DNA from: Solirubrobacteraceae bacterium
Lineage (GTDB): Bacteria > Actinomycetota > Thermoleophilia > Solirubrobacterales > Solirubrobacteraceae
NCBI GenBank assembly: GCA_036379935.1
Contig: DASVFT010000166.1
Coordinates: 3,683 to 67,682, forward strand
Reading direction: 5' to 3'
DNA length: 64,000 nt
How positions within the stretch are numbered: the first letter of the stretch is position 1; the number at the start of each line of letters is the position of its first letter. A program made the translations under genes and the position numbers. Under the pieces are notes generated by a model. It did not search any database and was not told the DNA's origin. It saw nothing but the letters and a program-made list of their open reading frames with translations. Shown here piece by piece: positions 1 through 64,000 of this stretch.

Positions 1-605
1 ACGCCGAGGAGTACTACCGCGCGATGTTCCGCGGGGGCATCGAGACCTGGAACATGCGCGATCGGCACATGGCCGAGACGCTCGACGCCATCGTCGCCCA
101 CCTCACGAGCACCCAGGGCGAGACGAAGGCGGTCGTGTGGGAGCACAACTCGCATCTGGGCGACGCCCGCGCCACGGAGCTCGGACAGTCCGGCGAGCTC
201 AACGTCGGTCAGCTCGTGCGCGAGCGTCACGGCGACCAGGCCCTGCTCGTCGGCTTCACGACCTACACCGGCACGGTCACGGCGGCCTCGGACTGGGGCG
301 GGCCGGCGGAGCGCAGGCACGTTCGCCGGGCGCTGCCCGGAAGCTGGGAGGAGCTCTTTCACGAGCACGGCGTCGAGCGCTTCCTGCTGGACCCGCGTGA
401 GCTCCACGGACGGCTGCTCGAGCGCGCGATCGGCGTCGTCTACCGCCCCGAGACCGAGCGCATCTCCCACTACTTACACGCCCGCATCGCCGAGCAGTTC
501 GACGCCGTCATGCACCTCGACGAGACCCACGCGCTGGAGCCGCTGGAGCGCACGAGCCAGTGGGAGACCGGCGAGCTGCCCGAGACCTATCCATGGGGCG
601 TGTAG
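1..605 (+). CDS. erythromycin esterase family protein, C-terminal fragment (5' end lies outside the window)
   Basis: The reading frame is open to the window edge ([12 protein letters not shown]...). Segments [13 protein letters not shown] and [13 protein letters not shown] resemble the Ere-type esterase family. The call is from memory of the family and was not searched. Confidence 0.55.
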
Positions 606-741
606 GTCAGGTCTCGGGGCCGGGGACGGAGGCGGAGGACCTGCGGACCGCGCGCCTTCGCTTGGACGTCGACCTCCTCGGCGAGCGCGTGATCGGCGCG
701 ATCGACTGGCTGGCCTCGCACCTCCCGCGGTCGCCGACGCG

Positions 742-2046
742 CTAGATCGGCACCCCGGGGATCCAGTTCGTTCCGGCGAGCGGCACGCGCGCCATCGCGG
801 CGGCCTCGACAGTGAGCGCGACGAGGTCCTCGGGCTCGAGGTTCTGGACGTGTGACTTGCCGCAGGCGCGAGCGAGGGTCTGCGTCTCGAGGACCATGGT
901 GCGCAGGTAGTTGGCCAGCCGCCGGCCCCCGAGCTCGGGATCGAAGCGCGCGGCGAGCTCGTCGTTCTGCGTCGAGATCCCGACCGGGTCGCGGCCCTCC
1001 TGCCAGTCGTCGTAGAACCCCGGCGCGGTGCCGATGCGCTCGTAGTCGTCGGCGAAGGCAGGCGAGTTGTCGCCCAGCGCGATGAGCGCGGCCACCCCGA
1101 TCGAGACCGCGTCGGCCCCGAGCGCGAGCGCCTTGGCGACGTCGGCGCCCGAGCGGATCCCGCCCGAGACCACGAGCTGCACGCGGCGGTGCATGCCGAG
1201 CTCCTGGAGCGCCTCGACGGCGAGACGCACGGCCGGCAAGGTCGGTATCCCGACGTGCTCGATGAAGACGTCCTGGGTGGCCGCGGTCCCGCCCTGCATG
1301 CCGTCGAGCACAACGACGTCCGCGCCCGCCTTGACCGCGAGCGCCACGTCGAAGTACGTGCGCGACGCCCCGATCTTGACGAAGATCGGCTTCTCCCAGT
1401 CGGTGATCTCGCGCAGCTCCTCGATCTTGATCTCGAGATCGTCGGGCCCCGTCCAGTCGGGGTGACGGCACGCGCTGCGCTGGTCGATGCCCGGCGGGAG
1501 GTCGCGCATCTCCGCGACGCGGTCGGAGATCTTCTGGCCCAGGAGGATGCCGCCGCCGCCGGGCTTGGCGCCCTGCCCGATCACGATCTCGATGGCGTCG
1601 GCGCGGCGCAGGTCGTCGGGGTTCATCCCGTAGCGCGAGGGCAGGAGCTGGTAGACGAGGGTCTTCGAGGCCGCGCGCTCCTCGGGCGTCATGCCGCCGT
1701 CGCCCGTCGTCGTCGACGTGCCCATCATGCTCGCGCCGCGTCCCAGCGCCTCCTTGGCCGGCGCCGAGAGCGCACCGAAGCTCATCCCGGCGATGGTGAT
1801 CGGGATGTCGAGCTCCAGGGGGCGCTTGGCGTGCCTGGTGCCGAGCACGACGTTCGTGTCGCAACGCTCGCGGTAGCCCTCGAGCGGGTAGCGCGAGACG
1901 CTGGCACCCAGGAGCAGGAGGTCGTCGAAGTGGGGGAGGCGGCGCTTGGCGCCGAAGCCGCGGATGTCGTAGACGCCCTCGCGCGCGGCGCGCTGGATGT
2001 CGTCGATGACCTCGCGGCTGTAGAGGGCCGACTCGCGCAGCGCCAT
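742..2046 (-). CDS. FMN-binding glutamate synthase family protein (GltB domain 2 / GlxD / MgsC-like), cysteine-less variant
   Basis: 434 aa with IAGMSFGALS, GQGAKPGGGG and VVSGGIRSGADVAKALALGADAV motifs. It is the third gene of a GATase/GXGXG/FMN operon. Where the paralogue at 21957-23390 has CHTGRCPVGITTQ, this copy has QEGRDPVGISTQ with no Cys. Confidence 0.85.
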   Translation of the reverse strand: MALRESALYSREVIDDIQRAAREGVYDIRGFGAKRRLPHFDDLLLLGASVSRYPLEGYRERCDTNVVLGTRHAKRPLELDIPITIAGMSFGALSAPAKEALGRGASMMGTSTTTGDGGMTPEERAASKTLVYQLLPSRYGMNPDDLRRADAIEIVIGQGAKPGGGGILLGQKISDRVAEMRDLPPGIDQRSACRHPDWTGPDDLEIKIEELREITDWEKPIFVKIGASRTYFDVALAVKAGADVVVLDGMQGGTAATQDVFIEHVGIPTLPAVRLAVEALQELGMHRRVQLVVSGGIRSGADVAKALALGADAVSIGVAALIALGDNSPAFADDYERIGTAPGFYDDWQEGRDPVGISTQNDELAARFDPELGGRRLANYLRTMVLETQTLARACGKSHVQNLEPEDLVALTVEAAAMARVPLAGTNWIPGVPI

Positions 2047-2047
2047 C

Positions 2048-2761
2048 TCAGAAGTCCCCCGCCTGGTCGATGGTGAAGTTGTAGAGCCGGCGCGCCGATC
2101 CGTAGCGGCGGAAGTCGGCGGGGTCGGCGTCGCCCATCCCGGCCTGCTCGAGCAGCGCCCCGAGCGCCGAGCGATGCTCCTCGCGCAGCTCCTTCTCGAT
2201 GCAGTCGGCCCCCAGGCCCGTCGCCGTGCCGCGCACGAAGAGCTGGGCCTCGTAGAGCGAGTCGCCCAGCGCCTCGCCGGCCTCGCCGCACACCACGAGC
2301 CGGCCCTTCTGGGCCATGAACGCGCTCATGTGCCCGACCGAGCCGCGCACGACGATGTCGGCGCCCTTCATCGAGATGCCGCAGCGCGACGAGGCATCGC
2401 CCTGGATGACGAGGAGGCCGCCACGGCCCGTCGCCCCGGCCGACTGGCTGGCGTTGCCCTCGACGAGGACCGTGCCCGACATGATGTTCTCGGCCACCCC
2501 GACGCCGCAGTTGCCGTGCACGCGGACCGTGGCCTGCTGGTTCATGCCGGCGCAGTAGTAGCCGACGTGGCCCTCGACGTCGATCTCGAGCGGCGCGTCG
2601 AGCCCGACCGCGATGGCGTGCTTGCCGCCCGGGTTGACGATCCGCCAGCGCCGCGTCGGCCCCGCACCTTCGGCGGCGGCATGCAGGCGCGCATTGAGCT
2701 CGCGCAGCGACGTGGTCGCCAGGTCGAAGACCTCGACGGCCGGCTCGGTCTCCGTGGCCAT
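2048..2761 (-). CDS. GXGXG-motif protein (glutamate synthase domain 3 / GlxC / MgsB-like)
   Basis: 237 aa from the ATG at 2761, which forms an ATGA overlap with the upstream stop. It carries repeated beta-helix motifs VEGHVGYYCAGMN, VHGNCGVGVAENIMSG, VEGNASQSAGATGRGG and VRGSVGHMSAFMAQKG. Confidence 0.8.
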   Translation of the reverse strand: MATETEPAVEVFDLATTSLRELNARLHAAAEGAGPTRRWRIVNPGGKHAIAVGLDAPLEIDVEGHVGYYCAGMNQQATVRVHGNCGVGVAENIMSGTVLVEGNASQSAGATGRGGLLVIQGDASSRCGISMKGADIVVRGSVGHMSAFMAQKGRLVVCGEAGEALGDSLYEAQLFVRGTATGLGADCIEKELREEHRSALGALLEQAGMGDADPADFRRYGSARRLYNFTIDQAGDF

Positions 2762-3666
2762 CAGACGAGCGCGCGCTCCCACACGTACAGCGTGGCCGGC
2801 GCGGGCTCCCAGACGTTGGCGTCCTCGGCACCGGGCAGCACCGCGATCGCGCGGTACTCGGAGGCCATCGCCACCCAGTCGTCGGTCTCGGCGAGCACCG
2901 CGGGCTTGCAGGCGATGGGGTCGCGCAGCACGGCGAAGCCGTCGGCCGTCCCGACCGCGAAGGTGAAGAAGCCGTCGAGGTCGCGCAGGCAGCCATCGAG
3001 AGCCTCGCGCAGGTCGGCGCCCTCGCGCAGCCGCCAGGTCAGGTAGCCCGCGGCGACCTCGGTGTCGTTGTCCGTTTGGAAGGTCATGCCCTCGCGCTGG
3101 AGCTCGCGGCGCAGGCGGTTGTGGTTGGAGAGCGAGCCGTTGTGCACGAGGCAGAGGTCCAGGCCCGTGGAGAAGGGATGGGAGTGCTGGGTGGTGACCC
3201 GGCTCTCGGTGGCCATGCGCGTGTGTCCGAGCGCGTGGCTGCCCTGGATGTCGTCGAGCGCGAACCGCGCGACGAAGTCCGACGGGAGTCCGGCCTCCTT
3301 GTAGATCTCGATGCGCTCGCCGACGCTCATCACGCGCAGCTCGGGGTGGCGCTCGCGCAGCCAGGTCTGGATGCGCTCGCCGTCGGCGTCGACGACGAAG
3401 ACCGCGTGGCTGGCGCGCACCTCGGGCTCGGGGTCGCCGCCGAAGGCGCCCGCCAGGCCCTCGGCCACCCGCGCCCAGTCGTAGCCGGGCTCGGGCGAGA
3501 ACAGCGAGACCTTGCTGGCGCCGGGCGGCGCCGGGTCGCGGTAGATCGCCACCCCCGCGCTGTCGGGGCCGCGGTCGTTGAGCTGCGAGAGCATGGCCCC
3601 GAGGTGCTCGCCGAGGCGGTCGGTGACCACCGCAGACTTCCCGAACAGGCCGACGATTCCGCACAT
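2761..3666 (-). CDS. class II (Ntn) glutamine amidotransferase (GltB domain 1 / GlxB / MgsA-like)
   Basis: 301 aa starting MCGIVG (Cys1 nucleophile), with HTRMATES and VHNGSLSNH motifs. It is the first gene of the trio. Confidence 0.85.
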   Translation of the reverse strand: MCGIVGLFGKSAVVTDRLGEHLGAMLSQLNDRGPDSAGVAIYRDPAPPGASKVSLFSPEPGYDWARVAEGLAGAFGGDPEPEVRASHAVFVVDADGERIQTWLRERHPELRVMSVGERIEIYKEAGLPSDFVARFALDDIQGSHALGHTRMATESRVTTQHSHPFSTGLDLCLVHNGSLSNHNRLRRELQREGMTFQTDNDTEVAAGYLTWRLREGADLREALDGCLRDLDGFFTFAVGTADGFAVLRDPIACKPAVLAETDDWVAMASEYRAIAVLPGAEDANVWEPAPATLYVWERALV

Positions 3667-3741
3667 GGCGCGATCTTAGTGTCGCCCACCACCACCGGCA
3701 GTGGGCAGGAACCCCACAATTCGGCGGAAGGTTATGTGACT

Positions 3742-4953
3742 TCAGTCCATGTCCAGGAGCCCAAGCCGGCTCGCCAACCACGGCGCGGGCACGGCCTGTA
3801 CGGCCAGCGTGACGATGATCGCGAGCGCGACGACGCTCGCGAGCTGTTCGCCGTTCGGGACCGCCAGCGCCGCGAGCACGCCGACCAGCGCGGCGGGCAC
3901 GACGCCCGTCTCGCGGGTCCAGCACACAAAAGCCAGCTCCGCGCGGCTCCAGCGGCTGCGCCGGTCCGGGAGCATGCAGATCGCCACCGTCGCCGGGCGC
4001 GCGACGAGCAGCAGGACCGCGACCACCGCCAGGCCGGGAAGGAGGTCCTCACCGAGCCTGTGGAAGGGCAGGTTGGCGCCCACCAGCACGAAGACGAAGA
4101 TCGTCACGATGTCCGCGAGGCTGCGCGCCGTGATGACGAGGTCGCGCTTGTGCTCGTCGTGCATCGAGAGCCCGAGCATGCGCATGTTCCCGACGATGAG
4201 GCCGGCGAGGAAGGCGCCCAGATAGCCGCTGCCACCCGCGAAGTCGAGCGAGACGTACGACATCGCCACGACGGCCAGCACCGCGATCGCCGCGGACTCA
4301 CGCCAGATGCCCGCGCGGCGGCTCGAGATCGCCGCCGATAGCACGATGCCGGCCAGTACGCCCCCCGCCGTGCTCAGCGCGAGCTGGCCGACGAAGTCTC
4401 CCGCCGGTCCCGTCAGCGAGTCGTGCCCGGAGAGCAGCGCGCCGGCGACGGCGAGCGCGAGCACCGCGCCCGTCGGGTCGTTGAAGGCCGACTCGGCCAC
4501 CACGGTCTGGGCAACCTTCGGACGCAGGCGCGAGCCGATGAAGAGCGGGATCAGGATCGCCGGGTCGGTCGGGGAGAGCACCGCCCCGATGAGAAGCCCC
4601 TGCTCGAACGGAAGGCCGAAGACCAGCGCGGCCGCCCCACCGGTGATGAGCGCGGTGACGATGACGCCTGGCACCGCGAGCAGGCCGAGGCTGAGCCAGA
4701 CCTTGCGCAGGATGTCGAGCGACAGGTTCAGCCCGCCGTAGAAGAGGATCGAGGACACGCCGAGGGTGAACACGAGCTGGGCGCCGAGCGAGTCGAGCGG
4801 GACGTCGAGCACGTCGAGCGCCGAAGGACCCAGCAGCGCCCCGAGGCCGAGCAGGAAGACGATCTCGGGGACGCGCAGCAGCGTGGCCAGCAGCCGGGCG
4901 ACGAGCCCGGCCACGAGCAGGAGGCTGAGCGTCAGGATGATGTCGCGCGTCAT
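3742..4953 (-). CDS. cation:proton antiporter (Na+/H+ exchanger family)
   Basis: 403 aa, polytopic, with a VAESAFNDPTGAV motif typical of NhaP/CPA1-type exchangers. It has an ATGA overlap with the upstream gene. Confidence 0.8.
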   Translation of the reverse strand: MTRDIILTLSLLLVAGLVARLLATLLRVPEIVFLLGLGALLGPSALDVLDVPLDSLGAQLVFTLGVSSILFYGGLNLSLDILRKVWLSLGLLAVPGVIVTALITGGAAALVFGLPFEQGLLIGAVLSPTDPAILIPLFIGSRLRPKVAQTVVAESAFNDPTGAVLALAVAGALLSGHDSLTGPAGDFVGQLALSTAGGVLAGIVLSAAISSRRAGIWRESAAIAVLAVVAMSYVSLDFAGGSGYLGAFLAGLIVGNMRMLGLSMHDEHKRDLVITARSLADIVTIFVFVLVGANLPFHRLGEDLLPGLAVVAVLLLVARPATVAICMLPDRRSRWSRAELAFVCWTRETGVVPAALVGVLAALAVPNGEQLASVVALAIIVTLAVQAVPAPWLASRLGLLDMD

Positions 4954-5597
4954 GGCTCACGGTCGGCATGTCGCTCCAGGGCGAGGCGGGCGATGTCCGC
5001 CGCCGTCAGGAGCAGCAGCACGATGAGCACCCCCGCGCCCAGGGCGACGACCACGAGCGTCTTCTTGGCGTCGGTGAGGCGCTGGTCGAACTGGCGTTCG
5101 ACCTCGGCGGTCCGCCGCGACTCCTCGCCGGCGAGCTGACTCGCCGCGGCGGCCATCGCCTCGAAGTTTCGGATCTCAGGTCCGAGGAAGAGCTGTCGAA
5201 CCCGGCTCTCACGGCCCGCGCGCAACGCGCGGTAGGCGACCACGTCGAGCGCCATGAAGGCGTCGAACGAGGTGCGCAGGCGGGCGAGCAGCGCGCGCTC
5301 GCGCGGCTCGGTGAGCTGGCGCTGCGCCGTGGCCAGCAGCCGCCCGACGTTTTGCGCAGAGCGCTCGAACTGCGACCGGCTGCGCCCGTTGTCGTAGCCG
5401 TAGGCGGTCTGCCAGCCGTTGACGTCGGTGACCGCGAACTTGATCTCCAGCGCCAGCGCCTGGCGGTCGGAGCGCGCCGAGACCTCGTCGAAGCGGTCGC
5501 TGAGCGATTGGAAGGCCGTGAAGGCCACGCCGATGGTGATCACCGGTCCCAGGACCGTCATCACGATCGCCGCGTAGAGCTTGGCGCGGATGGTCAC
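4950..5597 (-). CDS. membrane protein with four-helix-bundle (MCP-N-terminal-like) sensor domain and no output domain
   Basis: 215 aa. It has an N-terminal TM (LYAAIVMTVLGPVITIGVAF), a long helical periplasmic-type region, and a second TM (LVVVALGAGVLIVLLLL) near the C-terminus. Confidence 0.5.
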   Translation of the reverse strand: MTIRAKLYAAIVMTVLGPVITIGVAFTAFQSLSDRFDEVSARSDRQALALEIKFAVTDVNGWQTAYGYDNGRSRSQFERSAQNVGRLLATAQRQLTEPRERALLARLRTSFDAFMALDVVAYRALRAGRESRVRQLFLGPEIRNFEAMAAAASQLAGEESRRTAEVERQFDQRLTDAKKTLVVVALGAGVLIVLLLLTAADIARLALERHADREP

Positions 5598-5627
5598 GCG
5601 GCGAGTATCCTCGCCCGCCAGGTCGGG

Positions 5628-5855
5628 ATGCTGCCCTTCTTCCTCTTCGACACGGTCCCGGACATCCTGTGGCTGTCGCTCGCGGGCCTCGTGTACCTCG
5701 CCTGGATCGAGGTGCGCCGGGAGCCAGATCTCGTGCCCCAGGCCAAGCTGTGGTGGTGCCTGCTCGTCTTCCTGCTCAACCTCCCGGGCTACGTCGTGCT
5801 CAGGGTCTGGGTGGCGCTTCGGCGACGACGGCGCGCCTCAGACGCACGAGCTTGA
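5628..5855 (+). CDS. small 2-TM protein, PLD-nuclease-N-terminal (PLDc_N)-like
   Basis: 75 aa from the ATG at 5628. LAWIEVRREPDLVPQAKLWWCLLVFLLNLPGYVVLRVW matches the PLDc_N pattern (W..D....P.....K..W...I.llP..G...Y). The 3' end overlaps the convergent regulator gene by 56 nt. Confidence 0.45.
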   Translation: MLPFFLFDTVPDILWLSLAGLVYLAWIEVRREPDLVPQAKLWWCLLVFLLNLPGYVVLRVWVALRRRRRASDARA

Positions 5856-7494
5856 CCGCGAGCTCCAGCGACAGCAGGTCCTCCGTGGCCAGCTCGAGCC
5901 CCGTCAGCTTCTCGATGCGATCGAGGCGCTGACGCAGGGTGTTGGCGTGGATGAAGAGCTTGCGCGCCGTGCTGGTGCCCACACGGCGCTCGGCGAGGTA
6001 CTGCTCGAGCGTGGCGAGCAGCTGCGTCTCGCGGCGCTCGTCGTAGGCCAGCAGCCGCTCGACCGCCTCGCACAGGCGGTCGTGCGGCGCGTCGTCGAGA
6101 GCGAGGTGCACGAGGTAGCGGTACGCCCCCAGCTCGTCGTAGGCGAGCGCGCCACCGGCCGGGGTCAGGGCCCGCGCGATGGTGGCGGCGTCCTCGGCCT
6201 GGCGCAGGCTGTCGTCCGCGGCGTCGGCGCCCGAGCGCACGGCGCTGATGCCGATCGCCACGCCCTCGCTCGCGCCGAGGTCGCGCAGCGCCGCCACGTC
6301 ACCGCGCTCCGCGCCCTCCGCCAGGGGAAGCAGGCCCCGCAGCGCCTCGCGCCCCGCGTCCACGAGCGCTCCGGCCTCGAGGTTGCGCAGCCGCGTCTCC
6401 ACATGCCCGGCCACGGCGGGCCACGCCGGCGCGTCCTCGCCGTGGCGCACGGGACGGGCGTGGATGAAGACGTGGGGCCGGGCGAGGTCGCAGCCCGCGG
6501 CGCGCGCGTTCGCCTCGGCGATGTCGAGCGCGCCGTCCTCGAGCGCCTCGAAGAGCGCCCGGACCAGGTTCTCGGCCGTCAGGCGCTCGATGTGCTCGGC
6601 GTTGCGCAGCGCGAGGGCGGCCTGGTTGGCGACCGCCTGGAGCAGCTCCTCCTCGTGCTGGGCGGGCGACGCGCGCACGCCCGAGCGCACGGCGACGAGG
6701 GCCCCCAGCTCCTCGCGCTCGTCGCGCAACGCGGCGCGGCACTCGACGTGCGGCTCGGGGAGCTCGCCCGGCGGATCGGAGGCGACGAGCTCCAGCGCGC
6801 CGTCCTCGCGGTTACGCAGCTGCAGCTGGCAGGCGTCGCACCCCAGCAGCCGGCGCACGCCACCCGTGAGCACGCGGTAGAGCTCCTCGCGACCGTTGAC
6901 CGCGACGATCCGCTCGCTGAGCTCGGCGAGGTTGGTGAGCGCGTCGACGCGCAGGCGGGTCTCCTCGTAGAGGCGCGCGTTCTCGATCGCCCCGGCGACG
7001 AGCGAGGCGGTGTGCACAAGGAAGTTGAGCACGCCCTCGTCGAACTCGCGCGGCGCGGCGGTGTGCAGGACGACCACACCCAGCACCTCGCCCGAGCGGG
7101 CGGGCACCGGGACCGCCACCATCGACTGAAAGCGCTCCTCCTCGAGCTGGGGCACGTACTTCATGCGCGGGTCTGAGAGCGCGTCCTCGCGGATGAAGGC
7201 CGGCTTGCCGGTGCGCGCGACCCAGCCCGTCAGGCCCTCGTCGAGCGTGAACTCGATCTCGCCCACCAGGTGGGCGTAGATGCGCGACGCGGCGCGCATG
7301 CGCAGGCGCTCGCCGTCGCGCAGGTAGACGAAGCAGGCGTGGCACTCCGTCGCCTCGGTGACCAGCTCGACGATGCCGTTGAGGACGCGCGACAGGTCAA
7401 GCGAGGAGCCGACCGCGCTGATGATCGCGTACAGCGTGTCGGACTCGAGCCGTACCCGCTCGAGTTGTGCCGCCAGGTCGCTGCGCCCCGCCAC
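5800..7494 (-). CDS. GAF-domain / PucR-family transcriptional regulator
   Basis: 564 aa. The N-terminal region is GAF-like (VAVPVPARSGEVLGVVVLH). The C-terminus carries a PucR-type HTH (STARKLFIHANTLRQRLDRIEKLTG). It is divergent from the amt operon. Confidence 0.8.
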   Translation of the reverse strand: MAGRSDLAAQLERVRLESDTLYAIISAVGSSLDLSRVLNGIVELVTEATECHACFVYLRDGERLRMRAASRIYAHLVGEIEFTLDEGLTGWVARTGKPAFIREDALSDPRMKYVPQLEEERFQSMVAVPVPARSGEVLGVVVLHTAAPREFDEGVLNFLVHTASLVAGAIENARLYEETRLRVDALTNLAELSERIVAVNGREELYRVLTGGVRRLLGCDACQLQLRNREDGALELVASDPPGELPEPHVECRAALRDEREELGALVAVRSGVRASPAQHEEELLQAVANQAALALRNAEHIERLTAENLVRALFEALEDGALDIAEANARAAGCDLARPHVFIHARPVRHGEDAPAWPAVAGHVETRLRNLEAGALVDAGREALRGLLPLAEGAERGDVAALRDLGASEGVAIGISAVRSGADAADDSLRQAEDAATIARALTPAGGALAYDELGAYRYLVHLALDDAPHDRLCEAVERLLAYDERRETQLLATLEQYLAERRVGTSTARKLFIHANTLRQRLDRIEKLTGLELATEDLLSLELAVKLVRLRRAVVAEAPPRP

Positions 7495-7645
7495 GGCACG
7501 ATGCTACCGGCCGCTATGTACCCCGCATACATGAATTCGGCCGAAATGGTGGCCTCAAGCCACATTGCCCGGTGCGCGCGCCACTGGATAGAACTATCGC
7601 GACCCCGTCGTGCGGGGACATCGGTGGCCGTAGAGAGGGGACTGG

Positions 7646-9118
7646 ATGCTGTCGTTCATCTTCGCCCAGGTCAAGTCGCTCGAGGAAGCGGCCCCAACGC
7701 AGTCCCTGACGCAGGACTCCGCCGTCCTGGGCGAGCAGTTCTACTTCTTCACGGTCGTCTTGATGTGGCTGATCCACGCCGGCTTCATGTCCTACGAGGC
7801 CGGCGTCGCCCGACGCAAGAACGTCATGGCGACGGCGATGAAGAACATCCTCACGATCGCCGTCGTGACGCCGACCTTCTACTACTTCGGCTGGTGGGTC
7901 TACAACTGCAATCAGGCGGGCCTGCCGATCGGCCCCAACTCCTCGGACTTCACCGCCGCCGCATGCCAGGGCGGCATCCCGTGGAGTGACGCGTTCGGCC
8001 CCAACCTGACGAACAACATCAACCTGATCTTCTTCCTCGCCTTCCTGCTCTTCTCGTGGACGACGGCCTCGATCATGTCGGGCGCGATCATCGAGCGGGC
8101 GCGCATCTCGGCCTATCTCGTGCTCGCCGCCCTGCTCGGCTCGGTCGTGTGGATCCTCGACGCGGCATGGGGCTGGAGCGCGGGCGGCTGGCTCACCATG
8201 CGCTTCGGGTTCCACGACTCCATCGCCTCCGCGGTGGTCCACGGCGTGGCGGGAGCGTTCACTCTCGGGGTGCTGTTCAACGTCGGGCCGCGAATAGGCA
8301 AGTACACGAAGGACGGGCTGACGCGCGCGTTCAGGCCCCACAACCTGCACATCACCGCGCTCGGGCTGATGCTGATCTTCACCGGGTTCTACGCGTTCTA
8401 CGGCGCGTGCCTGGTGATCGCCTCGACCTCGTTCCCGGGGTGGGCCAACATCTACCTGAGCCCGACGACGCTCGGCTCGATCACCATGGTCATCACCATG
8501 GGGTTCGCGGGCGGCTTCACCGGCGGCTACTTCGCCAGCCGCGGCGATCCGTTCTGGACCATCTCCGGCGGCCTGGCAGGGGTCATCGGCGTCTCGGCCG
8601 GCGCGGACGTCTACGCACCGACCCTCGCCTACCTGGTCTCGATGCTCACGGCCGTCCTCGCGGTCTACGCCGGCGGCTGGATCGAGACCAAGATGCGCGT
8701 CGACGATGCCGTCGGGGCGGTGGCCGTGCACGGCTGCTCCGGCTTCCTCGGGATCCTGTGGGTCGGCGTCTTCGCCGCCGGATACCCGACGGGGATCAAC
8801 AACGTCGAGAGCTCGATCGGGGGCCAGCTCATGGGCCTGGCGACCTTCCTCCCGCTCGGCTTCCTGTCCGGCTGGGTGGCGTCCTACGTGCTCAAGCGCC
8901 TGAACCTCCTGCGCGTCCCCGTCGAGGTCGAGCTCGAGGGCCTGGACCTGGCGGAGTACGAGACCGACTTCTACCCCGAGCACGCCCGGGCGCCCGAGGT
9001 GATCGTCGAGCCCGACGGCTCGCTCACCCCGGGCGAGGAGCTGCTGCCGCGCGAGCTCGCGTCGCTCACCAACGGCGCCAGACCGAACGACCGAGTCGGC
9101 GCGGGAGTGGGGGGATAG
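7646..9118 (+). CDS. amt: ammonium (possibly methylammonium) transporter, Amt/MEP/Rh family
   Basis: 490 aa, polytopic. FHDSIASAVVHGVAGAFTLGVLF and VDDAVGAVAVHGCSGFLGILWVGVFA correspond to the conserved Asp and twin-His regions of AmtB. The SD sequence GAGAGGGGA lies upstream of the ATG. Confidence 0.9.
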   Translation: MLSFIFAQVKSLEEAAPTQSLTQDSAVLGEQFYFFTVVLMWLIHAGFMSYEAGVARRKNVMATAMKNILTIAVVTPTFYYFGWWVYNCNQAGLPIGPNSSDFTAAACQGGIPWSDAFGPNLTNNINLIFFLAFLLFSWTTASIMSGAIIERARISAYLVLAALLGSVVWILDAAWGWSAGGWLTMRFGFHDSIASAVVHGVAGAFTLGVLFNVGPRIGKYTKDGLTRAFRPHNLHITALGLMLIFTGFYAFYGACLVIASTSFPGWANIYLSPTTLGSITMVITMGFAGGFTGGYFASRGDPFWTISGGLAGVIGVSAGADVYAPTLAYLVSMLTAVLAVYAGGWIETKMRVDDAVGAVAVHGCSGFLGILWVGVFAAGYPTGINNVESSIGGQLMGLATFLPLGFLSGWVASYVLKRLNLLRVPVEVELEGLDLAEYETDFYPEHARAPEVIVEPDGSLTPGEELLPRELASLTNGARPNDRVGAGVGG

Positions 9119-9268
9119 ATGCTCAGCTTCCTGATCAGCCTGGCCATCATGTTCAGCCTCGTGGGCGCCTGCGTCACGTGGGCCAAGCGCGAGGAGCGCC
9201 GGCGGATGGCCGCCGACGAGCTCGACCCAATCCAGGAGGTGCTCGGCGGTGCCCGGGATCATCGATAG
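9119..9268 (+). CDS. 49-aa single-TM protein
   Basis: It is too short for the ORF track and was read from the sequence: MLSFLISLAIMFSLVGACVTWAKREERRRMAADELDPIQEVLGGARDHR. The ATG directly abuts the amt stop (TAGATG), preceded by GGGGGGA. Confidence 0.4.
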   Translation: MLSFLISLAIMFSLVGACVTWAKREERRRMAADELDPIQEVLGGARDHR

Positions 9269-9584
9269 CGCGCCCGACTGCATCACCCACGTCAGCGGCG
9301 CGAAGCCGCCCGACGATTCGGCGGACTTCATCATCCAGGCCGCCTACGCGAAGTGCCAGGGGATCATGACCTTCGGCCCGGGCTCCACCTACGGCGACGG
9401 CGGCGCGGGCGCCGCTGGGTCCTACATGGTGCTGACGTGGATCGGGATCATCGTCATGGTGGCGGTCATCGTGGCCTGGGTCGTGTACGAGGACCGGCGT
9501 CTGTGGCGGCACGTCGCCCGCATCCAGGGACGGCCCCGCGGCGGGCCGGCCGCCGGCGTGACCGAACGTCCCGTGACGGATTAG
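9249..9584 (+). CDS. 111-aa membrane protein (one C-terminal TM)
   Basis: The GTG start is preceded by AGGAGG at about 9 nt. TM segment: SYMVLTWIGIIVMVAVIVAWVVY. An alternative ATG at 9366 (MTFGPGS) is possible. Confidence 0.45.
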   Translation: MPGIIDSAPDCITHVSGAKPPDDSADFIIQAAYAKCQGIMTFGPGSTYGDGGAGAAGSYMVLTWIGIIVMVAVIVAWVVYEDRRLWRHVARIQGRPRGGPAAGVTERPVTD

Positions 9585-9602
9585 CGAGAGGAAGAGAGCA
9601 GC

Positions 9603-9764
9603 ATGGCATCCCAGCGCAGGCGCCAGATCGAGTTCCCGCCGCTTCAGACGCACAAGAAGAGCTTCGAGCTTGCGATGATCGCCATCTCGATCATCTGCGT
9701 GATCGTCGTCCTCGTGATCCTCCTCGCCACCAATATTGGCAACGAGTTCCGTCCGACCGTCTAG
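9603..9764 (+). CDS. 53-aa single-TM protein
   Basis: Read from the sequence: MASQRRRQIEFPPLQTHKKSFELAMIAISIICVIVVLVILLATNIGNEFRPTV. A purine-rich SD (GAGAGGAAGAGAG) lies upstream. Confidence 0.45.
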   Translation: MASQRRRQIEFPPLQTHKKSFELAMIAISIICVIVVLVILLATNIGNEFRPTV

Positions 9765-10113
9765 CGCCCAGGCCCACGCCGGGCGCCCGACGTGGGTTCG
9801 GCCCGCCATCCTCGTCGTGGGCCTCTTCGCGATCTGCCTCGTGGTCGCCAGCAGCTGCCAGCGCCGCCAGGTCCGGATCACCAAGGAGGCGGCCATCGTC
9901 ACCGCCACGCGGGCGGCCGACTTCCGTCCGCAGCGCACGCAGGTGCGGCTCGTGCGCCAGGGCCTCAATGGCCATCCGTTCTGGGCCATCTCGCTCTCCA
10001 TCCCGCGCAAGGGGGGCAACGGCTACCAGCGCGTGTCCGTCGCCCGGGTCGACGCCAACAGCGGCAAGCTCGTGGCCTTCACCGAAAACGCAAGCACGGA
10101 AGGAGCGCCATGA
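9736..10113 (+). CDS. membrane-anchored PepSY-like protein
   Basis: 125 aa from a TTG start, with TM PAILVVGLFAICLVVASS. This is followed by ITKEAAIVTATRAA...GHPFWAISL...VARVDANSGKLVAF, which resembles a PepSY fold. The stop overlaps the GS-like ATG (ATGA). The start codon is uncertain. Confidence 0.45.
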   Translation: MATSSVRPSSAQAHAGRPTWVRPAILVVGLFAICLVVASSCQRRQVRITKEAAIVTATRAADFRPQRTQVRLVRQGLNGHPFWAISLSIPRKGGNGYQRVSVARVDANSGKLVAFTENASTEGAP

Positions 10114-11501
10114 GCGCAGCACAGGGAAGCGAGCCGCTCGTCGCTCCGCAGACGGCGGATGAGGTCCGCAAGCTCGCGCGCGACGGCGAGATCGAGTTCC
10201 TCTTCGCGCAGTTCGTCGATATGCACGGCAAGCCGAACGCCAAGCTCGTTCCGGCGCACCATCTGGACGACCTGCTCGCCGATGGCGCGGGCTTCGCGGG
10301 CTTCGCGGCCGGAGACATCGGCCAGGGCCCGCACGACCCCGATCTCATCGCCATGCCCGACGTGCGCAGCTACACGCCGCTGCCCTGGCGGCCCGGAGTC
10401 GCCCGCTTCGCGTGCGACGTCACAGTGGAGGGCGAGGAATGGCCGTACTGCCCGCGGACGATCCTGCGCCACCAGCTCGAGCGGGCCGCGGCCTTGGGCT
10501 ACGAGTTCCGCATCGGGGCCGAGCTCGAATACTTCCTCGTGCGCCGGCGCGAGGACGGCTCACTCGAGCTCGCCGATCGCTTCGACACGCTGGAGCAGCC
10601 TTGCTACGACATGCGCGGCCTGACGCGCAACCTCGACTTCGTCTCCGCGGTCTCGCGCAACATCACGGCGCTGGGCTGGGACAACTACGCGACCGACCAC
10701 GAGGACGCCAACGGGCAGTTCGAGCAGAACTTCGAGTTCGACGACGCGCTCGTCACCTGCGATCGCGCCGTCTTCTTCCGCTACATGGTCGAGGCCATGG
10801 CCCAGGAGCGCGGCATGCTCGCGACGTTCATGCCCAAGCCGTTCGCCCACCTCACCGGCAACGGCTGTCACTTCCACATGAGCCTCTGGAAGGACGGCGC
10901 GAACGTCTTCGAGGCCGATCCGGCCGACGACCCCCGTGGCCTGGGGCTCTCCGAGCTCGGCTACCAGTTCGTCGCCGGCCTGAAGGCCCACGCCAAGGCC
11001 TACATCGCGGTGACCGCGCCGACCGTGAGCTCCTACAAGCGCCTGGTGGTGGGCGCCCCGACGAGCGGCGCGACCTGGGCGCCGGCCTACGGCCGCTACG
11101 GCTACAACAACCGCACGCAGATGCTCCGCATCCCCGGTCCTGGCCGCATCGAGGACCGCACGGTCGACGGATCATGCAACCCGTACCTGGCCGCCACGGC
11201 GGTGCTGGCGGCCGGGCTGGACGGCATCGAGCGCGGGCTGGACCCGGGGGACCCCAACTCGCTGAACCTCTACGAGACCGACGAGGCCCAGCGCAAGGAG
11301 CTCGGCATCGACGTGCTGCCGGCCAACCTGCTCGACGCGACCCGCGAGCTCGAGCGCTGCGACGTCCTGCGAGCCGCGCTCGGCCGGGGGCGCGACGAGG
11401 ACTACCTCGACTACTTCGTGCGCTGCAAGCGGCGCGAGTGGCAGCAGGCCCACGAGCAGATCACGCAATGGGAGCTGGACCGGTACCTGCAGCTGTTCTG
11501 A
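10110..11501 (+). CDS. glutamine synthetase family protein (gamma-glutamyl-amine ligase candidate: GmaS/PuuA/GlnA3-like)
   Basis: 463 aa from the ATG at 10110 (SD GGAAGGAG). Motifs: ELEYFL, TFMPKPFAHLTGNGCHFHMSLW, NRTQMLRIP, EDRTVDGSCNPYL. Confidence 0.9.
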   Translation: MSAAQGSEPLVAPQTADEVRKLARDGEIEFLFAQFVDMHGKPNAKLVPAHHLDDLLADGAGFAGFAAGDIGQGPHDPDLIAMPDVRSYTPLPWRPGVARFACDVTVEGEEWPYCPRTILRHQLERAAALGYEFRIGAELEYFLVRRREDGSLELADRFDTLEQPCYDMRGLTRNLDFVSAVSRNITALGWDNYATDHEDANGQFEQNFEFDDALVTCDRAVFFRYMVEAMAQERGMLATFMPKPFAHLTGNGCHFHMSLWKDGANVFEADPADDPRGLGLSELGYQFVAGLKAHAKAYIAVTAPTVSSYKRLVVGAPTSGATWAPAYGRYGYNNRTQMLRIPGPGRIEDRTVDGSCNPYLAATAVLAAGLDGIERGLDPGDPNSLNLYETDEAQRKELGIDVLPANLLDATRELERCDVLRAALGRGRDEDYLDYFVRCKRREWQQAHEQITQWELDRYLQLF

Positions 11502-12340
11502 GCGACGAGCAGGTCGAGGCCTTCCACCGCGACGGCTTCCTCGTCATCGAGGAGGGCTTCATCTCCGACCGCACGATCGAGGCGCTGCGCGAGCGCTTCG
11601 ACCGGTTGTTCGCGGGCGAGTACGCCTCCGGCATCCAGCCCGACGAGGTCAACTGGAGACCAGGCCGCGATCCCGAGGACAGGACGCGGCAGATCTGCAA
11701 CGGCTGGCGGGCGGACGACATGATCGCCGCACAGGTGCTCAGCGAGCCGACGGGGCGCATCGCCGCCCGACTGATGGGCTACGGCGGCGCTCGCATCCTG
11801 CAGGACAACTGCCTCTGGAAGCCGCCCGGCGCGCGCTCGCTCGGCATGCACCAGGACGGCTCCTACGCCGACTACCTGGTCCCGGCGGAGATGATCACCT
11901 GCTGGGTGGCGCTGGACGACACCCGCGCCGAGGGCGGGACGATCGAGTACGCGCGCGGCTCGCACCGCTGGCCCAAGGTCCCACCCGACCGCGGGAGCTT
12001 CCACGCCCCGGACGACTGGCTGGCGCCGCTGCACGCCGCCGCGCCCGAGGGTGAGGAGCCCGAGGTGGTGCCGGTCGTGGTCAAGGCCGGCGGCTGCTCG
12101 TTCCACCACTCGCTCACCTTCCACGGCTCCGGCCCCAACGAGGCGACCACGCACCGGCGCGCGATCGTCTCGCACCTGCTGCCGGCTCAGGCGCGCTTCC
12201 ACCCGACGAACGTCGACCCGATCTACTCGCGCTACCGGCGCCGCGGCGACCTGTCGATGGACGAGTCGTTCTTCCCGGTGCTCTGGGACGAGGCCGGCGG
12301 GCGCACGTCCTGGCTCGACGAGTTGCCCAACCTCTCGTAG
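11468..12340 (+). CDS. phytanoyl-CoA dioxygenase (PhyH) family Fe(II)/2-oxoglutarate oxygenase
   Basis: About 290 aa. It has MHQDGSY (HxD) and TFHGSGPN (distal His), plus LSDEQVEAFHRDGFLVIE at the N-terminus. The only canonical in-frame start is the ATG at 11468, which overlaps the GS-like gene by 34 nt. The start is uncertain. Confidence 0.75.
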   Translation: MGAGPVPAAVLSDEQVEAFHRDGFLVIEEGFISDRTIEALRERFDRLFAGEYASGIQPDEVNWRPGRDPEDRTRQICNGWRADDMIAAQVLSEPTGRIAARLMGYGGARILQDNCLWKPPGARSLGMHQDGSYADYLVPAEMITCWVALDDTRAEGGTIEYARGSHRWPKVPPDRGSFHAPDDWLAPLHAAAPEGEEPEVVPVVVKAGGCSFHHSLTFHGSGPNEATTHRRAIVSHLLPAQARFHPTNVDPIYSRYRRRGDLSMDESFFPVLWDEAGGRTSWLDELPNLS

Positions 12341-12915
12341 CGCCCGCCGTGGAACAGCAGCGGCGTGCCCGGATGCTGGCGCGCGTACTCGACGCGCCCG
12401 AGGAAGAGCGAGTGGTCGCCGCCCCAGTACGAGCGCTCCACACGCGCCACGAAGTGCGCGAGCGCGGCTTCGACCAAGGGCGTGTCGCGCACGAGCTCGA
12501 AGCGCGGCTCCGGAGCTCCGTTCGCCACCCGCCCCGCGAAGCGATCCGAGAGCGCGCTCTGGGTCTCGCTCAGCACGCTGACGCCGTACCGGCTCCCCTC
12601 GTAGAGCAGGCCACACATCTTGGTCCGCCGGTCGACGGACACCAGCACGAGCGGTGGGTCGAGCGACACCGACATGAAGGCGTTGGCCGTCATCCCGTGG
12701 ACCTTCTCGCCCTTGAGCGTCGTGATCACCGTGACGCCGGTGGTGAACATCCCCAGCGTGCGGCGTAGAGCGGCCGCGGGATCGTCGCCCTCGTCGGCGA
12801 GGTCCGGCCGCTGGACCTCGGCGACCTCGTCGAAGCGGGTCTCTCCGATGCCGTCCGGGCCGGCCCAGCTGAGCGGGAAGTCGAACTCCGCGGGCGGGCG
12901 GGCGGCGTCGCTCAT
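12232..12915 (-). CDS. flavin reductase family protein (NAD(P)H:flavin oxidoreductase)
   Basis: 227 aa with FTTGVTVITT...HGMTANAFMSVSLDPPLVLVSV. It starts 1 nt after the stop of the upstream Tdm-like gene. Its low-complexity C-terminal tail is antisense to the PhyH 3' end. Confidence 0.8.
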   Translation of the reverse strand: MSDAARPPAEFDFPLSWAGPDGIGETRFDEVAEVQRPDLADEGDDPAAALRRTLGMFTTGVTVITTLKGEKVHGMTANAFMSVSLDPPLVLVSVDRRTKMCGLLYEGSRYGVSVLSETQSALSDRFAGRVANGAPEPRFELVRDTPLVEAALAHFVARVERSYWGGDHSLFLGRVEYARQHPGTPLLFHGGRYERLGNSSSQDVRPPASSQSTGKNDSSIDRSPRRR

Positions 12916-12916
12916 G

Positions 12917-15244
12917 TCATGCGCGCGGGCGGGTCTTGTCCGGGTCGTAGAACGGGAAGCGGACGACCTTGGCCGCGATGCGCTTCTGGAGCCCGTCGAG
13001 CTTGCCCACCTCGACCTCCGTGCCCAGCTCCGCGTACTGCACGGCCATGCGGCACAGCGCGACGTTCTTGCGCAGCGTCGGGCTGCGGGTGCCGCTGGTG
13101 ACGACGCCCACGCGCTGGCGGCCCACGTAGACCTCGTCGCCGTGGCCGGCGGTCTCGTTGCCCTCGAGATCGAGACCGACGAGCCGGTGCTGGGGGTGCG
13201 CCGCGCGCTCGACGAGCGCGTCCTTGCCGACGAAGTCCTCCTCGCCGTCGAGCTTGACCGCGAAGCCGATGCCGGCCTCGAAGGGGTCGACCTGGTCGTC
13301 GAACTCGTACCCGGCGAAGATGAGCCCCGCCTCGATGCGGATCATGTCCAGCGCCTCGAGGCCGAGCGGCTTGAGGCCGTGCGGCTGGCCCGCCTCCCAG
13401 ATGGCGTCCCACACGGCCGGGCCGTCGTCGGGGTGGCAGAACACCTCGTAGCCGAGCTCGCCCGTGTAGCCGGTGCGCGAGACCACGACGGGGACGCCGT
13501 CGTAGCCCCCGATGCGCCCGACGAGGAAGCGGAACCACTTCAGCTCGTCGAGCGGGGGCTGCGTCGGGGGCGTCCAGATGATCTGCTGCATGATCGCGCG
13601 GCTCTCGGGCCCCTGGACCGCGAGGTTGTGCAGCTGATCGGTCGAGGGCTTGACGAAGGCCTTCAGCGCGAGGCGCTCGGCCAGCTCCTTGAGCCAGACG
13701 CCGTCGTAGGGGTCGCCGCCGACGAAGCGGAAGTTGTCCTCGCCGAGGCGGAAGACGGTGGCGTCGTCGATCATCCCTCCGGTCTCGTTGCACAATGCCG
13801 TGTAGACCACGTGGCCGACCGCCAGCCGGCGCGCGTCGCGCGTGATCGCGCGCTGGATCAGCGTCTCGGCGTCGGGGCCGAGGACCTCCCACTTGCGCAG
13901 GGGGGAGAGATCCATGACGACCGCCTTCTCGCGGCAGGCCCAGTACTCGGCGATGGCGCCCTCGTTGTTGTAGCAATGGGGCAGCCAGTAGCCGCGGTAC
14001 TCCACGAAGCTCTCGGTCAGCGCGCTCGTGCGCGGATGGAAGGTGGTCTCCTTGGTCAGCACGGGCTCTGCCTCCGGGGTGACGCGATGGGCGATCGCCG
14101 CCGAGAAGCGGTTCTCAGGCGAGTACACGCGCACGTGGACGTCGGTGAGCTCCCAACCGTTGGCCGGGTCGATGTCGTCCGGGCACGCCGACGAGGCGCA
14201 GACCAGGTCGGTCATCGCCCGCAGCAGCACGTAGTCGCCGGGGCGCGACCAGGGCTCGTCGAAGAAGAGGACGTTGCTCGCGTCGAACCCGGTGTTGTAG
14301 AAGAAGTTGAGCGCCTCCCATCCCTTGCGCTCGGCGATGCCGTAGGGCGTGACCTGGCCGTTGAAGTTCGCCGTGCAGTTGATGTGGCCCGGATAGCCCA
14401 TGTCCTCGTAGTACTTCGAGGTGCAGGCCAGCGCGAAGGTGTCGTGACGCCCGACGGTGTCGCGCACGACCTCGACGAGCGGGTCCATGTCGACGTCGTA
14501 GAACTTGCCCTGAAGGCCCGGGCTCGGATAGGCCTGGCCCATCAGCGTGCGGGTCGTGGCGCCGTCGAGGCCGCGCTCGAGCCCCTTCTCGAGCTTGGCG
14601 CGATGGAAGGCCAGGAAGTCCGAGCACTGGCGCCCCTGGACGTCGATGACCTGGATGTACTCGCCCCGGCGCACCTCGTAGGCGAGCGCGCTCGCGAGGT
14701 CGACGCGGAAGTCGAGGCGCGGCTCGGCCAGCGGCGGCGGCAGCTCCACGTCGGTCGCGGGCCGCGGCGCGGCGCGGCGGATCTCGATGACGAGCGCCGA
14801 CGCCGGCGGATCGCCGTCCACCACGCGGCCTCCGGGCGCCGCCACGATGACCAGCGCGTCGCGCTGGGCGAGGAAGGCCTCCGAGGCGCCGGGCGGGCTG
14901 TCGCGGCCGAAGAGCAGCAGCGCCTTCGCGTCATGCGGGGCCAGCCCGCGCGCGTGCAGGACGGCCAGGAAGGCGTCGTCGGCTCCGCTGCGCACGAGCT
15001 CGCGCAGCGCACCGGCCGGCGCGTCGGCGCTGGCACCCAGGGCGCCGGGATCGTGGCGCCCGTCGGGCGCGAGGACGGTCAGCTCGGCCGGCTGCCCGCC
15101 CTCGACGTCGATCACCGTCATGCGGTCGTCGCCGCGCAGCTCGACGACGGTGGCCGAGCCGGGCCTGACCCACCAGGTCTCCAGGCTCGGATCGGCCGGC
15201 CTACGCCCGGCGACGAGCGGTCGACTGCCGGTCTCGATCGCCAT
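12917..15244 (-). CDS. DUF1989 + GcvT aminomethyltransferase fusion protein (TMAO demethylase Tdm-type architecture)
   Basis: 775 aa. The N-terminal ~400 aa hold DUF1989-like segments (VIDVEGGQPAEL; YIQVIDVQGRQCSDFLAF; CTSKYYEDMGYPGHINCTANF; VCASSACPDD). The C-terminal ~370 aa are GcvT-like (VVMDLSPLRKWEVLGPDA, SRTGYTGELGYEVF, IEAGLIFAGYEF). Confidence 0.8.
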   Translation of the reverse strand: MAIETGSRPLVAGRRPADPSLETWWVRPGSATVVELRGDDRMTVIDVEGGQPAELTVLAPDGRHDPGALGASADAPAGALRELVRSGADDAFLAVLHARGLAPHDAKALLLFGRDSPPGASEAFLAQRDALVIVAAPGGRVVDGDPPASALVIEIRRAAPRPATDVELPPPLAEPRLDFRVDLASALAYEVRRGEYIQVIDVQGRQCSDFLAFHRAKLEKGLERGLDGATTRTLMGQAYPSPGLQGKFYDVDMDPLVEVVRDTVGRHDTFALACTSKYYEDMGYPGHINCTANFNGQVTPYGIAERKGWEALNFFYNTGFDASNVLFFDEPWSRPGDYVLLRAMTDLVCASSACPDDIDPANGWELTDVHVRVYSPENRFSAAIAHRVTPEAEPVLTKETTFHPRTSALTESFVEYRGYWLPHCYNNEGAIAEYWACREKAVVMDLSPLRKWEVLGPDAETLIQRAITRDARRLAVGHVVYTALCNETGGMIDDATVFRLGEDNFRFVGGDPYDGVWLKELAERLALKAFVKPSTDQLHNLAVQGPESRAIMQQIIWTPPTQPPLDELKWFRFLVGRIGGYDGVPVVVSRTGYTGELGYEVFCHPDDGPAVWDAIWEAGQPHGLKPLGLEALDMIRIEAGLIFAGYEFDDQVDPFEAGIGFAVKLDGEEDFVGKDALVERAAHPQHRLVGLDLEGNETAGHGDEVYVGRQRVGVVTSGTRSPTLRKNVALCRMAVQYAELGTEVEVGKLDGLQKRIAAKVVRFPFYDPDKTRPRA

Positions 15245-15255
15245 GGGCAGGAAGG

Positions 15256-15454
15256 CTAGATGACTGATTCCGCGGCCCGCGCGGCCAGATGGCCGTGCAC
15301 CGTGGATGCCGGGCGACGCGGGCCGAAGGGGGACAGTGGCAGAGCGGGCACCGACGGCCGGAGGCCGTTGGTCGGTGACCTCTTCGGACCGTGGCGATCC
15401 GGCGCCGCGGGGCGCGGACAGATGGTCGTGGGCGTCGTGGAATCAGTCATCTAG
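15256..15454. repeat. 199-bp imperfect palindrome with 16-bp perfect terminal inverted repeats (possible MITE-like element or long RNA hairpin)
   Basis: CTAGATGACTGATTCC at 15256-15271 is the exact reverse complement of GGAATCAGTCATCTAG at 15439-15454. The interior is partly self-complementary with indels, and the apex lies near 15355-15362. It fills the whole intergenic gap, and the right arm contains the ACAD-fold gene stop codon. Confidence 0.75.
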
Positions 15455-16854
15455 GCCTTTCCGGCGGGCTCGCGCGCCTCGTCCTTGTCCGCCTGGTCGG
15501 CGAGCTGCTTGGCGAGTTCGCGCTTGGCCGCGGCGTCGAGCTTCTTGATCTCGTTCTCGACCACGCGGCGGTTGTACGTCTGGTTCCAGTAGTCGAGCGA
15601 CTCGAAGCCCAGCAGCACCGCCTTGCCGACGAACTGGCGCAGCACCTCGTTGGTCGGGCCCATGACCCAGCCGGCCTTGGCGTCACGCAGGTAGCGCTCG
15701 ATCTCCATGTCGCGCTTGTAGCCCGACCCGCCGCAGGCGTGGAGCATCTTGTCCACCACATGGGCGGTGTTCTTGGCGGCCTCGAACTTGATCTGCCAGG
15801 CCCAGTGCAGGTAATCGGCGCGCGCCGTCTCGCCGGGCTTGAGCTCTCGCCGGTTGTCGTCGGTGGCGCGGTCCATCGCCTGCGCGACCGAGAAGACGAA
15901 CAGGCGCGAGGCGTTGGTGTCCATCACGGCCTCGCCGACGTAGTCCTGGATCGTCGGGTAGTCGGCCACGCGCATGCCGACGTCGACGTGGCGCTTGCGG
16001 GTGGTGTGGCGCTTGGCGATGTCGATCGCGCCCATCGCGATGCCGTTCCACACCGACGAGGAGCCGATGAGGAACCACGGGTCGACGGCCTCGTCGTTGG
16101 AGGCGGCGCCGTCGCCGATCGGCCCGACGATCTGGTCGCCGGGGATCTCGATGTTGTCGACCTCGATCGGGCCCGACTGGTTGCCGCGCAGGCCCAGCGC
16201 GTCCCACAAGGAGGGCTGGGACTTGACGTGCTCGCCGTCGATGACGAAGACGGACAGGTCGTCGTAGCCCTTGAAGTCGGGGCTCGTGGTCTGCACGACG
16301 TAGAAGTCCGCGAAGCCGCCCGACGTGGTCCACGACGCCTTCTTGCGCACCTTGAAGCCGCCGTTGGCGCGCTCGGCGCCCGACGAGAACGGGTACCAGA
16401 AGTGCGAGCCGGTCTCCGGGTCCGAGTACGACAGCGTGCCGATCTTGCACTCGTTGAGGGGGCGGATGTACTTGTCGACGAGCTCTGGCGTCGGGCGCAG
16501 CATGATCGTGGCCACGGCGCCGGTGTGCATGACGTAGCACATGGCCGTCGACGCGCAGCCGTAGCGCGCCAGCGTCTCGCAGGTCATGCAGAAGGCGACG
16601 TGGTTCTCGCCCAGGCCGCCGTACTCCTCGGGCACGATGAGCGACAGGAAGCCGTTCTCGGCCAGGATCTCGAAGTTGCGCCGCGGGAAGAGCAGCTCGT
16701 CATCCGAGCGCTTGGCGTTGGCACGCAGCTCCTGCTCGCAGAGCTCGATGAGCTTCGTCCGCAGCTCCTGCTGGCGTTCCGTGAGGACCCAGTCGGGGTC
16801 CCAGTCGTATCCGAGCCCCCAGAAGGGCTCTCCTCCCCACGCCTTATCCGCCAT
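15451..16854 (-). CDS. acyl-CoA dehydrogenase-fold flavoprotein (possible two-component monooxygenase/oxidase component)
   Basis: 467 aa from the ATG at 16854 (SD GAGGAGAGG). It carries ALGLRGNQSG and ACGGSGYKRDMEIERYLRDAKAG ACAD-type motifs. About 60 aa form a charged C-terminal extension. Confidence 0.8.
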   Translation of the reverse strand: MADKAWGGEPFWGLGYDWDPDWVLTERQQELRTKLIELCEQELRANAKRSDDELLFPRRNFEILAENGFLSLIVPEEYGGLGENHVAFCMTCETLARYGCASTAMCYVMHTGAVATIMLRPTPELVDKYIRPLNECKIGTLSYSDPETGSHFWYPFSSGAERANGGFKVRKKASWTTSGGFADFYVVQTTSPDFKGYDDLSVFVIDGEHVKSQPSLWDALGLRGNQSGPIEVDNIEIPGDQIVGPIGDGAASNDEAVDPWFLIGSSSVWNGIAMGAIDIAKRHTTRKRHVDVGMRVADYPTIQDYVGEAVMDTNASRLFVFSVAQAMDRATDDNRRELKPGETARADYLHWAWQIKFEAAKNTAHVVDKMLHACGGSGYKRDMEIERYLRDAKAGWVMGPTNEVLRQFVGKAVLLGFESLDYWNQTYNRRVVENEIKKLDAAAKRELAKQLADQADKDEAREPAGKA

Positions 16855-16881
16855 CGCCTCTCCTCGGTCGGGGGATCGATC

Positions 16882-16895
16882 GTACAAACTTGTAC
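16882..16895. promoter_or_regulatory. 14-bp palindrome GTACAAACTTGTAC (candidate operator)
   Basis: Read directly. It lies 28 nt upstream of the ACAD-fold ATG, in the divergent 208-bp intergenic region. Confidence 0.35.
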
Positions 16896-17013
16896 AGAGC
16901 AACTTCTACCGCTCCCAGACTCGCCTGTCCATCCCGTGCGAGGTGAACGACGCATGGCACGCCGCCGTTGACGCTGTCCGGGGGGCGTGGTAGAAGACGC
17001 TCTGCCCGGCCGT

Positions 17014-17027
17014 GTACCAATTGGTAC
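17014..17027. promoter_or_regulatory. perfect 14-bp palindrome GTACCAATTGGTAC (candidate operator)
   Basis: Read directly. It lies 36 nt upstream of the APC permease ATG. It shares GTAC ends and symmetry with the site at 16882. Confidence 0.4.
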
Positions 17028-17062
17028 GAGCCTGCTGGGCGTCCCGTCGAGAGCGAGGGCCA

Positions 17063-18616
17063 ATGGCGTATGCCGAGGTAGAGGAGAGACAGCTACTCAA
17101 GGCGATGACATGGTGGGACGGGTTCGTCGTCGCGCTCGCGAACCCGGGCTTCCTGATCGCCGCGTTGGGCTCGTCGATCGGTGCGTTGGGGACGACGGGC
17201 GCGTTCGTGCTCTGGACCGTGTCGATCGTCTTCGGCGCGCTGCAGAACAACATCCATGCCGAGTTGGCGTGCATGTTCCCCAACAAGTCCGGCGGCATCG
17301 CCCTCTACGCGCACGAGGCGTGGCGCAAGTACCTCACCTTCATCGGCCCTGTGGCGACGTTCGGCTACTGGATCGGGTGGTCGGTCGTCCTGTCGATCAA
17401 CGGCCTCGTCGCCGGCACGCTGATCCAGGCCGAGTGGTTCTCGAAGAACACGTGGACCAAGAGCGGCGCGGGCTTCGACCTGTCGCTGCCGATCGTGATC
17501 GGCATCGGCCTGATCGTGCTCGTCTGGCTCTTCAACATCTACGGCGTGCGGCCGGCCGTGTGGTTCGGCTACGTGACCGGCGCCCTGCTGTGCGTCCCCG
17601 CGTTCGTGCTCATGTTCCTGCCCTACGTCACCGGTGACTGGCACAGCGCGAACATGCAGTGGAACATCGGCGCGGGCGGCGGCATCCCGCTCGTGCTCAC
17701 GTGGCTGTACTTCATGTGCTGGTCCTCGTACGGCATCGAGGTCGTCGCCACGTTCGCGCCCGAGTACCACGACACGGAGCGCGACACGCCGAAGGCCCTG
17801 CGCTCAGCGGCGCTCTTCTCCGTCGCGGTCTACGCCCTGCTGCCGCTCGGCCTGGGCGGCACGCTCGGCACGAAGGCGGTCGCCGACGACGCGACCTTCA
17901 TCGCCTTCTACACCCAGGCCTTCGACAAGATCGTGGGCCACGGGCTGACCAACGTGATGATCGCCTGCATCGTCGGCGGTCTCGTGCTGTCGATGAACAC
18001 GGCGACCATGGACGGCTCGCGCGCGCTCTACGGCATCTCGAAGGACGGGATGACGATCCGCGAGCTCGGAGTGCTCAACCGGTTCCGCGTCCCCGGGCGC
18101 GCGATGACGATCGACGCGATCCTCAACATCTTCCTGATCACCTACTTCACCGGAGTGCTGTCGATCCTCGCGGTGAGCAACATCGGCTACGTGTTCGCCA
18201 CATGCTGCGCGCTCGCCGGCTTCCTGCTGCTGCGCAAGGACCGGCCGAACTGGCCGCGCCCGATCCGCTTGCCCGACATCTGGGTGCCGATCGCCAGCGT
18301 GCTGCTGGCGATCAACGTCGTCCTCCTCATCGCCGGCGGCTTCCTGTACTCGGGCGGCTTCCTCGGCATCACGGGCTACGGCTATGGCTGGGACAAGACC
18401 CGCACGGGCCTGATCGTCCTCGTCGCGGCCTTCCTGCTCTACGTCTACCGGCACGTGGTCCAGGACAAGATCCCGCTGCGGCTGCGCGAGGAGGTCCCGC
18501 AGACGCCGGAGGACCTCTTGGTCCATCCCGAGCTGGCTCCCGCGGGCGTGGGCGACCCGGACGACCTCATCGCGACGGCCGGGCCCGCGCCGCCGCCGAC
18601 GTCGCCTTCGTCCTGA
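17063..18616 (+). CDS. APC-superfamily amino acid/amine permease
   Basis: 517 aa from the ATG at 17063 (SD GAGGG), with about 12 predicted TM segments. General APC features are present (GIALYAHEAWRKY, MNTATMDGSRALYGISKDG). Confidence 0.85.
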   Translation: MAYAEVEERQLLKAMTWWDGFVVALANPGFLIAALGSSIGALGTTGAFVLWTVSIVFGALQNNIHAELACMFPNKSGGIALYAHEAWRKYLTFIGPVATFGYWIGWSVVLSINGLVAGTLIQAEWFSKNTWTKSGAGFDLSLPIVIGIGLIVLVWLFNIYGVRPAVWFGYVTGALLCVPAFVLMFLPYVTGDWHSANMQWNIGAGGGIPLVLTWLYFMCWSSYGIEVVATFAPEYHDTERDTPKALRSAALFSVAVYALLPLGLGGTLGTKAVADDATFIAFYTQAFDKIVGHGLTNVMIACIVGGLVLSMNTATMDGSRALYGISKDGMTIRELGVLNRFRVPGRAMTIDAILNIFLITYFTGVLSILAVSNIGYVFATCCALAGFLLLRKDRPNWPRPIRLPDIWVPIASVLLAINVVLLIAGGFLYSGGFLGITGYGYGWDKTRTGLIVLVAAFLLYVYRHVVQDKIPLRLREEVPQTPEDLLVHPELAPAGVGDPDDLIATAGPAPPPTSPSS

Positions 18617-18631
18617 TCGCGCTGCGCCCGC

Positions 18632-19039
18632 CTACTGCGGGCGCAGCTCCCAGCGGGGCAGGTGGGCGATGGCCTGCCGGTAGCGCCGTCGGTGGACGGG
18701 CCGCACGAAGACGAACCAGATCATCATCGCCATCGGCAGCAGCACGAACACGTTGAAGATGTTGCCGGTGAGCGTGAAGAAGATCGCCAGCGCGGCGACG
18801 ACCATGCCGAGGGCGATCGGCACCATGCGGAAGCGCCACTGGAGCCGCCGGATGGCCTCGTACTGCTCGGCCGGGATCTGGCGCGTGTCCCAGCGCTTGC
18901 CGCAGCGCTCGCACCGCCACTCCTCCCCGTAGCGCAGGTCGCGCTTGGAGCCGCACTCGCAGGTGACCGCGATCGGCGGGCCGCGCAGGACCGTGCCCGG
19001 CTGCTCGCGGCCGAGGCGCTCGCGCGGCCTTACGTCCAC
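18632..19039 (-). CDS. zinc-ribbon membrane protein (C-x-C...C-x2-C followed by 2 TM)
   Basis: VTCECGSKRDLRYGEEWRCERCGKRWD is followed by MVPIALGMVVAALAIFFTL and FNVFVLLPMAMMIWFVFV. It is the last gene of the operon. The only upstream in-frame start is the GTG at 19039, which overlaps the preceding stop. The start is uncertain. Confidence 0.5.
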   Translation of the reverse strand: MDVRPRERLGREQPGTVLRGPPIAVTCECGSKRDLRYGEEWRCERCGKRWDTRQIPAEQYEAIRRLQWRFRMVPIALGMVVAALAIFFTLTGNIFNVFVLLPMAMMIWFVFVRPVHRRRYRQAIAHLPRWELRPQ

Positions 19040-20274
19040 GGGTAGGGCCCCTTGGAGGCCGCGTGCGTCGCGCCCTGCGCGAAGCGGCCGAGGCGGAAGG
19101 CGTCCAGGAGCGGCTCGCCGTCGTCGAGGATGTCGTCGGCCGCGAGCCGGCCGATGGCCAGCGTCTTGAAGCCATGGCCGGAGTCGACGATCGCGTAGAC
19201 GTTGGGAAGGACCCAGTCGCACACGGGGTAATTGTCGGGTGTGTGGGGGACGATGCCGCCGTTGGCGGTCACGCTCCAGTCGTCCGAGCGCCCGCGGAAG
19301 CGCCGCAGCGCCCTGGCCAGCCCCGAGGTGAGGAACTCCGCGAAGGCCGGCTCGGCCACGTGCGCGGGGTTGCCCCAGCCGTACGGGTCGAGCTCGGGAT
19401 CGTCCAGGAAGACCGGCAGGCCGCCCCCCGCGATCGAGCTGCTGCCGCGGAAGTAGATCCCCCAGGGGCCGTCGACCAGGACGCGGTTGTCGCGATCGGA
19501 GCGCAGCGGCTCCTCCTGGTCGAGGTGCACGACCGGCGGCTCGGCGCCTGCGCCGCTCAGGCCCACGCCGCGCAGCTGGAACTCGCCCTCCTGGGCCTTC
19601 ATGTAGGAGACCAACGGGCGTGGCTTGCCGCCCACCTCGACCTCCGGGCTCAGGCCGAGCATCCTCCAGACGCCCGCGATCCACGGTCCCGGTGCGACGA
19701 TCACCGTCTCGCACGGCACGCGGCCCTCGCTCGTCGCCACGGCTCGCCCGTCGCGCTCGAAGCCGACGACCTCCACGCCCTCGCGGATCTCGGCGCCGGC
19801 CGCGCGCGCCCGGTGGGCGAGGTGGCGCACCGTCTGCATCGCGTCCGCCCAGCCTCCGCGGCGCTCGTGCAGCACGGCTTCGACCGGGGCGTCCCAGTCG
19901 GCCCAGGTCCACGACAGGTACTCGCGGCAGCGCTCCGCGCCAAGCACGAGCTCTGACTCGTACCCGGCGCGCTCGTGCTGCTCGCGGATGGCGACGAGGT
20001 CGTCGACCTGGCGCTCCGGCACCGCTGCGAGGTAGCCGACCTGCCGGAACCCGTAAGCCTCGGGCTCGGCCTCGAACATCTCCACCGACAGCCGCACGAG
20101 CTCGGTGATCGCCTCGGCCCGGTAGTAGTTGCGGACGATCCCTCCCGCGATCCCCGAGGCGCCGGCGCCCGGGCGCGCCTTGTCGAGCACGACCACGTCA
20201 GCGCCGCGCTCGGCGAGGCGCCAGGCGACCGAGAGGCCGTTGACCCCGCCGCCGACGACGACGTGGGACGGCAT
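19030..20274 (-). CDS. FAD-dependent oxidoreductase, DAO family (sarcosine-oxidase-beta-like), paralogue 2
   Basis: 414 aa with VVGGGVNGLSVAWRLAERGADVVVLDK (GxGxxG). It ends ...SKGPYPWT. The ATG at 20274 overlaps the upstream stop by 1 nt. Confidence 0.85.
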   Translation of the reverse strand: MPSHVVVGGGVNGLSVAWRLAERGADVVVLDKARPGAGASGIAGGIVRNYYRAEAITELVRLSVEMFEAEPEAYGFRQVGYLAAVPERQVDDLVAIREQHERAGYESELVLGAERCREYLSWTWADWDAPVEAVLHERRGGWADAMQTVRHLAHRARAAGAEIREGVEVVGFERDGRAVATSEGRVPCETVIVAPGPWIAGVWRMLGLSPEVEVGGKPRPLVSYMKAQEGEFQLRGVGLSGAGAEPPVVHLDQEEPLRSDRDNRVLVDGPWGIYFRGSSSIAGGGLPVFLDDPELDPYGWGNPAHVAEPAFAEFLTSGLARALRRFRGRSDDWSVTANGGIVPHTPDNYPVCDWVLPNVYAIVDSGHGFKTLAIGRLAADDILDDGEPLLDAFRLGRFAQGATHAASKGPYPWT

Positions 20275-21533
20275 CAGCTCCAGGGATACGGGCTGTTCGA
20301 CACCGGGTGCAGGTCGCCGGTGGCGAAGCGCTCGTAGCGGAAGGGGTGCAGCAGCGCGGAGTGCTCGCCCTGCAGCACGCGGGCGATCTCGCGGCCCACC
20401 GCGATCATCTTGTAGCCGTGGTTGGAGTCGGCCGCGACGAAGACGTTCGGGCGCATGTAGTCGAAGACGGGGAAGTTGTCGGCCGTGAAGGCGCCCACGC
20501 CGCCCGAGCGCGTCTGGCGGTAGCGCGGTCGCGAGCCCTCGAAGCGCTCCATGCAGTGCGAGAGCGCCGCGCAGAAGAGGTCGGGGAACTCCGGCTCGAC
20601 CGTGCCCGTCGGATAGGGGTCGAGCGCGAACTCGTGTCCCTTCGGCAGCGGTGAGGCGCCGCCCTGGACGCTGTGCTTGTCCTGCTTGTAGTAGATGCCC
20701 CACTGCTCGTCGGTGATGAGCCGCCCGTCGTCGTCGTGCAGCGGCGCGTGGCTGTCGACGTGGACGACCGGGGGCAGGGCGCCGTCGTTGGTGACGAAGA
20801 TCGCCGGATCGACGCCGATCTCGCCCTCCTGGAGGTACCAGTAGGTCCACATCTCGCGCTCGGAGCCCGCGACCTCCAGGCGCCGCGGCAGGCCGAGCAT
20901 CTCCCACAGCACCGGGATCCAGGGCCCCACAGCGACGATGACCTGCTCGACCGCGATCGCCCCGGCCGAGGTCTGCACGTGCGTCACCGCGCCCGAGCCG
21001 TCGAGGTCGAACCCGGTGACCTCGACGCCCTCCTCGATCTCCGCGCCGGCGGCGCGCGCCTTGGAGGCCAGGCCGAGCATGGAGTCGCGGTTGTAGGCGA
21101 ACCCGCCCGCCCGCTCGTGCAGGCAGACGCTCAGCCCCGGCGCCCGCCAGTCCCCGAACAGCGAGCGCATGTGCGCCGCCACCTCGGCCTCGCCGAGGAT
21201 GAGCTGCGACGGATAGCCGATCTGCTGCTGGCGCTCGTGGACCGTCGTGAGGTCGTCGACCTGGGCCCCGTCGCCCAGGGCGATGTAGCCCGAGCCGTGA
21301 TACGCGAAGGTCTCGGGGTCGGACTCCCAGATCTCCACGCAGGCGGCCATGAGCTCGGACATCGCCGGCTGGAAGTAGTTGTTGCGCACGACGCCGCAAG
21401 CGATGCCGGAGGCTCCGGCGGCCACGCCGGTCTTGTCGACGACGAGGACGTCCTCGCCCTGCTGGGCGAGGTGCCACGCCGTGGAGAGCCCGTGGACTCC
21501 CGCTCCGATGACGAGATGGCCGGTCGCGCGCAT
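20274..21533 (-). CDS. FAD-dependent oxidoreductase, DAO family (sarcosine-oxidase-beta-like), paralogue 1
   Basis: 419 aa with VIGAGVHGLSTAWHLAQQGEDVLVVDK. It ends ...SNSPYPWS and aligns by eye with the downstream paralogue along its whole length. Confidence 0.85.
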   Translation of the reverse strand: MRATGHLVIGAGVHGLSTAWHLAQQGEDVLVVDKTGVAAGASGIACGVVRNNYFQPAMSELMAACVEIWESDPETFAYHGSGYIALGDGAQVDDLTTVHERQQQIGYPSQLILGEAEVAAHMRSLFGDWRAPGLSVCLHERAGGFAYNRDSMLGLASKARAAGAEIEEGVEVTGFDLDGSGAVTHVQTSAGAIAVEQVIVAVGPWIPVLWEMLGLPRRLEVAGSEREMWTYWYLQEGEIGVDPAIFVTNDGALPPVVHVDSHAPLHDDDGRLITDEQWGIYYKQDKHSVQGGASPLPKGHEFALDPYPTGTVEPEFPDLFCAALSHCMERFEGSRPRYRQTRSGGVGAFTADNFPVFDYMRPNVFVAADSNHGYKMIAVGREIARVLQGEHSALLHPFRYERFATGDLHPVSNSPYPWS

Positions 21534-21534
21534 C

Positions 21535-21960
21535 TCAGTGGGCCGGCGCCTCCCAGCCCTCGAGCACGCCCGGCCGCCAGTCCTCGCCGACGGTCCGCGA
21601 GCCCTCGACCCAGGGGCCGAGCTCGGGCTGGGGGAACTTGCAGTGGGTCTCCTTGAGCCGGATGCCGTAGGAGTTGCCCGCCTGCAGATGCGCGATCAGG
21701 ACCTTGCGGGCGATCTCGTGCTCGCGCCCTTCGGGGATCGCGAAGTAGATCTTCAGGAAGGCGTTGGAGTAGCGGTCGAACACCGCCGGCGTCCCCTCTT
21801 CCTGCAGGAGCTCGATGTCCTCGAGCCAGTTGATGTCCTGCCCGGGCGTGGCGGCCTCGAGGTCGATGTCCTCGACGAGGCCGATGTCCTCCTGGTAGGG
21901 GAAGCGCTGCCCGGAGAGCTCCTCCGCGTCGAGGGCGACGATCTTGCGCGGCTCGCTCAC
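21535..21960 (-). CDS. hypothetical 141-aa acidic protein, translationally coupled inside the amine operon
   Basis: The GTG at 21960 forms a GTGA overlap with the upstream stop. The stop lies 1 nt before the next ATG. The composition is non-biased (…DRYSNAFLKIYFAIPEGREHEIARKVLIAHLQAGNSYGIRLKETHCKF…). I do not recognise a family. Confidence 0.6.
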   Translation of the reverse strand: MSEPRKIVALDAEELSGQRFPYQEDIGLVEDIDLEAATPGQDINWLEDIELLQEEGTPAVFDRYSNAFLKIYFAIPEGREHEIARKVLIAHLQAGNSYGIRLKETHCKFPQPELGPWVEGSRTVGEDWRPGVLEGWEAPAH

Positions 21961-23390
21961 GGCTCCACCGCCTCGCGCTCGGGGAGCCGGTCGATGGGGT
22001 TCTCCAGATAGCGGTCGAGCATCGTCTTGATCTCGTCGAGCGCGCGCTCCTCGGACACGCCGGGGATGTAGCTCGTGCCGGCGAGCGGGACGCGGGCCAT
22101 GGCCGCGGCCTCGGTGGTGAGGGCGGCGAGGTCCTCGGGCTCGAGGCTGTGCACGTTGGTCTTGCCGCACGCGCGCGCCAGCATCTGCACCTCGAGCGTC
22201 ATCGTGTGCAGGAAGTTGTAGACGCGGTGGGCGGCCTCCTCCACGTGCAGTCGCTTGCGCAGCTCGGGGTCCTGCGTGGTGATGCCGACCGGGCAGCGGC
22301 CCGTGTGGCAGTGGTAGCAGCGGCCGGCCGCGACGCCGACGGTGCCCTCGTAGTCGGTGACGCCCGGGATCTCCTTGTTGCAGTTGAGCGCCATGAGCGC
22401 GGAGTGGCCGATCGCCACCGCGGTGGCCCCCAGCGCCAGGCACTTGGCGACGTCGCCGCCGTTGCGGATGCCACCGGCCACCACGAGGTCGATCTCGTCG
22501 GCCAGCCCCACGTCCTCGAGCGCGCGCCGCGCCTCGGGGATGGCGGCCATCAGCGGGATGCCGGTCTCCTCGGTCGCCAGGTGTGGCCCCGCGCCGGTGC
22601 TGCCCTCGGCGCCGTCGAGGTAGATGACGTCCGGACCGCACTTGGCCGCCATGCGCACGTCGTCGTACACGCGCGCGGCGCCCAGCTTGAGCTGGATCGG
22701 CACCTCGTAGTTCGTCGCCTCGCGCGTCTCCTGGACCTTCAGCGAGAGGTCGTCGGGGCCGAGCCAGTCGGGGTGGCGCGCCGGGGAGCGCTGGTCGATG
22801 CCGGGCGGCAGACTGCGCATCTCCGCGACCTGCTCGGTCACCTTCTGGCCCATCAGGTGGCCGCCGAGCCCGACCTTGCAGCCCTGGCCGATGAAGAACT
22901 CGATCCCGTCGGCCAGCATCAGATGGTGCGGGTTGAAGCCGTACCGGCTCTGGATGATCTGGTAGTACCACTTGGTCGAGAGGTCGCGCTCGGGCGGGGT
23001 CATCCCGCCCTCACCGGAGCACGTCGCCGTCCCGGCCATCGAGGCGCCCTTGGCCAGCGCCATCTTCGCCTCCAGGGAGAGCGCGCCGAAGCTCATGCCC
23101 GTGATGTAGATCGGGATGTCGAGCTCGAGCGGCTTCTTCGCGAACCGCGCCCCGAGCACGGTCTTCGTCTCGCACTTCTCGCGGTAGCCCTCGATGACGA
23201 AGCGGGTCAGGGTCCCGGGCAGGAAGATGAGCTCGTCCCAGTGCGGGATCTTCTTGAACATCGAGAAGCCGCGCATCCGGTAGCGGCCGAGCTCGGCCTT
23301 CATGTGGATGTCGTCGATGACCTCCGGCGTGAAGATCTGGCTGCGCCCGAGGACCGTGCGCTGAGAAGGAGCGTTCTCGTCGGGGGTCAC
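21957..23390 (-). CDS. FMN-binding glutamate synthase family protein (GlxD / MgsC-like) with Fe-S-type cysteine motif
   Basis: 477 aa from the GTG at 23390 (GTGA overlap). Motifs: ITGMSFGALS, GQGCKVGLGGHL, VVAGGIRNGGDVAKCLALGATAV, RCYHCHTGRCPVGITTQ. Confidence 0.9.
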   Translation of the reverse strand: MTPDENAPSQRTVLGRSQIFTPEVIDDIHMKAELGRYRMRGFSMFKKIPHWDELIFLPGTLTRFVIEGYREKCETKTVLGARFAKKPLELDIPIYITGMSFGALSLEAKMALAKGASMAGTATCSGEGGMTPPERDLSTKWYYQIIQSRYGFNPHHLMLADGIEFFIGQGCKVGLGGHLMGQKVTEQVAEMRSLPPGIDQRSPARHPDWLGPDDLSLKVQETREATNYEVPIQLKLGAARVYDDVRMAAKCGPDVIYLDGAEGSTGAGPHLATEETGIPLMAAIPEARRALEDVGLADEIDLVVAGGIRNGGDVAKCLALGATAVAIGHSALMALNCNKEIPGVTDYEGTVGVAAGRCYHCHTGRCPVGITTQDPELRKRLHVEEAAHRVYNFLHTMTLEVQMLARACGKTNVHSLEPEDLAALTTEAAAMARVPLAGTSYIPGVSEERALDEIKTMLDRYLENPIDRLPEREAVEP

Positions 23391-24166
23391 AGGACCAGCT
23401 TCCTCTCGGAGGGCTCGAGGCTGTCGTAGTTGTAGAGCTTCTTGCCGCACACGAACTTCTGCAGTTCGGGGGGCGCGCCGAGGCCGTAGATGCGGAACTT
23501 GCGCTCGACGAGCTCCGTGTCGGCGTCGGTCCACTCGCCCTCGACGCAGTCGATGCCCAGCGCCGCGACCTTGCCGCCCACGTAGATCGTGCCGTCGTAC
23601 ATCGAGTCGCCGAGGCCGGGGCCCACGTCGCCGCAGATGATCTGGCGCCCGCGCTGCATCATGAAGCCCGTCATCGAGCCGGCGTCGCCGAGCACGAGGA
23701 TGGTCCCGCCCTTCTGGTCGATCCCTGTGCGCGCGCCGACCTGGCCCTTGACGACGAGATCGCCGCCGCGCAGCGCGGCCCCCGCGAGCGAGCCGGCGTT
23801 GCTCTCGACGACGACCACCCCCGACATCATGTTCTCGGCCACCGACCAGCCCACGCGGCCATTGATCTGGACCTCGGGCCCGTCGATCAGGCCGCAGCCG
23901 AAGTAGCCGAGGCTGCCCTCGAAGGTGATCCGGCAGCGCGTGAGGATGCCGGCGGCGAGCGAGTGGCGGGCGCTGGGGTTGAGGATCGTGACGTCCTTGA
24001 CGCCCTGCTCGTAGACCAGCCAGCGCAGCTCGGCGTTGATCTTGCGCGTCGACAGCTCGCGCGCGTCGAGCACGGCACGCTCGCCGTCGATCTCGGCGAT
24101 CTTGGGAACGCTGCCGTCGAGCTCGACGAGCCCGCGGGCGTCGTAGGTCGCGCTCAGGCTGTCCAC
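23387..24166 (-). CDS. GXGXG-motif protein (GlxC / MgsB-like)
   Basis: About 259 aa from the GTG at 24166, which overlaps the upstream gene by 13 nt. Motifs: FEGSLGYFGCGLIDG, INGRVGWSVAENMMSG, VKGQVGARTGIDQKGG. The start is moderately uncertain. Confidence 0.8.
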   Translation of the reverse strand: MDSLSATYDARGLVELDGSVPKIAEIDGERAVLDARELSTRKINAELRWLVYEQGVKDVTILNPSARHSLAAGILTRCRITFEGSLGYFGCGLIDGPEVQINGRVGWSVAENMMSGVVVVESNAGSLAGAALRGGDLVVKGQVGARTGIDQKGGTILVLGDAGSMTGFMMQRGRQIICGDVGPGLGDSMYDGTIYVGGKVAALGIDCVEGEWTDADTELVERKFRIYGLGAPPELQKFVCGKKLYNYDSLEPSERKLVL

Positions 24167-25089
24167 ACCATCACCGCGCCCTCGTAGGGGTCGTAGGTCT
24201 CGATCTCGCGGTCGACGACCTTGCGGATGGCGATCTCCTCGGAGGCCAGGGCGACGATCTCGTCGGACTCGTAGAGCACGAGCGGCTTGGCGCCGAGCTC
24301 GTCCTTGGCCACGCCGAGCGCGTCCTCGGTGACGCAGATGTAGGTGAACACGCCGTCGAGCTCGCGCAGGCTGCGGCGCATCGCGTCCTCCAGCGAGTCG
24401 CCCTGGGTCAGCCGCTCGGCCAGGTAGACGGCGATGATCTCCGAGTCGCACTCCGACTGGAATCGGTGGCCGGCGCGCTCCAGGCGCCGCCGCCACTGGT
24501 GGTAGTTCGTGAGCTGGCCGTTGTGGACGACGGCCACATCGGGGAAGGGGTAGGCCCAGTAGGGGTGGGCGTTGGCGATGTCCACGTCGGACTCGGTCGC
24601 CATCCGCGCGTGCCCGATCGCGTGGGTGCCCACGAAGCCGTTCAGGCCGTAGTCGGCCGCCACGGTCTCGGCGTCGCCGAGGTCCTTGACGATCTCCAGC
24701 GAGCGCCCCAGCGAGAGCACCTCGGCGCCGCGCACGTCCTCGATGTAGTCGGCGAGCTCCTTGAGGTCGCCGTCGTGGTCGAAGGTGACGGTCATCGCGT
24801 GCTCGGAGCTGGCGTCGATCGAGCCGACGCGCGCGCCGAGCGAGCCGAGACGGGCCTCGATCTGCCCGCGCTGGCGGCGCAGGCGGTCGGTGAACTCGAA
24901 GTCCTGGTGCCCGTTGGCCTCCGACAGCTTCACGTGCATGACGTAGCCGTCGGCGTCGGGGCGGTAGAGCGCGTAGCCCGTCGAGTCCGGCCCCCGGTGC
25001 TTCATGGCCTGGAGCATGCGCGTCATGTCGCGCCCGATGTCGTGGCGCTCCTCGCCGTCGCGGTAGATGATCCCGGCGATCCCGCACAT
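24154..25089 (-). CDS. class II glutamine amidotransferase (GlxB / MgsA-like)
   Basis: 311 aa starting MCGIAGII, with GHARMATES and VVHNGQLTNY. It starts 2 nt after the GS-like stop. Confidence 0.85.
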   Translation of the reverse strand: MCGIAGIIYRDGEERHDIGRDMTRMLQAMKHRGPDSTGYALYRPDADGYVMHVKLSEANGHQDFEFTDRLRRQRGQIEARLGSLGARVGSIDASSEHAMTVTFDHDGDLKELADYIEDVRGAEVLSLGRSLEIVKDLGDAETVAADYGLNGFVGTHAIGHARMATESDVDIANAHPYWAYPFPDVAVVHNGQLTNYHQWRRRLERAGHRFQSECDSEIIAVYLAERLTQGDSLEDAMRRSLRELDGVFTYICVTEDALGVAKDELGAKPLVLYESDEIVALASEEIAIRKVVDREIETYDPYEGAVMVWTA

Positions 25090-25091
25090 GG

Positions 25092-26585
25092 CTAGGGGAG
25101 CACCTCGAGGTACTCGTCGCGCTCCCAGTCGGTCACGGCGGCGAGGTAGCGCTCCCATTCGTCGCGCTTGTAGTGGTGGAACACCTGCCACAGGCGCCCG
25201 GGCATCGCGCCGTCGCGGATGACCTCGTCGTTGCCGAGCGCGACGAGCGCGTCGCCCAGGCTGTCGGGCACGCGCTCGAGCGGCTGCTTGCCGTTGGACT
25301 CCTGGAGCAGGTCGTAGGTGTTGGCGCTCTGGGGCTCGCCGGGGTCGAGCTCGCGCTTGATCCCGTCCAGGCCGGCGACCAGCAGGGCCGCCACGGTGAG
25401 GAAGGGGTTGCACGACGAGTCCACGCCGCGGTACTCGAAGCGCCCGCCGGAGGCGACGCGCACGGTGCAGGTGCGGTTCTGCCAGCCCCAGTTCTTGTAC
25501 ACCGGAGCCCAGAAGCCGACGTCCCACATCCGGCAGTAGGAGTTCACCGTCGGGTTGCCGACGCACATCAGCGCCCCGAAGTGGTCGAGCATGCCGCCCA
25601 GGAAGGAGCGGGCGATGTCCGAGAGCTGGGCGGGGCCGTCCGGGTCGTGGAAGACGTTGTTGCCCTCGTCGTCGACGAGCGTGAAGTGGTGGTGGTGGCC
25701 GTTGGCCGAGACGCCCGTGAACGGCTTGGGCATGAAGCTCGGCAGCAGGCCGTGCTTGCGCCCGACCGCCGCGCAGAGCTGGCGGTAGGTCGTGATGTTG
25801 TCGGCGGTCTTGACCGGCCGGTCGAAGCGGAAGTTCAGCTCGAGCTGTCCGGGGGCGTCCTCGTGGTCGCCGTAGCTCATGTCGAGGCCGAGCGCCTGGC
25901 CGTACTCGACCACGTCGAGCAGGACCGGACGAAGCTCCTCGAACTGGTGGATGTGGTAGCAGTAGGGCTTCGTCACGCCCTCGGCGGACGAGCCGTCCTC
26001 GGAGCGCCGCAGCCACATCATCTCCGGCTCGATGCCGATGAGGAAGCTGTAGCCCAGCTCGCGCTCGAACTCGGCGACGACGCGCTTGAGGTTCTGGCGC
26101 GGGTCGGCGTCCATCAGCTCGCCGGTCTCGGTGTCGTAGCAATCGCAGTACACGCGCGCGACGCGCGGATCCCAGGGCAGCTGGGCGAAGGTGTCGAGAT
26201 CGGCGATCGCCGCGAGCTCGGACTCCTCGGGTCCGAAGCCGATGTAGTTGCCCGCGCGGTCGGTGAAGAGATTGGCGGTGGCGCCGTACACGAGCTGGTA
26301 GCCCTTCTCGGCGACCTGCGGGAAGAACGACGAGACGACGCCCTTGCCCATGACCCGGCCGGTGACCGAGACCTGCTGGAAGAAGACGTACTTGATCCCC
26401 TGGCTCTCGATCCGGCGCGTGATCTCCTCGATCCGCTCGCGCCGGCCGGGCTGGTTGCGCGCCTCCTCGAGCGTGGCCGGGGGAGGCGCTGTCTTCGGCG
26501 TCTCGAGAACGGTCTTGACGGTGCCGCCGAAGCTCAGCGGAGCCTGCGGGTCGACGGCAACGCTTCCCTCGTAACGGTCGGTCAT
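25092..26585 (-). CDS. glutamine synthetase family protein, type III/GlnT-like (gamma-glutamylmethylamide synthetase GmaS candidate)
   Basis: 497 aa from the ATG at 26585 (MTDRYEG; SD GGAGAG). Motifs: IEPEMMWL, SFMPKPFTGVSANGHHHHFTL, NRTCTVRV, EYRGVDSSCNPFL. The longer track start at 26660 lies upstream of a -10-like box. Confidence 0.85.
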   Translation of the reverse strand: MTDRYEGSVAVDPQAPLSFGGTVKTVLETPKTAPPPATLEEARNQPGRRERIEEITRRIESQGIKYVFFQQVSVTGRVMGKGVVSSFFPQVAEKGYQLVYGATANLFTDRAGNYIGFGPEESELAAIADLDTFAQLPWDPRVARVYCDCYDTETGELMDADPRQNLKRVVAEFERELGYSFLIGIEPEMMWLRRSEDGSSAEGVTKPYCYHIHQFEELRPVLLDVVEYGQALGLDMSYGDHEDAPGQLELNFRFDRPVKTADNITTYRQLCAAVGRKHGLLPSFMPKPFTGVSANGHHHHFTLVDDEGNNVFHDPDGPAQLSDIARSFLGGMLDHFGALMCVGNPTVNSYCRMWDVGFWAPVYKNWGWQNRTCTVRVASGGRFEYRGVDSSCNPFLTVAALLVAGLDGIKRELDPGEPQSANTYDLLQESNGKQPLERVPDSLGDALVALGNDEVIRDGAMPGRLWQVFHHYKRDEWERYLAAVTDWERDEYLEVLP

Positions 26586-26640
26586 GCGCACTCTCCGGGT
26601 GTCGATGGGGTGCGAATCCAGCGCGGGCGAACGCGGCCCG

Positions 26641-26672
26641 ACTATATCTGGATTGGTCAAATTGGTCTATTC
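26641..26672 (-). promoter_or_regulatory. AT-rich patch with direct repeat GACCAAT-TT-GACCAAT and -10-like TATAGT (candidate promoter/operator of the GS-like operon)
   Basis: The minus-strand reading is GAATAGACCAATTTGACCAATCCAGATATAGT. It is the only AT-rich stretch in the 80-nt gap and straddles the GntR stop codon. Confidence 0.3.
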
Positions 26673-27488
26673 GCGCGAGCGGCGACCGATCGCCGGCACC
26701 GGCGGCGCTTCCTCCAGCCAGCGCACGACGTGCAGGTCGAGGCTGCGAGGCAGGAAGGTGTCGACGGAATGCTCGAGTGGAGCTCCCTCGGCGGTGCAGG
26801 TCACGTGCTCGATCTCGAGCGCCGCGGTGGTGTCGGTGACGCCGAGCGCCCGGCCGACCGGGTCGCGCTCCGTGAGGACTCGGGCCATGATGTGCGAGCG
26901 GTTGTAGGCCACCGGCACGCCCTGCTTGAGCAGGACGTCGAGGACCATCTGACCGCGCTCCAGGGCGTGGCGGAGCTTGGCGGGCGCCGGCAGCGGGATG
27001 CGCGGATGGACGACGTCGCGCATGTGGGCGGCGGGCCCGCCGTCCATGACCACCACGCGGGTGATGGTCGTGGCCAGGGTCTCGGGCTCGAGCTCGAAGA
27101 GCGGCGCGTGCTCGGAGCCGAGCGGCAGCCGCTCGATGTCCAGCTGTCCCAGCTCGAGCCGGACGCCGCGCTGGCGGGCCAGCTCGTTGTAGGAGACGAG
27201 CTTCTCCAGGCCCTCGTCCAGGGTCCACGACGTCGCCTGCCCGACGAAGGTGCCGCTGCCCTGGCGGCGCACGATCTCCCCGCTCTCCTCGAGTCGGCGC
27301 AACGCGGTGCGCAGCGTGCCGCGCGAGATGCCCAGCCGGGCCGAGAGCTCCTGCTCAGGCGGCAGGCGCTCGCCGGAGCGGTGACGACCGGTCGCAAGCC
27401 AGCGCCGCAGCGCGTCCTCCGCGACGTCCACGAGCGAGGTCCTGACCTCACGAGGCGCTGCCGTACCGGAAGAGGACCCGTTCGTCAT
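26667..27488 (-). CDS. GntR-family transcriptional regulator (HutC-like, UTRA effector domain)
   Basis: 273 aa. N-terminal wHTH: LPPEQELSARLGISRGTLRTALRRLEESGEIVRRQGSGTFV. The C-terminal ~150 aa are UTRA-like. Confidence 0.85.
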   Translation of the reverse strand: MTNGSSSGTAAPREVRTSLVDVAEDALRRWLATGRHRSGERLPPEQELSARLGISRGTLRTALRRLEESGEIVRRQGSGTFVGQATSWTLDEGLEKLVSYNELARQRGVRLELGQLDIERLPLGSEHAPLFELEPETLATTITRVVVMDGGPAAHMRDVVHPRIPLPAPAKLRHALERGQMVLDVLLKQGVPVAYNRSHIMARVLTERDPVGRALGVTDTTAALEIEHVTCTAEGAPLEHSVDTFLPRSLDLHVVRWLEEAPPVPAIGRRSRE

Positions 27489-27543
27489 GGACGAGCAGAT
27501 GGTAGTCGCGCCCGTCCAGCGCCCTGTGGCGCTTGCGCGCGGG

Positions 27544-27578
27544 CGGCGGCCGGCCGGCTCTCGTGCCGGCCGGCCGCG
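27544..27578 (-). terminator. GC-rich hairpin downstream of the CocE-family gene
   Basis: GGCGGCCGGCCGGC-tctcgt-GCCGGCCGGCCGCG gives a ~13-bp stem, 11 nt after the stop. There is no U-tract. Confidence 0.35.
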
Positions 27579-27588
27579 CCCGGCGGAC

Positions 27589-29292
27589 CTAGGGCTGCGG
27601 CTTCTGGCGCGGCGGCAGCTTGAACGTGCTGCTCACCGAGTCGCGCACGGTCTCCGGCGGGACCGTGATCGTGTCGGCGAGATAGCCGGCGAGCTGCGTG
27701 CCGGGGTCGCCCTGGATGGTGCGCGTGCGCTGGTAGGTCAAAAACGGCAGCGTCACCGAGCCGCCGACGACCTTCACCGTGTCGAACAGCGGCGTGTGGA
27801 TCCACCAGTCCTCGTTGGCGTCGGTCACGCGCACCGCGATCCGGTGGCCGGCCGCGAGCTTCCAATCGGCCGACCACAGGTCGAGCGTCTTCTCGCCGCT
27901 CGAGCGGGCGAGGAAGCCCTGGCGCGTGATCAGCGGCCCGATGCCGTACTGGTCGAGGTCGTAGACGTCGACCACGAGGTTGGCGTTGGGCCTGGTGGTG
28001 GCCACGTCCACGATCGCCCTGCCCGATCCGGACAGGTGGGCGGCGTAGGGCAGCGCCGGCGAGATCGTCCACACGCCGTCGGTGTCGCTTGTGCCCGTGG
28101 CCGAGCCCGAGCCGTCGTCCGTGTAGCTGCCGGCGCGTAGCGGGCTCGTGTAGCCCTTGGCGTCGACGGGCGGCCACGACTGCTCGGCGCGCCACTTGCC
28201 GTCGTTGGTCTGCACGGCGATCTGCGGATCCTGGACGGTGGGTGCCACGCCCTTCAGGAACCGGTCGTAGAAGCGCATGACCTCGTCGAAGAAGCCCGCG
28301 CGTCCCATCTTCAGGCGGCCGTTGTCGTCGGTCTCGTTGCCGCGCACGTGCTCCCACGGGCCGAGCCACGCGCGCTCGTAGCCGCCGTGGCTGGCCAGGT
28401 ACTGCGCCGTGCCGTCGGAGACCGTGTTGTTCTCGGTCAGGCCCTGCGTGAGGAACAGCGGCACCGTGGACCCCGCGGCGCCCGGGATGAGGTTGCGCTC
28501 ACGCCAGTACGCCGAGTAGTGGTCGTCGTTGGCGCTCTGGTCGGTGAGGTTGAGCACCGGGCAGCCGGGGCGCTGGGTGTCGTTCAGGCCCGTGGCGTTG
28601 TAGTTGGGGTCGTCGAGCGCCGGGCCGGGGGTCAGGTCGATGAGGTCGTACAGCGCGGGCGTGGCCACCGAGTTGAGCCGGCGGATGCCGTCGCCGTACA
28701 GGTAGCGATAGAGGTCGTACACCGGCTCCTGGGCCACGACCGCCTTCAGGCCGGACGGATGGTGGTCGACGCCGATGAGCCCGGTGACGGCGTCATAGGA
28801 CTTGCCGTACATGCCCACCGCGCCGGTCGACCACGGCTGCGCGGCGGCCCACTGGACGGCGTTGACGACGTCCGCCTGCTCGCCGGGGCCGGCCCAGTCC
28901 AGGCAGCCGGTCGAGCCGCCGAAGCCACGCAGGTCGACCATGACGTAGGTGTAGCCGCGCTCCATGAGCTTGGCGCCCTTGATGAAGTCGAGGAAGCGAT
29001 CCGACGGGCCGGCGGGACCGACCGGGTCGTACGAGGCGTCCTCCACGGGCCCGGCGGGCCCGACCTGGCCGGAGTGGTTGAAGTACGGCCCGATCGACAC
29101 GATCACCGGCGTCTTGGCATCGGCGGCCAGGTTGCTCGGGCGCAGGATGTCGGCGTGCAGCTGCACGCCGTCCGAGGACGGGATCGTGGCCTGCGTCCAC
29201 GTCGCGCCGGGCGGCACGTCGGCCGCCCCGGCGGCAGCCGGCAGCACGCCGAGCGCGACCGCCGCAAGGCAGATCAACAGAAGCGGTTTCAT
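27589..29292 (-). CDS. secreted CocE/NonD-family hydrolase (X-Pro dipeptidyl-peptidase S15-like)
   Basis: 567 aa with signal peptide MKPLLLICLAAVALGVLPAAAGAAD. The nucleophile region is VGMYGKSYDAV. The C-terminal domain is beta-rich. Confidence 0.8.
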   Translation of the reverse strand: MKPLLLICLAAVALGVLPAAAGAADVPPGATWTQATIPSSDGVQLHADILRPSNLAADAKTPVIVSIGPYFNHSGQVGPAGPVEDASYDPVGPAGPSDRFLDFIKGAKLMERGYTYVMVDLRGFGGSTGCLDWAGPGEQADVVNAVQWAAAQPWSTGAVGMYGKSYDAVTGLIGVDHHPSGLKAVVAQEPVYDLYRYLYGDGIRRLNSVATPALYDLIDLTPGPALDDPNYNATGLNDTQRPGCPVLNLTDQSANDDHYSAYWRERNLIPGAAGSTVPLFLTQGLTENNTVSDGTAQYLASHGGYERAWLGPWEHVRGNETDDNGRLKMGRAGFFDEVMRFYDRFLKGVAPTVQDPQIAVQTNDGKWRAEQSWPPVDAKGYTSPLRAGSYTDDGSGSATGTSDTDGVWTISPALPYAAHLSGSGRAIVDVATTRPNANLVVDVYDLDQYGIGPLITRQGFLARSSGEKTLDLWSADWKLAAGHRIAVRVTDANEDWWIHTPLFDTVKVVGGSVTLPFLTYQRTRTIQGDPGTQLAGYLADTITVPPETVRDSVSSTFKLPPRQKPQP

Positions 29293-29462
29293 GCAGCCTC
29301 CAAACGGCGGCCGTGTTCGTTCCTTGCGCTCCCCTGCGCCCGGCCGCGCCGGCCGGATGATGCCCCGGGGCGGCCGGCGTTATGCCCAGATCGTGGCGAG
29401 GACGACAGCGGCGACTCTGGGATCGCTCTGGATCAGCGCGCCCAACCCTGGCGCCCTGGCGC

Positions 29463-29888
29463 TCAGGCGATGTCGTTGACCAGCAGCGCGCCGGTCTCAT
29501 ATGCGGCATCACCGAGTGCGGTGTCCCAGGTTGCCAGCAGGACGTCCTTGGCCTCGATCGCCAGCGCAGATGCGAGATGGACGGCGTCATAGCCACGCAG
29601 GGCGTGCCGCGCGGCAAGGTCTCCGGCGTGCCGTGCGAGCGGCTCGTCGATGCCGAGGATGCGCAGCTCCGCGTAGATCTCCTCGAAGGCCTCGACGGCC
29701 AGGGCATGCGCGGGCTCGTCGATCCGGTCCGCTCGCCGAGCAGCCGCCAGTGCCGCGCGGGCCTCGGGGTAGACGAGCTGGCTCGAGACGAGTAGCTCGG
29801 CGCGATCCCAGAGCTCGGCGGCGAGATCGGAGCCGGGCTCCTGGAACACCAGCTTGACCAGCGCCGAGGTGTCGAGGTAGACGATCAG
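29463..29888 (-). CDS. vapC: PIN-domain toxin VapC (apparent CTG start)
   Basis: LIVYLDTSALVKLVFQEP... carries conserved acidic positions (LDTS, YPEARAAL, GYDAVHLASA, TWDTALGDAA). The first canonical start (GTG 29849) would remove the first catalytic Asp. An in-frame CTG at 29888 overlaps the antitoxin stop (CTGA). Confidence 0.65.
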   Translation of the reverse strand: MIVYLDTSALVKLVFQEPGSDLAAELWDRAELLVSSQLVYPEARAALAAARRADRIDEPAHALAVEAFEEIYAELRILGIDEPLARHAGDLAARHALRGYDAVHLASALAIEAKDVLLATWDTALGDAAYETGALLVNDIA

Positions 29889-30172
29889 CGCCGTTGATCA
29901 GCGACGAGCTCTGAGACGGGCTTGGCCGCGGCGATCCGCTCATGCCGCCCGCGGCGCCGGCGGGGCCCCGTCGGCTCGCGCACCAGGCCGCGCGAGCGCA
30001 GATCGGCGAGCGCGTCGCGGTCGCCGACGGGCACCAGGCGCGCCACGTGCCGACCGCGCATCGTCACGACGATCTCGGCCCCGTTCTGGACCTGCTGGAC
30101 GTAGCGGCTGAGGTGATCGTGAAGCTCCCGGACCCCGACCTCGGTCTTGAGGCGATCTGAATGTAGCGTCAT
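29885..30172 (-). CDS. Phd/YefM-family type II antitoxin
   Basis: 95 aa with VGVRELHDHLSRYVQQVQNGAEIVVTMRGRHVARLVP, typical of the Phd/YefM N-terminal fold. It lies directly upstream of vapC. Confidence 0.75.
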   Translation of the reverse strand: MTLHSDRLKTEVGVRELHDHLSRYVQQVQNGAEIVVTMRGRHVARLVPVGDRDALADLRSRGLVREPTGPRRRRGRHERIAAAKPVSELVADQRR

Positions 30173-30260
30173 GGAGGGTTATCGTACACGCTACATCGGT
30201 CGGAGCAGCGCAGCTCGGCGCAGAACGCAGAGACCCCCGCGTCAGCAGGGGTCTCTCGCA

Positions 30261-30346
<86 letters not shown>

Positions 30347-30429
30347 AGGTGGGATCGCCGGGGCCTCAGCGGCCGCCGGCGGGGGCCGAGTATAGCTCCG
30401 CTCCGGGGCGCGCTTCGGGCGCGCCGCGG

Positions 30430-31617
30430 TCACGCGGGCGCCGGCGCGGCGGCTCGCAGCGGACCGGTCGAAGTGGCGCGCACGAGCAGGTCGGCGAGCA
30501 CGCCCCCGGCGCCGAGGGCCGCCATCGCGATGGCCGGCGAGGCCGCTTCGACCAGCGCGCCGGCCAGCGCGCTGCCGGCGGCGATGCCGACCGAGATGCC
30601 CGTCGCCGTCCAGGTGAAGGCCTCGGTCAGCGTGCCCGCGGGCGCGAGCTGGTCGAGCATGCCGTTGGCCGAGACGAAGGTCGGGGCGATGGTGGCGCCC
30701 GCGACGAGCAGGAGCAGCGCGAGCAGGACGGGGTCGCCGGACGTGCCCAGCACGGCGTGGGCGCCGCCCCAGCCCACCAGCGTGACGGCCAGGCGACGGC
30801 GCGCATCGGCGGCGGCGCCGAGCTGGCCGACGGCGAAGCCCGCGGCCATCGAGCCGACGCCCCAGACGCCCAGGAGCACGCCGGTCAGGTCGCGATGGCC
30901 GGTGCCGTCGAGCGCGGCCGGCACGACGACCTCGACGGCCCCGACCGAGAGCCCGCAGAGCACGAACACCGCGATCAGGACGCGCACGCCAGGACCGCGC
31001 AGGGCGCCGGTCAGGTCGCGCTCGCGGCCGATGTCGGGGCGCCAGCCGCGCGAGACCGGATGCGCGGAGAACAGGAGGTCGCCGACGAGCAGGAAGCCCG
31101 CGCAGGCGACCATCGCTGCCGCGGACGACCACGAGCCGATGCCGGCGACGATGGCCAGCGGGCCGCAGATGTAGACGATCTCGAGCAGCGCGCCCTCCAG
31201 CGAGTAGGCGGCGTGGCGCGCGTCGGCGCTGTCGAGCAGGACGGGCCAGAGCGCGCGCATGCACGCGCCCACCGGTGGTTGGGATGCGCCGGCGGCGGCC
31301 GCGGCCGCCAGGATCGCGCCCAGCGGCGCGCCGTCGGGCAGGATCGCGAGCAGGAGGATCGCGGCGGCCGCGCACGGCGCGCCGACGCGCAGCACGAGCG
31401 TCTGACCGCGCCGGTCCACCACCCGCGCGAGCGCGGGGTTCGACAGCCCGAGCGCGATCGCGTAGGCACCGGACGCCAGGCCGCCCTTGGCGTAGGAGCC
31501 GGTGATCTGCTGCGTGTGCAGCACGAGCAGCAGTCCGAGCGCGCCCATCGGCAGTCGCGCCACGCACGAGGCGACGAAGAGCGACAGGACCCGGGGCGTG
31601 CGCAGGACGGCGCGCAT
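30430..31617 (-). CDS. MFS transporter
   Basis: 395 aa with about 12 hydrophobic segments. The composition is Ala/Gly/Leu-rich, typical of actinobacterial MFS permeases. Confidence 0.75.
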   Translation of the reverse strand: MRAVLRTPRVLSLFVASCVARLPMGALGLLLVLHTQQITGSYAKGGLASGAYAIALGLSNPALARVVDRRGQTLVLRVGAPCAAAAILLLAILPDGAPLGAILAAAAAAGASQPPVGACMRALWPVLLDSADARHAAYSLEGALLEIVYICGPLAIVAGIGSWSSAAAMVACAGFLLVGDLLFSAHPVSRGWRPDIGRERDLTGALRGPGVRVLIAVFVLCGLSVGAVEVVVPAALDGTGHRDLTGVLLGVWGVGSMAAGFAVGQLGAAADARRRLAVTLVGWGGAHAVLGTSGDPVLLALLLLVAGATIAPTFVSANGMLDQLAPAGTLTEAFTWTATGISVGIAAGSALAGALVEAASPAIAMAALGAGGVLADLLVRATSTGPLRAAAPAPA

Positions 31618-31683
31618 GCCGACAGGATGCCGGTCCCCGCGCGCGGGCGCGAGACGGTTTGGCCGTGGCCGGATCGACGATGC

Positions 31684-32148
31684 TCAGAGCAGCGACAGGG
31701 CGCCGGCCTCGAGCGCGAGCAGCGCGCGCTTGGACGCGAGCCCGCCGGCGTAGCCGGTGAGCGACCCGTCGCTGCCGATGACGCGGTGGCACGGGCACAC
31801 GATCGCGAGCGGGTTGCGGGCGTTCGCGAGGCCGACGGCGCGGGCCTTGCCGGGGTGACCGATGCGCGCGGCGATGTCGGCGTAGCTGGCGGTCTCGCCG
31901 TACGGGATGCGCAGGAGCTCGGCCCAGACGAGCTGCTCGAAGGCGGTGCCGTGTGCCCGCATGGGGAGGTCGAAGGCGGTGCGCTGCCCGGCGAAGTACT
32001 CGCCGAGCTGGGCCGCGGCCGCGGCGAAGCGGGGGTCGTCGGAGACGTCGCCGGCGCCGAAGTCCACGCGCGTGAGGGCGCCGTCGTCGGCGACGGTCAG
32101 GCGCAGGGGGCCGATGGGGGAGGGGATCGTCGTGTGCATGTCCTTCAT
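31684..32148 (-). CDS. ogt: methylated-DNA--protein-cysteine methyltransferase
   Basis: It has the active-site motif PCHRVIGSDGSLTGYAGG. The start is taken at MKDMHTT (32148), because the longer track ORF would run through the lexA SOS box. Confidence 0.8.
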   Translation of the reverse strand: MKDMHTTIPSPIGPLRLTVADDGALTRVDFGAGDVSDDPRFAAAAAQLGEYFAGQRTAFDLPMRAHGTAFEQLVWAELLRIPYGETASYADIAARIGHPGKARAVGLANARNPLAIVCPCHRVIGSDGSLTGYAGGLASKRALLALEAGALSLL

Positions 32149-32212
32149 GACGCCGGCCCGCGCCGTGTCGTGAGATGGGGTTGCGTTCCGTCCAGGAACC
32201 GCGCTACCGTGT

Positions 32213-32226
32213 CGAACACGTGTTCG
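32213..32226. promoter_or_regulatory. SOS box (LexA operator) CGAACACGTGTTCG
   Basis: GAAC-N4-GTTC palindrome, 38 nt upstream of the lexA ATG and 65 nt upstream of the divergent ogt start. Confidence 0.75.
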
Positions 32227-32263
32227 CTTCATCGCTGAGACCGAACCGCCGAGGAGCCCTCAC

Positions 32264-32908
32264 ATGGATCTGACCAAGCGCCAGCAGGAGATCTTCGACT
32301 ACATCAAGCGCTACTCGGCGAAGTATGGCTATCCGCCGACCGTGCGCGACATCGGGAAGGCCGTGGGGCTCGCGTCCTCGTCGACGGTCCACGCCCACCT
32401 GGCCAACCTCGAGAAGCTCGGGCTGCTGCGCCGCGATCCGTCCAAGCCGCGCGCGATCGAGCTGCTCGACCGCGTCCGCGAGGACGTCGGCAGCGCCGTC
32501 GGCAGCGCGGTGGAGAGCGCCCTCGGCGTACTGCGCCCCGGGCTGCCGCTCGTCGGTCAGGTCGCGGCGGGCTCGCCGATCCTGGCCGAGGAGAACATCG
32601 AGGAGTACGTCCAGGTCCCGCCGATCGCAGGCGGCGACGACGGCGAGTTCATCCTGCGCGTCCGCGGCGAGTCGATGAAGAACGCCGGCATCCTCGGCGG
32701 CGACTTCGTCGTCGTGCGCCCGCAGGAGACCGCCACCGACGGCGAGATCATCGTCGCCCTGGTGGGCGAGGAGGCAACCGTCAAGCGCTTCTACCGCGAG
32801 TCCGACCACGTCCGCCTGCAGCCGGAGAACGAGACCATGGAGCCCATCCGCTCCAAGGAGGTCCGCATCCTCGGCCGGGTGGTGGGCGTATTCAGGAGCG
32901 TCACATGA
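32264..32908 (+). CDS. lexA: transcriptional repressor LexA
   Basis: 214 aa. N-terminal wHTH: PPTVRDIGKAVGLASSSTVHAHLANLEKLGLL. Ala-Gly cleavage site: GQVAAGSP. Ser/Lys dyad: RGESMKNAGI...VKRF. Confidence 0.95.
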   Translation: MDLTKRQQEIFDYIKRYSAKYGYPPTVRDIGKAVGLASSSTVHAHLANLEKLGLLRRDPSKPRAIELLDRVREDVGSAVGSAVESALGVLRPGLPLVGQVAAGSPILAEENIEEYVQVPPIAGGDDGEFILRVRGESMKNAGILGGDFVVVRPQETATDGEIIVALVGEEATVKRFYRESDHVRLQPENETMEPIRSKEVRILGRVVGVFRSVT

Positions 32909-33198
32909 CCGCCGCACTCTCTCCGGGGCGTTTCGCCGCCCCTGACGCCACCCGCCTTGGCCGGTCCGTGCTCTCGCACTGTCCCGGCCCGGCGGTCGGC
33001 GTCAGGGACGACGATCCGCGCCGGAGACAGCACGGTGGAGTGCTCTTGGACGACGTGATCTTGGGGGCCTGGGCGGATCTGGCGGCCCATCACACCGTCA
33101 GCTGCCCGGTGTGCGCGGGATCGATGGCGCCGCGCTACGGCTCCGGCGCGCGGCCGGTCGGCGGTCGCTGCCGGCGCTGCGGCTCGACGCTGGGCTGA
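32905..33198 (+). CDS. small putative zinc-ribbon protein coupled to lexA
   Basis: 97 aa with an ATGA overlap with the lexA stop. The C-terminal half is VSCPVCAGSMAPRY...GGRCRRCGSTLG (C-x2-C...C-x2-C). The N-terminal half is compositionally biased, so coding status is uncertain. Confidence 0.35.
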   Translation: MTAALSPGRFAAPDATRLGRSVLSHCPGPAVGVRDDDPRRRQHGGVLLDDVILGAWADLAAHHTVSCPVCAGSMAPRYGSGARPVGGRCRRCGSTLG

Positions 33199-33210
33199 GC
33201 CGGGCCATTC

Positions 33211-33495
33211 CTACGACCTGGGGGCGGAAGCTGAGCGAGCGTCCTGAATGGTTACGACAACGACTCGGTCTTCTGACTCAAGGAACACGTAGACAAGCAA
33301 CAGCCACCGCCACGGCCCGAGCACGAAGCGTAAGCCTTCCCACCTTCCGCCGAGCGCGGGTCCCATGAGCGGGAACCGCTGCAAGCCGCGCAGGGACCTC
33401 GCCACACGCGCGCGCGAATTGGCGGGCAGGGTGTGCGTGCGAATGAGCTCATCGAGATCCTCGATCGCGGCCGCGGCGAGCTCGACCGACGGCAC
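33211..33495 (-). CDS. RelE/ParE-family type II toxin
   Basis: 94 aa. AAAAIEDLDELIRTH...LRFVLGPWRWLLLVYVFLESEDRVVVVTIQDARS follows the ParE/RelE pattern. It starts 2 nt after the antitoxin stop. Confidence 0.75.
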   Translation of the reverse strand: MPSVELAAAAIEDLDELIRTHTLPANSRARVARSLRGLQRFPLMGPALGGRWEGLRFVLGPWRWLLLVYVFLESEDRVVVVTIQDARSASAPRS

Positions 33496-33497
33496 GG

Positions 33498-33743
33498 CTA
33501 CAGCTCGTCGAGCGACACCGTCTCGCCGCGGGTGGCCTGCTGAAGGCCGAGTTGTGCACGTTCGTAGGCACCCGGGATGCTGTCGAGGAGCTCAACGATG
33601 TTGCGTGCGTCGGGGTCCGCATCGTCGAGCGCGCTCGAGAGAAGCGAGCGGGCGATGGTGCCGGGCTGGACATGCATCCGATCGGCCAGCCGCGAGAGCT
33701 TCTCCGCCCGATCGTCATCCAGCGTGATGTTCAGCCGCTCCAT
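33498..33743 (-). CDS. ribbon-helix-helix (CopG/ParD-like) antitoxin
   Basis: 81 aa from the ATG at 33743. MERLNITLDDDRAEKLSRLADRMHVQPGTIARSLL has the RHH signature. Confidence 0.7.
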   Translation of the reverse strand: MERLNITLDDDRAEKLSRLADRMHVQPGTIARSLLSSALDDADPDARNIVELLDSIPGAYERAQLGLQQATRGETVSLDEL

Positions 33744-33754
33744 CTGAGGCCAGT

Positions 33755-33781
33755 CTACACGGAACGACACGGCTCGTGTAG
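33755..33781. promoter_or_regulatory. inverted repeat CTACACG-N13-CGTGTAG upstream of the RHH antitoxin (candidate TA operator)
   Basis: 7-bp perfect arms read directly, 12-38 nt upstream of the antitoxin ATG. Confidence 0.3.
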
Positions 33782-33869
33782 GGCCCATGCCGACAGGGTC
33801 GGTACTGCGACGACTTACGGCGGCCACGTTCCGCGGCACCAGCCCCGGGCTTGTGCTCCCATACTGACC

Positions 33870-35309
33870 GTGGCGGGAGTCTCGACAGCCCAACGCCGGC
33901 GCCTCTCCGAGGCGGAGACGGCGCGGGTGCTCGACGAGCTGCGCGACCTTCTTGGCGCTGACCGCGTCCTGACCGGGCGCGACGTGCGCGAGCAGCACGG
34001 GGTCGACGAGTCGTTTCACCCAGCTGCCGCCCCCGACGCCGTCGTCTATCCGACGAGCACCGACGAGGCCGCGGCGATCGTCGCCGTCTGCGCGCGCCAC
34101 CGGGCGCCACTCGTGCCGTTCGGCGCCGGCACGTCGCTCGAAGGGCATGTCGCCGCGCTGCGCGGTGGCGTCAGCGTCGACATGCGCGAGATGAACCGGA
34201 TCCTGCGCCTGTCGGTCGAGGACCTCGACGTCACCGTGCAGGCCGGCGTGACGCGCACCCAGCTCGACGCCGCACTGCGCCCCGAGGGAGTCTTCTTCCC
34301 GGTCGATCCCGGCGCCGACGCGACGCTCGGCGGCATGGTCTCGACCGGCGCCTCCGGCACCACGACCGTGCGCTACGGCGCCATGCGCGAGAACGTCCTC
34401 TCGCTCGTGGTGGTGACCGCGGACGGCGACGTGGTCCGCACGCGCTCCCGGGCGCGCAAGTCGTCGGCCGGCTACGACCTCACGCGCCTGTTCATCGGCG
34501 CGGAGGGGACGCTCGGACTCGTCTGCGAGGTCACGCTCCGTGTGCATCCGACGCCCGAGGCGATGTCCGCGGCCGTGTGCGGCTTTCCCAGGCTGCGCGA
34601 CGCGGTCGATTGCGTGGTCGCGGTCTCCCAGCACGGGATCCCCGTGGCGCGCATCGAGCTCCTCGACGAGATGCTCATCGAGGCCATCAACCGCCACGAC
34701 GACCTCGACCACCCGATCGCCCCGACGCTCTTCCTGGAGTTCCACGGAACGCCCGACGAGGTGCGGGCGCAGGCGGCCGAGACCGAACAGCTCGCCTCCG
34801 AGCACGGGGGCGAGGGCTTCCGCTGGGCCACCGACGAGAGCGAGCGCCGGCGGATGTGGGAGGCGCGCCACCGCGGCTACGCGGCGACCCAGGCGCTGCG
34901 CCCCGGATCGGCGGCGTTGGCGACCGACGCCTGCGTGCCGGTCTCCGGGCTCGTTGACACCATCCTCCAGACGCGCGCGGACCTCGACGAGCACGGCCTG
35001 ACCGGCGCGATCCTCGGCCACGTGGGCGACGGCAACTTCCACGTGACCCTGCTGGTCGACGCCGACGACCCCGCCGACGTCGAGCGCGCGATGGCCTTCC
35101 ACGATCGGCTCGTGCGCCGCGCCCTCGATCACGGCGGCACCTGCACCGGCGAGCACGGCGTCGGCTACGGCAAGGGCGCCTACCTGGAGCTCGAGCACGG
35201 CGAGGCCGCGGTGCGCATGATGCGCGCCATCAAGCACGCGCTCGACCCGCACGACATCTTCAATCCGGGCAAGGTAGCCGCTGCGGCGCCGCTTCCGGGC
35301 GACGAGTAG
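33870..35309 (+). CDS. FAD-linked oxidase (GlcD / D-lactate dehydrogenase family)
   Basis: About 479 aa from the GTG at 33870. It has the FAD-binding PCMH region PFGAGTSLEGH and a C-terminal GEHGVGYGK. The longer track ORF overlaps the TA genes and is rejected. Confidence 0.85.
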   Translation: MAGVSTAQRRRLSEAETARVLDELRDLLGADRVLTGRDVREQHGVDESFHPAAAPDAVVYPTSTDEAAAIVAVCARHRAPLVPFGAGTSLEGHVAALRGGVSVDMREMNRILRLSVEDLDVTVQAGVTRTQLDAALRPEGVFFPVDPGADATLGGMVSTGASGTTTVRYGAMRENVLSLVVVTADGDVVRTRSRARKSSAGYDLTRLFIGAEGTLGLVCEVTLRVHPTPEAMSAAVCGFPRLRDAVDCVVAVSQHGIPVARIELLDEMLIEAINRHDDLDHPIAPTLFLEFHGTPDEVRAQAAETEQLASEHGGEGFRWATDESERRRMWEARHRGYAATQALRPGSAALATDACVPVSGLVDTILQTRADLDEHGLTGAILGHVGDGNFHVTLLVDADDPADVERAMAFHDRLVRRALDHGGTCTGEHGVGYGKGAYLELEHGEAAVRMMRAIKHALDPHDIFNPGKVAAAAPLPGDE

Positions 35310-35365
35310 CCGGCCCACCCCCGGGGGCAGGGGATCGTGGCACGGCGCGGGGGTACGCCAGGCGT

Positions 35366-35722
35366 GTGTCGGCGCGAGACCGGATAGCCCACAGGGCCGA
35401 GCGCCTCGAGCTTCTGCTCGGCGGGCGGGCGCCCAGAGTGGTTCGTTGGCTGCCGGTCATCGGCGTCGCGCTGGGGATCGCGGTTGGCGCCGTCGTGTGG
35501 CTCGTCGTCGGTGCGGACGTCCTCTTCCTCCGCGAGGCGGTGCTGGCGCTCGGCGGCGTCCTCGGTCTGGTCGCGGGCCTGATGGAGCGAACGCGCGTCG
35601 GCCGCATGCTCTTGGCCGACCCGAACGTCGAGGTCCCTCCCGACCTACCCGCCGAGTTTCACCACGTGGTGCGGGGCTTCGACCATCGCGAGGACGCGAT
35701 GGCACGGCGCGACCGCTTCTAG
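35366..35722 (+). CDS. hypothetical membrane protein
   Basis: 118 aa from a GTG start, with two hydrophobic segments (WLPVIGVALGIAVGAVVWLVV; LALGGVLGLVAGL). I do not recognise a family. Confidence 0.4.
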   Translation: MSARDRIAHRAERLELLLGGRAPRVVRWLPVIGVALGIAVGAVVWLVVGADVLFLREAVLALGGVLGLVAGLMERTRVGRMLLADPNVEVPPDLPAEFHHVVRGFDHREDAMARRDRF

Positions 35723-35756
35723 CCGGCGGTCCGGTCGCGCGCTACCCTGGATCGTG

Positions 35757-36081
35757 CAGGCTAGGCAGCCGCGGCGGGACAGACAGCCCGTCGAGGAAAG
35801 TCCGGACACCGCAGGGCAGGGTGGTCGGTGACACCGACCCGGGGAAACCCGCGGGAAAGTGCCACAGAAACACACCGCCGATGGCGGAGCCTCTCGAGAG
35901 CTCCGCACAGGCAAGGTTGAAATGGTGCGGTAAGAGCGCACCAGCGTCGCGGCGACGCGGCGGCTGGGCAAACCCCACCCGGTGCAAGGCCAAGCAGGAC
36001 CGCTTGCAGGTGACCCGCCAAGGTCCAGGTCGGCCGCAGAGAGAGATGGCTGCCCACGACAGAATCCGGCTTATCGGCCTG
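35757..36081 (+). ncRNA. rnpB: RNase P RNA, bacterial type A
   Basis: Universally conserved blocks are present: GAGGAAAGTCCGGAC, GCCACAGAAACA, GGTAAGAGCGCACC, GGGCAAACCCCACC, ACAGAATCCGGCTTA. P1 pairing is CAGGC (35757) with GCCTG (36077). The ends are approximate. Confidence 0.9.
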
Positions 36082-36092
36082 ATACGGAAAAG

Positions 36093-36113
36093 CCCCGCTC
36101 CGGCGGGGTTTTT
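36093..36113 (+). terminator. rho-independent terminator after rnpB
   Basis: CCCCGC-tccg-GCGGGG followed by TTTTT. Confidence 0.7.
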
Positions 36114-36171
36114 CTATGCCTTGGCAAGCGGATGATTCGTGACGCACCCATGACGTGCGAGCGACAGCCGT

Positions 36172-36855
36172 TCAGACCGCCGCGTGCGCGAGCGCCGAGG
36201 GGCTGTGGCGGCTGACGATCGCGGGGGCCTCGTGGACGAGATCGTCGTCCTCGAGGGCTTCGACCATGAACATGGCGAAGTCCACGCGGCGCGTGATGTT
36301 GCTTTCGAGCACGGGGTCGCCCACGTGGCGGCTCCACACAGGCAGACCCTGGCTGTCGCCCTCCTCGAGGTCGCTGCCGCGCACGACGGTCCAGCGGGTG
36401 TCACTGGCGAAGATGCGCCGGCACGCCTCCACCTGATCGTCGAGGTCGGCGAAGCGGGCGAGGCGTGCCAGAGGCCCGCCGACCTTGACGAGCGCCTTGA
36501 TGCGCCACGAATAGACGTCCTGGCCATCGCGGGTGATGTGCCACCCGCACGAGAAGACGAGGCGGGCTCCCGGCCCGGCGTAGTCGAGGACCGCCTGGGC
36601 CGTTCCCGTGGAGTACCCATGCACTCCCCGCGGGACGAGCACGACGAGCACGCCGCCGCAGCCCGCCACCGCCCGGCGGATGACCTCGCGGTCGTCGGTC
36701 GCGCCGGGAACGATGCTGATCCGTCCGTCGAAGTCGGCGAGCTTGCCCACGCTCTGCTCGCGGCACACGGCGACCACCTCGTGTCCGCGGTCCAGCGCGT
36801 GCTGGACCATGTACCTCCCGAGCTTCCCGGACGCACCGACGATGCAGATCCTCAT
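36172..36855 (-). CDS. NAD(P)H-binding (NmrA/atypical SDR-like) protein
   Basis: 227 aa from MRICIVGASGKLGRYMVQHALDRGHEVVAV (Rossmann GxxGxxG). An alternative ATG lies 15 nt upstream. Confidence 0.7.
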   Translation of the reverse strand: MRICIVGASGKLGRYMVQHALDRGHEVVAVCREQSVGKLADFDGRISIVPGATDDREVIRRAVAGCGGVLVVLVPRGVHGYSTGTAQAVLDYAGPGARLVFSCGWHITRDGQDVYSWRIKALVKVGGPLARLARFADLDDQVEACRRIFASDTRWTVVRGSDLEEGDSQGLPVWSRHVGDPVLESNITRRVDFAMFMVEALEDDDLVHEAPAIVSRHSPSALAHAAV

Positions 36856-37547
36856 GCGACCTCTTCCCATCCTCGATTCGTCCCCGCGGGCTCGACGACG
36901 CTGGAGGATCTGCCCCCCACCGGTTTCGCCGCCGATCCTGGCACGGGGCCGACGCGCGCTCCGGCATCGTGGCTGCGGCGAGCGGCTTCGAGACCCGCGT
37001 GCCAGCCCGGGGCGCGACCGTGCGCCGGCGGCAAGACGAGGTCTGTGGAGAGACCCGCGGTCGCAATGAGCCACGCGATCACCGAGTTGGAGTTCCACAT
37101 GTCGCCTGCGTGCAGCTCGTCGCGTCCCCACACGGGCGTCGGCACGACGGTGATCACGTCGAGCAGCCGGCGCGCAACGTGCGGATCGCTGCTCAGCCGC
37201 CGTGGGGTGCCCACAGCCTCGCGGAGATCGGGAATCGACCCGCCACGCCAGCAGCGGACCTCGTAGCGAAACAGGCGCCACCAGCCAATGGAGCGGCTGC
37301 CGACGGGGCCCGTGGCGACGACGCCTCGACTCGCCTCGTCGTCGTCCGGGGACGGCGCGACCTCGACGGTATAGCGCTCGCCGGCGAGCTCAATGACGAG
37401 CGCCGCGTGATAGAGGTCGCATCGTGGCCGACGCTGGCGCGCGGCTTCGATGGCCTCGAACACGCGGCCGTTGAAGCGGACGGAGTGACCGCCCGCGCCG
37501 AGCGGGATCCAATACAGATCCACGGCTGCTGTGCGCGACGTCTGCAT
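36852..37547 (-). CDS. conserved hypothetical protein
   Basis: About 231 aa from MQTSRTAAVDLYWIPLGAGGHSVRFNGRVFEAIEAA. The core composition is non-biased and the C-terminal tail is low-complexity. It has an ATGA overlap with the downstream gene. I do not recognise a family. Confidence 0.5.
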   Translation of the reverse strand: MQTSRTAAVDLYWIPLGAGGHSVRFNGRVFEAIEAARQRRPRCDLYHAALVIELAGERYTVEVAPSPDDDEASRGVVATGPVGSRSIGWWRLFRYEVRCWRGGSIPDLREAVGTPRRLSSDPHVARRLLDVITVVPTPVWGRDELHAGDMWNSNSVIAWLIATAGLSTDLVLPPAHGRAPGWHAGLEAARRSHDAGARVGPVPGSAAKPVGGRSSSVVEPAGTNRGWEEVA

Positions 37548-37628
37548 GGTCGTGGCCGGAGGCTCGCCGCCAGAGCGTCGCCCGCCATCCGCAGTTGCAC
37601 GCACGGCGAGTGCGGATTGCCCGCAGCC

Positions 37629-38285
37629 TCAGCCCGCGCGCGCCACGCCGCGCTGTGACGGCCCCACGTGCTCGCGCAGCCAGCGCACCAGCGGGGTCGC
37701 CGACTCGAGCTCCTCGCGCACGCGCTTGCCGGCTCCAGGGCGGTGCAGCCACGGGCCGAGCGGGTGGCGACGGTGGACGGTGAGGCTGCGGCGCCGCAGC
37801 AGGTCCGCGCGTGGGTGGTCCGCCGGATAGCCGCGCGGGACGCGCGCCAGCGCGGGCGCGCCGAGCTCGAAGCCTGCGGCCTGCGCGCGTCCCAGCGCCC
37901 GTGCCAGCGGGGCCGCGGTGCGCCCGGCGTCGATCGCGCGTCGCAGGCGGTCGACCTGGTCGGCCGCGGGGGCGTGGATCCCGGCGGCGACGAGGAAGCC
38001 GTCGAGCGAGAGCTCGACGTAGTAGCCGCCCGCGCCCTCGTGCCCGATGGCGAGACCGAGCTGCTCCTTGATTGGCGGACGCGCGTGGAAGCGGGTGTCG
38101 TTCCACGGGCGGAACAGGTGCGGGCGCCCGAGGTCGGCGAGGTCGGCGGCCAGCGCGCGGGCCGGCGCCACCAGGTGCTCGTCGTAGCGCGCGCGGTTCG
38201 CCTTGAACCAGTCGCGGTCGTTGTTGGCCTCGAGGTCTGAGAGGAACTCGAGCGCCTCGGGCGGGAAGCCACGGAAGGCCGGCAT
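37629..38285 (-). CDS. DUF2461 (TIGR02453) family protein
   Basis: 218 aa. FPPEALEFLSDLEANNDRDWFKANRARYDEH and GYYVELS are typical of this family. Confidence 0.7.
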   Translation of the reverse strand: MPAFRGFPPEALEFLSDLEANNDRDWFKANRARYDEHLVAPARALAADLADLGRPHLFRPWNDTRFHARPPIKEQLGLAIGHEGAGGYYVELSLDGFLVAAGIHAPAADQVDRLRRAIDAGRTAAPLARALGRAQAAGFELGAPALARVPRGYPADHPRADLLRRRSLTVHRRHPLGPWLHRPGAGKRVREELESATPLVRWLREHVGPSQRGVARAG

Positions 38286-38314
38286 GGGCTGGATGATGAC
38301 TAGGCTCCTGGACC

Positions 38315-40054
38315 ATGCGCTTCGGGCTCTTCTACGAGCACCAGATCCCCCGTCCGTGGGGCGACGACGGCGAGCACCGCCTCATCCAGCACGCGCTCGA
38401 GCAGGTCGAGATCGCCGATCGCATGGGCTTCGACTACGTCTGGGAGGTCGAGCACCACTTCCTCGAGGAGTACTCGCACTCCAGTGCCTCGGGCGTGTTC
38501 CTGGGCGCCGCCTCGCAGCGGACGAAGCGCATCCGCCTGGGTCTCGGGATCCTGCCGCTCCCGACCGGGTACCAGCATCCCGCGCGCGTGGCCGAGACCG
38601 CGGCCATGCTCGACCTAGTGTCGGGTGGGCGCGTCGAGCTCGGCACCGGCGAGACGTCCAGCGGCGCCGAGCTCGAGGGCTTCGGCGTCGACCGCGAGAC
38701 CAAGCGCGCGCAATGGGAGGAGATGCTCCCGGTCGTCGCGCGGATGATGGTCGAGGAGCCGTTCGCCGGCGTCGACGGTCGCTTCCTGCGGATGCCGCCG
38801 CGCAACGTCGTGCCCAAGCCGCTGCAGAAGCCGCACCCGCCGCTGTGGGTGGCGTGCTCGCGGCGCGAGACGATCCGCCTGGCCGCCGAGAAGGGCATCG
38901 GCGCCCTGAGCTTCTCCTTCGTCGAGCCCGAGGAGGCCAAGGCGTGGGTCGACGAGTACCGCGCGATCGTCGCCAGCGAGCGCTGCGTCCCCGGCGGCTT
39001 CGCCGTCAACCCCCAGGTCGCCGTGGTGCTGCCGATGATGTGCGCTCCCGACGAGGCGCAGGCCATCGAGCGCGGCATCGACGGCGCGCACTTCTTCGGC
39101 TACTCGCTGGCGCACTACTACGTCTTCGGCGACCACCGTCCGGGGCGCACGAACATCTACGAGGAGTTCCTCGCCCGCCGCGACGAGGTCGGCTTCGCGC
39201 GCTCCATCATCACCGACGGCGGCGCGCCGCTGGGGGTGCGCGTGCTGCAGCAGGGGCTGGGCTCGCTACGCGGCGCGATCGGCTCGCCCGCACAAGTGCG
39301 CGACCTGTGCCGCCGCTACGAGGAGGCGGGCGTCGACCAGGTCGTCTTCGTCATGCAGGCGGGCCGCAACCGCCACGCGCACATCTGCGAGTCGATCGAG
39401 CTCTTCGCCGCCGAGGTGATGCCCGAGTTCGCCGAGCGCGCCGACGCGGCCGACGCGGCGCGCGCCGAGCGCTTCGGCGCGGCCATCGAAGCCGCCCTCG
39501 CGCGCCGCGAGCCGCCGCGCGCGAGCGACCCCGACTACGCGATCGTGCCGACCGCGTCCGGGCCGCCGGCCGAGTCCGGGCTCGCGCGGGCGACCGCCAA
39601 CGGCCGCCCGCGCCTCGCCGCCGTCCAGGGACTGCTGACCGACCAGGGCGAGCGCGCCTTCCGGGCCTTCGTGCGACGCTCCGACGACCTGCGCCTGGAG
39701 CGCACGGTCGGCACCCAGCGCGGGCTGAGGGTCGTCTTCGGCGCGATGGCGCAGGCCTTCGAGCCCGACAAGGCCGGCGGCTTCGTCGGCGAGCTGCAGT
39801 ACGAGCTCACGCGCGCGGACGGGGAGGTCATCAGCTGGACGCTCTCGCTCGACGCCCGGCGCGCCCGCGCGCGACCCGGGGCCGCCGGCGCCCCCGCGCT
39901 GACGCTCAAGGTCGGGCTGGCCGACTTCGTGCGCCTCGCCGGCCGCGACCTCGATCCCGGCAAGGCGCTGCTGACCGGGCGGATCGACATGGAGGGCGAC
40001 CTCGCGCTGGCGGCGCGGCTGGGCGAGATGTTCGGCCAGCCGAGCGCGCTGTAG
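38315..40054 (+). CDS. LLM-class (luciferase-like) flavin-dependent oxidoreductase fused to a C-terminal SCP2-like domain
   Basis: 579 aa. MRFGLFYEHQ...FDYVWEVEHHF...RVELGTGE form the LLM TIM-barrel. The last ~110 aa (ALTLKVGLADFVRLAGRDLDPGKALLTGRIDMEGDLALAARLGEMF) look like SCP2 sterol-carrier domains. Confidence 0.8.
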   Translation: MRFGLFYEHQIPRPWGDDGEHRLIQHALEQVEIADRMGFDYVWEVEHHFLEEYSHSSASGVFLGAASQRTKRIRLGLGILPLPTGYQHPARVAETAAMLDLVSGGRVELGTGETSSGAELEGFGVDRETKRAQWEEMLPVVARMMVEEPFAGVDGRFLRMPPRNVVPKPLQKPHPPLWVACSRRETIRLAAEKGIGALSFSFVEPEEAKAWVDEYRAIVASERCVPGGFAVNPQVAVVLPMMCAPDEAQAIERGIDGAHFFGYSLAHYYVFGDHRPGRTNIYEEFLARRDEVGFARSIITDGGAPLGVRVLQQGLGSLRGAIGSPAQVRDLCRRYEEAGVDQVVFVMQAGRNRHAHICESIELFAAEVMPEFAERADAADAARAERFGAAIEAALARREPPRASDPDYAIVPTASGPPAESGLARATANGRPRLAAVQGLLTDQGERAFRAFVRRSDDLRLERTVGTQRGLRVVFGAMAQAFEPDKAGGFVGELQYELTRADGEVISWTLSLDARRARARPGAAGAPALTLKVGLADFVRLAGRDLDPGKALLTGRIDMEGDLALAARLGEMFGQPSAL

Positions 40055-41235
40055 TGGTCGTCCCGCGCTACGACGAGGGCGGGTTCGCGGCCCTGCCGGC
40101 GACGGTGGCGCGGCTGCTGGGCGTGGGGGAGGGCGGTGTGGCGCTCGAGGGCCTGCCGGTGCCCGCGCGCCGCGTCGTGCTCGTACTGCTCGACGCGTTC
40201 GGCTGGCCCTTCTTCACCCGCCACGGTGACCATCCGCTGCTGCGCCGCCTCGACGTGGTGGCGCGGCTGACGACCCAGTTCCCGGCCACGACGACCGCGC
40301 ACATCACGACGCTGCACAGCGGGCTGGGAGTGGGCGAGCACGGGCTGTACGAGTGGAACGTCTACGACCCCGCGCTCGACGCGCTCGTCACGCCGCTGCT
40401 GTTCTCGTTCGCCGGCGACGGCGCGCGCGACACGCTGCTGCGCGCGGGCGTCGACCCGACGGTCGTGCTGCCGTCGCCGACGACCTTCCACGAGCGCCTG
40501 GGCGCGGCCGGCGTGGCCTCGCACGTCTTCGAGCCCGCCGCCTTCGCCCCCTCGACCTACGACGGCGTGCTGGCGCGCGGCGCGCACATCCACCCGATGG
40601 CCGACCTGCCCTCGGGGCTCGTCGAGCTGGCGGCCACGCTGCGCGCGGCCGAGGCGCCGGCCTACGCCTACGTGTACTGGGACGAGCTCGACACCACCGG
40701 CCACCTGCGGGGCCCTTCGTCGCGCGAGTTCGCGGCCGTGGCGGAGCGCTGCCTCGACGCCCTCGACGTTGGCCTGCGCGCGCTGCCCGAGGGGACCGTG
40801 GTCCTCCTGGCCGCCGATCACGGGCAGGTGGACGTCGACCCGGCCACCACCGTCTACGTCAACGAGGCGTGGCCGCAGCTGCCGGGGCTGCTGGCGCACG
40901 GGGCCGGTGGTCGTGTCCTCGCGCCCGCCGGCTCCGCGCGCGACCTCTTCCTGCACTGCCGTCCCGGCACGGTCGACGAGGTCGCCGGCGGCCTCGCTCG
41001 CCTGCTCGGCGAGCGCGCCACCGTGCACCGGGTCGCCGACCTCGTCGCCGCCGGGTGGTTCGGTCCCGTCGGCGAGCGCCTGCGCGCGCGGCTACCCGAC
41101 CTCTGCGTGCTCCCCGCGCCCGGCGAGACCGTCTGGTGGCGCGAGCGCCACCGCTTCGACATGCGCTTCCTCGGCCACCACGGCGGGCTGTCAGACGACG
41201 AGGCGCGGACCCAGGTGGCCGCCCTCGTCGTCTGA
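40054..41235 (+). CDS. alkaline-phosphatase-superfamily protein (nucleotide pyrophosphatase/phosphodiesterase-like)
   Basis: About 393 aa from the GTG at 40054, which overlaps the upstream TAG by 1 nt. Motifs: VLVLLDAFGW, TTLHSGLGVGEHG, LLAADHGQVD. Confidence 0.65.
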   Translation: MVVPRYDEGGFAALPATVARLLGVGEGGVALEGLPVPARRVVLVLLDAFGWPFFTRHGDHPLLRRLDVVARLTTQFPATTTAHITTLHSGLGVGEHGLYEWNVYDPALDALVTPLLFSFAGDGARDTLLRAGVDPTVVLPSPTTFHERLGAAGVASHVFEPAAFAPSTYDGVLARGAHIHPMADLPSGLVELAATLRAAEAPAYAYVYWDELDTTGHLRGPSSREFAAVAERCLDALDVGLRALPEGTVVLLAADHGQVDVDPATTVYVNEAWPQLPGLLAHGAGGRVLAPAGSARDLFLHCRPGTVDEVAGGLARLLGERATVHRVADLVAAGWFGPVGERLRARLPDLCVLPAPGETVWWRERHRFDMRFLGHHGGLSDDEARTQVAALVV

Positions 41236-41261
41236 TCGCGCCGGCCCCCCAGCGGCGAGCC

Positions 41262-41840
41262 TCAGCTTCCGTCGAACGGCTTGACGAGCGGGTTGAAGCT
41301 CGCGAAGAGCCCGGACGGGTTCGGGTACCACAGCCAGACGTGCATCGTCACGAGATCCGGGTGCCAGAAGCCGAACTTGGCGCCGGTCTTGCGGTTCTTG
41401 GGCTTGCACTTGTCCTGCGTGGCGGCGAACACGAAGGTCCCGTCCGCGTAGTGGCAGGCCGCTCCGAACGAGCCGTAGCGCGCGCCGGGAAGCGGCGGCG
41501 TGACCGGCTTCTTCGGGAAGACCCATTCGAGGGCTGCGAGCTGCCAGCCGCGTCCACGGCGCTCGTAGACGAGGATCGGCGGGCGCCGCACGTCGAACGC
41601 CTGGATCGTCGGGTTCATGTAGTGGTAGCCCATGCTCGGGATCATCCGGGTGATGATCTGATAGCCGTCGGCTCGCGCGCGGCCGAGGCTCGTGGCGTAC
41701 TTGCCGGTCGCGAGCCGCGCCGCCGCGAGCTGGTCGGCCAGGGCCGAGCGCCCAGCGGGAGGCTTCGCGGTGGCCACGATGCCGACCCCCAGCGCGAGGG
41801 CCAGGGCGATCGCCATCGACAACAGTGCACGCTTGGACAT
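41262..41840 (-). CDS. secreted hypothetical protein
   Basis: 192 aa from the ATG at 41840 (SD AAGGGGAG), with signal peptide MSKRALLSMAIALALALGVGIVATA. I do not recognise a family. Confidence 0.6.
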   Translation of the reverse strand: MSKRALLSMAIALALALGVGIVATAKPPAGRSALADQLAAARLATGKYATSLGRARADGYQIITRMIPSMGYHYMNPTIQAFDVRRPPILVYERRGRGWQLAALEWVFPKKPVTPPLPGARYGSFGAACHYADGTFVFAATQDKCKPKNRKTGAKFGFWHPDLVTMHVWLWYPNPSGLFASFNPLVKPFDGS

Positions 41841-41962
41841 CTGCTCCCCTTTCGTCGGTGGCGGCCACGCTACGAGCGCCCGGCGAGGAGCACATCGGGC
41901 AAGCGACCCATCTTTTCCGGCGCCGATACCTAGTTTGGGCTTGCCTCGACAGAGAACCGATG

Positions 41963-41976
41963 CGAACATGTGTTCG
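41963..41976. promoter_or_regulatory. SOS box CGAACATGTGTTCG overlapping the imuB start
   Basis: GAAC-N4-GTTC palindrome. The candidate GTG starts at 41970 and 41976 lie inside or at the edge of the box. Confidence 0.75.
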
Positions 41977-43166
41977 TGTCTTCTGTCGTCTGCGTCCTGC
42001 TGCCGCGCTTCGAGCTCGCCGTCGCCGCCGGCTCGCGCGCGGCGCTCCTGAAGGCACCCGCCGCGCTGGCTCCCGAGCCCGGCCGCGAGCAGTTCGTAGG
42101 GGAGGTCTCGGCGGCGGCGCAGGCGTTCGGCATCCATCCGGGCATGCGGATGGGGGAGGCGCTGGCGCGCTGCCCGCGGCTGGCTCTGGTCCCGCCCGAC
42201 CCGGTGGGAGTAGCCGAGGTCTGGGAGCGGATCCTCGCCCGCCTGGAGGCGACGGGTGCGCTGGTGGAGCCGGGGCGCCCCGGCCTGGCCTGCTTCGAGG
42301 CCCGCGGCCTGCGGCGCTTGCACGGCGGCTCGCTGGACGGGGTGCTGGGCGCCGTGCGCGAGGCGCTGCGCCGCGCCACCGTGGCGCGCCTCGGCGCCGG
42401 TCCCTCGCGCTTCTGCGCGGTCGTCGCCGCCGCGGCGCGCGCCCGCGCGCGCCGCCCGGGCTTCGTCGGCGGCGCCGGCGATCTGGCCGCTCAGCCCGTC
42501 GCGCTGCTGCGCCATCGCCCCGAGCTGGCGGCGCTGCCGCAGGAGCTCGAGCGCCTGGGGATCGTCACGCTCGGTGCCCTGGCCGCCCTGCCGCGCGATG
42601 CGATGGCCGACCGCTTCGGTCGTCCCGGGCTGCTGGCCCACGATCTCGCCTGCGGGCGCGACACGCCGCTGCGTCCGCGCCGTCCCGGCGAGGTGCTCGA
42701 GGAGGTCCTCGAGCTCGAGGAGTCCTCCTCGGGGGCTGCGCTCGAGCGCGCGCTCGGCCTGCTGATCGATCGCCTGCTGGCCCGCCGCGAGCGCGACGGG
42801 CGCACGCTGCGCGCCGTCGTGCTCGGCGCGGCGCTGGTCGAGGGCGGCACGTGGCGCGAGCGTGTCGTGTTCCGCGAGCCCCTGGCCGACGCCGGGCGCA
42901 TGCGCCTCGTCCTCGGCCAGCGCCTGGCGCTGCTGCCGGCGCCGGCCGAGAGCGTGCGCCTGTCCGTCGAGCGCTTCGGTCCGCCGCATCCCGCGGGCGC
43001 GGCGCTCTTCGACGACGGTCGCGCCCGTCGACAGGCGCGCCTGCGCGAGGCCATCCACCAGACGCGAGCGGCGGCCGGCCCCGAGGCCGCGCTGCGCATC
43101 CTGGCCGTCGATCCCGACTCGCGGGTCCCCGAGCGCCGCGCCGTGCTGACGCCCTTCGAGGTGTGA
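41970..43166 (+). CDS. imuB: Y-family DNA polymerase-like protein ImuB (lacks catalytic acidic motif)
   Basis: 398 aa. The N-terminus VCVLLPRFELAVAA replaces the DxDxF(F/Y)A motif. FGIHPGMRMGEALARCPRL is a Y-family palm/fingers-like segment. It is SOS-box controlled and sits upstream of dnaE2. Confidence 0.7.
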   Translation: MFVSSVVCVLLPRFELAVAAGSRAALLKAPAALAPEPGREQFVGEVSAAAQAFGIHPGMRMGEALARCPRLALVPPDPVGVAEVWERILARLEATGALVEPGRPGLACFEARGLRRLHGGSLDGVLGAVREALRRATVARLGAGPSRFCAVVAAAARARARRPGFVGGAGDLAAQPVALLRHRPELAALPQELERLGIVTLGALAALPRDAMADRFGRPGLLAHDLACGRDTPLRPRRPGEVLEEVLELEESSSGAALERALGLLIDRLLARRERDGRTLRAVVLGAALVEGGTWRERVVFREPLADAGRMRLVLGQRLALLPAPAESVRLSVERFGPPHPAGAALFDDGRARRQARLREAIHQTRAAAGPEAALRILAVDPDSRVPERRAVLTPFEV

Positions 43167-43182
43167 TGTTGCGCCGCTCCGC

Positions 43183-43231
43183 GAGGCCGCCCCGCCGGGC
43201 GAGGCCGCCCCGCCGGGCGAGGCCGCCCCGC
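43183..43231. repeat. 18-nt tandem repeat GAGGCCGCCCCGCCGGGC x2.7
   Basis: Read directly between the imuB stop and the next ORF. Confidence 0.9.
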
Positions 43232-43248
43232 TCCGCGCCCGGCGCCCC

Positions 43249-43494
43249 ATGAGCCCCGGCGCCCGCCGCCTCGGCGTCCCGCGCCCCGCGGCCGTGCTGG
43301 CCGGTCCCGGGGGCCGGCCGCTGTCGGTCGACCGCCACGAGGTCGTCGCCGTGCGCGAGTCGTGGCTCATCGAGGATCGCTGGTGGACCGACCGGCCGCT
43401 GCGACGGCGCTACTGGGAGGTGGTCACCGTCGACGGCCGCGACCTCGTCGTCTTCCGCGAGCTCACCGAGGGTCGCTGGTACCGGCACCGCTGA
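43249..43494 (+). CDS. small Trp-rich hypothetical protein following imuB
   Basis: 81 aa: VVAVRESWLIEDRWWTDRPLRRRYWEVVTVDGRDLVVFRELTEGRWYRH. It resembles small proteins I recall being annotated next to Y-family polymerase genes in Actinobacteria (unverified). Confidence 0.5.
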   Translation: MSPGARRLGVPRPAAVLAGPGGRPLSVDRHEVVAVRESWLIEDRWWTDRPLRRRYWEVVTVDGRDLVVFRELTEGRWYRHR

Positions 43495-43564
43495 CGCAGC
43501 GCGTGCGCAGTCTTGTCACAGCCGAGCGGTTGTCCCGTGACGCGGCTCCCGCCACCGTACCCGG

Positions 43565-44836
43565 GTGCCCCCACAACGCTCCCCGGGACCGTCCGATCGC
43601 GGCCAGGCCGGCGTCGACTACGTCACCCTCGTCCTGGTCGTGGTCGCGGCCCTGGGAGCGGTGGCGCTCGTCGCCGACGCGTCCGGGGTCCCGCGGGCGG
43701 TCCACCATCAACTGCTGCGCGCGCTGTGCGTGACGCGCGGCGGTGAGTGCGAGCAGGACCGGGCGCCGTGCCCGGTCGCCACCGACCGCCGCGACGACGC
43801 CATCGGCGCGAGGATCCTCGTCTTCCGCCTCGGCCAGGACAAGACGGTCGTCCGCGAGGAGCGCTCCGACGGCAGCATCGCCGTCACCGTGGCGTACGGG
43901 CGCGAGGCGGGGCTGGAGGTCGCCGATGGCGTGCGCCTGGCGGTGTCGCTCGGGCACGGTGGCATCGGGCTCGGCGGCGAGCTCACCGCCTCGGCCGTCG
44001 CCACGCGGGAGCACGGCTACACGTGGCTGCTGCACGATCCGCGCGCCGCCGACGCGATCGTGGACCGGCTCGGGGCCTCGCTCGGCGAGCTCGAGCGCCT
44101 CGTCGCCGCGGGGAGGATGCCCGCGCCGACCCAGCGCTACGGGCAGGGCGGGCTCTCGGTCACGGGTCAGGCGTCGCGCGGGGGCGAGCACGGGGGCGTG
44201 CTCGCCCTGTCGTCGCAGGACGTAGCGGGGTCGCGAATCGACATGCAGACCGGGCGACGGACGGCCTACGTGCAGCGCACGGTCGAGGGGTCGCTGTCGC
44301 TGACCGGCGCGGGCGGTGGCCTCACGGGCGCGCGCCGCGCGCGCGAGCGCTACGCCGTCACCTACGACCGCCGGGGGCGCCCGGTCGACCTCATGGTGAT
44401 GAGCGCCGGCCGGTACCGCGCCTCGATCGACCTGCCAGCGCGCCTGCAGCCCGCCGTCGGGCTGCAGTCCGTCCCCACGGGCCACGCGCGCACCTACGTC
44501 GAGGAGACGCACCTCGACCTCACCGATCCCGAGAGCCTGCGCGTGGCGGCCGCCTTCCTTCACCAGGTGAGCCATCCTCGCGCGGTGAGCGTCGGGCCGC
44601 CGGCGGCGGTGACCGACGCCCTGCGCCGCCGCCTCGACGCCGCGGGAGTCGTGCACGCGCGCACGTACGACGCCGACGAGCGCCGCTACGGCGTCGCGGG
44701 CGCGGTGAGCGTCAAGGGCATCCGGATCGGAGGCGAGCTCTCCCGCACGCTCGAGGCCAGCCACCTCGTCGCCGCCACCACCCGCGGCCTCGACGGCGTG
44801 TGGCGTAAGCGCGCGGACTGCCTTGCGCGGGCGTAG
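43565..44836 (+). CDS. membrane-anchored hypothetical protein with TadE-like N-terminus
   Basis: 423 aa from a GTG start. DRGQAGVDYVTLVLVVVAALGAVALV resembles the TadE/pseudopilin N-terminal motif. The remainder is beta-rich and unrecognised. Confidence 0.5.
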   Translation: MPPQRSPGPSDRGQAGVDYVTLVLVVVAALGAVALVADASGVPRAVHHQLLRALCVTRGGECEQDRAPCPVATDRRDDAIGARILVFRLGQDKTVVREERSDGSIAVTVAYGREAGLEVADGVRLAVSLGHGGIGLGGELTASAVATREHGYTWLLHDPRAADAIVDRLGASLGELERLVAAGRMPAPTQRYGQGGLSVTGQASRGGEHGGVLALSSQDVAGSRIDMQTGRRTAYVQRTVEGSLSLTGAGGGLTGARRARERYAVTYDRRGRPVDLMVMSAGRYRASIDLPARLQPAVGLQSVPTGHARTYVEETHLDLTDPESLRVAAAFLHQVSHPRAVSVGPPAAVTDALRRRLDAAGVVHARTYDADERRYGVAGAVSVKGIRIGGELSRTLEASHLVAATTRGLDGVWRKRADCLARA

Positions 44837-44867
44837 GTGCCCTGCCTCGTCATGAGGGGTACCGTCC

Positions 44868-45173
44868 TTGAGCACGATGCCCGAGTACCGCGCCTGGATC
44901 ACGATCCCGGGCTTGCCGATCGAACCTGACGACGCGTCGCTTGCGTTGCATCGGACGCTTGATCGCGATCACGGTGAGCTGGGTCCGATCCTGGGCGGGG
45001 ACGCGAGAGGGGTGCAGGTTGTCCTCTCCACAACCGCCTCGGATCCGGCGGCGGCCGCCGGAGAGCTTCATGCCGCGGTGGTCGATAGCTTGCGCATCGC
45101 GGGTCTCGAGCATCTCTACCCGTCGGCGATCGAGCTGGAGGTCGTCGACGAGCACACCTCGGCCGTGGCGTAG
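44868..45173 (+). CDS. hypothetical 101-aa protein
   Basis: It has a TTG start (alternative ATG at 44877) and non-biased composition. It ends 26 nt before the ATG at 45199 that abuts the dnaE2 SOS box. I do not recognise a family. Confidence 0.4.
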   Translation: MSTMPEYRAWITIPGLPIEPDDASLALHRTLDRDHGELGPILGGDARGVQVVLSTTASDPAAAAGELHAAVVDSLRIAGLEHLYPSAIELEVVDEHTSAVA

Positions 45174-45198
45174 CGAAGCGGGGCTCCGTCTTCGCCAC

Positions 45199-48882
<3,684 letters not shown>

Positions 48883-48928
48883 GGGCGTCGGCGGCGTACC
48901 GGGAGGCCGACAGGTATGTTCCCGCGCG

Positions 48929-49429
48929 ATGATCGCCGCGCTCGTCTTCGTGCTCGCCTTCGTCGTCCTCGGGCTCTCCGTCGTCTTCTTCGCGTTCAGC
49001 GGCGGGCCTCGCGGCGCCCATGAACGCAGGGCGGGGCCGTCGCGCGCGAGCCGGCGCGCCGTGGTGGCGGGAACCGTGATGATCGTCCTTGGGCTCGGGG
49101 TCGCGGTGCCGCTGGCCGTCGCCGTGGTCAACGGCAACGACCACGCCAAGAGCGCGCCGGGTGGCGTCGAGCTCACCGCGGCGGAGGTCCACGGCCGAGC
49201 CATCTTCGCCAGGTACTGCTCGACCTGCCACACGCTCAAGGCGTCGAACGCCGTGGGCAAGGTCGGGCCCAACCTCGATGTGCTGCACCCGCCCAAGGTC
49301 CTCGTCCTCGACGCCATCAAGAAGGGGCGGGCGCAGGGCCGCGGCCAGATGCCGCCGGGCCTGGTGGACGGCCAGGATGCCCAGGACGTGGCGGCCTACG
49401 TCGCCAAGGTCGCCGGCCGCGCCGATTAG
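48929..49429 (+). CDS. membrane-anchored class I c-type cytochrome
   Basis: 166 aa with two N-terminal TM segments, then a CSTCH haem-binding motif and a distal MPPG Met. Confidence 0.75.
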   Translation: MIAALVFVLAFVVLGLSVVFFAFSGGPRGAHERRAGPSRASRRAVVAGTVMIVLGLGVAVPLAVAVVNGNDHAKSAPGGVELTAAEVHGRAIFARYCSTCHTLKASNAVGKVGPNLDVLHPPKVLVLDAIKKGRAQGRGQMPPGLVDGQDAQDVAAYVAKVAGRAD

Positions 49430-49449
49430 GCGCGGCCCCGCATCGACCG

Positions 49450-49473
49450 AAAAAACCCGCCCTGACGGGTGGG
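49450..49473 (-). terminator. canonical intrinsic-terminator hairpin oriented for leftward transcription
   Basis: The minus strand reads CCCACCC-gtca-GGGCGGG-TTTTTT. On the plus strand the A-tract precedes the stem, so the U-tract exists only for the minus strand. Confidence 0.4.
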
Positions 49474-49494
49474 GGTGCCGCTGCTAGAGTGCCG

Positions 49495-49645
49495 GCCGTC
49501 AAGACCGCTGAGTTCTCCAGCTCCACCCGCACTCGTTGCGGGAGAGGTGGGGAAACGGGGGACCCAGAGTTGGGGCGAATCGTGTCGTCCGGCACGTAGC
49601 GCAAGCTCTTTCAGCGCGAGCCCGTCAGCTAACCCCGTAAGCACA
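49495..49645 (+). promoter_or_regulatory. ydaO-yuaA-type (cyclic-di-AMP) riboswitch
   Basis: Conserved blocks appear in the right order: CGCTGAGTTC, ACGGGGGACCCA, TTGGGGCGAATC, GTAGCG, GAGCCCGTCAGCTAACCCCGTAAGCA. It lies 25 nt upstream of the ATG at 49669. The boundaries are approximate. Confidence 0.75.
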
Positions 49646-49668
49646 CGAAAGAGGACGACGACAGAGGC

Positions 49669-50370
49669 ATGCCCCAGCCCGAGCCCCGCGCGTGGTGGTC
49701 CGACGTGCAGCACCTGCGCGACTCGATCGAGCGTAGGCGTGAAGCCGAAGCCCGCCGTGGCCTGCGGCTGGACGCGCGCTCGGCAGCACGGGCGGTGGCG
49801 GATCGTGCGGCGAGCGGTCCGGCCGAGAGCGAGGGTGAGCCGCGGGGCCGCTTCGCGCGCCCGGGGCCCGACGATCGCGAGCCGCGGGGCCGCTTCGCGC
49901 GCCCGGGGCCCGACGAGGGTGAGCCGCGGGGCCGCTTCGCCCGCCCGGAGCCCGACGATCGCGCGCCGCGGCGCCGCTCCGCGCGGTCCGAACGCGATGG
50001 CGACGAGGCGCAGCGCGACAGGGGCGTCCGCGCCGCGGAGGGCACCCGGCGCGCCCTGAAGGCGCCCTCGCGCCGTCGCACCGTCGAGATCACCGGACGC
50101 ACGGTGGGTGCGCCGTCGCTTCCGCGGCTGGTCCAGATCGACCGTCGCCGGCCGGCGCGACGGGCGGTGGAGCGCGTCGGGCCGCGGCCCGACCGGCTCG
50201 CGCTGTGGGCCGTCGTCCTCGGGTTCTTCTTGATCCTCGTCGCGGTGACGAGCACGTCGCATGCGGCCACCCGCGCCCCGGGCGCGCGCGCCGTCGACGG
50301 CCACACCGCGCACTCCCAGGTCCTTCGCGCTTACACGGCGACGCTGCGCGCTACCCCCCCGGCGCGCTGA
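49669..50370 (+). CDS. Arg-rich repeat protein with a single C-terminal TM segment (riboswitch-controlled)
   Basis: 233 aa with three copies of EPRGRFARPGPDD, TM LALWAVVLGFFLILVAV, and only about 37 aa after the TM. No enzymatic domain is recognised. Confidence 0.5.
   Translation: MPQPEPRAWWSDVQHLRDSIERRREAEARRGLRLDARSAARAVADRAASGPAESEGEPRGRFARPGPDDREPRGRFARPGPDEGEPRGRFARPEPDDRAPRRRSARSERDGDEAQRDRGVRAAEGTRRALKAPSRRRTVEITGRTVGAPSLPRLVQIDRRRPARRAVERVGPRPDRLALWAVVLGFFLILVAVTSTSHAATRAPGARAVDGHTAHSQVLRAYTATLRATPPAR
49837..49962. repeat. 42-nt tandem repeat x3 inside the riboswitch-controlled ORF
   Basis: GAGCCGCGGGGCCGCTTCGCGCGCCCGGGGCCCGACGATCGC occurs at 49837, 49879 and 49921 with a few substitutions. 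The repeat is in frame (14 codons). Confidence 0.9.
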
Positions 50371-50375
50371 TCATC

Positions 50376-50410
50376 GGCCGGGGCGGCCCCATGATGGGTC
50401 CGCCCCGGCC
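50376..50410 (+). terminator. perfect 11-bp GC hairpin 5 nt after the stop codon
   Basis: GGCCGGGGCGG-N13-CCGCCCCGGCC. There is no U-tract. Confidence 0.35.
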
Positions 50411-50467
50411 GCGTCGCCGTGGGTGGGCCTGACCGCAGGGGGCGTCCGCCCGAGCGCGGGCGGCCGC

Positions 50468-50545
50468 GCGCTCGCGGTACGAGGCACCTGCGCGCTCGCC
50501 TCACGAGGCACCTGGGCGCTCGCGCTCCGAGCCACCTGCGCGCGC
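50468..50545. repeat. 24-nt imperfect tandem repeat x3.2 (GCGCTCGCnnnnCGAGGCACCTGn)
   Basis: Read directly. Units start at 50468, 50492 and 50516, with a partial fourth. It is intergenic. Confidence 0.85.
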
Positions 50546-50683
50546 CGTGAGATGACCTACCTCAGGGGACGGCGTTGTCATCGCCGCTGCGCCGACGTAC
50601 ACTTACATCTCGTAAGCAGGTTGCTTCGCGTAATTTCGGCACGGACGCCGGCCTTCCATTCCTCTCCTCACGAAGGCCTCGCC

Positions 50684-51247
50684 ATGAAGACACCCATGAG
50701 CCGTTTCCAGATCCACGACGAGCTGACCGCGCCCGAAGGCTCGGTCCCGGTCCTGCGCGGGGCGCTGGCCACCGGCGGCCAGCTCCCGAACTTCCTCGGC
50801 GTCCTCGCCGGCTCGCCCGCGGCGCTGCGCGGCTACGCGCGCTTCCGCTCCGAGCTGCGCCACGGCACCCTCTCCCACGGCACGCTGGAGCGGATCGCCA
50901 TCGCGGTGGCCGAGCACTACGGCTCGGCGCCCGGCATCGCCCTGCACGCGCGCACTGCGCGCCAGGCCGGGCTCGGGCTCGACGAGCTCGCCCTCGCGCG
51001 CGAGTTCGACTCGCGCGACGAGCGCGAGGCGACGCTGCTGCGCTACCTCAAGGTGCTGATCGAGGGCCAGGGCAAGCCGCCGATGCACCTCCACGAGGAG
51101 GCGCGCGAGGCGGGGTGGAGCGACGAGCAGATCCTGGAGGCGGTCGCGTTCGTCGCCCTCGAGACGTTCACCGCGATGATCAACGTCGCCGGCGAGGTGC
51201 CGGTCGACGGCTCGACCGAGGACACCCGGACGCTGAGGGCCGCCTGA
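50684..51247 (+). CDS. carboxymuconolactone decarboxylase (AhpD-like) family protein, cysteine-less
   Basis: 187 aa from the ATG at 50684. The helical CMD-like core is ERIAIAVAEHYGSAPGIALHARTARQAG, but the usual CxxC position holds no Cys. Confidence 0.6.
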   Translation: MKTPMSRFQIHDELTAPEGSVPVLRGALATGGQLPNFLGVLAGSPAALRGYARFRSELRHGTLSHGTLERIAIAVAEHYGSAPGIALHARTARQAGLGLDELALAREFDSRDEREATLLRYLKVLIEGQGKPPMHLHEEAREAGWSDEQILEAVAFVALETFTAMINVAGEVPVDGSTEDTRTLRAA

Positions 51248-51279
51248 TCCCCACGCGGCGGCAGCGGTAGGCTGAACCC

Positions 51280-51687
51280 ATGAGCCTGGAGCCTCGAGCG
51301 ACCGGCTCGCCCGGCGGTGCCGGTGCGCGGCCGGCGGGGTGCTGCCCGTTCTACCACGAGGCTGTCGAGCTGATCGGCCGGCGCTGGACCGGCGCCATCG
51401 TCGCCGTCCTGCTCGACCACGGACCCCTGCGCTTCTCGGAGATCGCCCAGGCGGTCCCCGAGCTCAGCGACCGGCTGCTGTCGGAGCGCATGAAGGAGCT
51501 GGAGGCGCGCGGCCTCGTCGCGCGCCACGTCGAGCCGGGGCCTCCCGTGCGTGTGAGCTACGAGCTCACCGCGATGGGCCACGAGCTCCAGCCGGCGCTC
51601 GACGAGCTGCGGTCGTGGGCCCGGCAATGGCTGGCGGCCGACGAGGAGCGCCGCCGCCGCCAGGCCCGTCCCGTCCGCACGCTCTAG
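51280..51687 (+). CDS. HxlR-family (MarR-like wHTH) transcriptional regulator
   Basis: 135 aa: [59 protein letters not shown]. Confidence 0.85.
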
Positions 51688-52316
51688 CGCCGCGAGTAGA
51701 ACTCGACGATCAGCTGCTCGTCGACCGGTGCGGTGATCTCGCTGCGCTGGGGCCGGCGCACGAGCGTGCCCTCGAGCCGGTCGAAGTCGACCTGCAGCCA
51801 CGCCGGCATGGCCGCGGTCAGCTCCGTGGCCGCGCGGGCGACGGGCGCCACCGCGCTCGTCGCGGAGATCGCGACCGTCTGGCCGGCGCGCACCCCGTAC
51901 GAGGGGATCGTGACCCGACGGCCGTCCACGAGCACGTGCCCGTGGCTGACGAACTGGCGCGCCTGCGCGCGGGTCGTCGCGAAGCCCAGGCGGTACACGA
52001 TGTTGTCCAGCCGCGTCTCCAGGAGCGTGAGCAGCTCCTCGCCCATCCGGCCCTCGCGGCGACGGGCGGCGGCTTCGACGTAGCGTCGGAACTGGCGCTC
52101 GCGCACGCCGTAGTAGCGCTTGGCGCGCTGCTTCTCGCGCAGCTGGCGCCCGTAGATCGACTCGCGTCGCCCCCGTCGCGTGCCGTGCTGACCCGGCGGC
52201 GCAGGGCCGCGCCGCTCGAGCGCCGACTTGCCGTTCAGCGCGCGCTCCCCCTTGAGGAAGAGCTCGACGCCCTCGCGCCGGGAGAGCCGCTCGACCGGCC
52301 CCGTGTAGCGTCCCAT
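51684..52316 (-). CDS. rpsD: 30S ribosomal protein S4
   Basis: 210 aa starting [25 protein letters not shown], with an S4 RNA-binding domain ([34 protein letters not shown]). Confidence 0.95.
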
Positions 52317-52343
52317 GCCTGGGGACGTAGGCCGCGCGGCGGC

Positions 52344-52421
52344 GGGCGCTAGGCGCTGCGCCGGGCGGCGGGCGCTAGGCGCTGCGCCGGGCAGCGGGCG
52401 CTAGGCGCTGCGCACCGCGGC
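52344..52421. repeat. 26-nt tandem repeat x3 (GGGCGCTAGGCGCTGCGC + 8 nt)
   Basis: Units start at 52344, 52370 and 52396. The third copy contains the stop codon and last codons of the acyl-CoA synthetase gene. The array fills the rpsD upstream region. Confidence 0.9.
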
Positions 52422-54053
52422 CGCGGACTCGAGGCCGAGGCGCTCGATCGCGGCCTCGCGGAGCTTGAACTTCTGGACCTTGCCGGTGACGGTCATCGGG
52501 AACTCGTCGGTGAAGAGCACGTAGCGGGGGACCTTGAAGTGCGCCAGGCGGTCGCGGCAGAAGTCGCGGACGGCGTCCTCGTCGAGGTCGGCGCCGGGGC
52601 GCGCGGCGACGAAGGCACACAGCTCCTCGCCGTAGCGCTCGTCGGGCACGCCGACGACCTGGACGTCGGCCACGCCCTCGACCGCGTAGAGGAACTCCTC
52701 GATCTCGCGCGGGTAGATGTTCTCGCCGCCGCGGATGACCATGTCCTTGCTGCGCCCGACGATGTTCAGGTAGCCGTCGTCGTCCATGGTGGCGAGGTCG
52801 CCGGTGTGCATCCACCCGGCGCCGTCGAGCGCCTCGCCGGTGCGTTCGGGATCCTGCCAGTAGCCGAGCATCACGCTGTAGCCGCGCGTGCACAGCTCGC
52901 CCGGCTCGCCGCGTTCGACCACCAGCCCGCTCTCGGGATCGATGACCTTGACCTCGACGTGCGGCCCGACCCGCCCGACGCTGCCGACCCGGCGCTCGAG
53001 CGGGTCGTCGACGCGCGTCTGCGTCGACACCGGCGACGTCTCGGTCATCCCGTAGCAGATGGCCACCTCGGACATGTGCATCCGGTCCACGACCTTCTTC
53101 ATCACCTCGATCGGGCACGGCGAGCCGGCCATGATCCCCGTGCGCAGCGAGCCGAGGTCGAAGGCGTCGAAGTCGTCGTGCTCGAGCATGGCGATGAACA
53201 TGGTGGGCACGCCGTAGAGCGACGTCACCCGCTCCGCCGCGACGGCCCCGAGCGTCGCGCCGGCGTCGAACGAGGGCGCCGGGATGACCACGCACGCGCC
53301 GTGGGCCAGCGTGCCGAGGTTGCCCATGACCATGCCGAAGCAGTGGTAGAACGGCACCGGCAGGCAGGTGACGTCGTCCTCGGCGAGGTGCAGGAGCTCG
53401 GTGACGAAGAAGCCGTTGTTGAGGATGTTGTGGTGCGAAAGCGTCGCGCCCTTGGGAAAGCCCGTCGTGCCGCTCGTGTACTGGATGTTGATCGGGTCGT
53501 CGAAGGACAGCGCGGCCATCCGCGTGGCGATCGCCTCGCGGTCGGGCTCGCCGGCGGCGAGCTCGGCCCAGTCGTCGCCGTCGACGAAGACCGTGCGCTC
53601 CAGCGTCTCGACGCCGCCTGCGACCTCCTCGATCATCGCGGCGTAGTCGCTGCTCTTGAAGGCGCTGACGCTGAACAGCAGGCGCGCGCCTGATTGGCGC
53701 AGCACGTACTCGAGCTCGTGAGAGCGGTAGGCCGGATTGACGTTGACGAGGATGGCGCCGACCTTGGCGGTCGCGTACTGGACGAGGACCCATTCGATGC
53801 AGTTCGGCGCCCAGAGGGCGACGCGGTCGCCGGCCTCCACGCCGGCGCGCAGCAGCCCGCCGGCGAGCGCGTCGATGGCGGCATCGAGCTCGGCGTAGGT
53901 CAGCCGCACGCCCTGGTGGCAGCTGACGAGCGCGTCGCGGTCGGCGAAGCGCGCCGCGGTGCGCTCGAAGTGCGCGCCGATGGTGTCGCCGAGCAGCGGC
54001 GTGTCGAAGGTGCCGTGAGCGTAGGACGGAGCGGACATGGCCCCATTGTCCAT
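52401..54053 (-). CDS. AMP-binding acyl-CoA synthetase / fatty-acid--CoA ligase
   Basis: 550 aa with [18 protein letters not shown]-like [16 protein letters not shown] and GKVQKF. An alternative start lies at 54038. Confidence 0.9.
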
Positions 54054-54101
54054 CCGCTTTCAACCTGCGGTCCAGCGTGGCTTCGCTAGGTTCCACGGGC
54101 T

Positions 54102-55445
54102 ATGAGCGTGACCCAGCAGCCCACCACCGCGGACGACGTCCAGGCCATCGTCGACGAGCACGACATCCGCTTCATCCGCTTCTGGTTCACCGACATCCTC
54201 GGGCAGCTGAAGTCGTTCTCGATCAACGCCGCCGAGCTCGACGACGCCTTCGAGGGCGGCATGGGCTTCGACGGCTCGTCGATCACCGGCTTCAACGCCA
54301 TCGAGGAGTCGGACATGATCGCCATGCCCGACCCGTCGACCTTCGCGATCCTGCCCTGGCGTCCCGAGGCCCAGGGCGTGGGGCGGATGTTCTGCGACAT
54401 CCTCACCCCCGAGCGCACGCCCTACGAGGGCGACCCGCGCCACGTCCTGCGCCGCGCGCTGGAGCGCGCCAGCGCGATGGGGTTCGACACCTTCAACGTC
54501 GGGCCGGAGCTCGAGTACTTCCTGTTCAAGGACAAGGACTCCACCGAGGTCCTGGACGAGGGCGGCTACTTCGACCTCACCACCCTCGACGCGGGGTCCG
54601 ACGTGCGCCGCGAGACCGTCCTCGCGCTGGAGCAGCTCGGCATCCACGTGGAGTACACCCACCACGAGGTCGGCCCCAGCCAGCACGAGATCGACATGCG
54701 CTACGCCAACGCGCTGAAGATGGCCGACGACTGCATGACCTACCGCATCACGGTCAAGGAATACGCGATGAAGTACGGCTGGCACGCGACGTTCATGCCC
54801 AAGCCGCTCTTCGGCGAGAACGGCTCGGGCATGCACACGCACATGAGCCTCTTCCGCGGCACCGACAACGCGATGTTCGACGCCGGCGACCCCTACTTCC
54901 TGTCCGACACCGGCAAGGCGTTCATCGCGGGCCAGCTCAAGCACGCGCGCGAGATCTCCTCGATCTTCGCCCAGTGGGTGAACTCCTACAAGCGCCTGGT
55001 GCCGGGGTTCGAGGCGCCGGTCTACGTGGCGTGGAGCCGGCGCAATCGCTCGGCGCTCGTGCGCGTGCCGCTCTACCACCCGGGCAAGGAGCAGGCGACA
55101 CGCATGGAGCTGCGCTGTCCGGACCCCGCGTGCAACCCCTACCTGACCTTCGCCGCGCTGCTGCACGCCGGGCTCGAGGGCATCGAGAAGGGCTACGAGC
55201 TCCCCGAGCCGATGGAGAAGAACCTCTACCACCTGGCGCCGGACGACCGCAAGCGCCTGGGAATCGAGCAGCTGCCCGAGACGCTGGGCGAGGCGATCGA
55301 GCTGACCGCCGAGTCCGAGCTCGTGCTGCGCACGCTGGGCGAGCACATGTTCAATCGCTTCGTCGAGATCAAGCGACAGGAGTGGGAGGACTACCGCGTG
55401 CAGGTCACGCCGTGGGAGCTCGAGCGCTACCTGCCGGTGCTCTGA
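54102..55445 (+). CDS. glnA: type I glutamine synthetase
   Basis: 447 aa. Motifs: FTDILGQLKSF, GPELEYFLF, HHEVGPSQHEI, FMPKPLFGENGSGMHTHMSLF, NRSALVRVP. It is the third GS-family gene in the window. Confidence 0.95.
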   Translation: MSVTQQPTTADDVQAIVDEHDIRFIRFWFTDILGQLKSFSINAAELDDAFEGGMGFDGSSITGFNAIEESDMIAMPDPSTFAILPWRPEAQGVGRMFCDILTPERTPYEGDPRHVLRRALERASAMGFDTFNVGPELEYFLFKDKDSTEVLDEGGYFDLTTLDAGSDVRRETVLALEQLGIHVEYTHHEVGPSQHEIDMRYANALKMADDCMTYRITVKEYAMKYGWHATFMPKPLFGENGSGMHTHMSLFRGTDNAMFDAGDPYFLSDTGKAFIAGQLKHAREISSIFAQWVNSYKRLVPGFEAPVYVAWSRRNRSALVRVPLYHPGKEQATRMELRCPDPACNPYLTFAALLHAGLEGIEKGYELPEPMEKNLYHLAPDDRKRLGIEQLPETLGEAIELTAESELVLRTLGEHMFNRFVEIKRQEWEDYRVQVTPWELERYLPVL

Positions 55446-55600
55446 GCCGCTAGCACCCGGCGAGCACGAGCTCGCTGGCCGCGCGAACGCGCGTGGCGAC
55501 TGACTGCTACGCTCGCCACCGAGCGATGAGGCTCGCTCCATAACCGCGGCTCCGGGCCGCTGATGGCCTCTACGAGTACCTGTCAAACGTCTTCGTAGAG

Positions 55601-55870
55601 GTGGTTTACATGGAGTTGGCCGGATTCCCCGTCGTCGCCGTTGGCCTGTGCACGCCTGAGTGCGGGCGGTTCAGCGAAGGGCTCGAGCGACTGCCCGAAA
55701 CGTCGGCCACGAGGCGCGTCGGGCGCTTCAGCGACGGCCTCGAGCGATTGCCTGAGACGTCGGCGTCGCTGCGCATCGGGCGCTTCAGCGACGGCCTGGA
55801 GCAGCTTCCCGCGATGGCCGGCGGCGAACACAGCGGCAGCTTTGCCGACGGTTACGGGCGGAGGTCGTAG
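55601..55870 (+). CDS. possible repeat-containing small ORF (GRFS[ED]GLE[RQ]LPETSA x3); coding status doubtful
   Basis: 89-aa track ORF whose body is the 57-nt tandem repeat. Its TAG overlaps the antiporter GTG by 1 nt. An antisense ORF of similar size also exists, so either or neither may be real. Confidence 0.25.
   Translation: MVYMELAGFPVVAVGLCTPECGRFSEGLERLPETSATRRVGRFSDGLERLPETSASLRIGRFSDGLEQLPAMAGGEHSGSFADGYGRRS
55664..55819. repeat. 57-nt tandem repeat x2.7
   Basis: Units start at 55664, 55721 and 55778 (the last is partial). Read directly, with about 80-85% identity between units. Confidence 0.9.
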
Positions 55871-57051
55871 TGACGCCCGTTCAACTGGCGGCGATCCTCG
55901 CTGCCGCGGTGGTGCTCGCGAGCATGATCTCCGTCGAGATCGGGCTCTCGGTGGCGCTCGTCGAGCTCGCGCTCGGGGTGGTGTTCGGCAACGCTTTTGG
56001 CCTGGACCCCAACAGCGGTTGGCTCGTCTTCATCGCCAACTTCGCCTCGATCGTGCTGACCTTCCTTGCCGGCGCGGAGGTGGACCCCGATGATTTCAGG
56101 GAGCGGTTTGGAGCCGCCCTGGCGATCGGGCTGGTCTCGTTCGTGGGGCCGTTCGTCGTTGCGACGCTGGCCGCCTACGGCGCCCTCGGATGGTCGCTGA
56201 AGGCCTCGCTGATCGCCGGCACCGCCCTGTCCACGACGTCGCTCGCGGTCGTGTACGCGGTGCTCGTCGAAACGGGCCTGAACGACACGCGGATCGGCAA
56301 GCTGATCATGTCGGCGTGCTTCGTCACCGATATGGGCACGGCGGTCGCCCTGTCGGCGATCTTCCTGAAGCCGAACGCATGGTTCGGAGTCTTCCTGGCG
56401 GTTTCGGTGGCGCTCATCGTGGTGCTGCCGAAGATCGCTCCGTGGTTCTTCGGACGCTACGGCGACCGCGTCATCGAGCCGGAGATCAAGCTCGTGTTCG
56501 TGTGCCTGTTCGCCCTGATGGTCCTGGCCGACGCGGCGAAGGGCCACGCGGTGCTGCCCGCCTTCGTGCTCGGGCTGGTCATGTCGCGCCACTACCGCGA
56601 GCATCGCCTGGAACAGGAGCGCCTGCGTGTCGTGGCGTTTGCCTTCCTGACGCCCTTCTTCTTCCTGCGCGGCGGGCTGAACGTGTCGCTGGGCGCGGTG
56701 GCGGCGAACCTTGGCCTGCTCGTCGTCCTCTTCGCAGCCAAGATGGTCCCCAAGGTCGCCATGATCCTTCCGCTCGCGCGGCGGCACGCCCCGCAGCACG
56801 CCACGTTCACCACGCTTCTGATGTCGACGGGACTCACCTTCGGCACCATCTCCTCGCTCTACGGGCTGAACGCGGGCATCATCGACCGCACGCAGTTCTC
56901 GCTGCTCGTGACCGTGGTCGTGCTCTCGGCGATCGTCCCCACGGCGATCGCGCAGCGCTGGTTCGCGCCCGACGTCGAGGCTGAGCGCGCCGCTTCCCGT
57001 CGCGGCGCGCGGGCGTCGACACAACCCGTAACGGCCGGTGAGGGCGCATGA
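55870..57051 (+). CDS. cation:proton antiporter (CPA2-like, no KTN domain)
   Basis: 393 aa, polytopic, from a GTG start preceded by GGAGG at 5 nt. It is the second antiporter in the window. Confidence 0.85.
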   Translation: MTPVQLAAILAAAVVLASMISVEIGLSVALVELALGVVFGNAFGLDPNSGWLVFIANFASIVLTFLAGAEVDPDDFRERFGAALAIGLVSFVGPFVVATLAAYGALGWSLKASLIAGTALSTTSLAVVYAVLVETGLNDTRIGKLIMSACFVTDMGTAVALSAIFLKPNAWFGVFLAVSVALIVVLPKIAPWFFGRYGDRVIEPEIKLVFVCLFALMVLADAAKGHAVLPAFVLGLVMSRHYREHRLEQERLRVVAFAFLTPFFFLRGGLNVSLGAVAANLGLLVVLFAAKMVPKVAMILPLARRHAPQHATFTTLLMSTGLTFGTISSLYGLNAGIIDRTQFSLLVTVVVLSAIVPTAIAQRWFAPDVEAERAASRRGARASTQPVTAGEGA

Positions 57052-57479
57052 GCCCGTACGAGTTCACCAACGTCCTGGTCGCCCTGGACGGATCCGCGGG
57101 CGCGGCGAAGGCGCTCGACTGCGCGCTGTCGATCTGCTCGGCCGTCGGCGCGCGCCTGACGGCGCTGGCCGTCGAGGGAAAGCTGCCCGCCTACGCGGCG
57201 TCGCTGGGCGAGGTCGACGAGGTCAAGCGCGAGAAGGACGAGTACTTCGGTGGCGTGCTCGCCGACGCCACCGAGCAAGCGAGGGCCAGGGGCGTCGAGA
57301 TCAGCACCGATCTCGTTCCCGGGCACGCGGCGGAGGTGATCACCCACTACGCACGCGCCCACGGCCACGACCTCGTCGTCCTGGGCCATCGCGGCCATTT
57401 CCTGGGCGACTACCTCCTCGGCTCGACTGCCGACCGCGTGGCGCACCGTGCCCACTGTCCCGTCATGGTCGTGCGCTGA
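57048..57479 (+). CDS. universal stress protein (UspA family)
   Basis: 143 aa: NVLVALDGS...DLVVLGHRGHFLGDYLLGSTADRVAHRAHCPVMVV. It has an ATGA overlap with the antiporter. Confidence 0.85.
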   Translation: MSPYEFTNVLVALDGSAGAAKALDCALSICSAVGARLTALAVEGKLPAYAASLGEVDEVKREKDEYFGGVLADATEQARARGVEISTDLVPGHAAEVITHYARAHGHDLVVLGHRGHFLGDYLLGSTADRVAHRAHCPVMVVR

Positions 57480-57486
57480 AGCCGCG

Positions 57487-59462
<1,976 letters not shown>

Positions 59463-59463
<1 letters not shown>

Positions 59464-61388
59464 CAACCCAACTGTAGGCGGCGCGCGTGGCGAGGGACCT
59501 TGATCGGGACCCCGCGGGTCACGAGCTGCGCGGCACGCACGTGCCTGATGCTGACCTTGCGGCCGCCGAGGCGGCCGGTGACGCTCCCGTCGGGATGGAA
59601 GGTCAGGCGGCCGTGCGGCGCGACACGGCCGCTGATCGTGAGCGTCGAGTTGCCGTTCGCCACCGGGACGAGTCCCGTGACCGTGACGCCGGGCACGAAC
59701 TCGACGCGCCGCAGGCTGTAGCCGCGCGACGTCGCGGTCGCGCGGCCCGAGCGCAGGCCGCCGACCCTGGCGCCGACGGGGGTGATGCGTCCCGCGGCCA
59801 GCTCGTCGCCGAGGAACTGCAGGCGGACGTCGCGGACCGTGGCGGAGGCCGCGGCCACGGTCTTGGACGCGCGCGTGCGGCCGGGCAGGCGGCTCAGCCT
59901 CGTGGGCGCGATCGGCGTGGGCGCGATGATCGGCCGCGGGTTGGCACAGGCGGTGACCGGCTGCCCCGTGAAGAAGGCGGCCATCGCGTTCTTGGCGCAG
60001 TCGCTCACGTCGCTCGTCAGCACGGAGTGCCCGGTGTAGGGGACGGCGAGGATCTGCGCGCCCGGGATCCGCGACGCGACGGCCTGGGCGTCCTCGACCG
60101 GCGTGCGGACGTCGCCACCGCCGGTGAGGACGAGCGTCGGCACGGCCGGGAGCGGCAGCGGTGGCGCCGGGGGCGGGCTCGCGTTGGGCCATCCCAGGCA
60201 GACCGGGATGGCCTCGCTGCGCAGCGCCACGCTCCAGCCGAAGGCCCCGAAGTCGGTCGCCGGGTGTGCCTGTGCCGCGCCGACCGCCTGGGCGGCCCGC
60301 TGGCGAGCGGGCGCGTTGCGATCCCACGGGAAGATCGACTCCTCGCAGCGCGTGGCGACGAACAGCGCGTCGGAGTCGCTGGCGGTGTCCGTCTGCGCGC
60401 GCGTGTTGGGGATGCCGGTCAACCCGGCGGCGCGCAGGCGCAGGCGCAGCAGCGGCCGGCGGTCGCCCTTGATCGTGCTGCGCAGCGCCGCGGGCAGCTC
60501 GGCACGCAGCGTCGGATTGAGGTCGCCGGCGAGGAGGATCTCGAGCAGCCCGTCGCGCGTGAGGCGCAGCCTCACGCTGGTGCCGCCGGGCGTGTTGACC
60601 TTCCCCGTGAAGCCCGGGCGCCCGCCGGCCCCCGGCTGGCCGGCGCGGCGCGCGACCGTGGCCAGGTCGCGGCCGACGTTGTTCGTGATGCCGTTGCACA
60701 GGCCGTTGCCGCACAGCTCGCCGAGCGCGCGTGGCAGCGCCTTGAACGTCGAGACGTTGAGGACGTCCGAGCCCTCCGGCGGCACGACCGAGTCGAGGAC
60801 GATGGCCTCGACGTTGGCCGGGTACTTGGCCGCGTAGTCGAGCGCGACCTTGGTGCCGTAGGAGACGCCGAACAGGACGAGCTTCTGATACCCGGACTCC
60901 ACGCGGATGCTCTCGATGTCGTCGACGCTGTCAGCCGAGCGGAAGAAGCCGCGCGCCGGGCCCAGCTGGCTGGCGCACGACGCGGCGGCCTCCGTGATCG
61001 ACGAGAAGCCGCTCTCGAAGGCGGCGCAGCGCAGGCGGCCCGACGCACCGGTCCCGCGCTGGTCGAAGATCACGAGGTCGCGGTTGGTCAGCACCGGGCC
61101 AAGGATCGAGGCGAACTCGGTGACCGAGGGGAGGGCGGCCTGCCCGGGCCCGCCGGCCAGTCCGACGACGGCGGAGGCGGTCGGATTGCTCGTCGCGACG
61201 GCCCGCTTGATGCTCAGCGTGAGCGTGCCGGGGACGGCGCCGGTGCGGTCGAGGGGAACGGGGAGCTGGCCGCACTGGTAGCCCGCCGGCTCGCATGGCG
61301 CGTAGGAGATGGCCGCGTGCGCGGCGGGCGTCAGGCCCAGGACCGCGGCGGCCGCGGCGAGGGCCGCCAGAGTGGACCGGGCGCGCAT
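59463..61388 (-). CDS. secreted alpha/beta hydrolase (tripeptidyl-aminopeptidase-like)
   Basis: 641 aa with signal peptide [26 protein letters not shown]. It has HGGPG-like LAGGPGQA and the nucleophile elbow GVSYGT. The stop overlaps the downstream ATG by 1 nt. Confidence 0.8.
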
Positions 61389-61523
61389 CTCGAGCCAGGG
61401 TAGACCACGTGCGGTCGGCGGGTAGGCGATCGTCCGGTGCGCTCCCGCGGGGCCCCCCGGGTGCGCCGTGGCCTGCGGGCCGCCCGGTGCGCCTCGCCTG
61501 CGGGCGCATTAGTGTCCGTGGGC

Positions 61524-61916
61524 ATGTCGCATCACCGTGAGGCCGTCACCGCGGCCGGCGCGCCCGACGCCGTCGGCCCCTACAGCCACGCTGTCAAGAG
61601 CGGCGGGCTGCTCTTCGTGTCGGGCCAGGTCCCGCTCGATCCCGCCACCGGCAAGCTCGTCGAGGGCTCGGTCGGCGAGCAGACGCGCCGCTGCCTGGAG
61701 AACGTCCAGGCCGTGGCCGGCGCCGCCGGCGCGTCGCTGGCGGATGCCGTGCGCATGGGCGTGTACGTGACCGACATGAGCACGTTCGGACAGGTCAACG
61801 AGGCCTACGCCGCCTTCTTCGGCGACGGGCCGCCGGCGCGAAGCACCATCGGCGTCGCGGCGCTGCCGCTCGGGGCCCAGGTCGAGATCGACGCCGTCAT
61901 CGCGCTGCCGGACTGA
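61524..61916 (+). CDS. ridA: RidA/YjgF-family reactive-intermediate deaminase
   Basis: 130 aa: APDAVGPYSHAVKSGGLLFVSGQVPLDPATGKLV...ARSTIGVAALPLGAQVEIDAV. Confidence 0.9.
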   Translation: MSHHREAVTAAGAPDAVGPYSHAVKSGGLLFVSGQVPLDPATGKLVEGSVGEQTRRCLENVQAVAGAAGASLADAVRMGVYVTDMSTFGQVNEAYAAFFGDGPPARSTIGVAALPLGAQVEIDAVIALPD

Positions 61917-61920
61917 GGTC

Positions 61921-63153
61921 ATGGCGACATCGCCCCCCCGTTCCGCCGTCACCGCCGAGGACGTGCAGCGCGCGCGGGGCGCCATCGCGGATGTGGTCAA
62001 GCACACGCCTGTCCTGCCGTCGCTGACCCTGTCACAGCAGCTCGGCGCCGACATCGCCCTCAAGGCCGAGAGCCTGCAGCGCACGGGCTCGTTCAAGATC
62101 CGCGGCGCGCTCAACAAGCTGGCCGCGCTCGGCGAGGGCTGCGCTCGCGGCGTCACCGCGGGGAGCGCGGGCAACCACGGCTGGGCGCTGGCACAGGCGG
62201 CCCGCGCGCGCGGCGTGGCGTGCGAGGTCTTCATGCCGGTCGAGGCGGCGCTGTCCAAGGTCGACGGGTGCAACACGCTGGGGGCCACCGTTCACATCGG
62301 CGGCAACTCGGTGGACGACTGCGTGGCCGCGGCCCGCGAGCGCGCCGAGGAGGCCGGGATGGCCTTCGTGCACCCGTTCGACGACCCCGACATCGTCGCC
62401 GGCCAGGGCACGCTCGGGCTCGAGCTGCTCGAGGACGTCGACGACGTGGCCAAGGTCGTGGTCCCCGTGGGGGGCGGTGGCCTGGCCAGCGGCGTGGCCA
62501 TCGCCATGAAGTCGGCGCGGCCGGCGATCGAGGTCGTGGGCGTGCAGGTCGATTCCGTGGCCGCCTATCCCGAGTCGCTGCGCCGCGGGGAGCCCGTGGA
62601 GGTCCCCGCCGGCCTGACCATCGCCGATGGCATTGCGGTCAAGCGGCCAGGTGAGCTCACGCTGAGCCTCATCCGCGAATGGCTCGACGACGTGGTGGTC
62701 GTCGAGGAGGACGACGTGGCCGAGGCGATGGTCATGCTCATGGAGCGGGCCAAGCTCGTGGTCGAGGGTGCCGGAGCCGTGGGCGTCGCCGCTCTGCTCG
62801 GCGGCCAGGTCGTCCCGGCCGCCCAGGGCAGCACCGTGGTCGTGCTCAGCGGCGGCAACGTCGACGCCGGCCTGCTGGCCTCGATCGCCCGCCGCCACGA
62901 GAGCGAGGCCGGACGGCGGCTCGTCGTGCTGACCCGCGTGCCCGACCGGCCGGGCTTCCTGGCGCGGCTCCTGGCGCTGGTGGGCGAGGCAGGAGCCAAT
63001 CTCGTCGACGTCGAGCACGTGCGCGAGGGGCTCGACCTGCACGTGCGCGAGACGGCCGTCCAGCTCGTGCTCGAGACGCGCGGGCGCGACCACGCCGAAG
63101 AGGTGCTCGGCCGCGTGCGCGACGCCGGGTACGAGGCGCGCGTGGTGCGGTAG
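61921..63153 (+). CDS. ilvA: threonine ammonia-lyase (PLP-dependent, short form with C-terminal ACT-like domain)
   Basis: 410 aa with SLQRTGSFKIRGA (PLP lysine), GNHGWALA and GGGGL. It sits next to ridA, a common pairing. Confidence 0.9.
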   Translation: MATSPPRSAVTAEDVQRARGAIADVVKHTPVLPSLTLSQQLGADIALKAESLQRTGSFKIRGALNKLAALGEGCARGVTAGSAGNHGWALAQAARARGVACEVFMPVEAALSKVDGCNTLGATVHIGGNSVDDCVAAARERAEEAGMAFVHPFDDPDIVAGQGTLGLELLEDVDDVAKVVVPVGGGGLASGVAIAMKSARPAIEVVGVQVDSVAAYPESLRRGEPVEVPAGLTIADGIAVKRPGELTLSLIREWLDDVVVVEEDDVAEAMVMLMERAKLVVEGAGAVGVAALLGGQVVPAAQGSTVVVLSGGNVDAGLLASIARRHESEAGRRLVVLTRVPDRPGFLARLLALVGEAGANLVDVEHVREGLDLHVRETAVQLVLETRGRDHAEEVLGRVRDAGYEARVVR

Positions 63154-63165
63154 GGAGCGGCGCGG

Positions 63166-64000
63166 CTAGGCGTCCTCGTCGGGGAAGCGCGCTCCGGCTG
63201 GGATCACCGCGTCGCCGCTCACGTGGGCGTGCAGGCCGACGAGAGCGATCGCGCCGTCGGGCGCGCCGACGGCGGCGCCGCTGCCGATCTCGACCGCGTC
63301 GTCGAGGACGGCGCGGACGACCTGGGCGCCGGAGCGCACGACCGCGCCCGGCAGCAGGACCGAGTCGCGCACGACCGCATCGCGCTCGATGACCGCGCCG
63401 CGGCTGACGACCGATCGCTCGACCGTGCCCGCAACCGTCGTGCCGGGTGCCAGCATGCTCCGCGTGACCGATGCTCCGGGGAGGACGCGCGCCGACGCGT
63501 GGCGGGCGGGGGCGCGAGTGAGCACCGGCCAGGCGGGGTCGTCGAGGTCGATCGGCGGGGGCTCCTCGAGCAGCTCCTGGTGGGACTCCCAATAGGCGTC
63601 CACGGTGCCGACGTCGCGCCAGTAGCCCTCGAAGCGCGCCTCGCGCGCCGCGCCCGCGGCGACCAGGCGCGGCAGCAGCTCGTGGCCGAGGTCCTCGAGC
63701 TCGTCGTCGCCGCGCGCGGACGCGAGCTCCTCGAGCGTCTCGAGCAGTGGGTCGGGCCGGAAGACGAAGACCTCGTTGGCTACTAGGTTGCCCGCCGGGT
63801 CCTCGGGCTTGTAGGCGTACTCGCGCACGGCTCCGTCCTGAACCGTGACCACGCCGTAGCGGCCGGCGTCGTCGGGGTCGACCTCGGTCGTGACCATGGT
63901 CACCGCGGCGCCGCTGGACACGTGGTCCGCGACCAGCGCACCGTAGTCCTGGACGTAAACGGCGTCGGCGCTGAGGACCACGAGGGCGTCCGGCGCGAAC
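63166..64000 (-). CDS. glgC: glucose-1-phosphate adenylyltransferase, C-terminal part (5' end beyond the window)
   Basis: The ORF is open to the window end. It has FEGYWRDVGTVDAYWESHQELL and a C-terminal left-handed beta-helix repeat region. Confidence 0.7.
   Translation of the reverse strand, partial: FAPDALVVLSADAVYVQDYGALVADHVSSGAAVTMVTTEVDPDDAGRYGVVTVQDGAVREYAYKPEDPAGNLVANEVFVFRPDPLLETLEELASARGDDELEDLGHELLPRLVAAGAAREARFEGYWRDVGTVDAYWESHQELLEEPPPIDLDDPAWPVLTRAPARHASARVLPGASVTRSMLAPGTTVAGTVERSVVSRGAVIERDAVVRDSVLLPGAVVRSGAQVVRAVLDDAVEIGSGAAVGAPDGAIALVGLHAHVSGDAVIPAGARFPDEDA

What the first reader, a model, noticed from the sequence alone, without database searches (positions are those of the whole stretch)
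19030..21960. 141-aa unknown plus two tandem paralogous DAO-type FAD oxidoreductases where MgdABCD would be expected
Three genes follow directly after the MgsABC-like trio: an acidic 141-aa protein I cannot assign, then two ~415-aa DAO-family flavoproteins. All three are joined by GTGA, 1-nt-gap and 1-nt (ATG/TGA) start/stop junctions. The two flavoproteins are clear paralogues with the same length, both with GxGxxG, and both ending in PYPW[ST]. Tandem paralogues with tight coupling suggest a heteromeric oxidase. The position suggests the N-methylglutamate (or analogous gamma-glutamyl/N-alkyl-glutamate) oxidation step, but with a subunit composition unlike sarcosine-oxidase-type MgdABCD.
Basis: partly seen in the sequence, partly recalled or inferred. 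Interest (0 to 1): 0.6.

Follow-up and report, generated by a model that had tools for sequence, protein, structure and literature searches.

The report
Orphan synthase partner plus two demethylase flavoproteins
The three genes are real, but they are probably not one enzyme: the small acidic protein belongs to an unusual methylamine-fixing (N-methylglutamate-synthase-like) enzyme, the two flavoproteins are stand-alone N-demethylating oxidoreductases, and the classical four-subunit enzyme thought to be missing is encoded elsewhere in the genome.

Summary
Observation confirmed. On the minus strand, p141 (21535-21960), DAO1 (20274-21533, 419 aa) and DAO2 (19030-20274, 414 aa) follow a GS-like ligase and a GlxB/C/D (MgsABC-like) trio. 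The junctions are a GTGA overlap, a 1-nt gap and a 1-nt overlap. DAO1 and DAO2 are 42% identical.

Interpretation partly supported. p141 has no Pfam, NCBIfam, PDB or fold match. It is 74-94% conserved and sits directly after one special subtype of the FMN subunit (GlxD 'a') in all 88 related loci. The two co-occur in 13 of 13 genomes among 401 Actinomycetota sampled. A DAO gene directly follows p141 in only 27 loci. DAO1 orthologues also occur in 9 genomes without p141, there in glycine-betaine clusters. DAO2 is a long-branch paralogue found in few Thermoleophilia.

So p141 is most likely a fourth component of the synthase-like enzyme, not an oxidase subunit. DAO1 and DAO2 form a distinct sarcosine-oxidase-fold clade and lack the FMN-linking His of true beta subunits.

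A complete SoxBDAG/Mgd-type cluster exists on another contig of this genome. A SoxA-type alpha-subunit gene lies on the island's contig, often 2-20 kb away, in most relatives. Mgd is therefore not replaced, and the DAOs are additional demethylases of unproven substrate. The scan found this module before on other DNA.

The parts
26667..27488 (-). GntR/UTRA-family regulator upstream of the operon
   Evidence: Pfam GntR 6.9e-19 and UTRA 7.5e-12. It is conserved upstream of GS3 in Thermoleophilaceae loci.
26641..26669 (-). Sigma-70-like promoter match between the GntR stop and the GS3 start. This is weak evidence for an operon start.
   Evidence: It is the only promoter-like site on 16800-27800. 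No terminator-like site was found on the minus strand between 27745 and 16800.
25092..26585 (-). GS-like gamma-glutamyl-amine ligase (GmaS-like, called 'GS3')
   Evidence: Pfam Gln-synt_C 9e-92. TIGR03105 type III GS scores 345 bits, below its cut-off. Among PDB hits is glutamate--methylamine ligase 9qur at 2.7e-72.
24154..25089 (-). GlxB/MgsA-like class-II amidotransferase; the sequence begins MCGIAG
   Evidence: Pfam GATase_6 and GATase_7.
23387..24166 (-). GlxC/MgsB-like GXGXG beta-helix subunit
   Evidence: Pfam GXGXG 7.1e-13.
21957..23390 (-). GlxD/MgsC-like FMN subunit, subtype 'a'. It keeps the GOGAT-type Fe-S cysteines (LNC...CYHCHTGRCPVG), has an altered GQGCKVGLGGH loop, and carries a unique C-terminal extension of about 25 residues.
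   Evidence: Pfam Glu_synthase 1.3e-93. Alignment to GOGAT Fe-S ligands. Comparison with other GlxD types. Identity is 87-94% across classes.
21535..21960 (-). p141: an orphan acidic 141-aa protein, a candidate fourth component of the GlxBCD(a) enzyme
   Evidence: No Pfam, NCBIfam, PDB or Foldseek match. Always directly after GlxD(a). Co-occurs with GlxD(a) in 13/13 genomes. The family is tight: 187 clusters in 1.84 billion representatives.
20274..21533 (-). DAO1: a stand-alone FAD oxidoreductase of the sarcosine-oxidase fold, in a distinct clade with an invariant C-terminal S[NH]SP[YF]PWS
19030..20274 (-). DAO2: a divergent paralogue of DAO1 (42% identity) that keeps the family's core residues and ends in GPYPWT
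18632..19039 (-). Small Zn-ribbon-like (CxC...CxxC) membrane protein. It may be the last gene of the operon. It usually travels with the APC permease. Its start codon is uncertain.
   Evidence: ORF. Synteny.
17012..18616 (+). APC-family permease, convergent with the operon. It has family-level similarity to the TMAO permease.
   Evidence: Pfam AA_permease_2 2.5e-39. NF053774 scores 200 bits, below its cut-off.

Best explanation
The region is the distal half of one operon: GS3, GlxB, GlxC, GlxD, p141, DAO1, DAO2 and probably the small Zn-ribbon membrane protein. It lies in a methylated-amine catabolic island of a Thermoleophilia bacterium (Actinomycetota). The island also holds a Tdm-type TMAO demethylase, an ACAD-fold protein, a PhyH oxygenase, an APC permease, an Amt transporter and a second, canonical-type GS/GlxBCD set.

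The three genes of the finding are two functional units, not one heteromeric oxidase.

(1) p141 is an obligate partner (fourth subunit or assembly/docking factor) of a special subtype of the N-methylglutamate-synthase-like enzyme. The FMN subunit of that subtype, GlxD 'a', keeps the glutamate-synthase Fe-S cysteines and carries a unique C-terminal extension. This role is inferred from strict co-occurrence, invariant adjacency, translational coupling and extreme conservation. It has not been shown biochemically.

(2) DAO1 is a stand-alone FAD-dependent oxidoreductase of the sarcosine-oxidase fold. It removes a methyl group, as formaldehyde, from an N-methylated amino acid. In this operon the likeliest substrate is the N-methylated glutamate made by GS3 plus GlxBCD(a). 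DAO2 is a lineage-restricted, fast-evolved but catalytically intact-looking paralogue with a shifted specificity.

The DAOs act in addition to, not instead of, the four-subunit Sox/Mgd-type enzyme encoded elsewhere in the genome. The exact substrates are inferred, not shown.
For: p141 and GlxD(a):
- p141 follows GlxD(a) in all 80 loci from genome contigs and in 8 further loci from other families and classes.
- The distance from the GlxD stop to the p141 start is -4 to about +60 nt in most loci and at most 110 nt.
- Among 401 Actinomycetota genomes, 13 have p141. Twelve of these show GlxD at 87-94% identity, and in the thirteenth the contig ends at p141. No genome has this GlxD type without p141. 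Other GlxD types (51-59% identity) never have it.
- GlxD(a) alone carries a C-terminal extension of about 25 residues.
- The AF2 model of p141 has a small alpha/beta core plus an invariant but low-confidence C-terminal tail, as expected for a segment that folds on a partner.

DAO genes:
- They are positionally loose relative to p141 (27/26/31 split).
- DAO1 orthologues occur in 22 of 401 genomes, 9 of them without p141. There they sit with BHMT, IclR, SoxBDAG, GcvT, OpuAC and BCCT genes.
- The family is a tight clade on a long branch away from SoxB-type genes. DAO2 is a nested long-branch subclade.
- 77 core residues, including H372-G-x-K375, are kept in both clades.
- The DAO1 model (pLDDT 88.9) best matches TSOX beta, MSOX, L-proline dehydrogenase beta, glycine oxidase and DMGDH/DMGO.

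Mgd-type enzyme present:
- This genome has SoxD, SoxA and SoxB next to FTHFS on contig C30, with a gap that fits SoxG.
- A SoxA-type gene is present in 12 of 12 other p141 genomes, often 2-20 kb from the island. In G223 a SoxD-SoxA-SoxB set lies directly beside GS3.

This genome's betaine cluster has its own, unrelated DAO next to BHMT, so DAO1 and DAO2 are free for the amine operon.
Against: - There is no biochemical or interaction evidence for any of these proteins.
- Multimer modelling was not possible with the tools. p141 could still bridge the synthase and the flavoproteins where both are present.
- DAO1 directly follows p141 with a 1-nt gap here and with short gaps in 27 loci, which is also what one would see for subunits of one complex.
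- All 13 p141 genomes do have a DAO1-family gene, so a functional link between p141 and DAO1 is not excluded.
- In other classes the orthologues sit in betaine clusters, so the family's ancestral substrate may be dimethylglycine or sarcosine rather than N-methylglutamate.
- The invariant C-terminal SPYPW[ST] tail of the DAOs is unexplained.
Confidence: 0.6

Rival explanations
1. One reading: p141, DAO1 and DAO2 form one heteromeric N-methylglutamate oxidase or dehydrogenase that replaces MgdABCD.
For: The start/stop junctions among the three genes are tight. They sit directly after the MgsABC-like trio. All p141 genomes also have a DAO1-family gene. IMG names the orthologues 'methylglutamate dehydrogenase subunit A'.
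Against: p141 tracks GlxD(a), not the DAOs. A DAO is not directly downstream of p141 in 57 of 84 informative loci. DAO1 occurs without p141 in 9 genomes. DAO2 is present in only 4 of 13 p141 genomes. A complete Sox/Mgd-type cluster with its own His-bearing beta subunit exists in this genome, and a SoxA-type gene is present in all relatives searched. p141 shows no similarity to SoxD or SoxG and has no Fe-S or flavin motif.
Confidence: 0.1
2. The DAOs belong to glycine-betaine catabolism (dimethylglycine and/or sarcosine oxidation) and are only co-located with the amine-fixing operon. They do not act on its product.
For: In genomes without p141, and in G092, the DAO1 orthologue (51-53% identity) lies between IclR and BHMT next to SoxBDAG, or next to GcvT, OpuAC and BCCT genes.
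Against: Here DAO1 is translationally coupled inside the GS3-GlxBCD-p141 operon. Across Thermoleophilia it is linked either to system 'a' or to the second GS/GlxBCD system. This genome's betaine cluster (OpuA, a DAO, BHMT on C168) has its own, unrelated DAO.
Confidence: 0.15
3. p141 is an adaptor or electron-transfer docking protein. It couples the Fe-S/FMN subunit GlxD(a) to a flavoprotein partner (a DAO or Sox/Mgd), so that electrons from N-demethylation feed the reductive amination step.
For: GlxD(a) keeps the GOGAT Fe-S cysteines, which implies an external redox partner. p141 lies between GlxD and the DAOs here. Both p141 and the DAOs have invariant tails that are predicted to be disordered.
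Against: p141 has no redox cofactor motif (one non-invariant Cys). Many p141 loci have no DAO nearby. Fe-S-motif GlxD proteins also exist without p141.
Confidence: 0.1

Closest known systems
N-methylglutamate pathway module gmaS-mgsABC (+ mgdABCD) of methylamine-using Proteobacteria and Mycobacterium (PMC5023230; PMC5023228)
   Same: The gene order is the same: a GS-like ligase, then a class-II amidotransferase, a GXGXG protein and an FMN glutamate-synthase-domain protein. The setting among methylated-amine genes (Tdm, permease) is also the same.
   Different: A fourth, orphan gene (p141) is locked to a distinct FMN-subunit subtype that has a C-terminal extension and an altered GQGCKVGLGGH loop. 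Stand-alone DAO flavoproteins are in the operon. The four-subunit dehydrogenase is encoded elsewhere. A second, canonical-type set is also present in the window at 742-3675 and 9765-11501.
Heterotetrameric sarcosine oxidase beta subunit (SoxB; PDB 2GAG, 1VRQ) / MgdA
   Same: These are the best structural matches of DAO1 (TM 0.75-0.79, 22-23% identity). They also have an FAD Rossmann fold with GxGxxG.
   Different: DAO1 scores 72 bits against the 529-bit TIGR01373 cut-off. The His that carries covalent FMN is Asn in DAO1 and Ala in DAO2. Relative to SoxB, the DAOs have an insertion of about 36 residues and a conserved SPYPW[ST] tail. No alpha, gamma or delta genes lie alongside.
Monomeric sarcosine oxidase family (MSOX, MTOX, NikD; PDB 2GB0, 2UZZ)
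   Same: It is a single-subunit FAD amine oxidase of the same fold (TM 0.72-0.83). The HG[YF]K motif resembles the GHGFK of MSOX; the comparison with MSOX rests on my own knowledge.
   Different: Identity is only 17-18%. TIGR01377 scores 62 bits against a 480-bit cut-off. The covalent-FAD Cys was not assessed.
Dimethylglycine oxidase / dehydrogenase (DMGO 1PJ5, DMGDH 4PAB)
   Same: The N-terminal flavin domain has the same fold. In other Actinomycetota the DAO1 orthologue occupies the dimethylglycine-oxidase slot next to BHMT and SoxBDAG, sometimes beside a separate GcvT protein.
   Different: DAO1 has no fused folate-binding GcvT domain and shares only 16-20% identity.

Membership tests
Heterotetrameric sarcosine oxidase / NMG dehydrogenase beta subunit (SoxB/MgdA, TIGR01373) | Score above the curated family cut-off | tested here: not met
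   DAO1 scores 71.7 bits and DAO2 43.7 bits against a cut-off of 529. The genome's real SoxB on C30 scores 467 bits.
Heterotetrameric sarcosine oxidase / NMG dehydrogenase beta subunit (SoxB/MgdA, TIGR01373) | His (His173 in 2GAG chain B) that carries the covalent FMN | tested here: not met
   The HMMER alignment to 2gag_B and 1vrq_B places Asn at this position in DAO1. MAFFT with the genome's own SoxB (IIRHD) shows Asn in DAO1 and Ala in DAO2. This test rests on alignment only.
Heterotetrameric sarcosine oxidase / NMG dehydrogenase beta subunit (SoxB/MgdA, TIGR01373) | Encoded together with alpha, gamma and delta subunit genes | tested here: not met
   The window has no SoxA, SoxD or SoxG gene next to the DAOs. 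Those genes lie on contig C30 with their own beta subunit.
Sarcosine-oxidase-like FAD amine oxidoreductase fold (Pfam DAO, PF01266) | DAO domain over the Pfam cut-off and a two-domain fold matching solved members | tested here: met
   Pfam DAO scores 136.8 and 150.4 bits against a cut-off of 27.9. The AF2 model has pLDDT 88.9. Foldseek probability is 1.00 with TM 0.72-0.83 to TSOX beta and MSOX.
Monomeric sarcosine oxidase family (TIGR01377) | Score above the family cut-off | tested here: not met
   DAO1 scores 62.1 bits and DAO2 47.1 bits against a cut-off of 479.65.
Monomeric sarcosine oxidase family (TIGR01377) | Covalent 8-alpha-S-cysteinyl FAD (Cys315 of MSOX) | not tested
   No residue-level structural alignment was available from the tools.
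SoxD / SoxG small subunits of sarcosine oxidase (for p141) | Match to PF04267 (SoxD) or PF04268 (SoxG); a Zn-binding Cys/His cluster in SoxD | tested here: not met
   p141 has no Pfam hit at E <= 0.01 and only one Cys. The genome's true SoxD matches PF04267 at 2e-25.
HcnABC / opine oxidase / LhpBEF-type heteromeric DAO enzymes | A small 2Fe-2S subunit plus a pyridine-nucleotide-disulfide-oxidoreductase subunit beside the DAO subunit | tested here: not met
   p141 has no Fer2_4 domain or Cys motif. The second large protein is a DAO paralogue, not a Pyr_redox_2-type subunit: the match scores 23.2 bits, below the cut-off of 26.1.
N-methylglutamate synthase MgsABC / GlxBCD (for p141 as an added component) | Three subunits: GATase II, GXGXG and an FMN Glu_synthase domain | tested here: met
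   All three domains are present upstream of p141. p141 itself is homologous to none of them, nor to GltB (hhalign probability 0.2).
N-methylglutamate synthase MgsABC / GlxBCD (for p141 as an added component) | Physical association of p141 with the complex | not testable with these tools
   Only genetic evidence is available: 88/88 adjacency and 13/13 co-occurrence.

The most novel reading that the evidence does not exclude
The GS3 / GlxBCD(a) / p141 system may fix dimethylamine, the product of the co-inherited Tdm, rather than monomethylamine. It would do so as gamma-glutamyl-dimethylamide and then N,N-dimethylglutamate. DAO1, whose orthologues occupy the dimethylglycine-oxidase slot in betaine clusters, would remove the first methyl group. 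The Sox/Mgd-type enzyme, or DAO2, would remove the second. This would be a glutamate-linked route for dimethylamine that needs no DmmDABC, and free methylamine would never be an intermediate.

It fits several observations. In the 401-genome sample, every genome with Tdm also has p141/GlxD(a) (10 of 10). Some of these genomes have only system 'a' and no canonical GS/GlxBCD. Two or three N-demethylases accompany one synthase. The substrate loop of GlxD(a) is altered. No paper in the library describes such a pathway.
Probability: 0.15. Interest if true: 0.85.

Novelty: new variant of a known kind. Interest (0 to 1): 0.5.

Why it matters
The N-methylglutamate pathway is the main route by which non-methylotrophs take nitrogen from methylamines. 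Its textbook gene set is gmaS, mgsABC and mgdABCD.

This locus shows a widespread actinobacterial version that differs in three ways:
- It has an extra, completely unannotated and extremely conserved component (p141) tied to an Fe-S-type FMN subunit.
- It has stand-alone sarcosine-oxidase-fold flavoproteins in the operon.
- It is strictly associated with TMAO demethylase.

Thermoleophilia are among the most abundant uncultured soil Actinomycetota, so this module is probably a sizeable soil sink for methylated amines.

The findings yield three concrete, testable questions:
- What is the subunit composition and reaction of the 'a'-type synthase?
- What are the substrates of the DAO1 and DAO2 clade?
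- Is dimethylamine handled by a glutamate-linked route where DmmDABC is lacking?

The work also corrects database artefacts. The apparent 'GlxD-p141 fusions' are frameshifted gene calls. The IMG name 'methylglutamate dehydrogenase subunit A' is applied to a protein that lacks the beta-subunit hallmark.

Tried and rejected
- Apparent fusion proteins of GlxD and p141 (for example P0121, 617 aa) would have shown physical linkage. Reading them showed that the middle part is the alternative open frame of GlxD, so they are frameshifted calls in high-GC DNA.
- Remote homology of p141 was sought with Pfam and NCBIfam, PDB by sequence and by profile, Foldseek on the AF2 model and hhalign against this genome's GltB. 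All gave nothing.
- I tried to decide from the GmaS structure paper (PMC7948447) whether GS3 is a methylamine-specific GmaS. I found no residue criterion that I could apply. PDB scores do not separate GS from GmaS.
- I looked for domain descriptions of DmmABC in order to search the genome for them. The paper gives none, so the absence of Dmm from this genome was not tested.
- A literature search for a stand-alone NMG oxidase or dehydrogenase, and for dimethylglutamate or glutamyl-dimethylamide metabolism, found nothing relevant.
- Multimer prediction cannot be run with the tools. The genes overlap in different frames, so no read-through construct is allowed.
- My first context tags on the DAO tree were wrong because of a string-handling slip. 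Contexts were instead read from the table.

Full report
**Observation.** The window is about 71% G+C, so many spurious ORFs are open. I picked real frames by third-position G+C and by domain hits.

On the minus strand the order is:
- GntR/UTRA regulator, 26667-27488
- GS-like ligase, 25092-26585
- GlxB-like amidotransferase, 24154-25089
- GlxC-like GXGXG protein, 23387-24166
- GlxD-like FMN protein, 21957-23390
- p141, 21535-21960
- DAO1, 20274-21533
- DAO2, 19030-20274
- a small Zn-ribbon/membrane ORF, 18632-19039

An APC permease (17012-18616, plus strand) converges on this operon. DAO1 and DAO2 are 42% identical. The only promoter-like match lies between the GntR stop and the GS start, and no terminator-like site lies inside the operon.

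**What p141 goes with.**
- p141 has no Pfam, NCBIfam or PDB match, yet it has thousands of close homologues.
- In an exhaustive HMMER pass over 1.84 billion cluster representatives, only 187 clusters match. The most divergent full-length sequence I read (P0127) is 66% identical. The lower-identity and 'fusion' entries I read are frameshifted calls.
- Orthologues are 74-94% identical, with 68 invariant columns.
- In 80 loci from species-representative genomes (Thermoleophilaceae, Solirubrobacterales, Gaiellales), the block GS-GlxB-GlxC-GlxD-p141 is constant wherever the contig allows. The flavoprotein genes are not.
- I counted 88 loci, including other families and classes. The p141 start lies -4 to about +60 nt from the GlxD stop in most and at most 110 nt away. 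A DAO gene is directly downstream in 27 loci, elsewhere in the locus in 26, and absent within about 8 kb in 31.
- Among 401 sampled Actinomycetota genomes, 13 have p141.
- GlxD identities are bimodal. Twelve of the p141 genomes show a copy at 87-94% identity, and in the thirteenth the contig ends at p141. All other GlxD homologues are 51-59% identical and never have p141.
- GlxD of this 'a' type keeps the three Fe-S cysteines of glutamate synthase plus a fourth Cys. It has an altered GQGCKVGLGGH loop. Uniquely, it has a C-terminal extension of about 25 residues.
- The AF2 model of p141 (pLDDT 71) has a small alpha/beta core. Its invariant C-terminal third is modelled with low confidence, and it has no structural neighbour.

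Taken together, p141 behaves genetically as a component of the GlxBCD(a) enzyme, not of an oxidase.

**What the flavoproteins are.**
- Both are Pfam DAO proteins. They fall far below the cut-offs of the soxB, monomeric sarcosine oxidase, ThiO and MTOX models.
- The DAO1 model (pLDDT 88.9) matches TSOX beta, MSOX, L-proline dehydrogenase beta, glycine oxidase and the flavin domain of DMGDH/DMGO at TM about 0.7-0.8 and 16-23% identity.
- The His that carries covalent FMN in TSOX beta is kept in this genome's own SoxB. It is Asn in DAO1 and Ala in DAO2.
- In a maximum-likelihood tree, the 65 DAO1/DAO2-type sequences form one clade on a very long branch away from three other DAO-family genes of this genome, including its SoxB. 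DAO2-type sequences form a nested long-branch subclade limited to some Thermoleophilia.
- All members end in SP[YF]PW[STN].
- 77 core positions, including H372-G-x-K375, are kept in both clades. About 50 positions that are invariant in DAO1 differ in DAO2. DAO2 therefore looks like an active enzyme with a shifted pocket.
- DAO1 orthologues occur in 22 of the 401 genomes: all 13 with p141 and 9 without.
- In those 9, and in G092, the gene lies in glycine-betaine clusters. Examples are IclR / DAO1 / BHMT beside SoxB-SoxA-SoxG, or a position next to GcvT, OpuAC and BCCT genes.
- In Gaiellales the DAO1 orthologue sits beside the second GS/GlxBCD set and Amt, while a DAO2-like gene follows p141.
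- This genome's betaine cluster on contig C168 has an unrelated DAO next to BHMT.

The family is thus best described as stand-alone N-methyl-amino-acid demethylating oxidoreductases. Here they have been recruited into the amine-fixing operon.

**Is Mgd missing?** No.
- Contig C30 carries SoxD, SoxA and SoxB next to formate-THF ligase and a cyclodeaminase-type gene, with a gap that fits SoxG.
- All 12 other p141 genomes have a SoxA-type gene, often 2-20 kb from the island. In G223 a SoxD-SoxA-SoxB set lies directly beside GS3.
- In another family (locus L115), SoxB-SoxD-SoxA precede the canonical-type GS/GlxBCD, which is the textbook mgd-gmaS-mgs layout.

The DAOs are therefore extra demethylases, not replacements.

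**Wider context.** The window is a methylated-amine island. It holds:
- a DUF1989+GcvT protein with the Tdm architecture (12917-15244)
- an ACAD-fold protein (15451-16902)
- a PhyH oxygenase
- a second GS (9765-11501)
- an Amt transporter (7634-9118)
- a PucR regulator
- a second GlxB/GlxD pair (742-3675)

This second set is the type found widely in Actinomycetota (71-79% identity).

In the 401-genome sample, Tdm orthologues occur in 10 genomes, and all 10 have p141/GlxD(a). Several of them have only system 'a'. This pattern, together with the betaine-cluster position of DAO1 orthologues, allows a bolder reading. In it, system 'a' fixes dimethylamine as N,N-dimethylglutamate, and the methyl groups are removed in turn by DAO1 and then by Sox/Mgd or DAO2. 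I give it about 15%. Nothing in the searched literature describes it.

**Comparison and novelty.** The closest known system is the gmaS-mgsABC-mgdABCD pathway (PMC5023230, PMC5023228). This locus is a variant of it with an orphan fourth component, a distinct FMN-subunit subtype and operon-encoded stand-alone flavoproteins. IMG already calls DAO1 orthologues 'methylglutamate dehydrogenase subunit A' by similarity, so the functional guess is not new. The subunit label does not fit, however.

Earlier notes of this scan on other genomes reached the same reading of p141 as an extra synthase subunit (e1-4745508) and of the DAO as a separate stand-alone enzyme (e1-5185341). My tests here agree with both. 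The island-level note on this window (e1-3792999) says no canonical Mgd is present. That is true for the window but not for the genome.

**Limits.** All functional statements rest on genomic context, conservation and predicted folds. No interaction, expression or activity data could be obtained.

Noticed in passing
window 742-3675 (-), 7634-9118 (+), 9765-11501 (+): A second GS/GlxB/(GlxC)/GlxD set with an Amt transporter and a PucR-GAF regulator (5800-7503). Its GlxD lacks the Fe-S cysteines and is the type that is widespread in Actinomycetota (71-79% identity in other families). There it is followed by a lone DAO or preceded by SoxB-SoxD-SoxA.
   Followed up: partly
window 12917-15244 (-), 15451-16902 (-), about 11500-12340 (+): A Tdm-type DUF1989+GcvT protein, an ACAD-fold protein (79-87% conserved across classes) and a PhyH oxygenase travel with the p141 module. 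In locus L100 a flavin-reductase/cNMP-domain gene and two GATase-1/PuuD-like hydrolases also lie in the island. In the 401-genome sample, Tdm occurs only in genomes that have p141 (10 of 10).
   Followed up: partly
window 21957-22040 (-) and GlxD residues about 165-180: GlxD type 'a' has a unique C-terminal extension of about 25 residues (SEERALDEIKTMLDRYLENPIDRLPEREAVEP). Its loop reads GQGCKVGLGGH where other GlxD proteins and GOGAT have GQGAKPGxGG. The extension is a candidate p141 docking site, and the loop is a candidate specificity change.
   Followed up: partly
DAO1 residues 412-419, DAO2 residues 407-414: The C-terminal SPYPW[ST] tail is invariant in every family member, including those in betaine clusters, yet it is modelled with pLDDT below 50. 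Its role (lid, dimer contact or partner docking) is unexplained.
   Followed up: no
DAO1 Cys46 (GASGIACGVVRNNY): This Cys is near-invariant (at least 97%) in the DAO1 clade and is Gly in all DAO2-clade sequences. It lies in the segment where some flavoenzymes of this fold attach FAD covalently. A covalent-flavin difference between the paralogues is possible.
   Followed up: no
G000 contig C30 (locus L120 6371-13615): SoxD-SoxA-(SoxG)-SoxB lie in one direction, followed by formate-THF ligase and an FTCD_C cyclodeaminase-type gene. This is the genome's four-subunit sarcosine-oxidase/NMG-dehydrogenase-type enzyme with C1-folate genes.
   Followed up: partly
G000 contig C168 (locus L121 58-8345): A glycine-betaine cluster: an OpuA-type ABC transporter, a DAO-family gene unrelated to DAO1, and a BHMT-like methyltransferase.
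   Followed up: partly
public protein sets (for example P0121, P0162, P0129): Many database 'proteins' that join GlxD and p141, or extend p141, are frameshifted calls through alternative open frames of high-GC DNA. They should not be read as domain fusions.
   Followed up: yes
window 18632-19039 (-): A small CxC...CxxC Zn-ribbon-like protein with two predicted membrane helices. Its only standard start codon overlaps the DAO2 stop region. It usually accompanies the APC permease in related loci.
   Followed up: no
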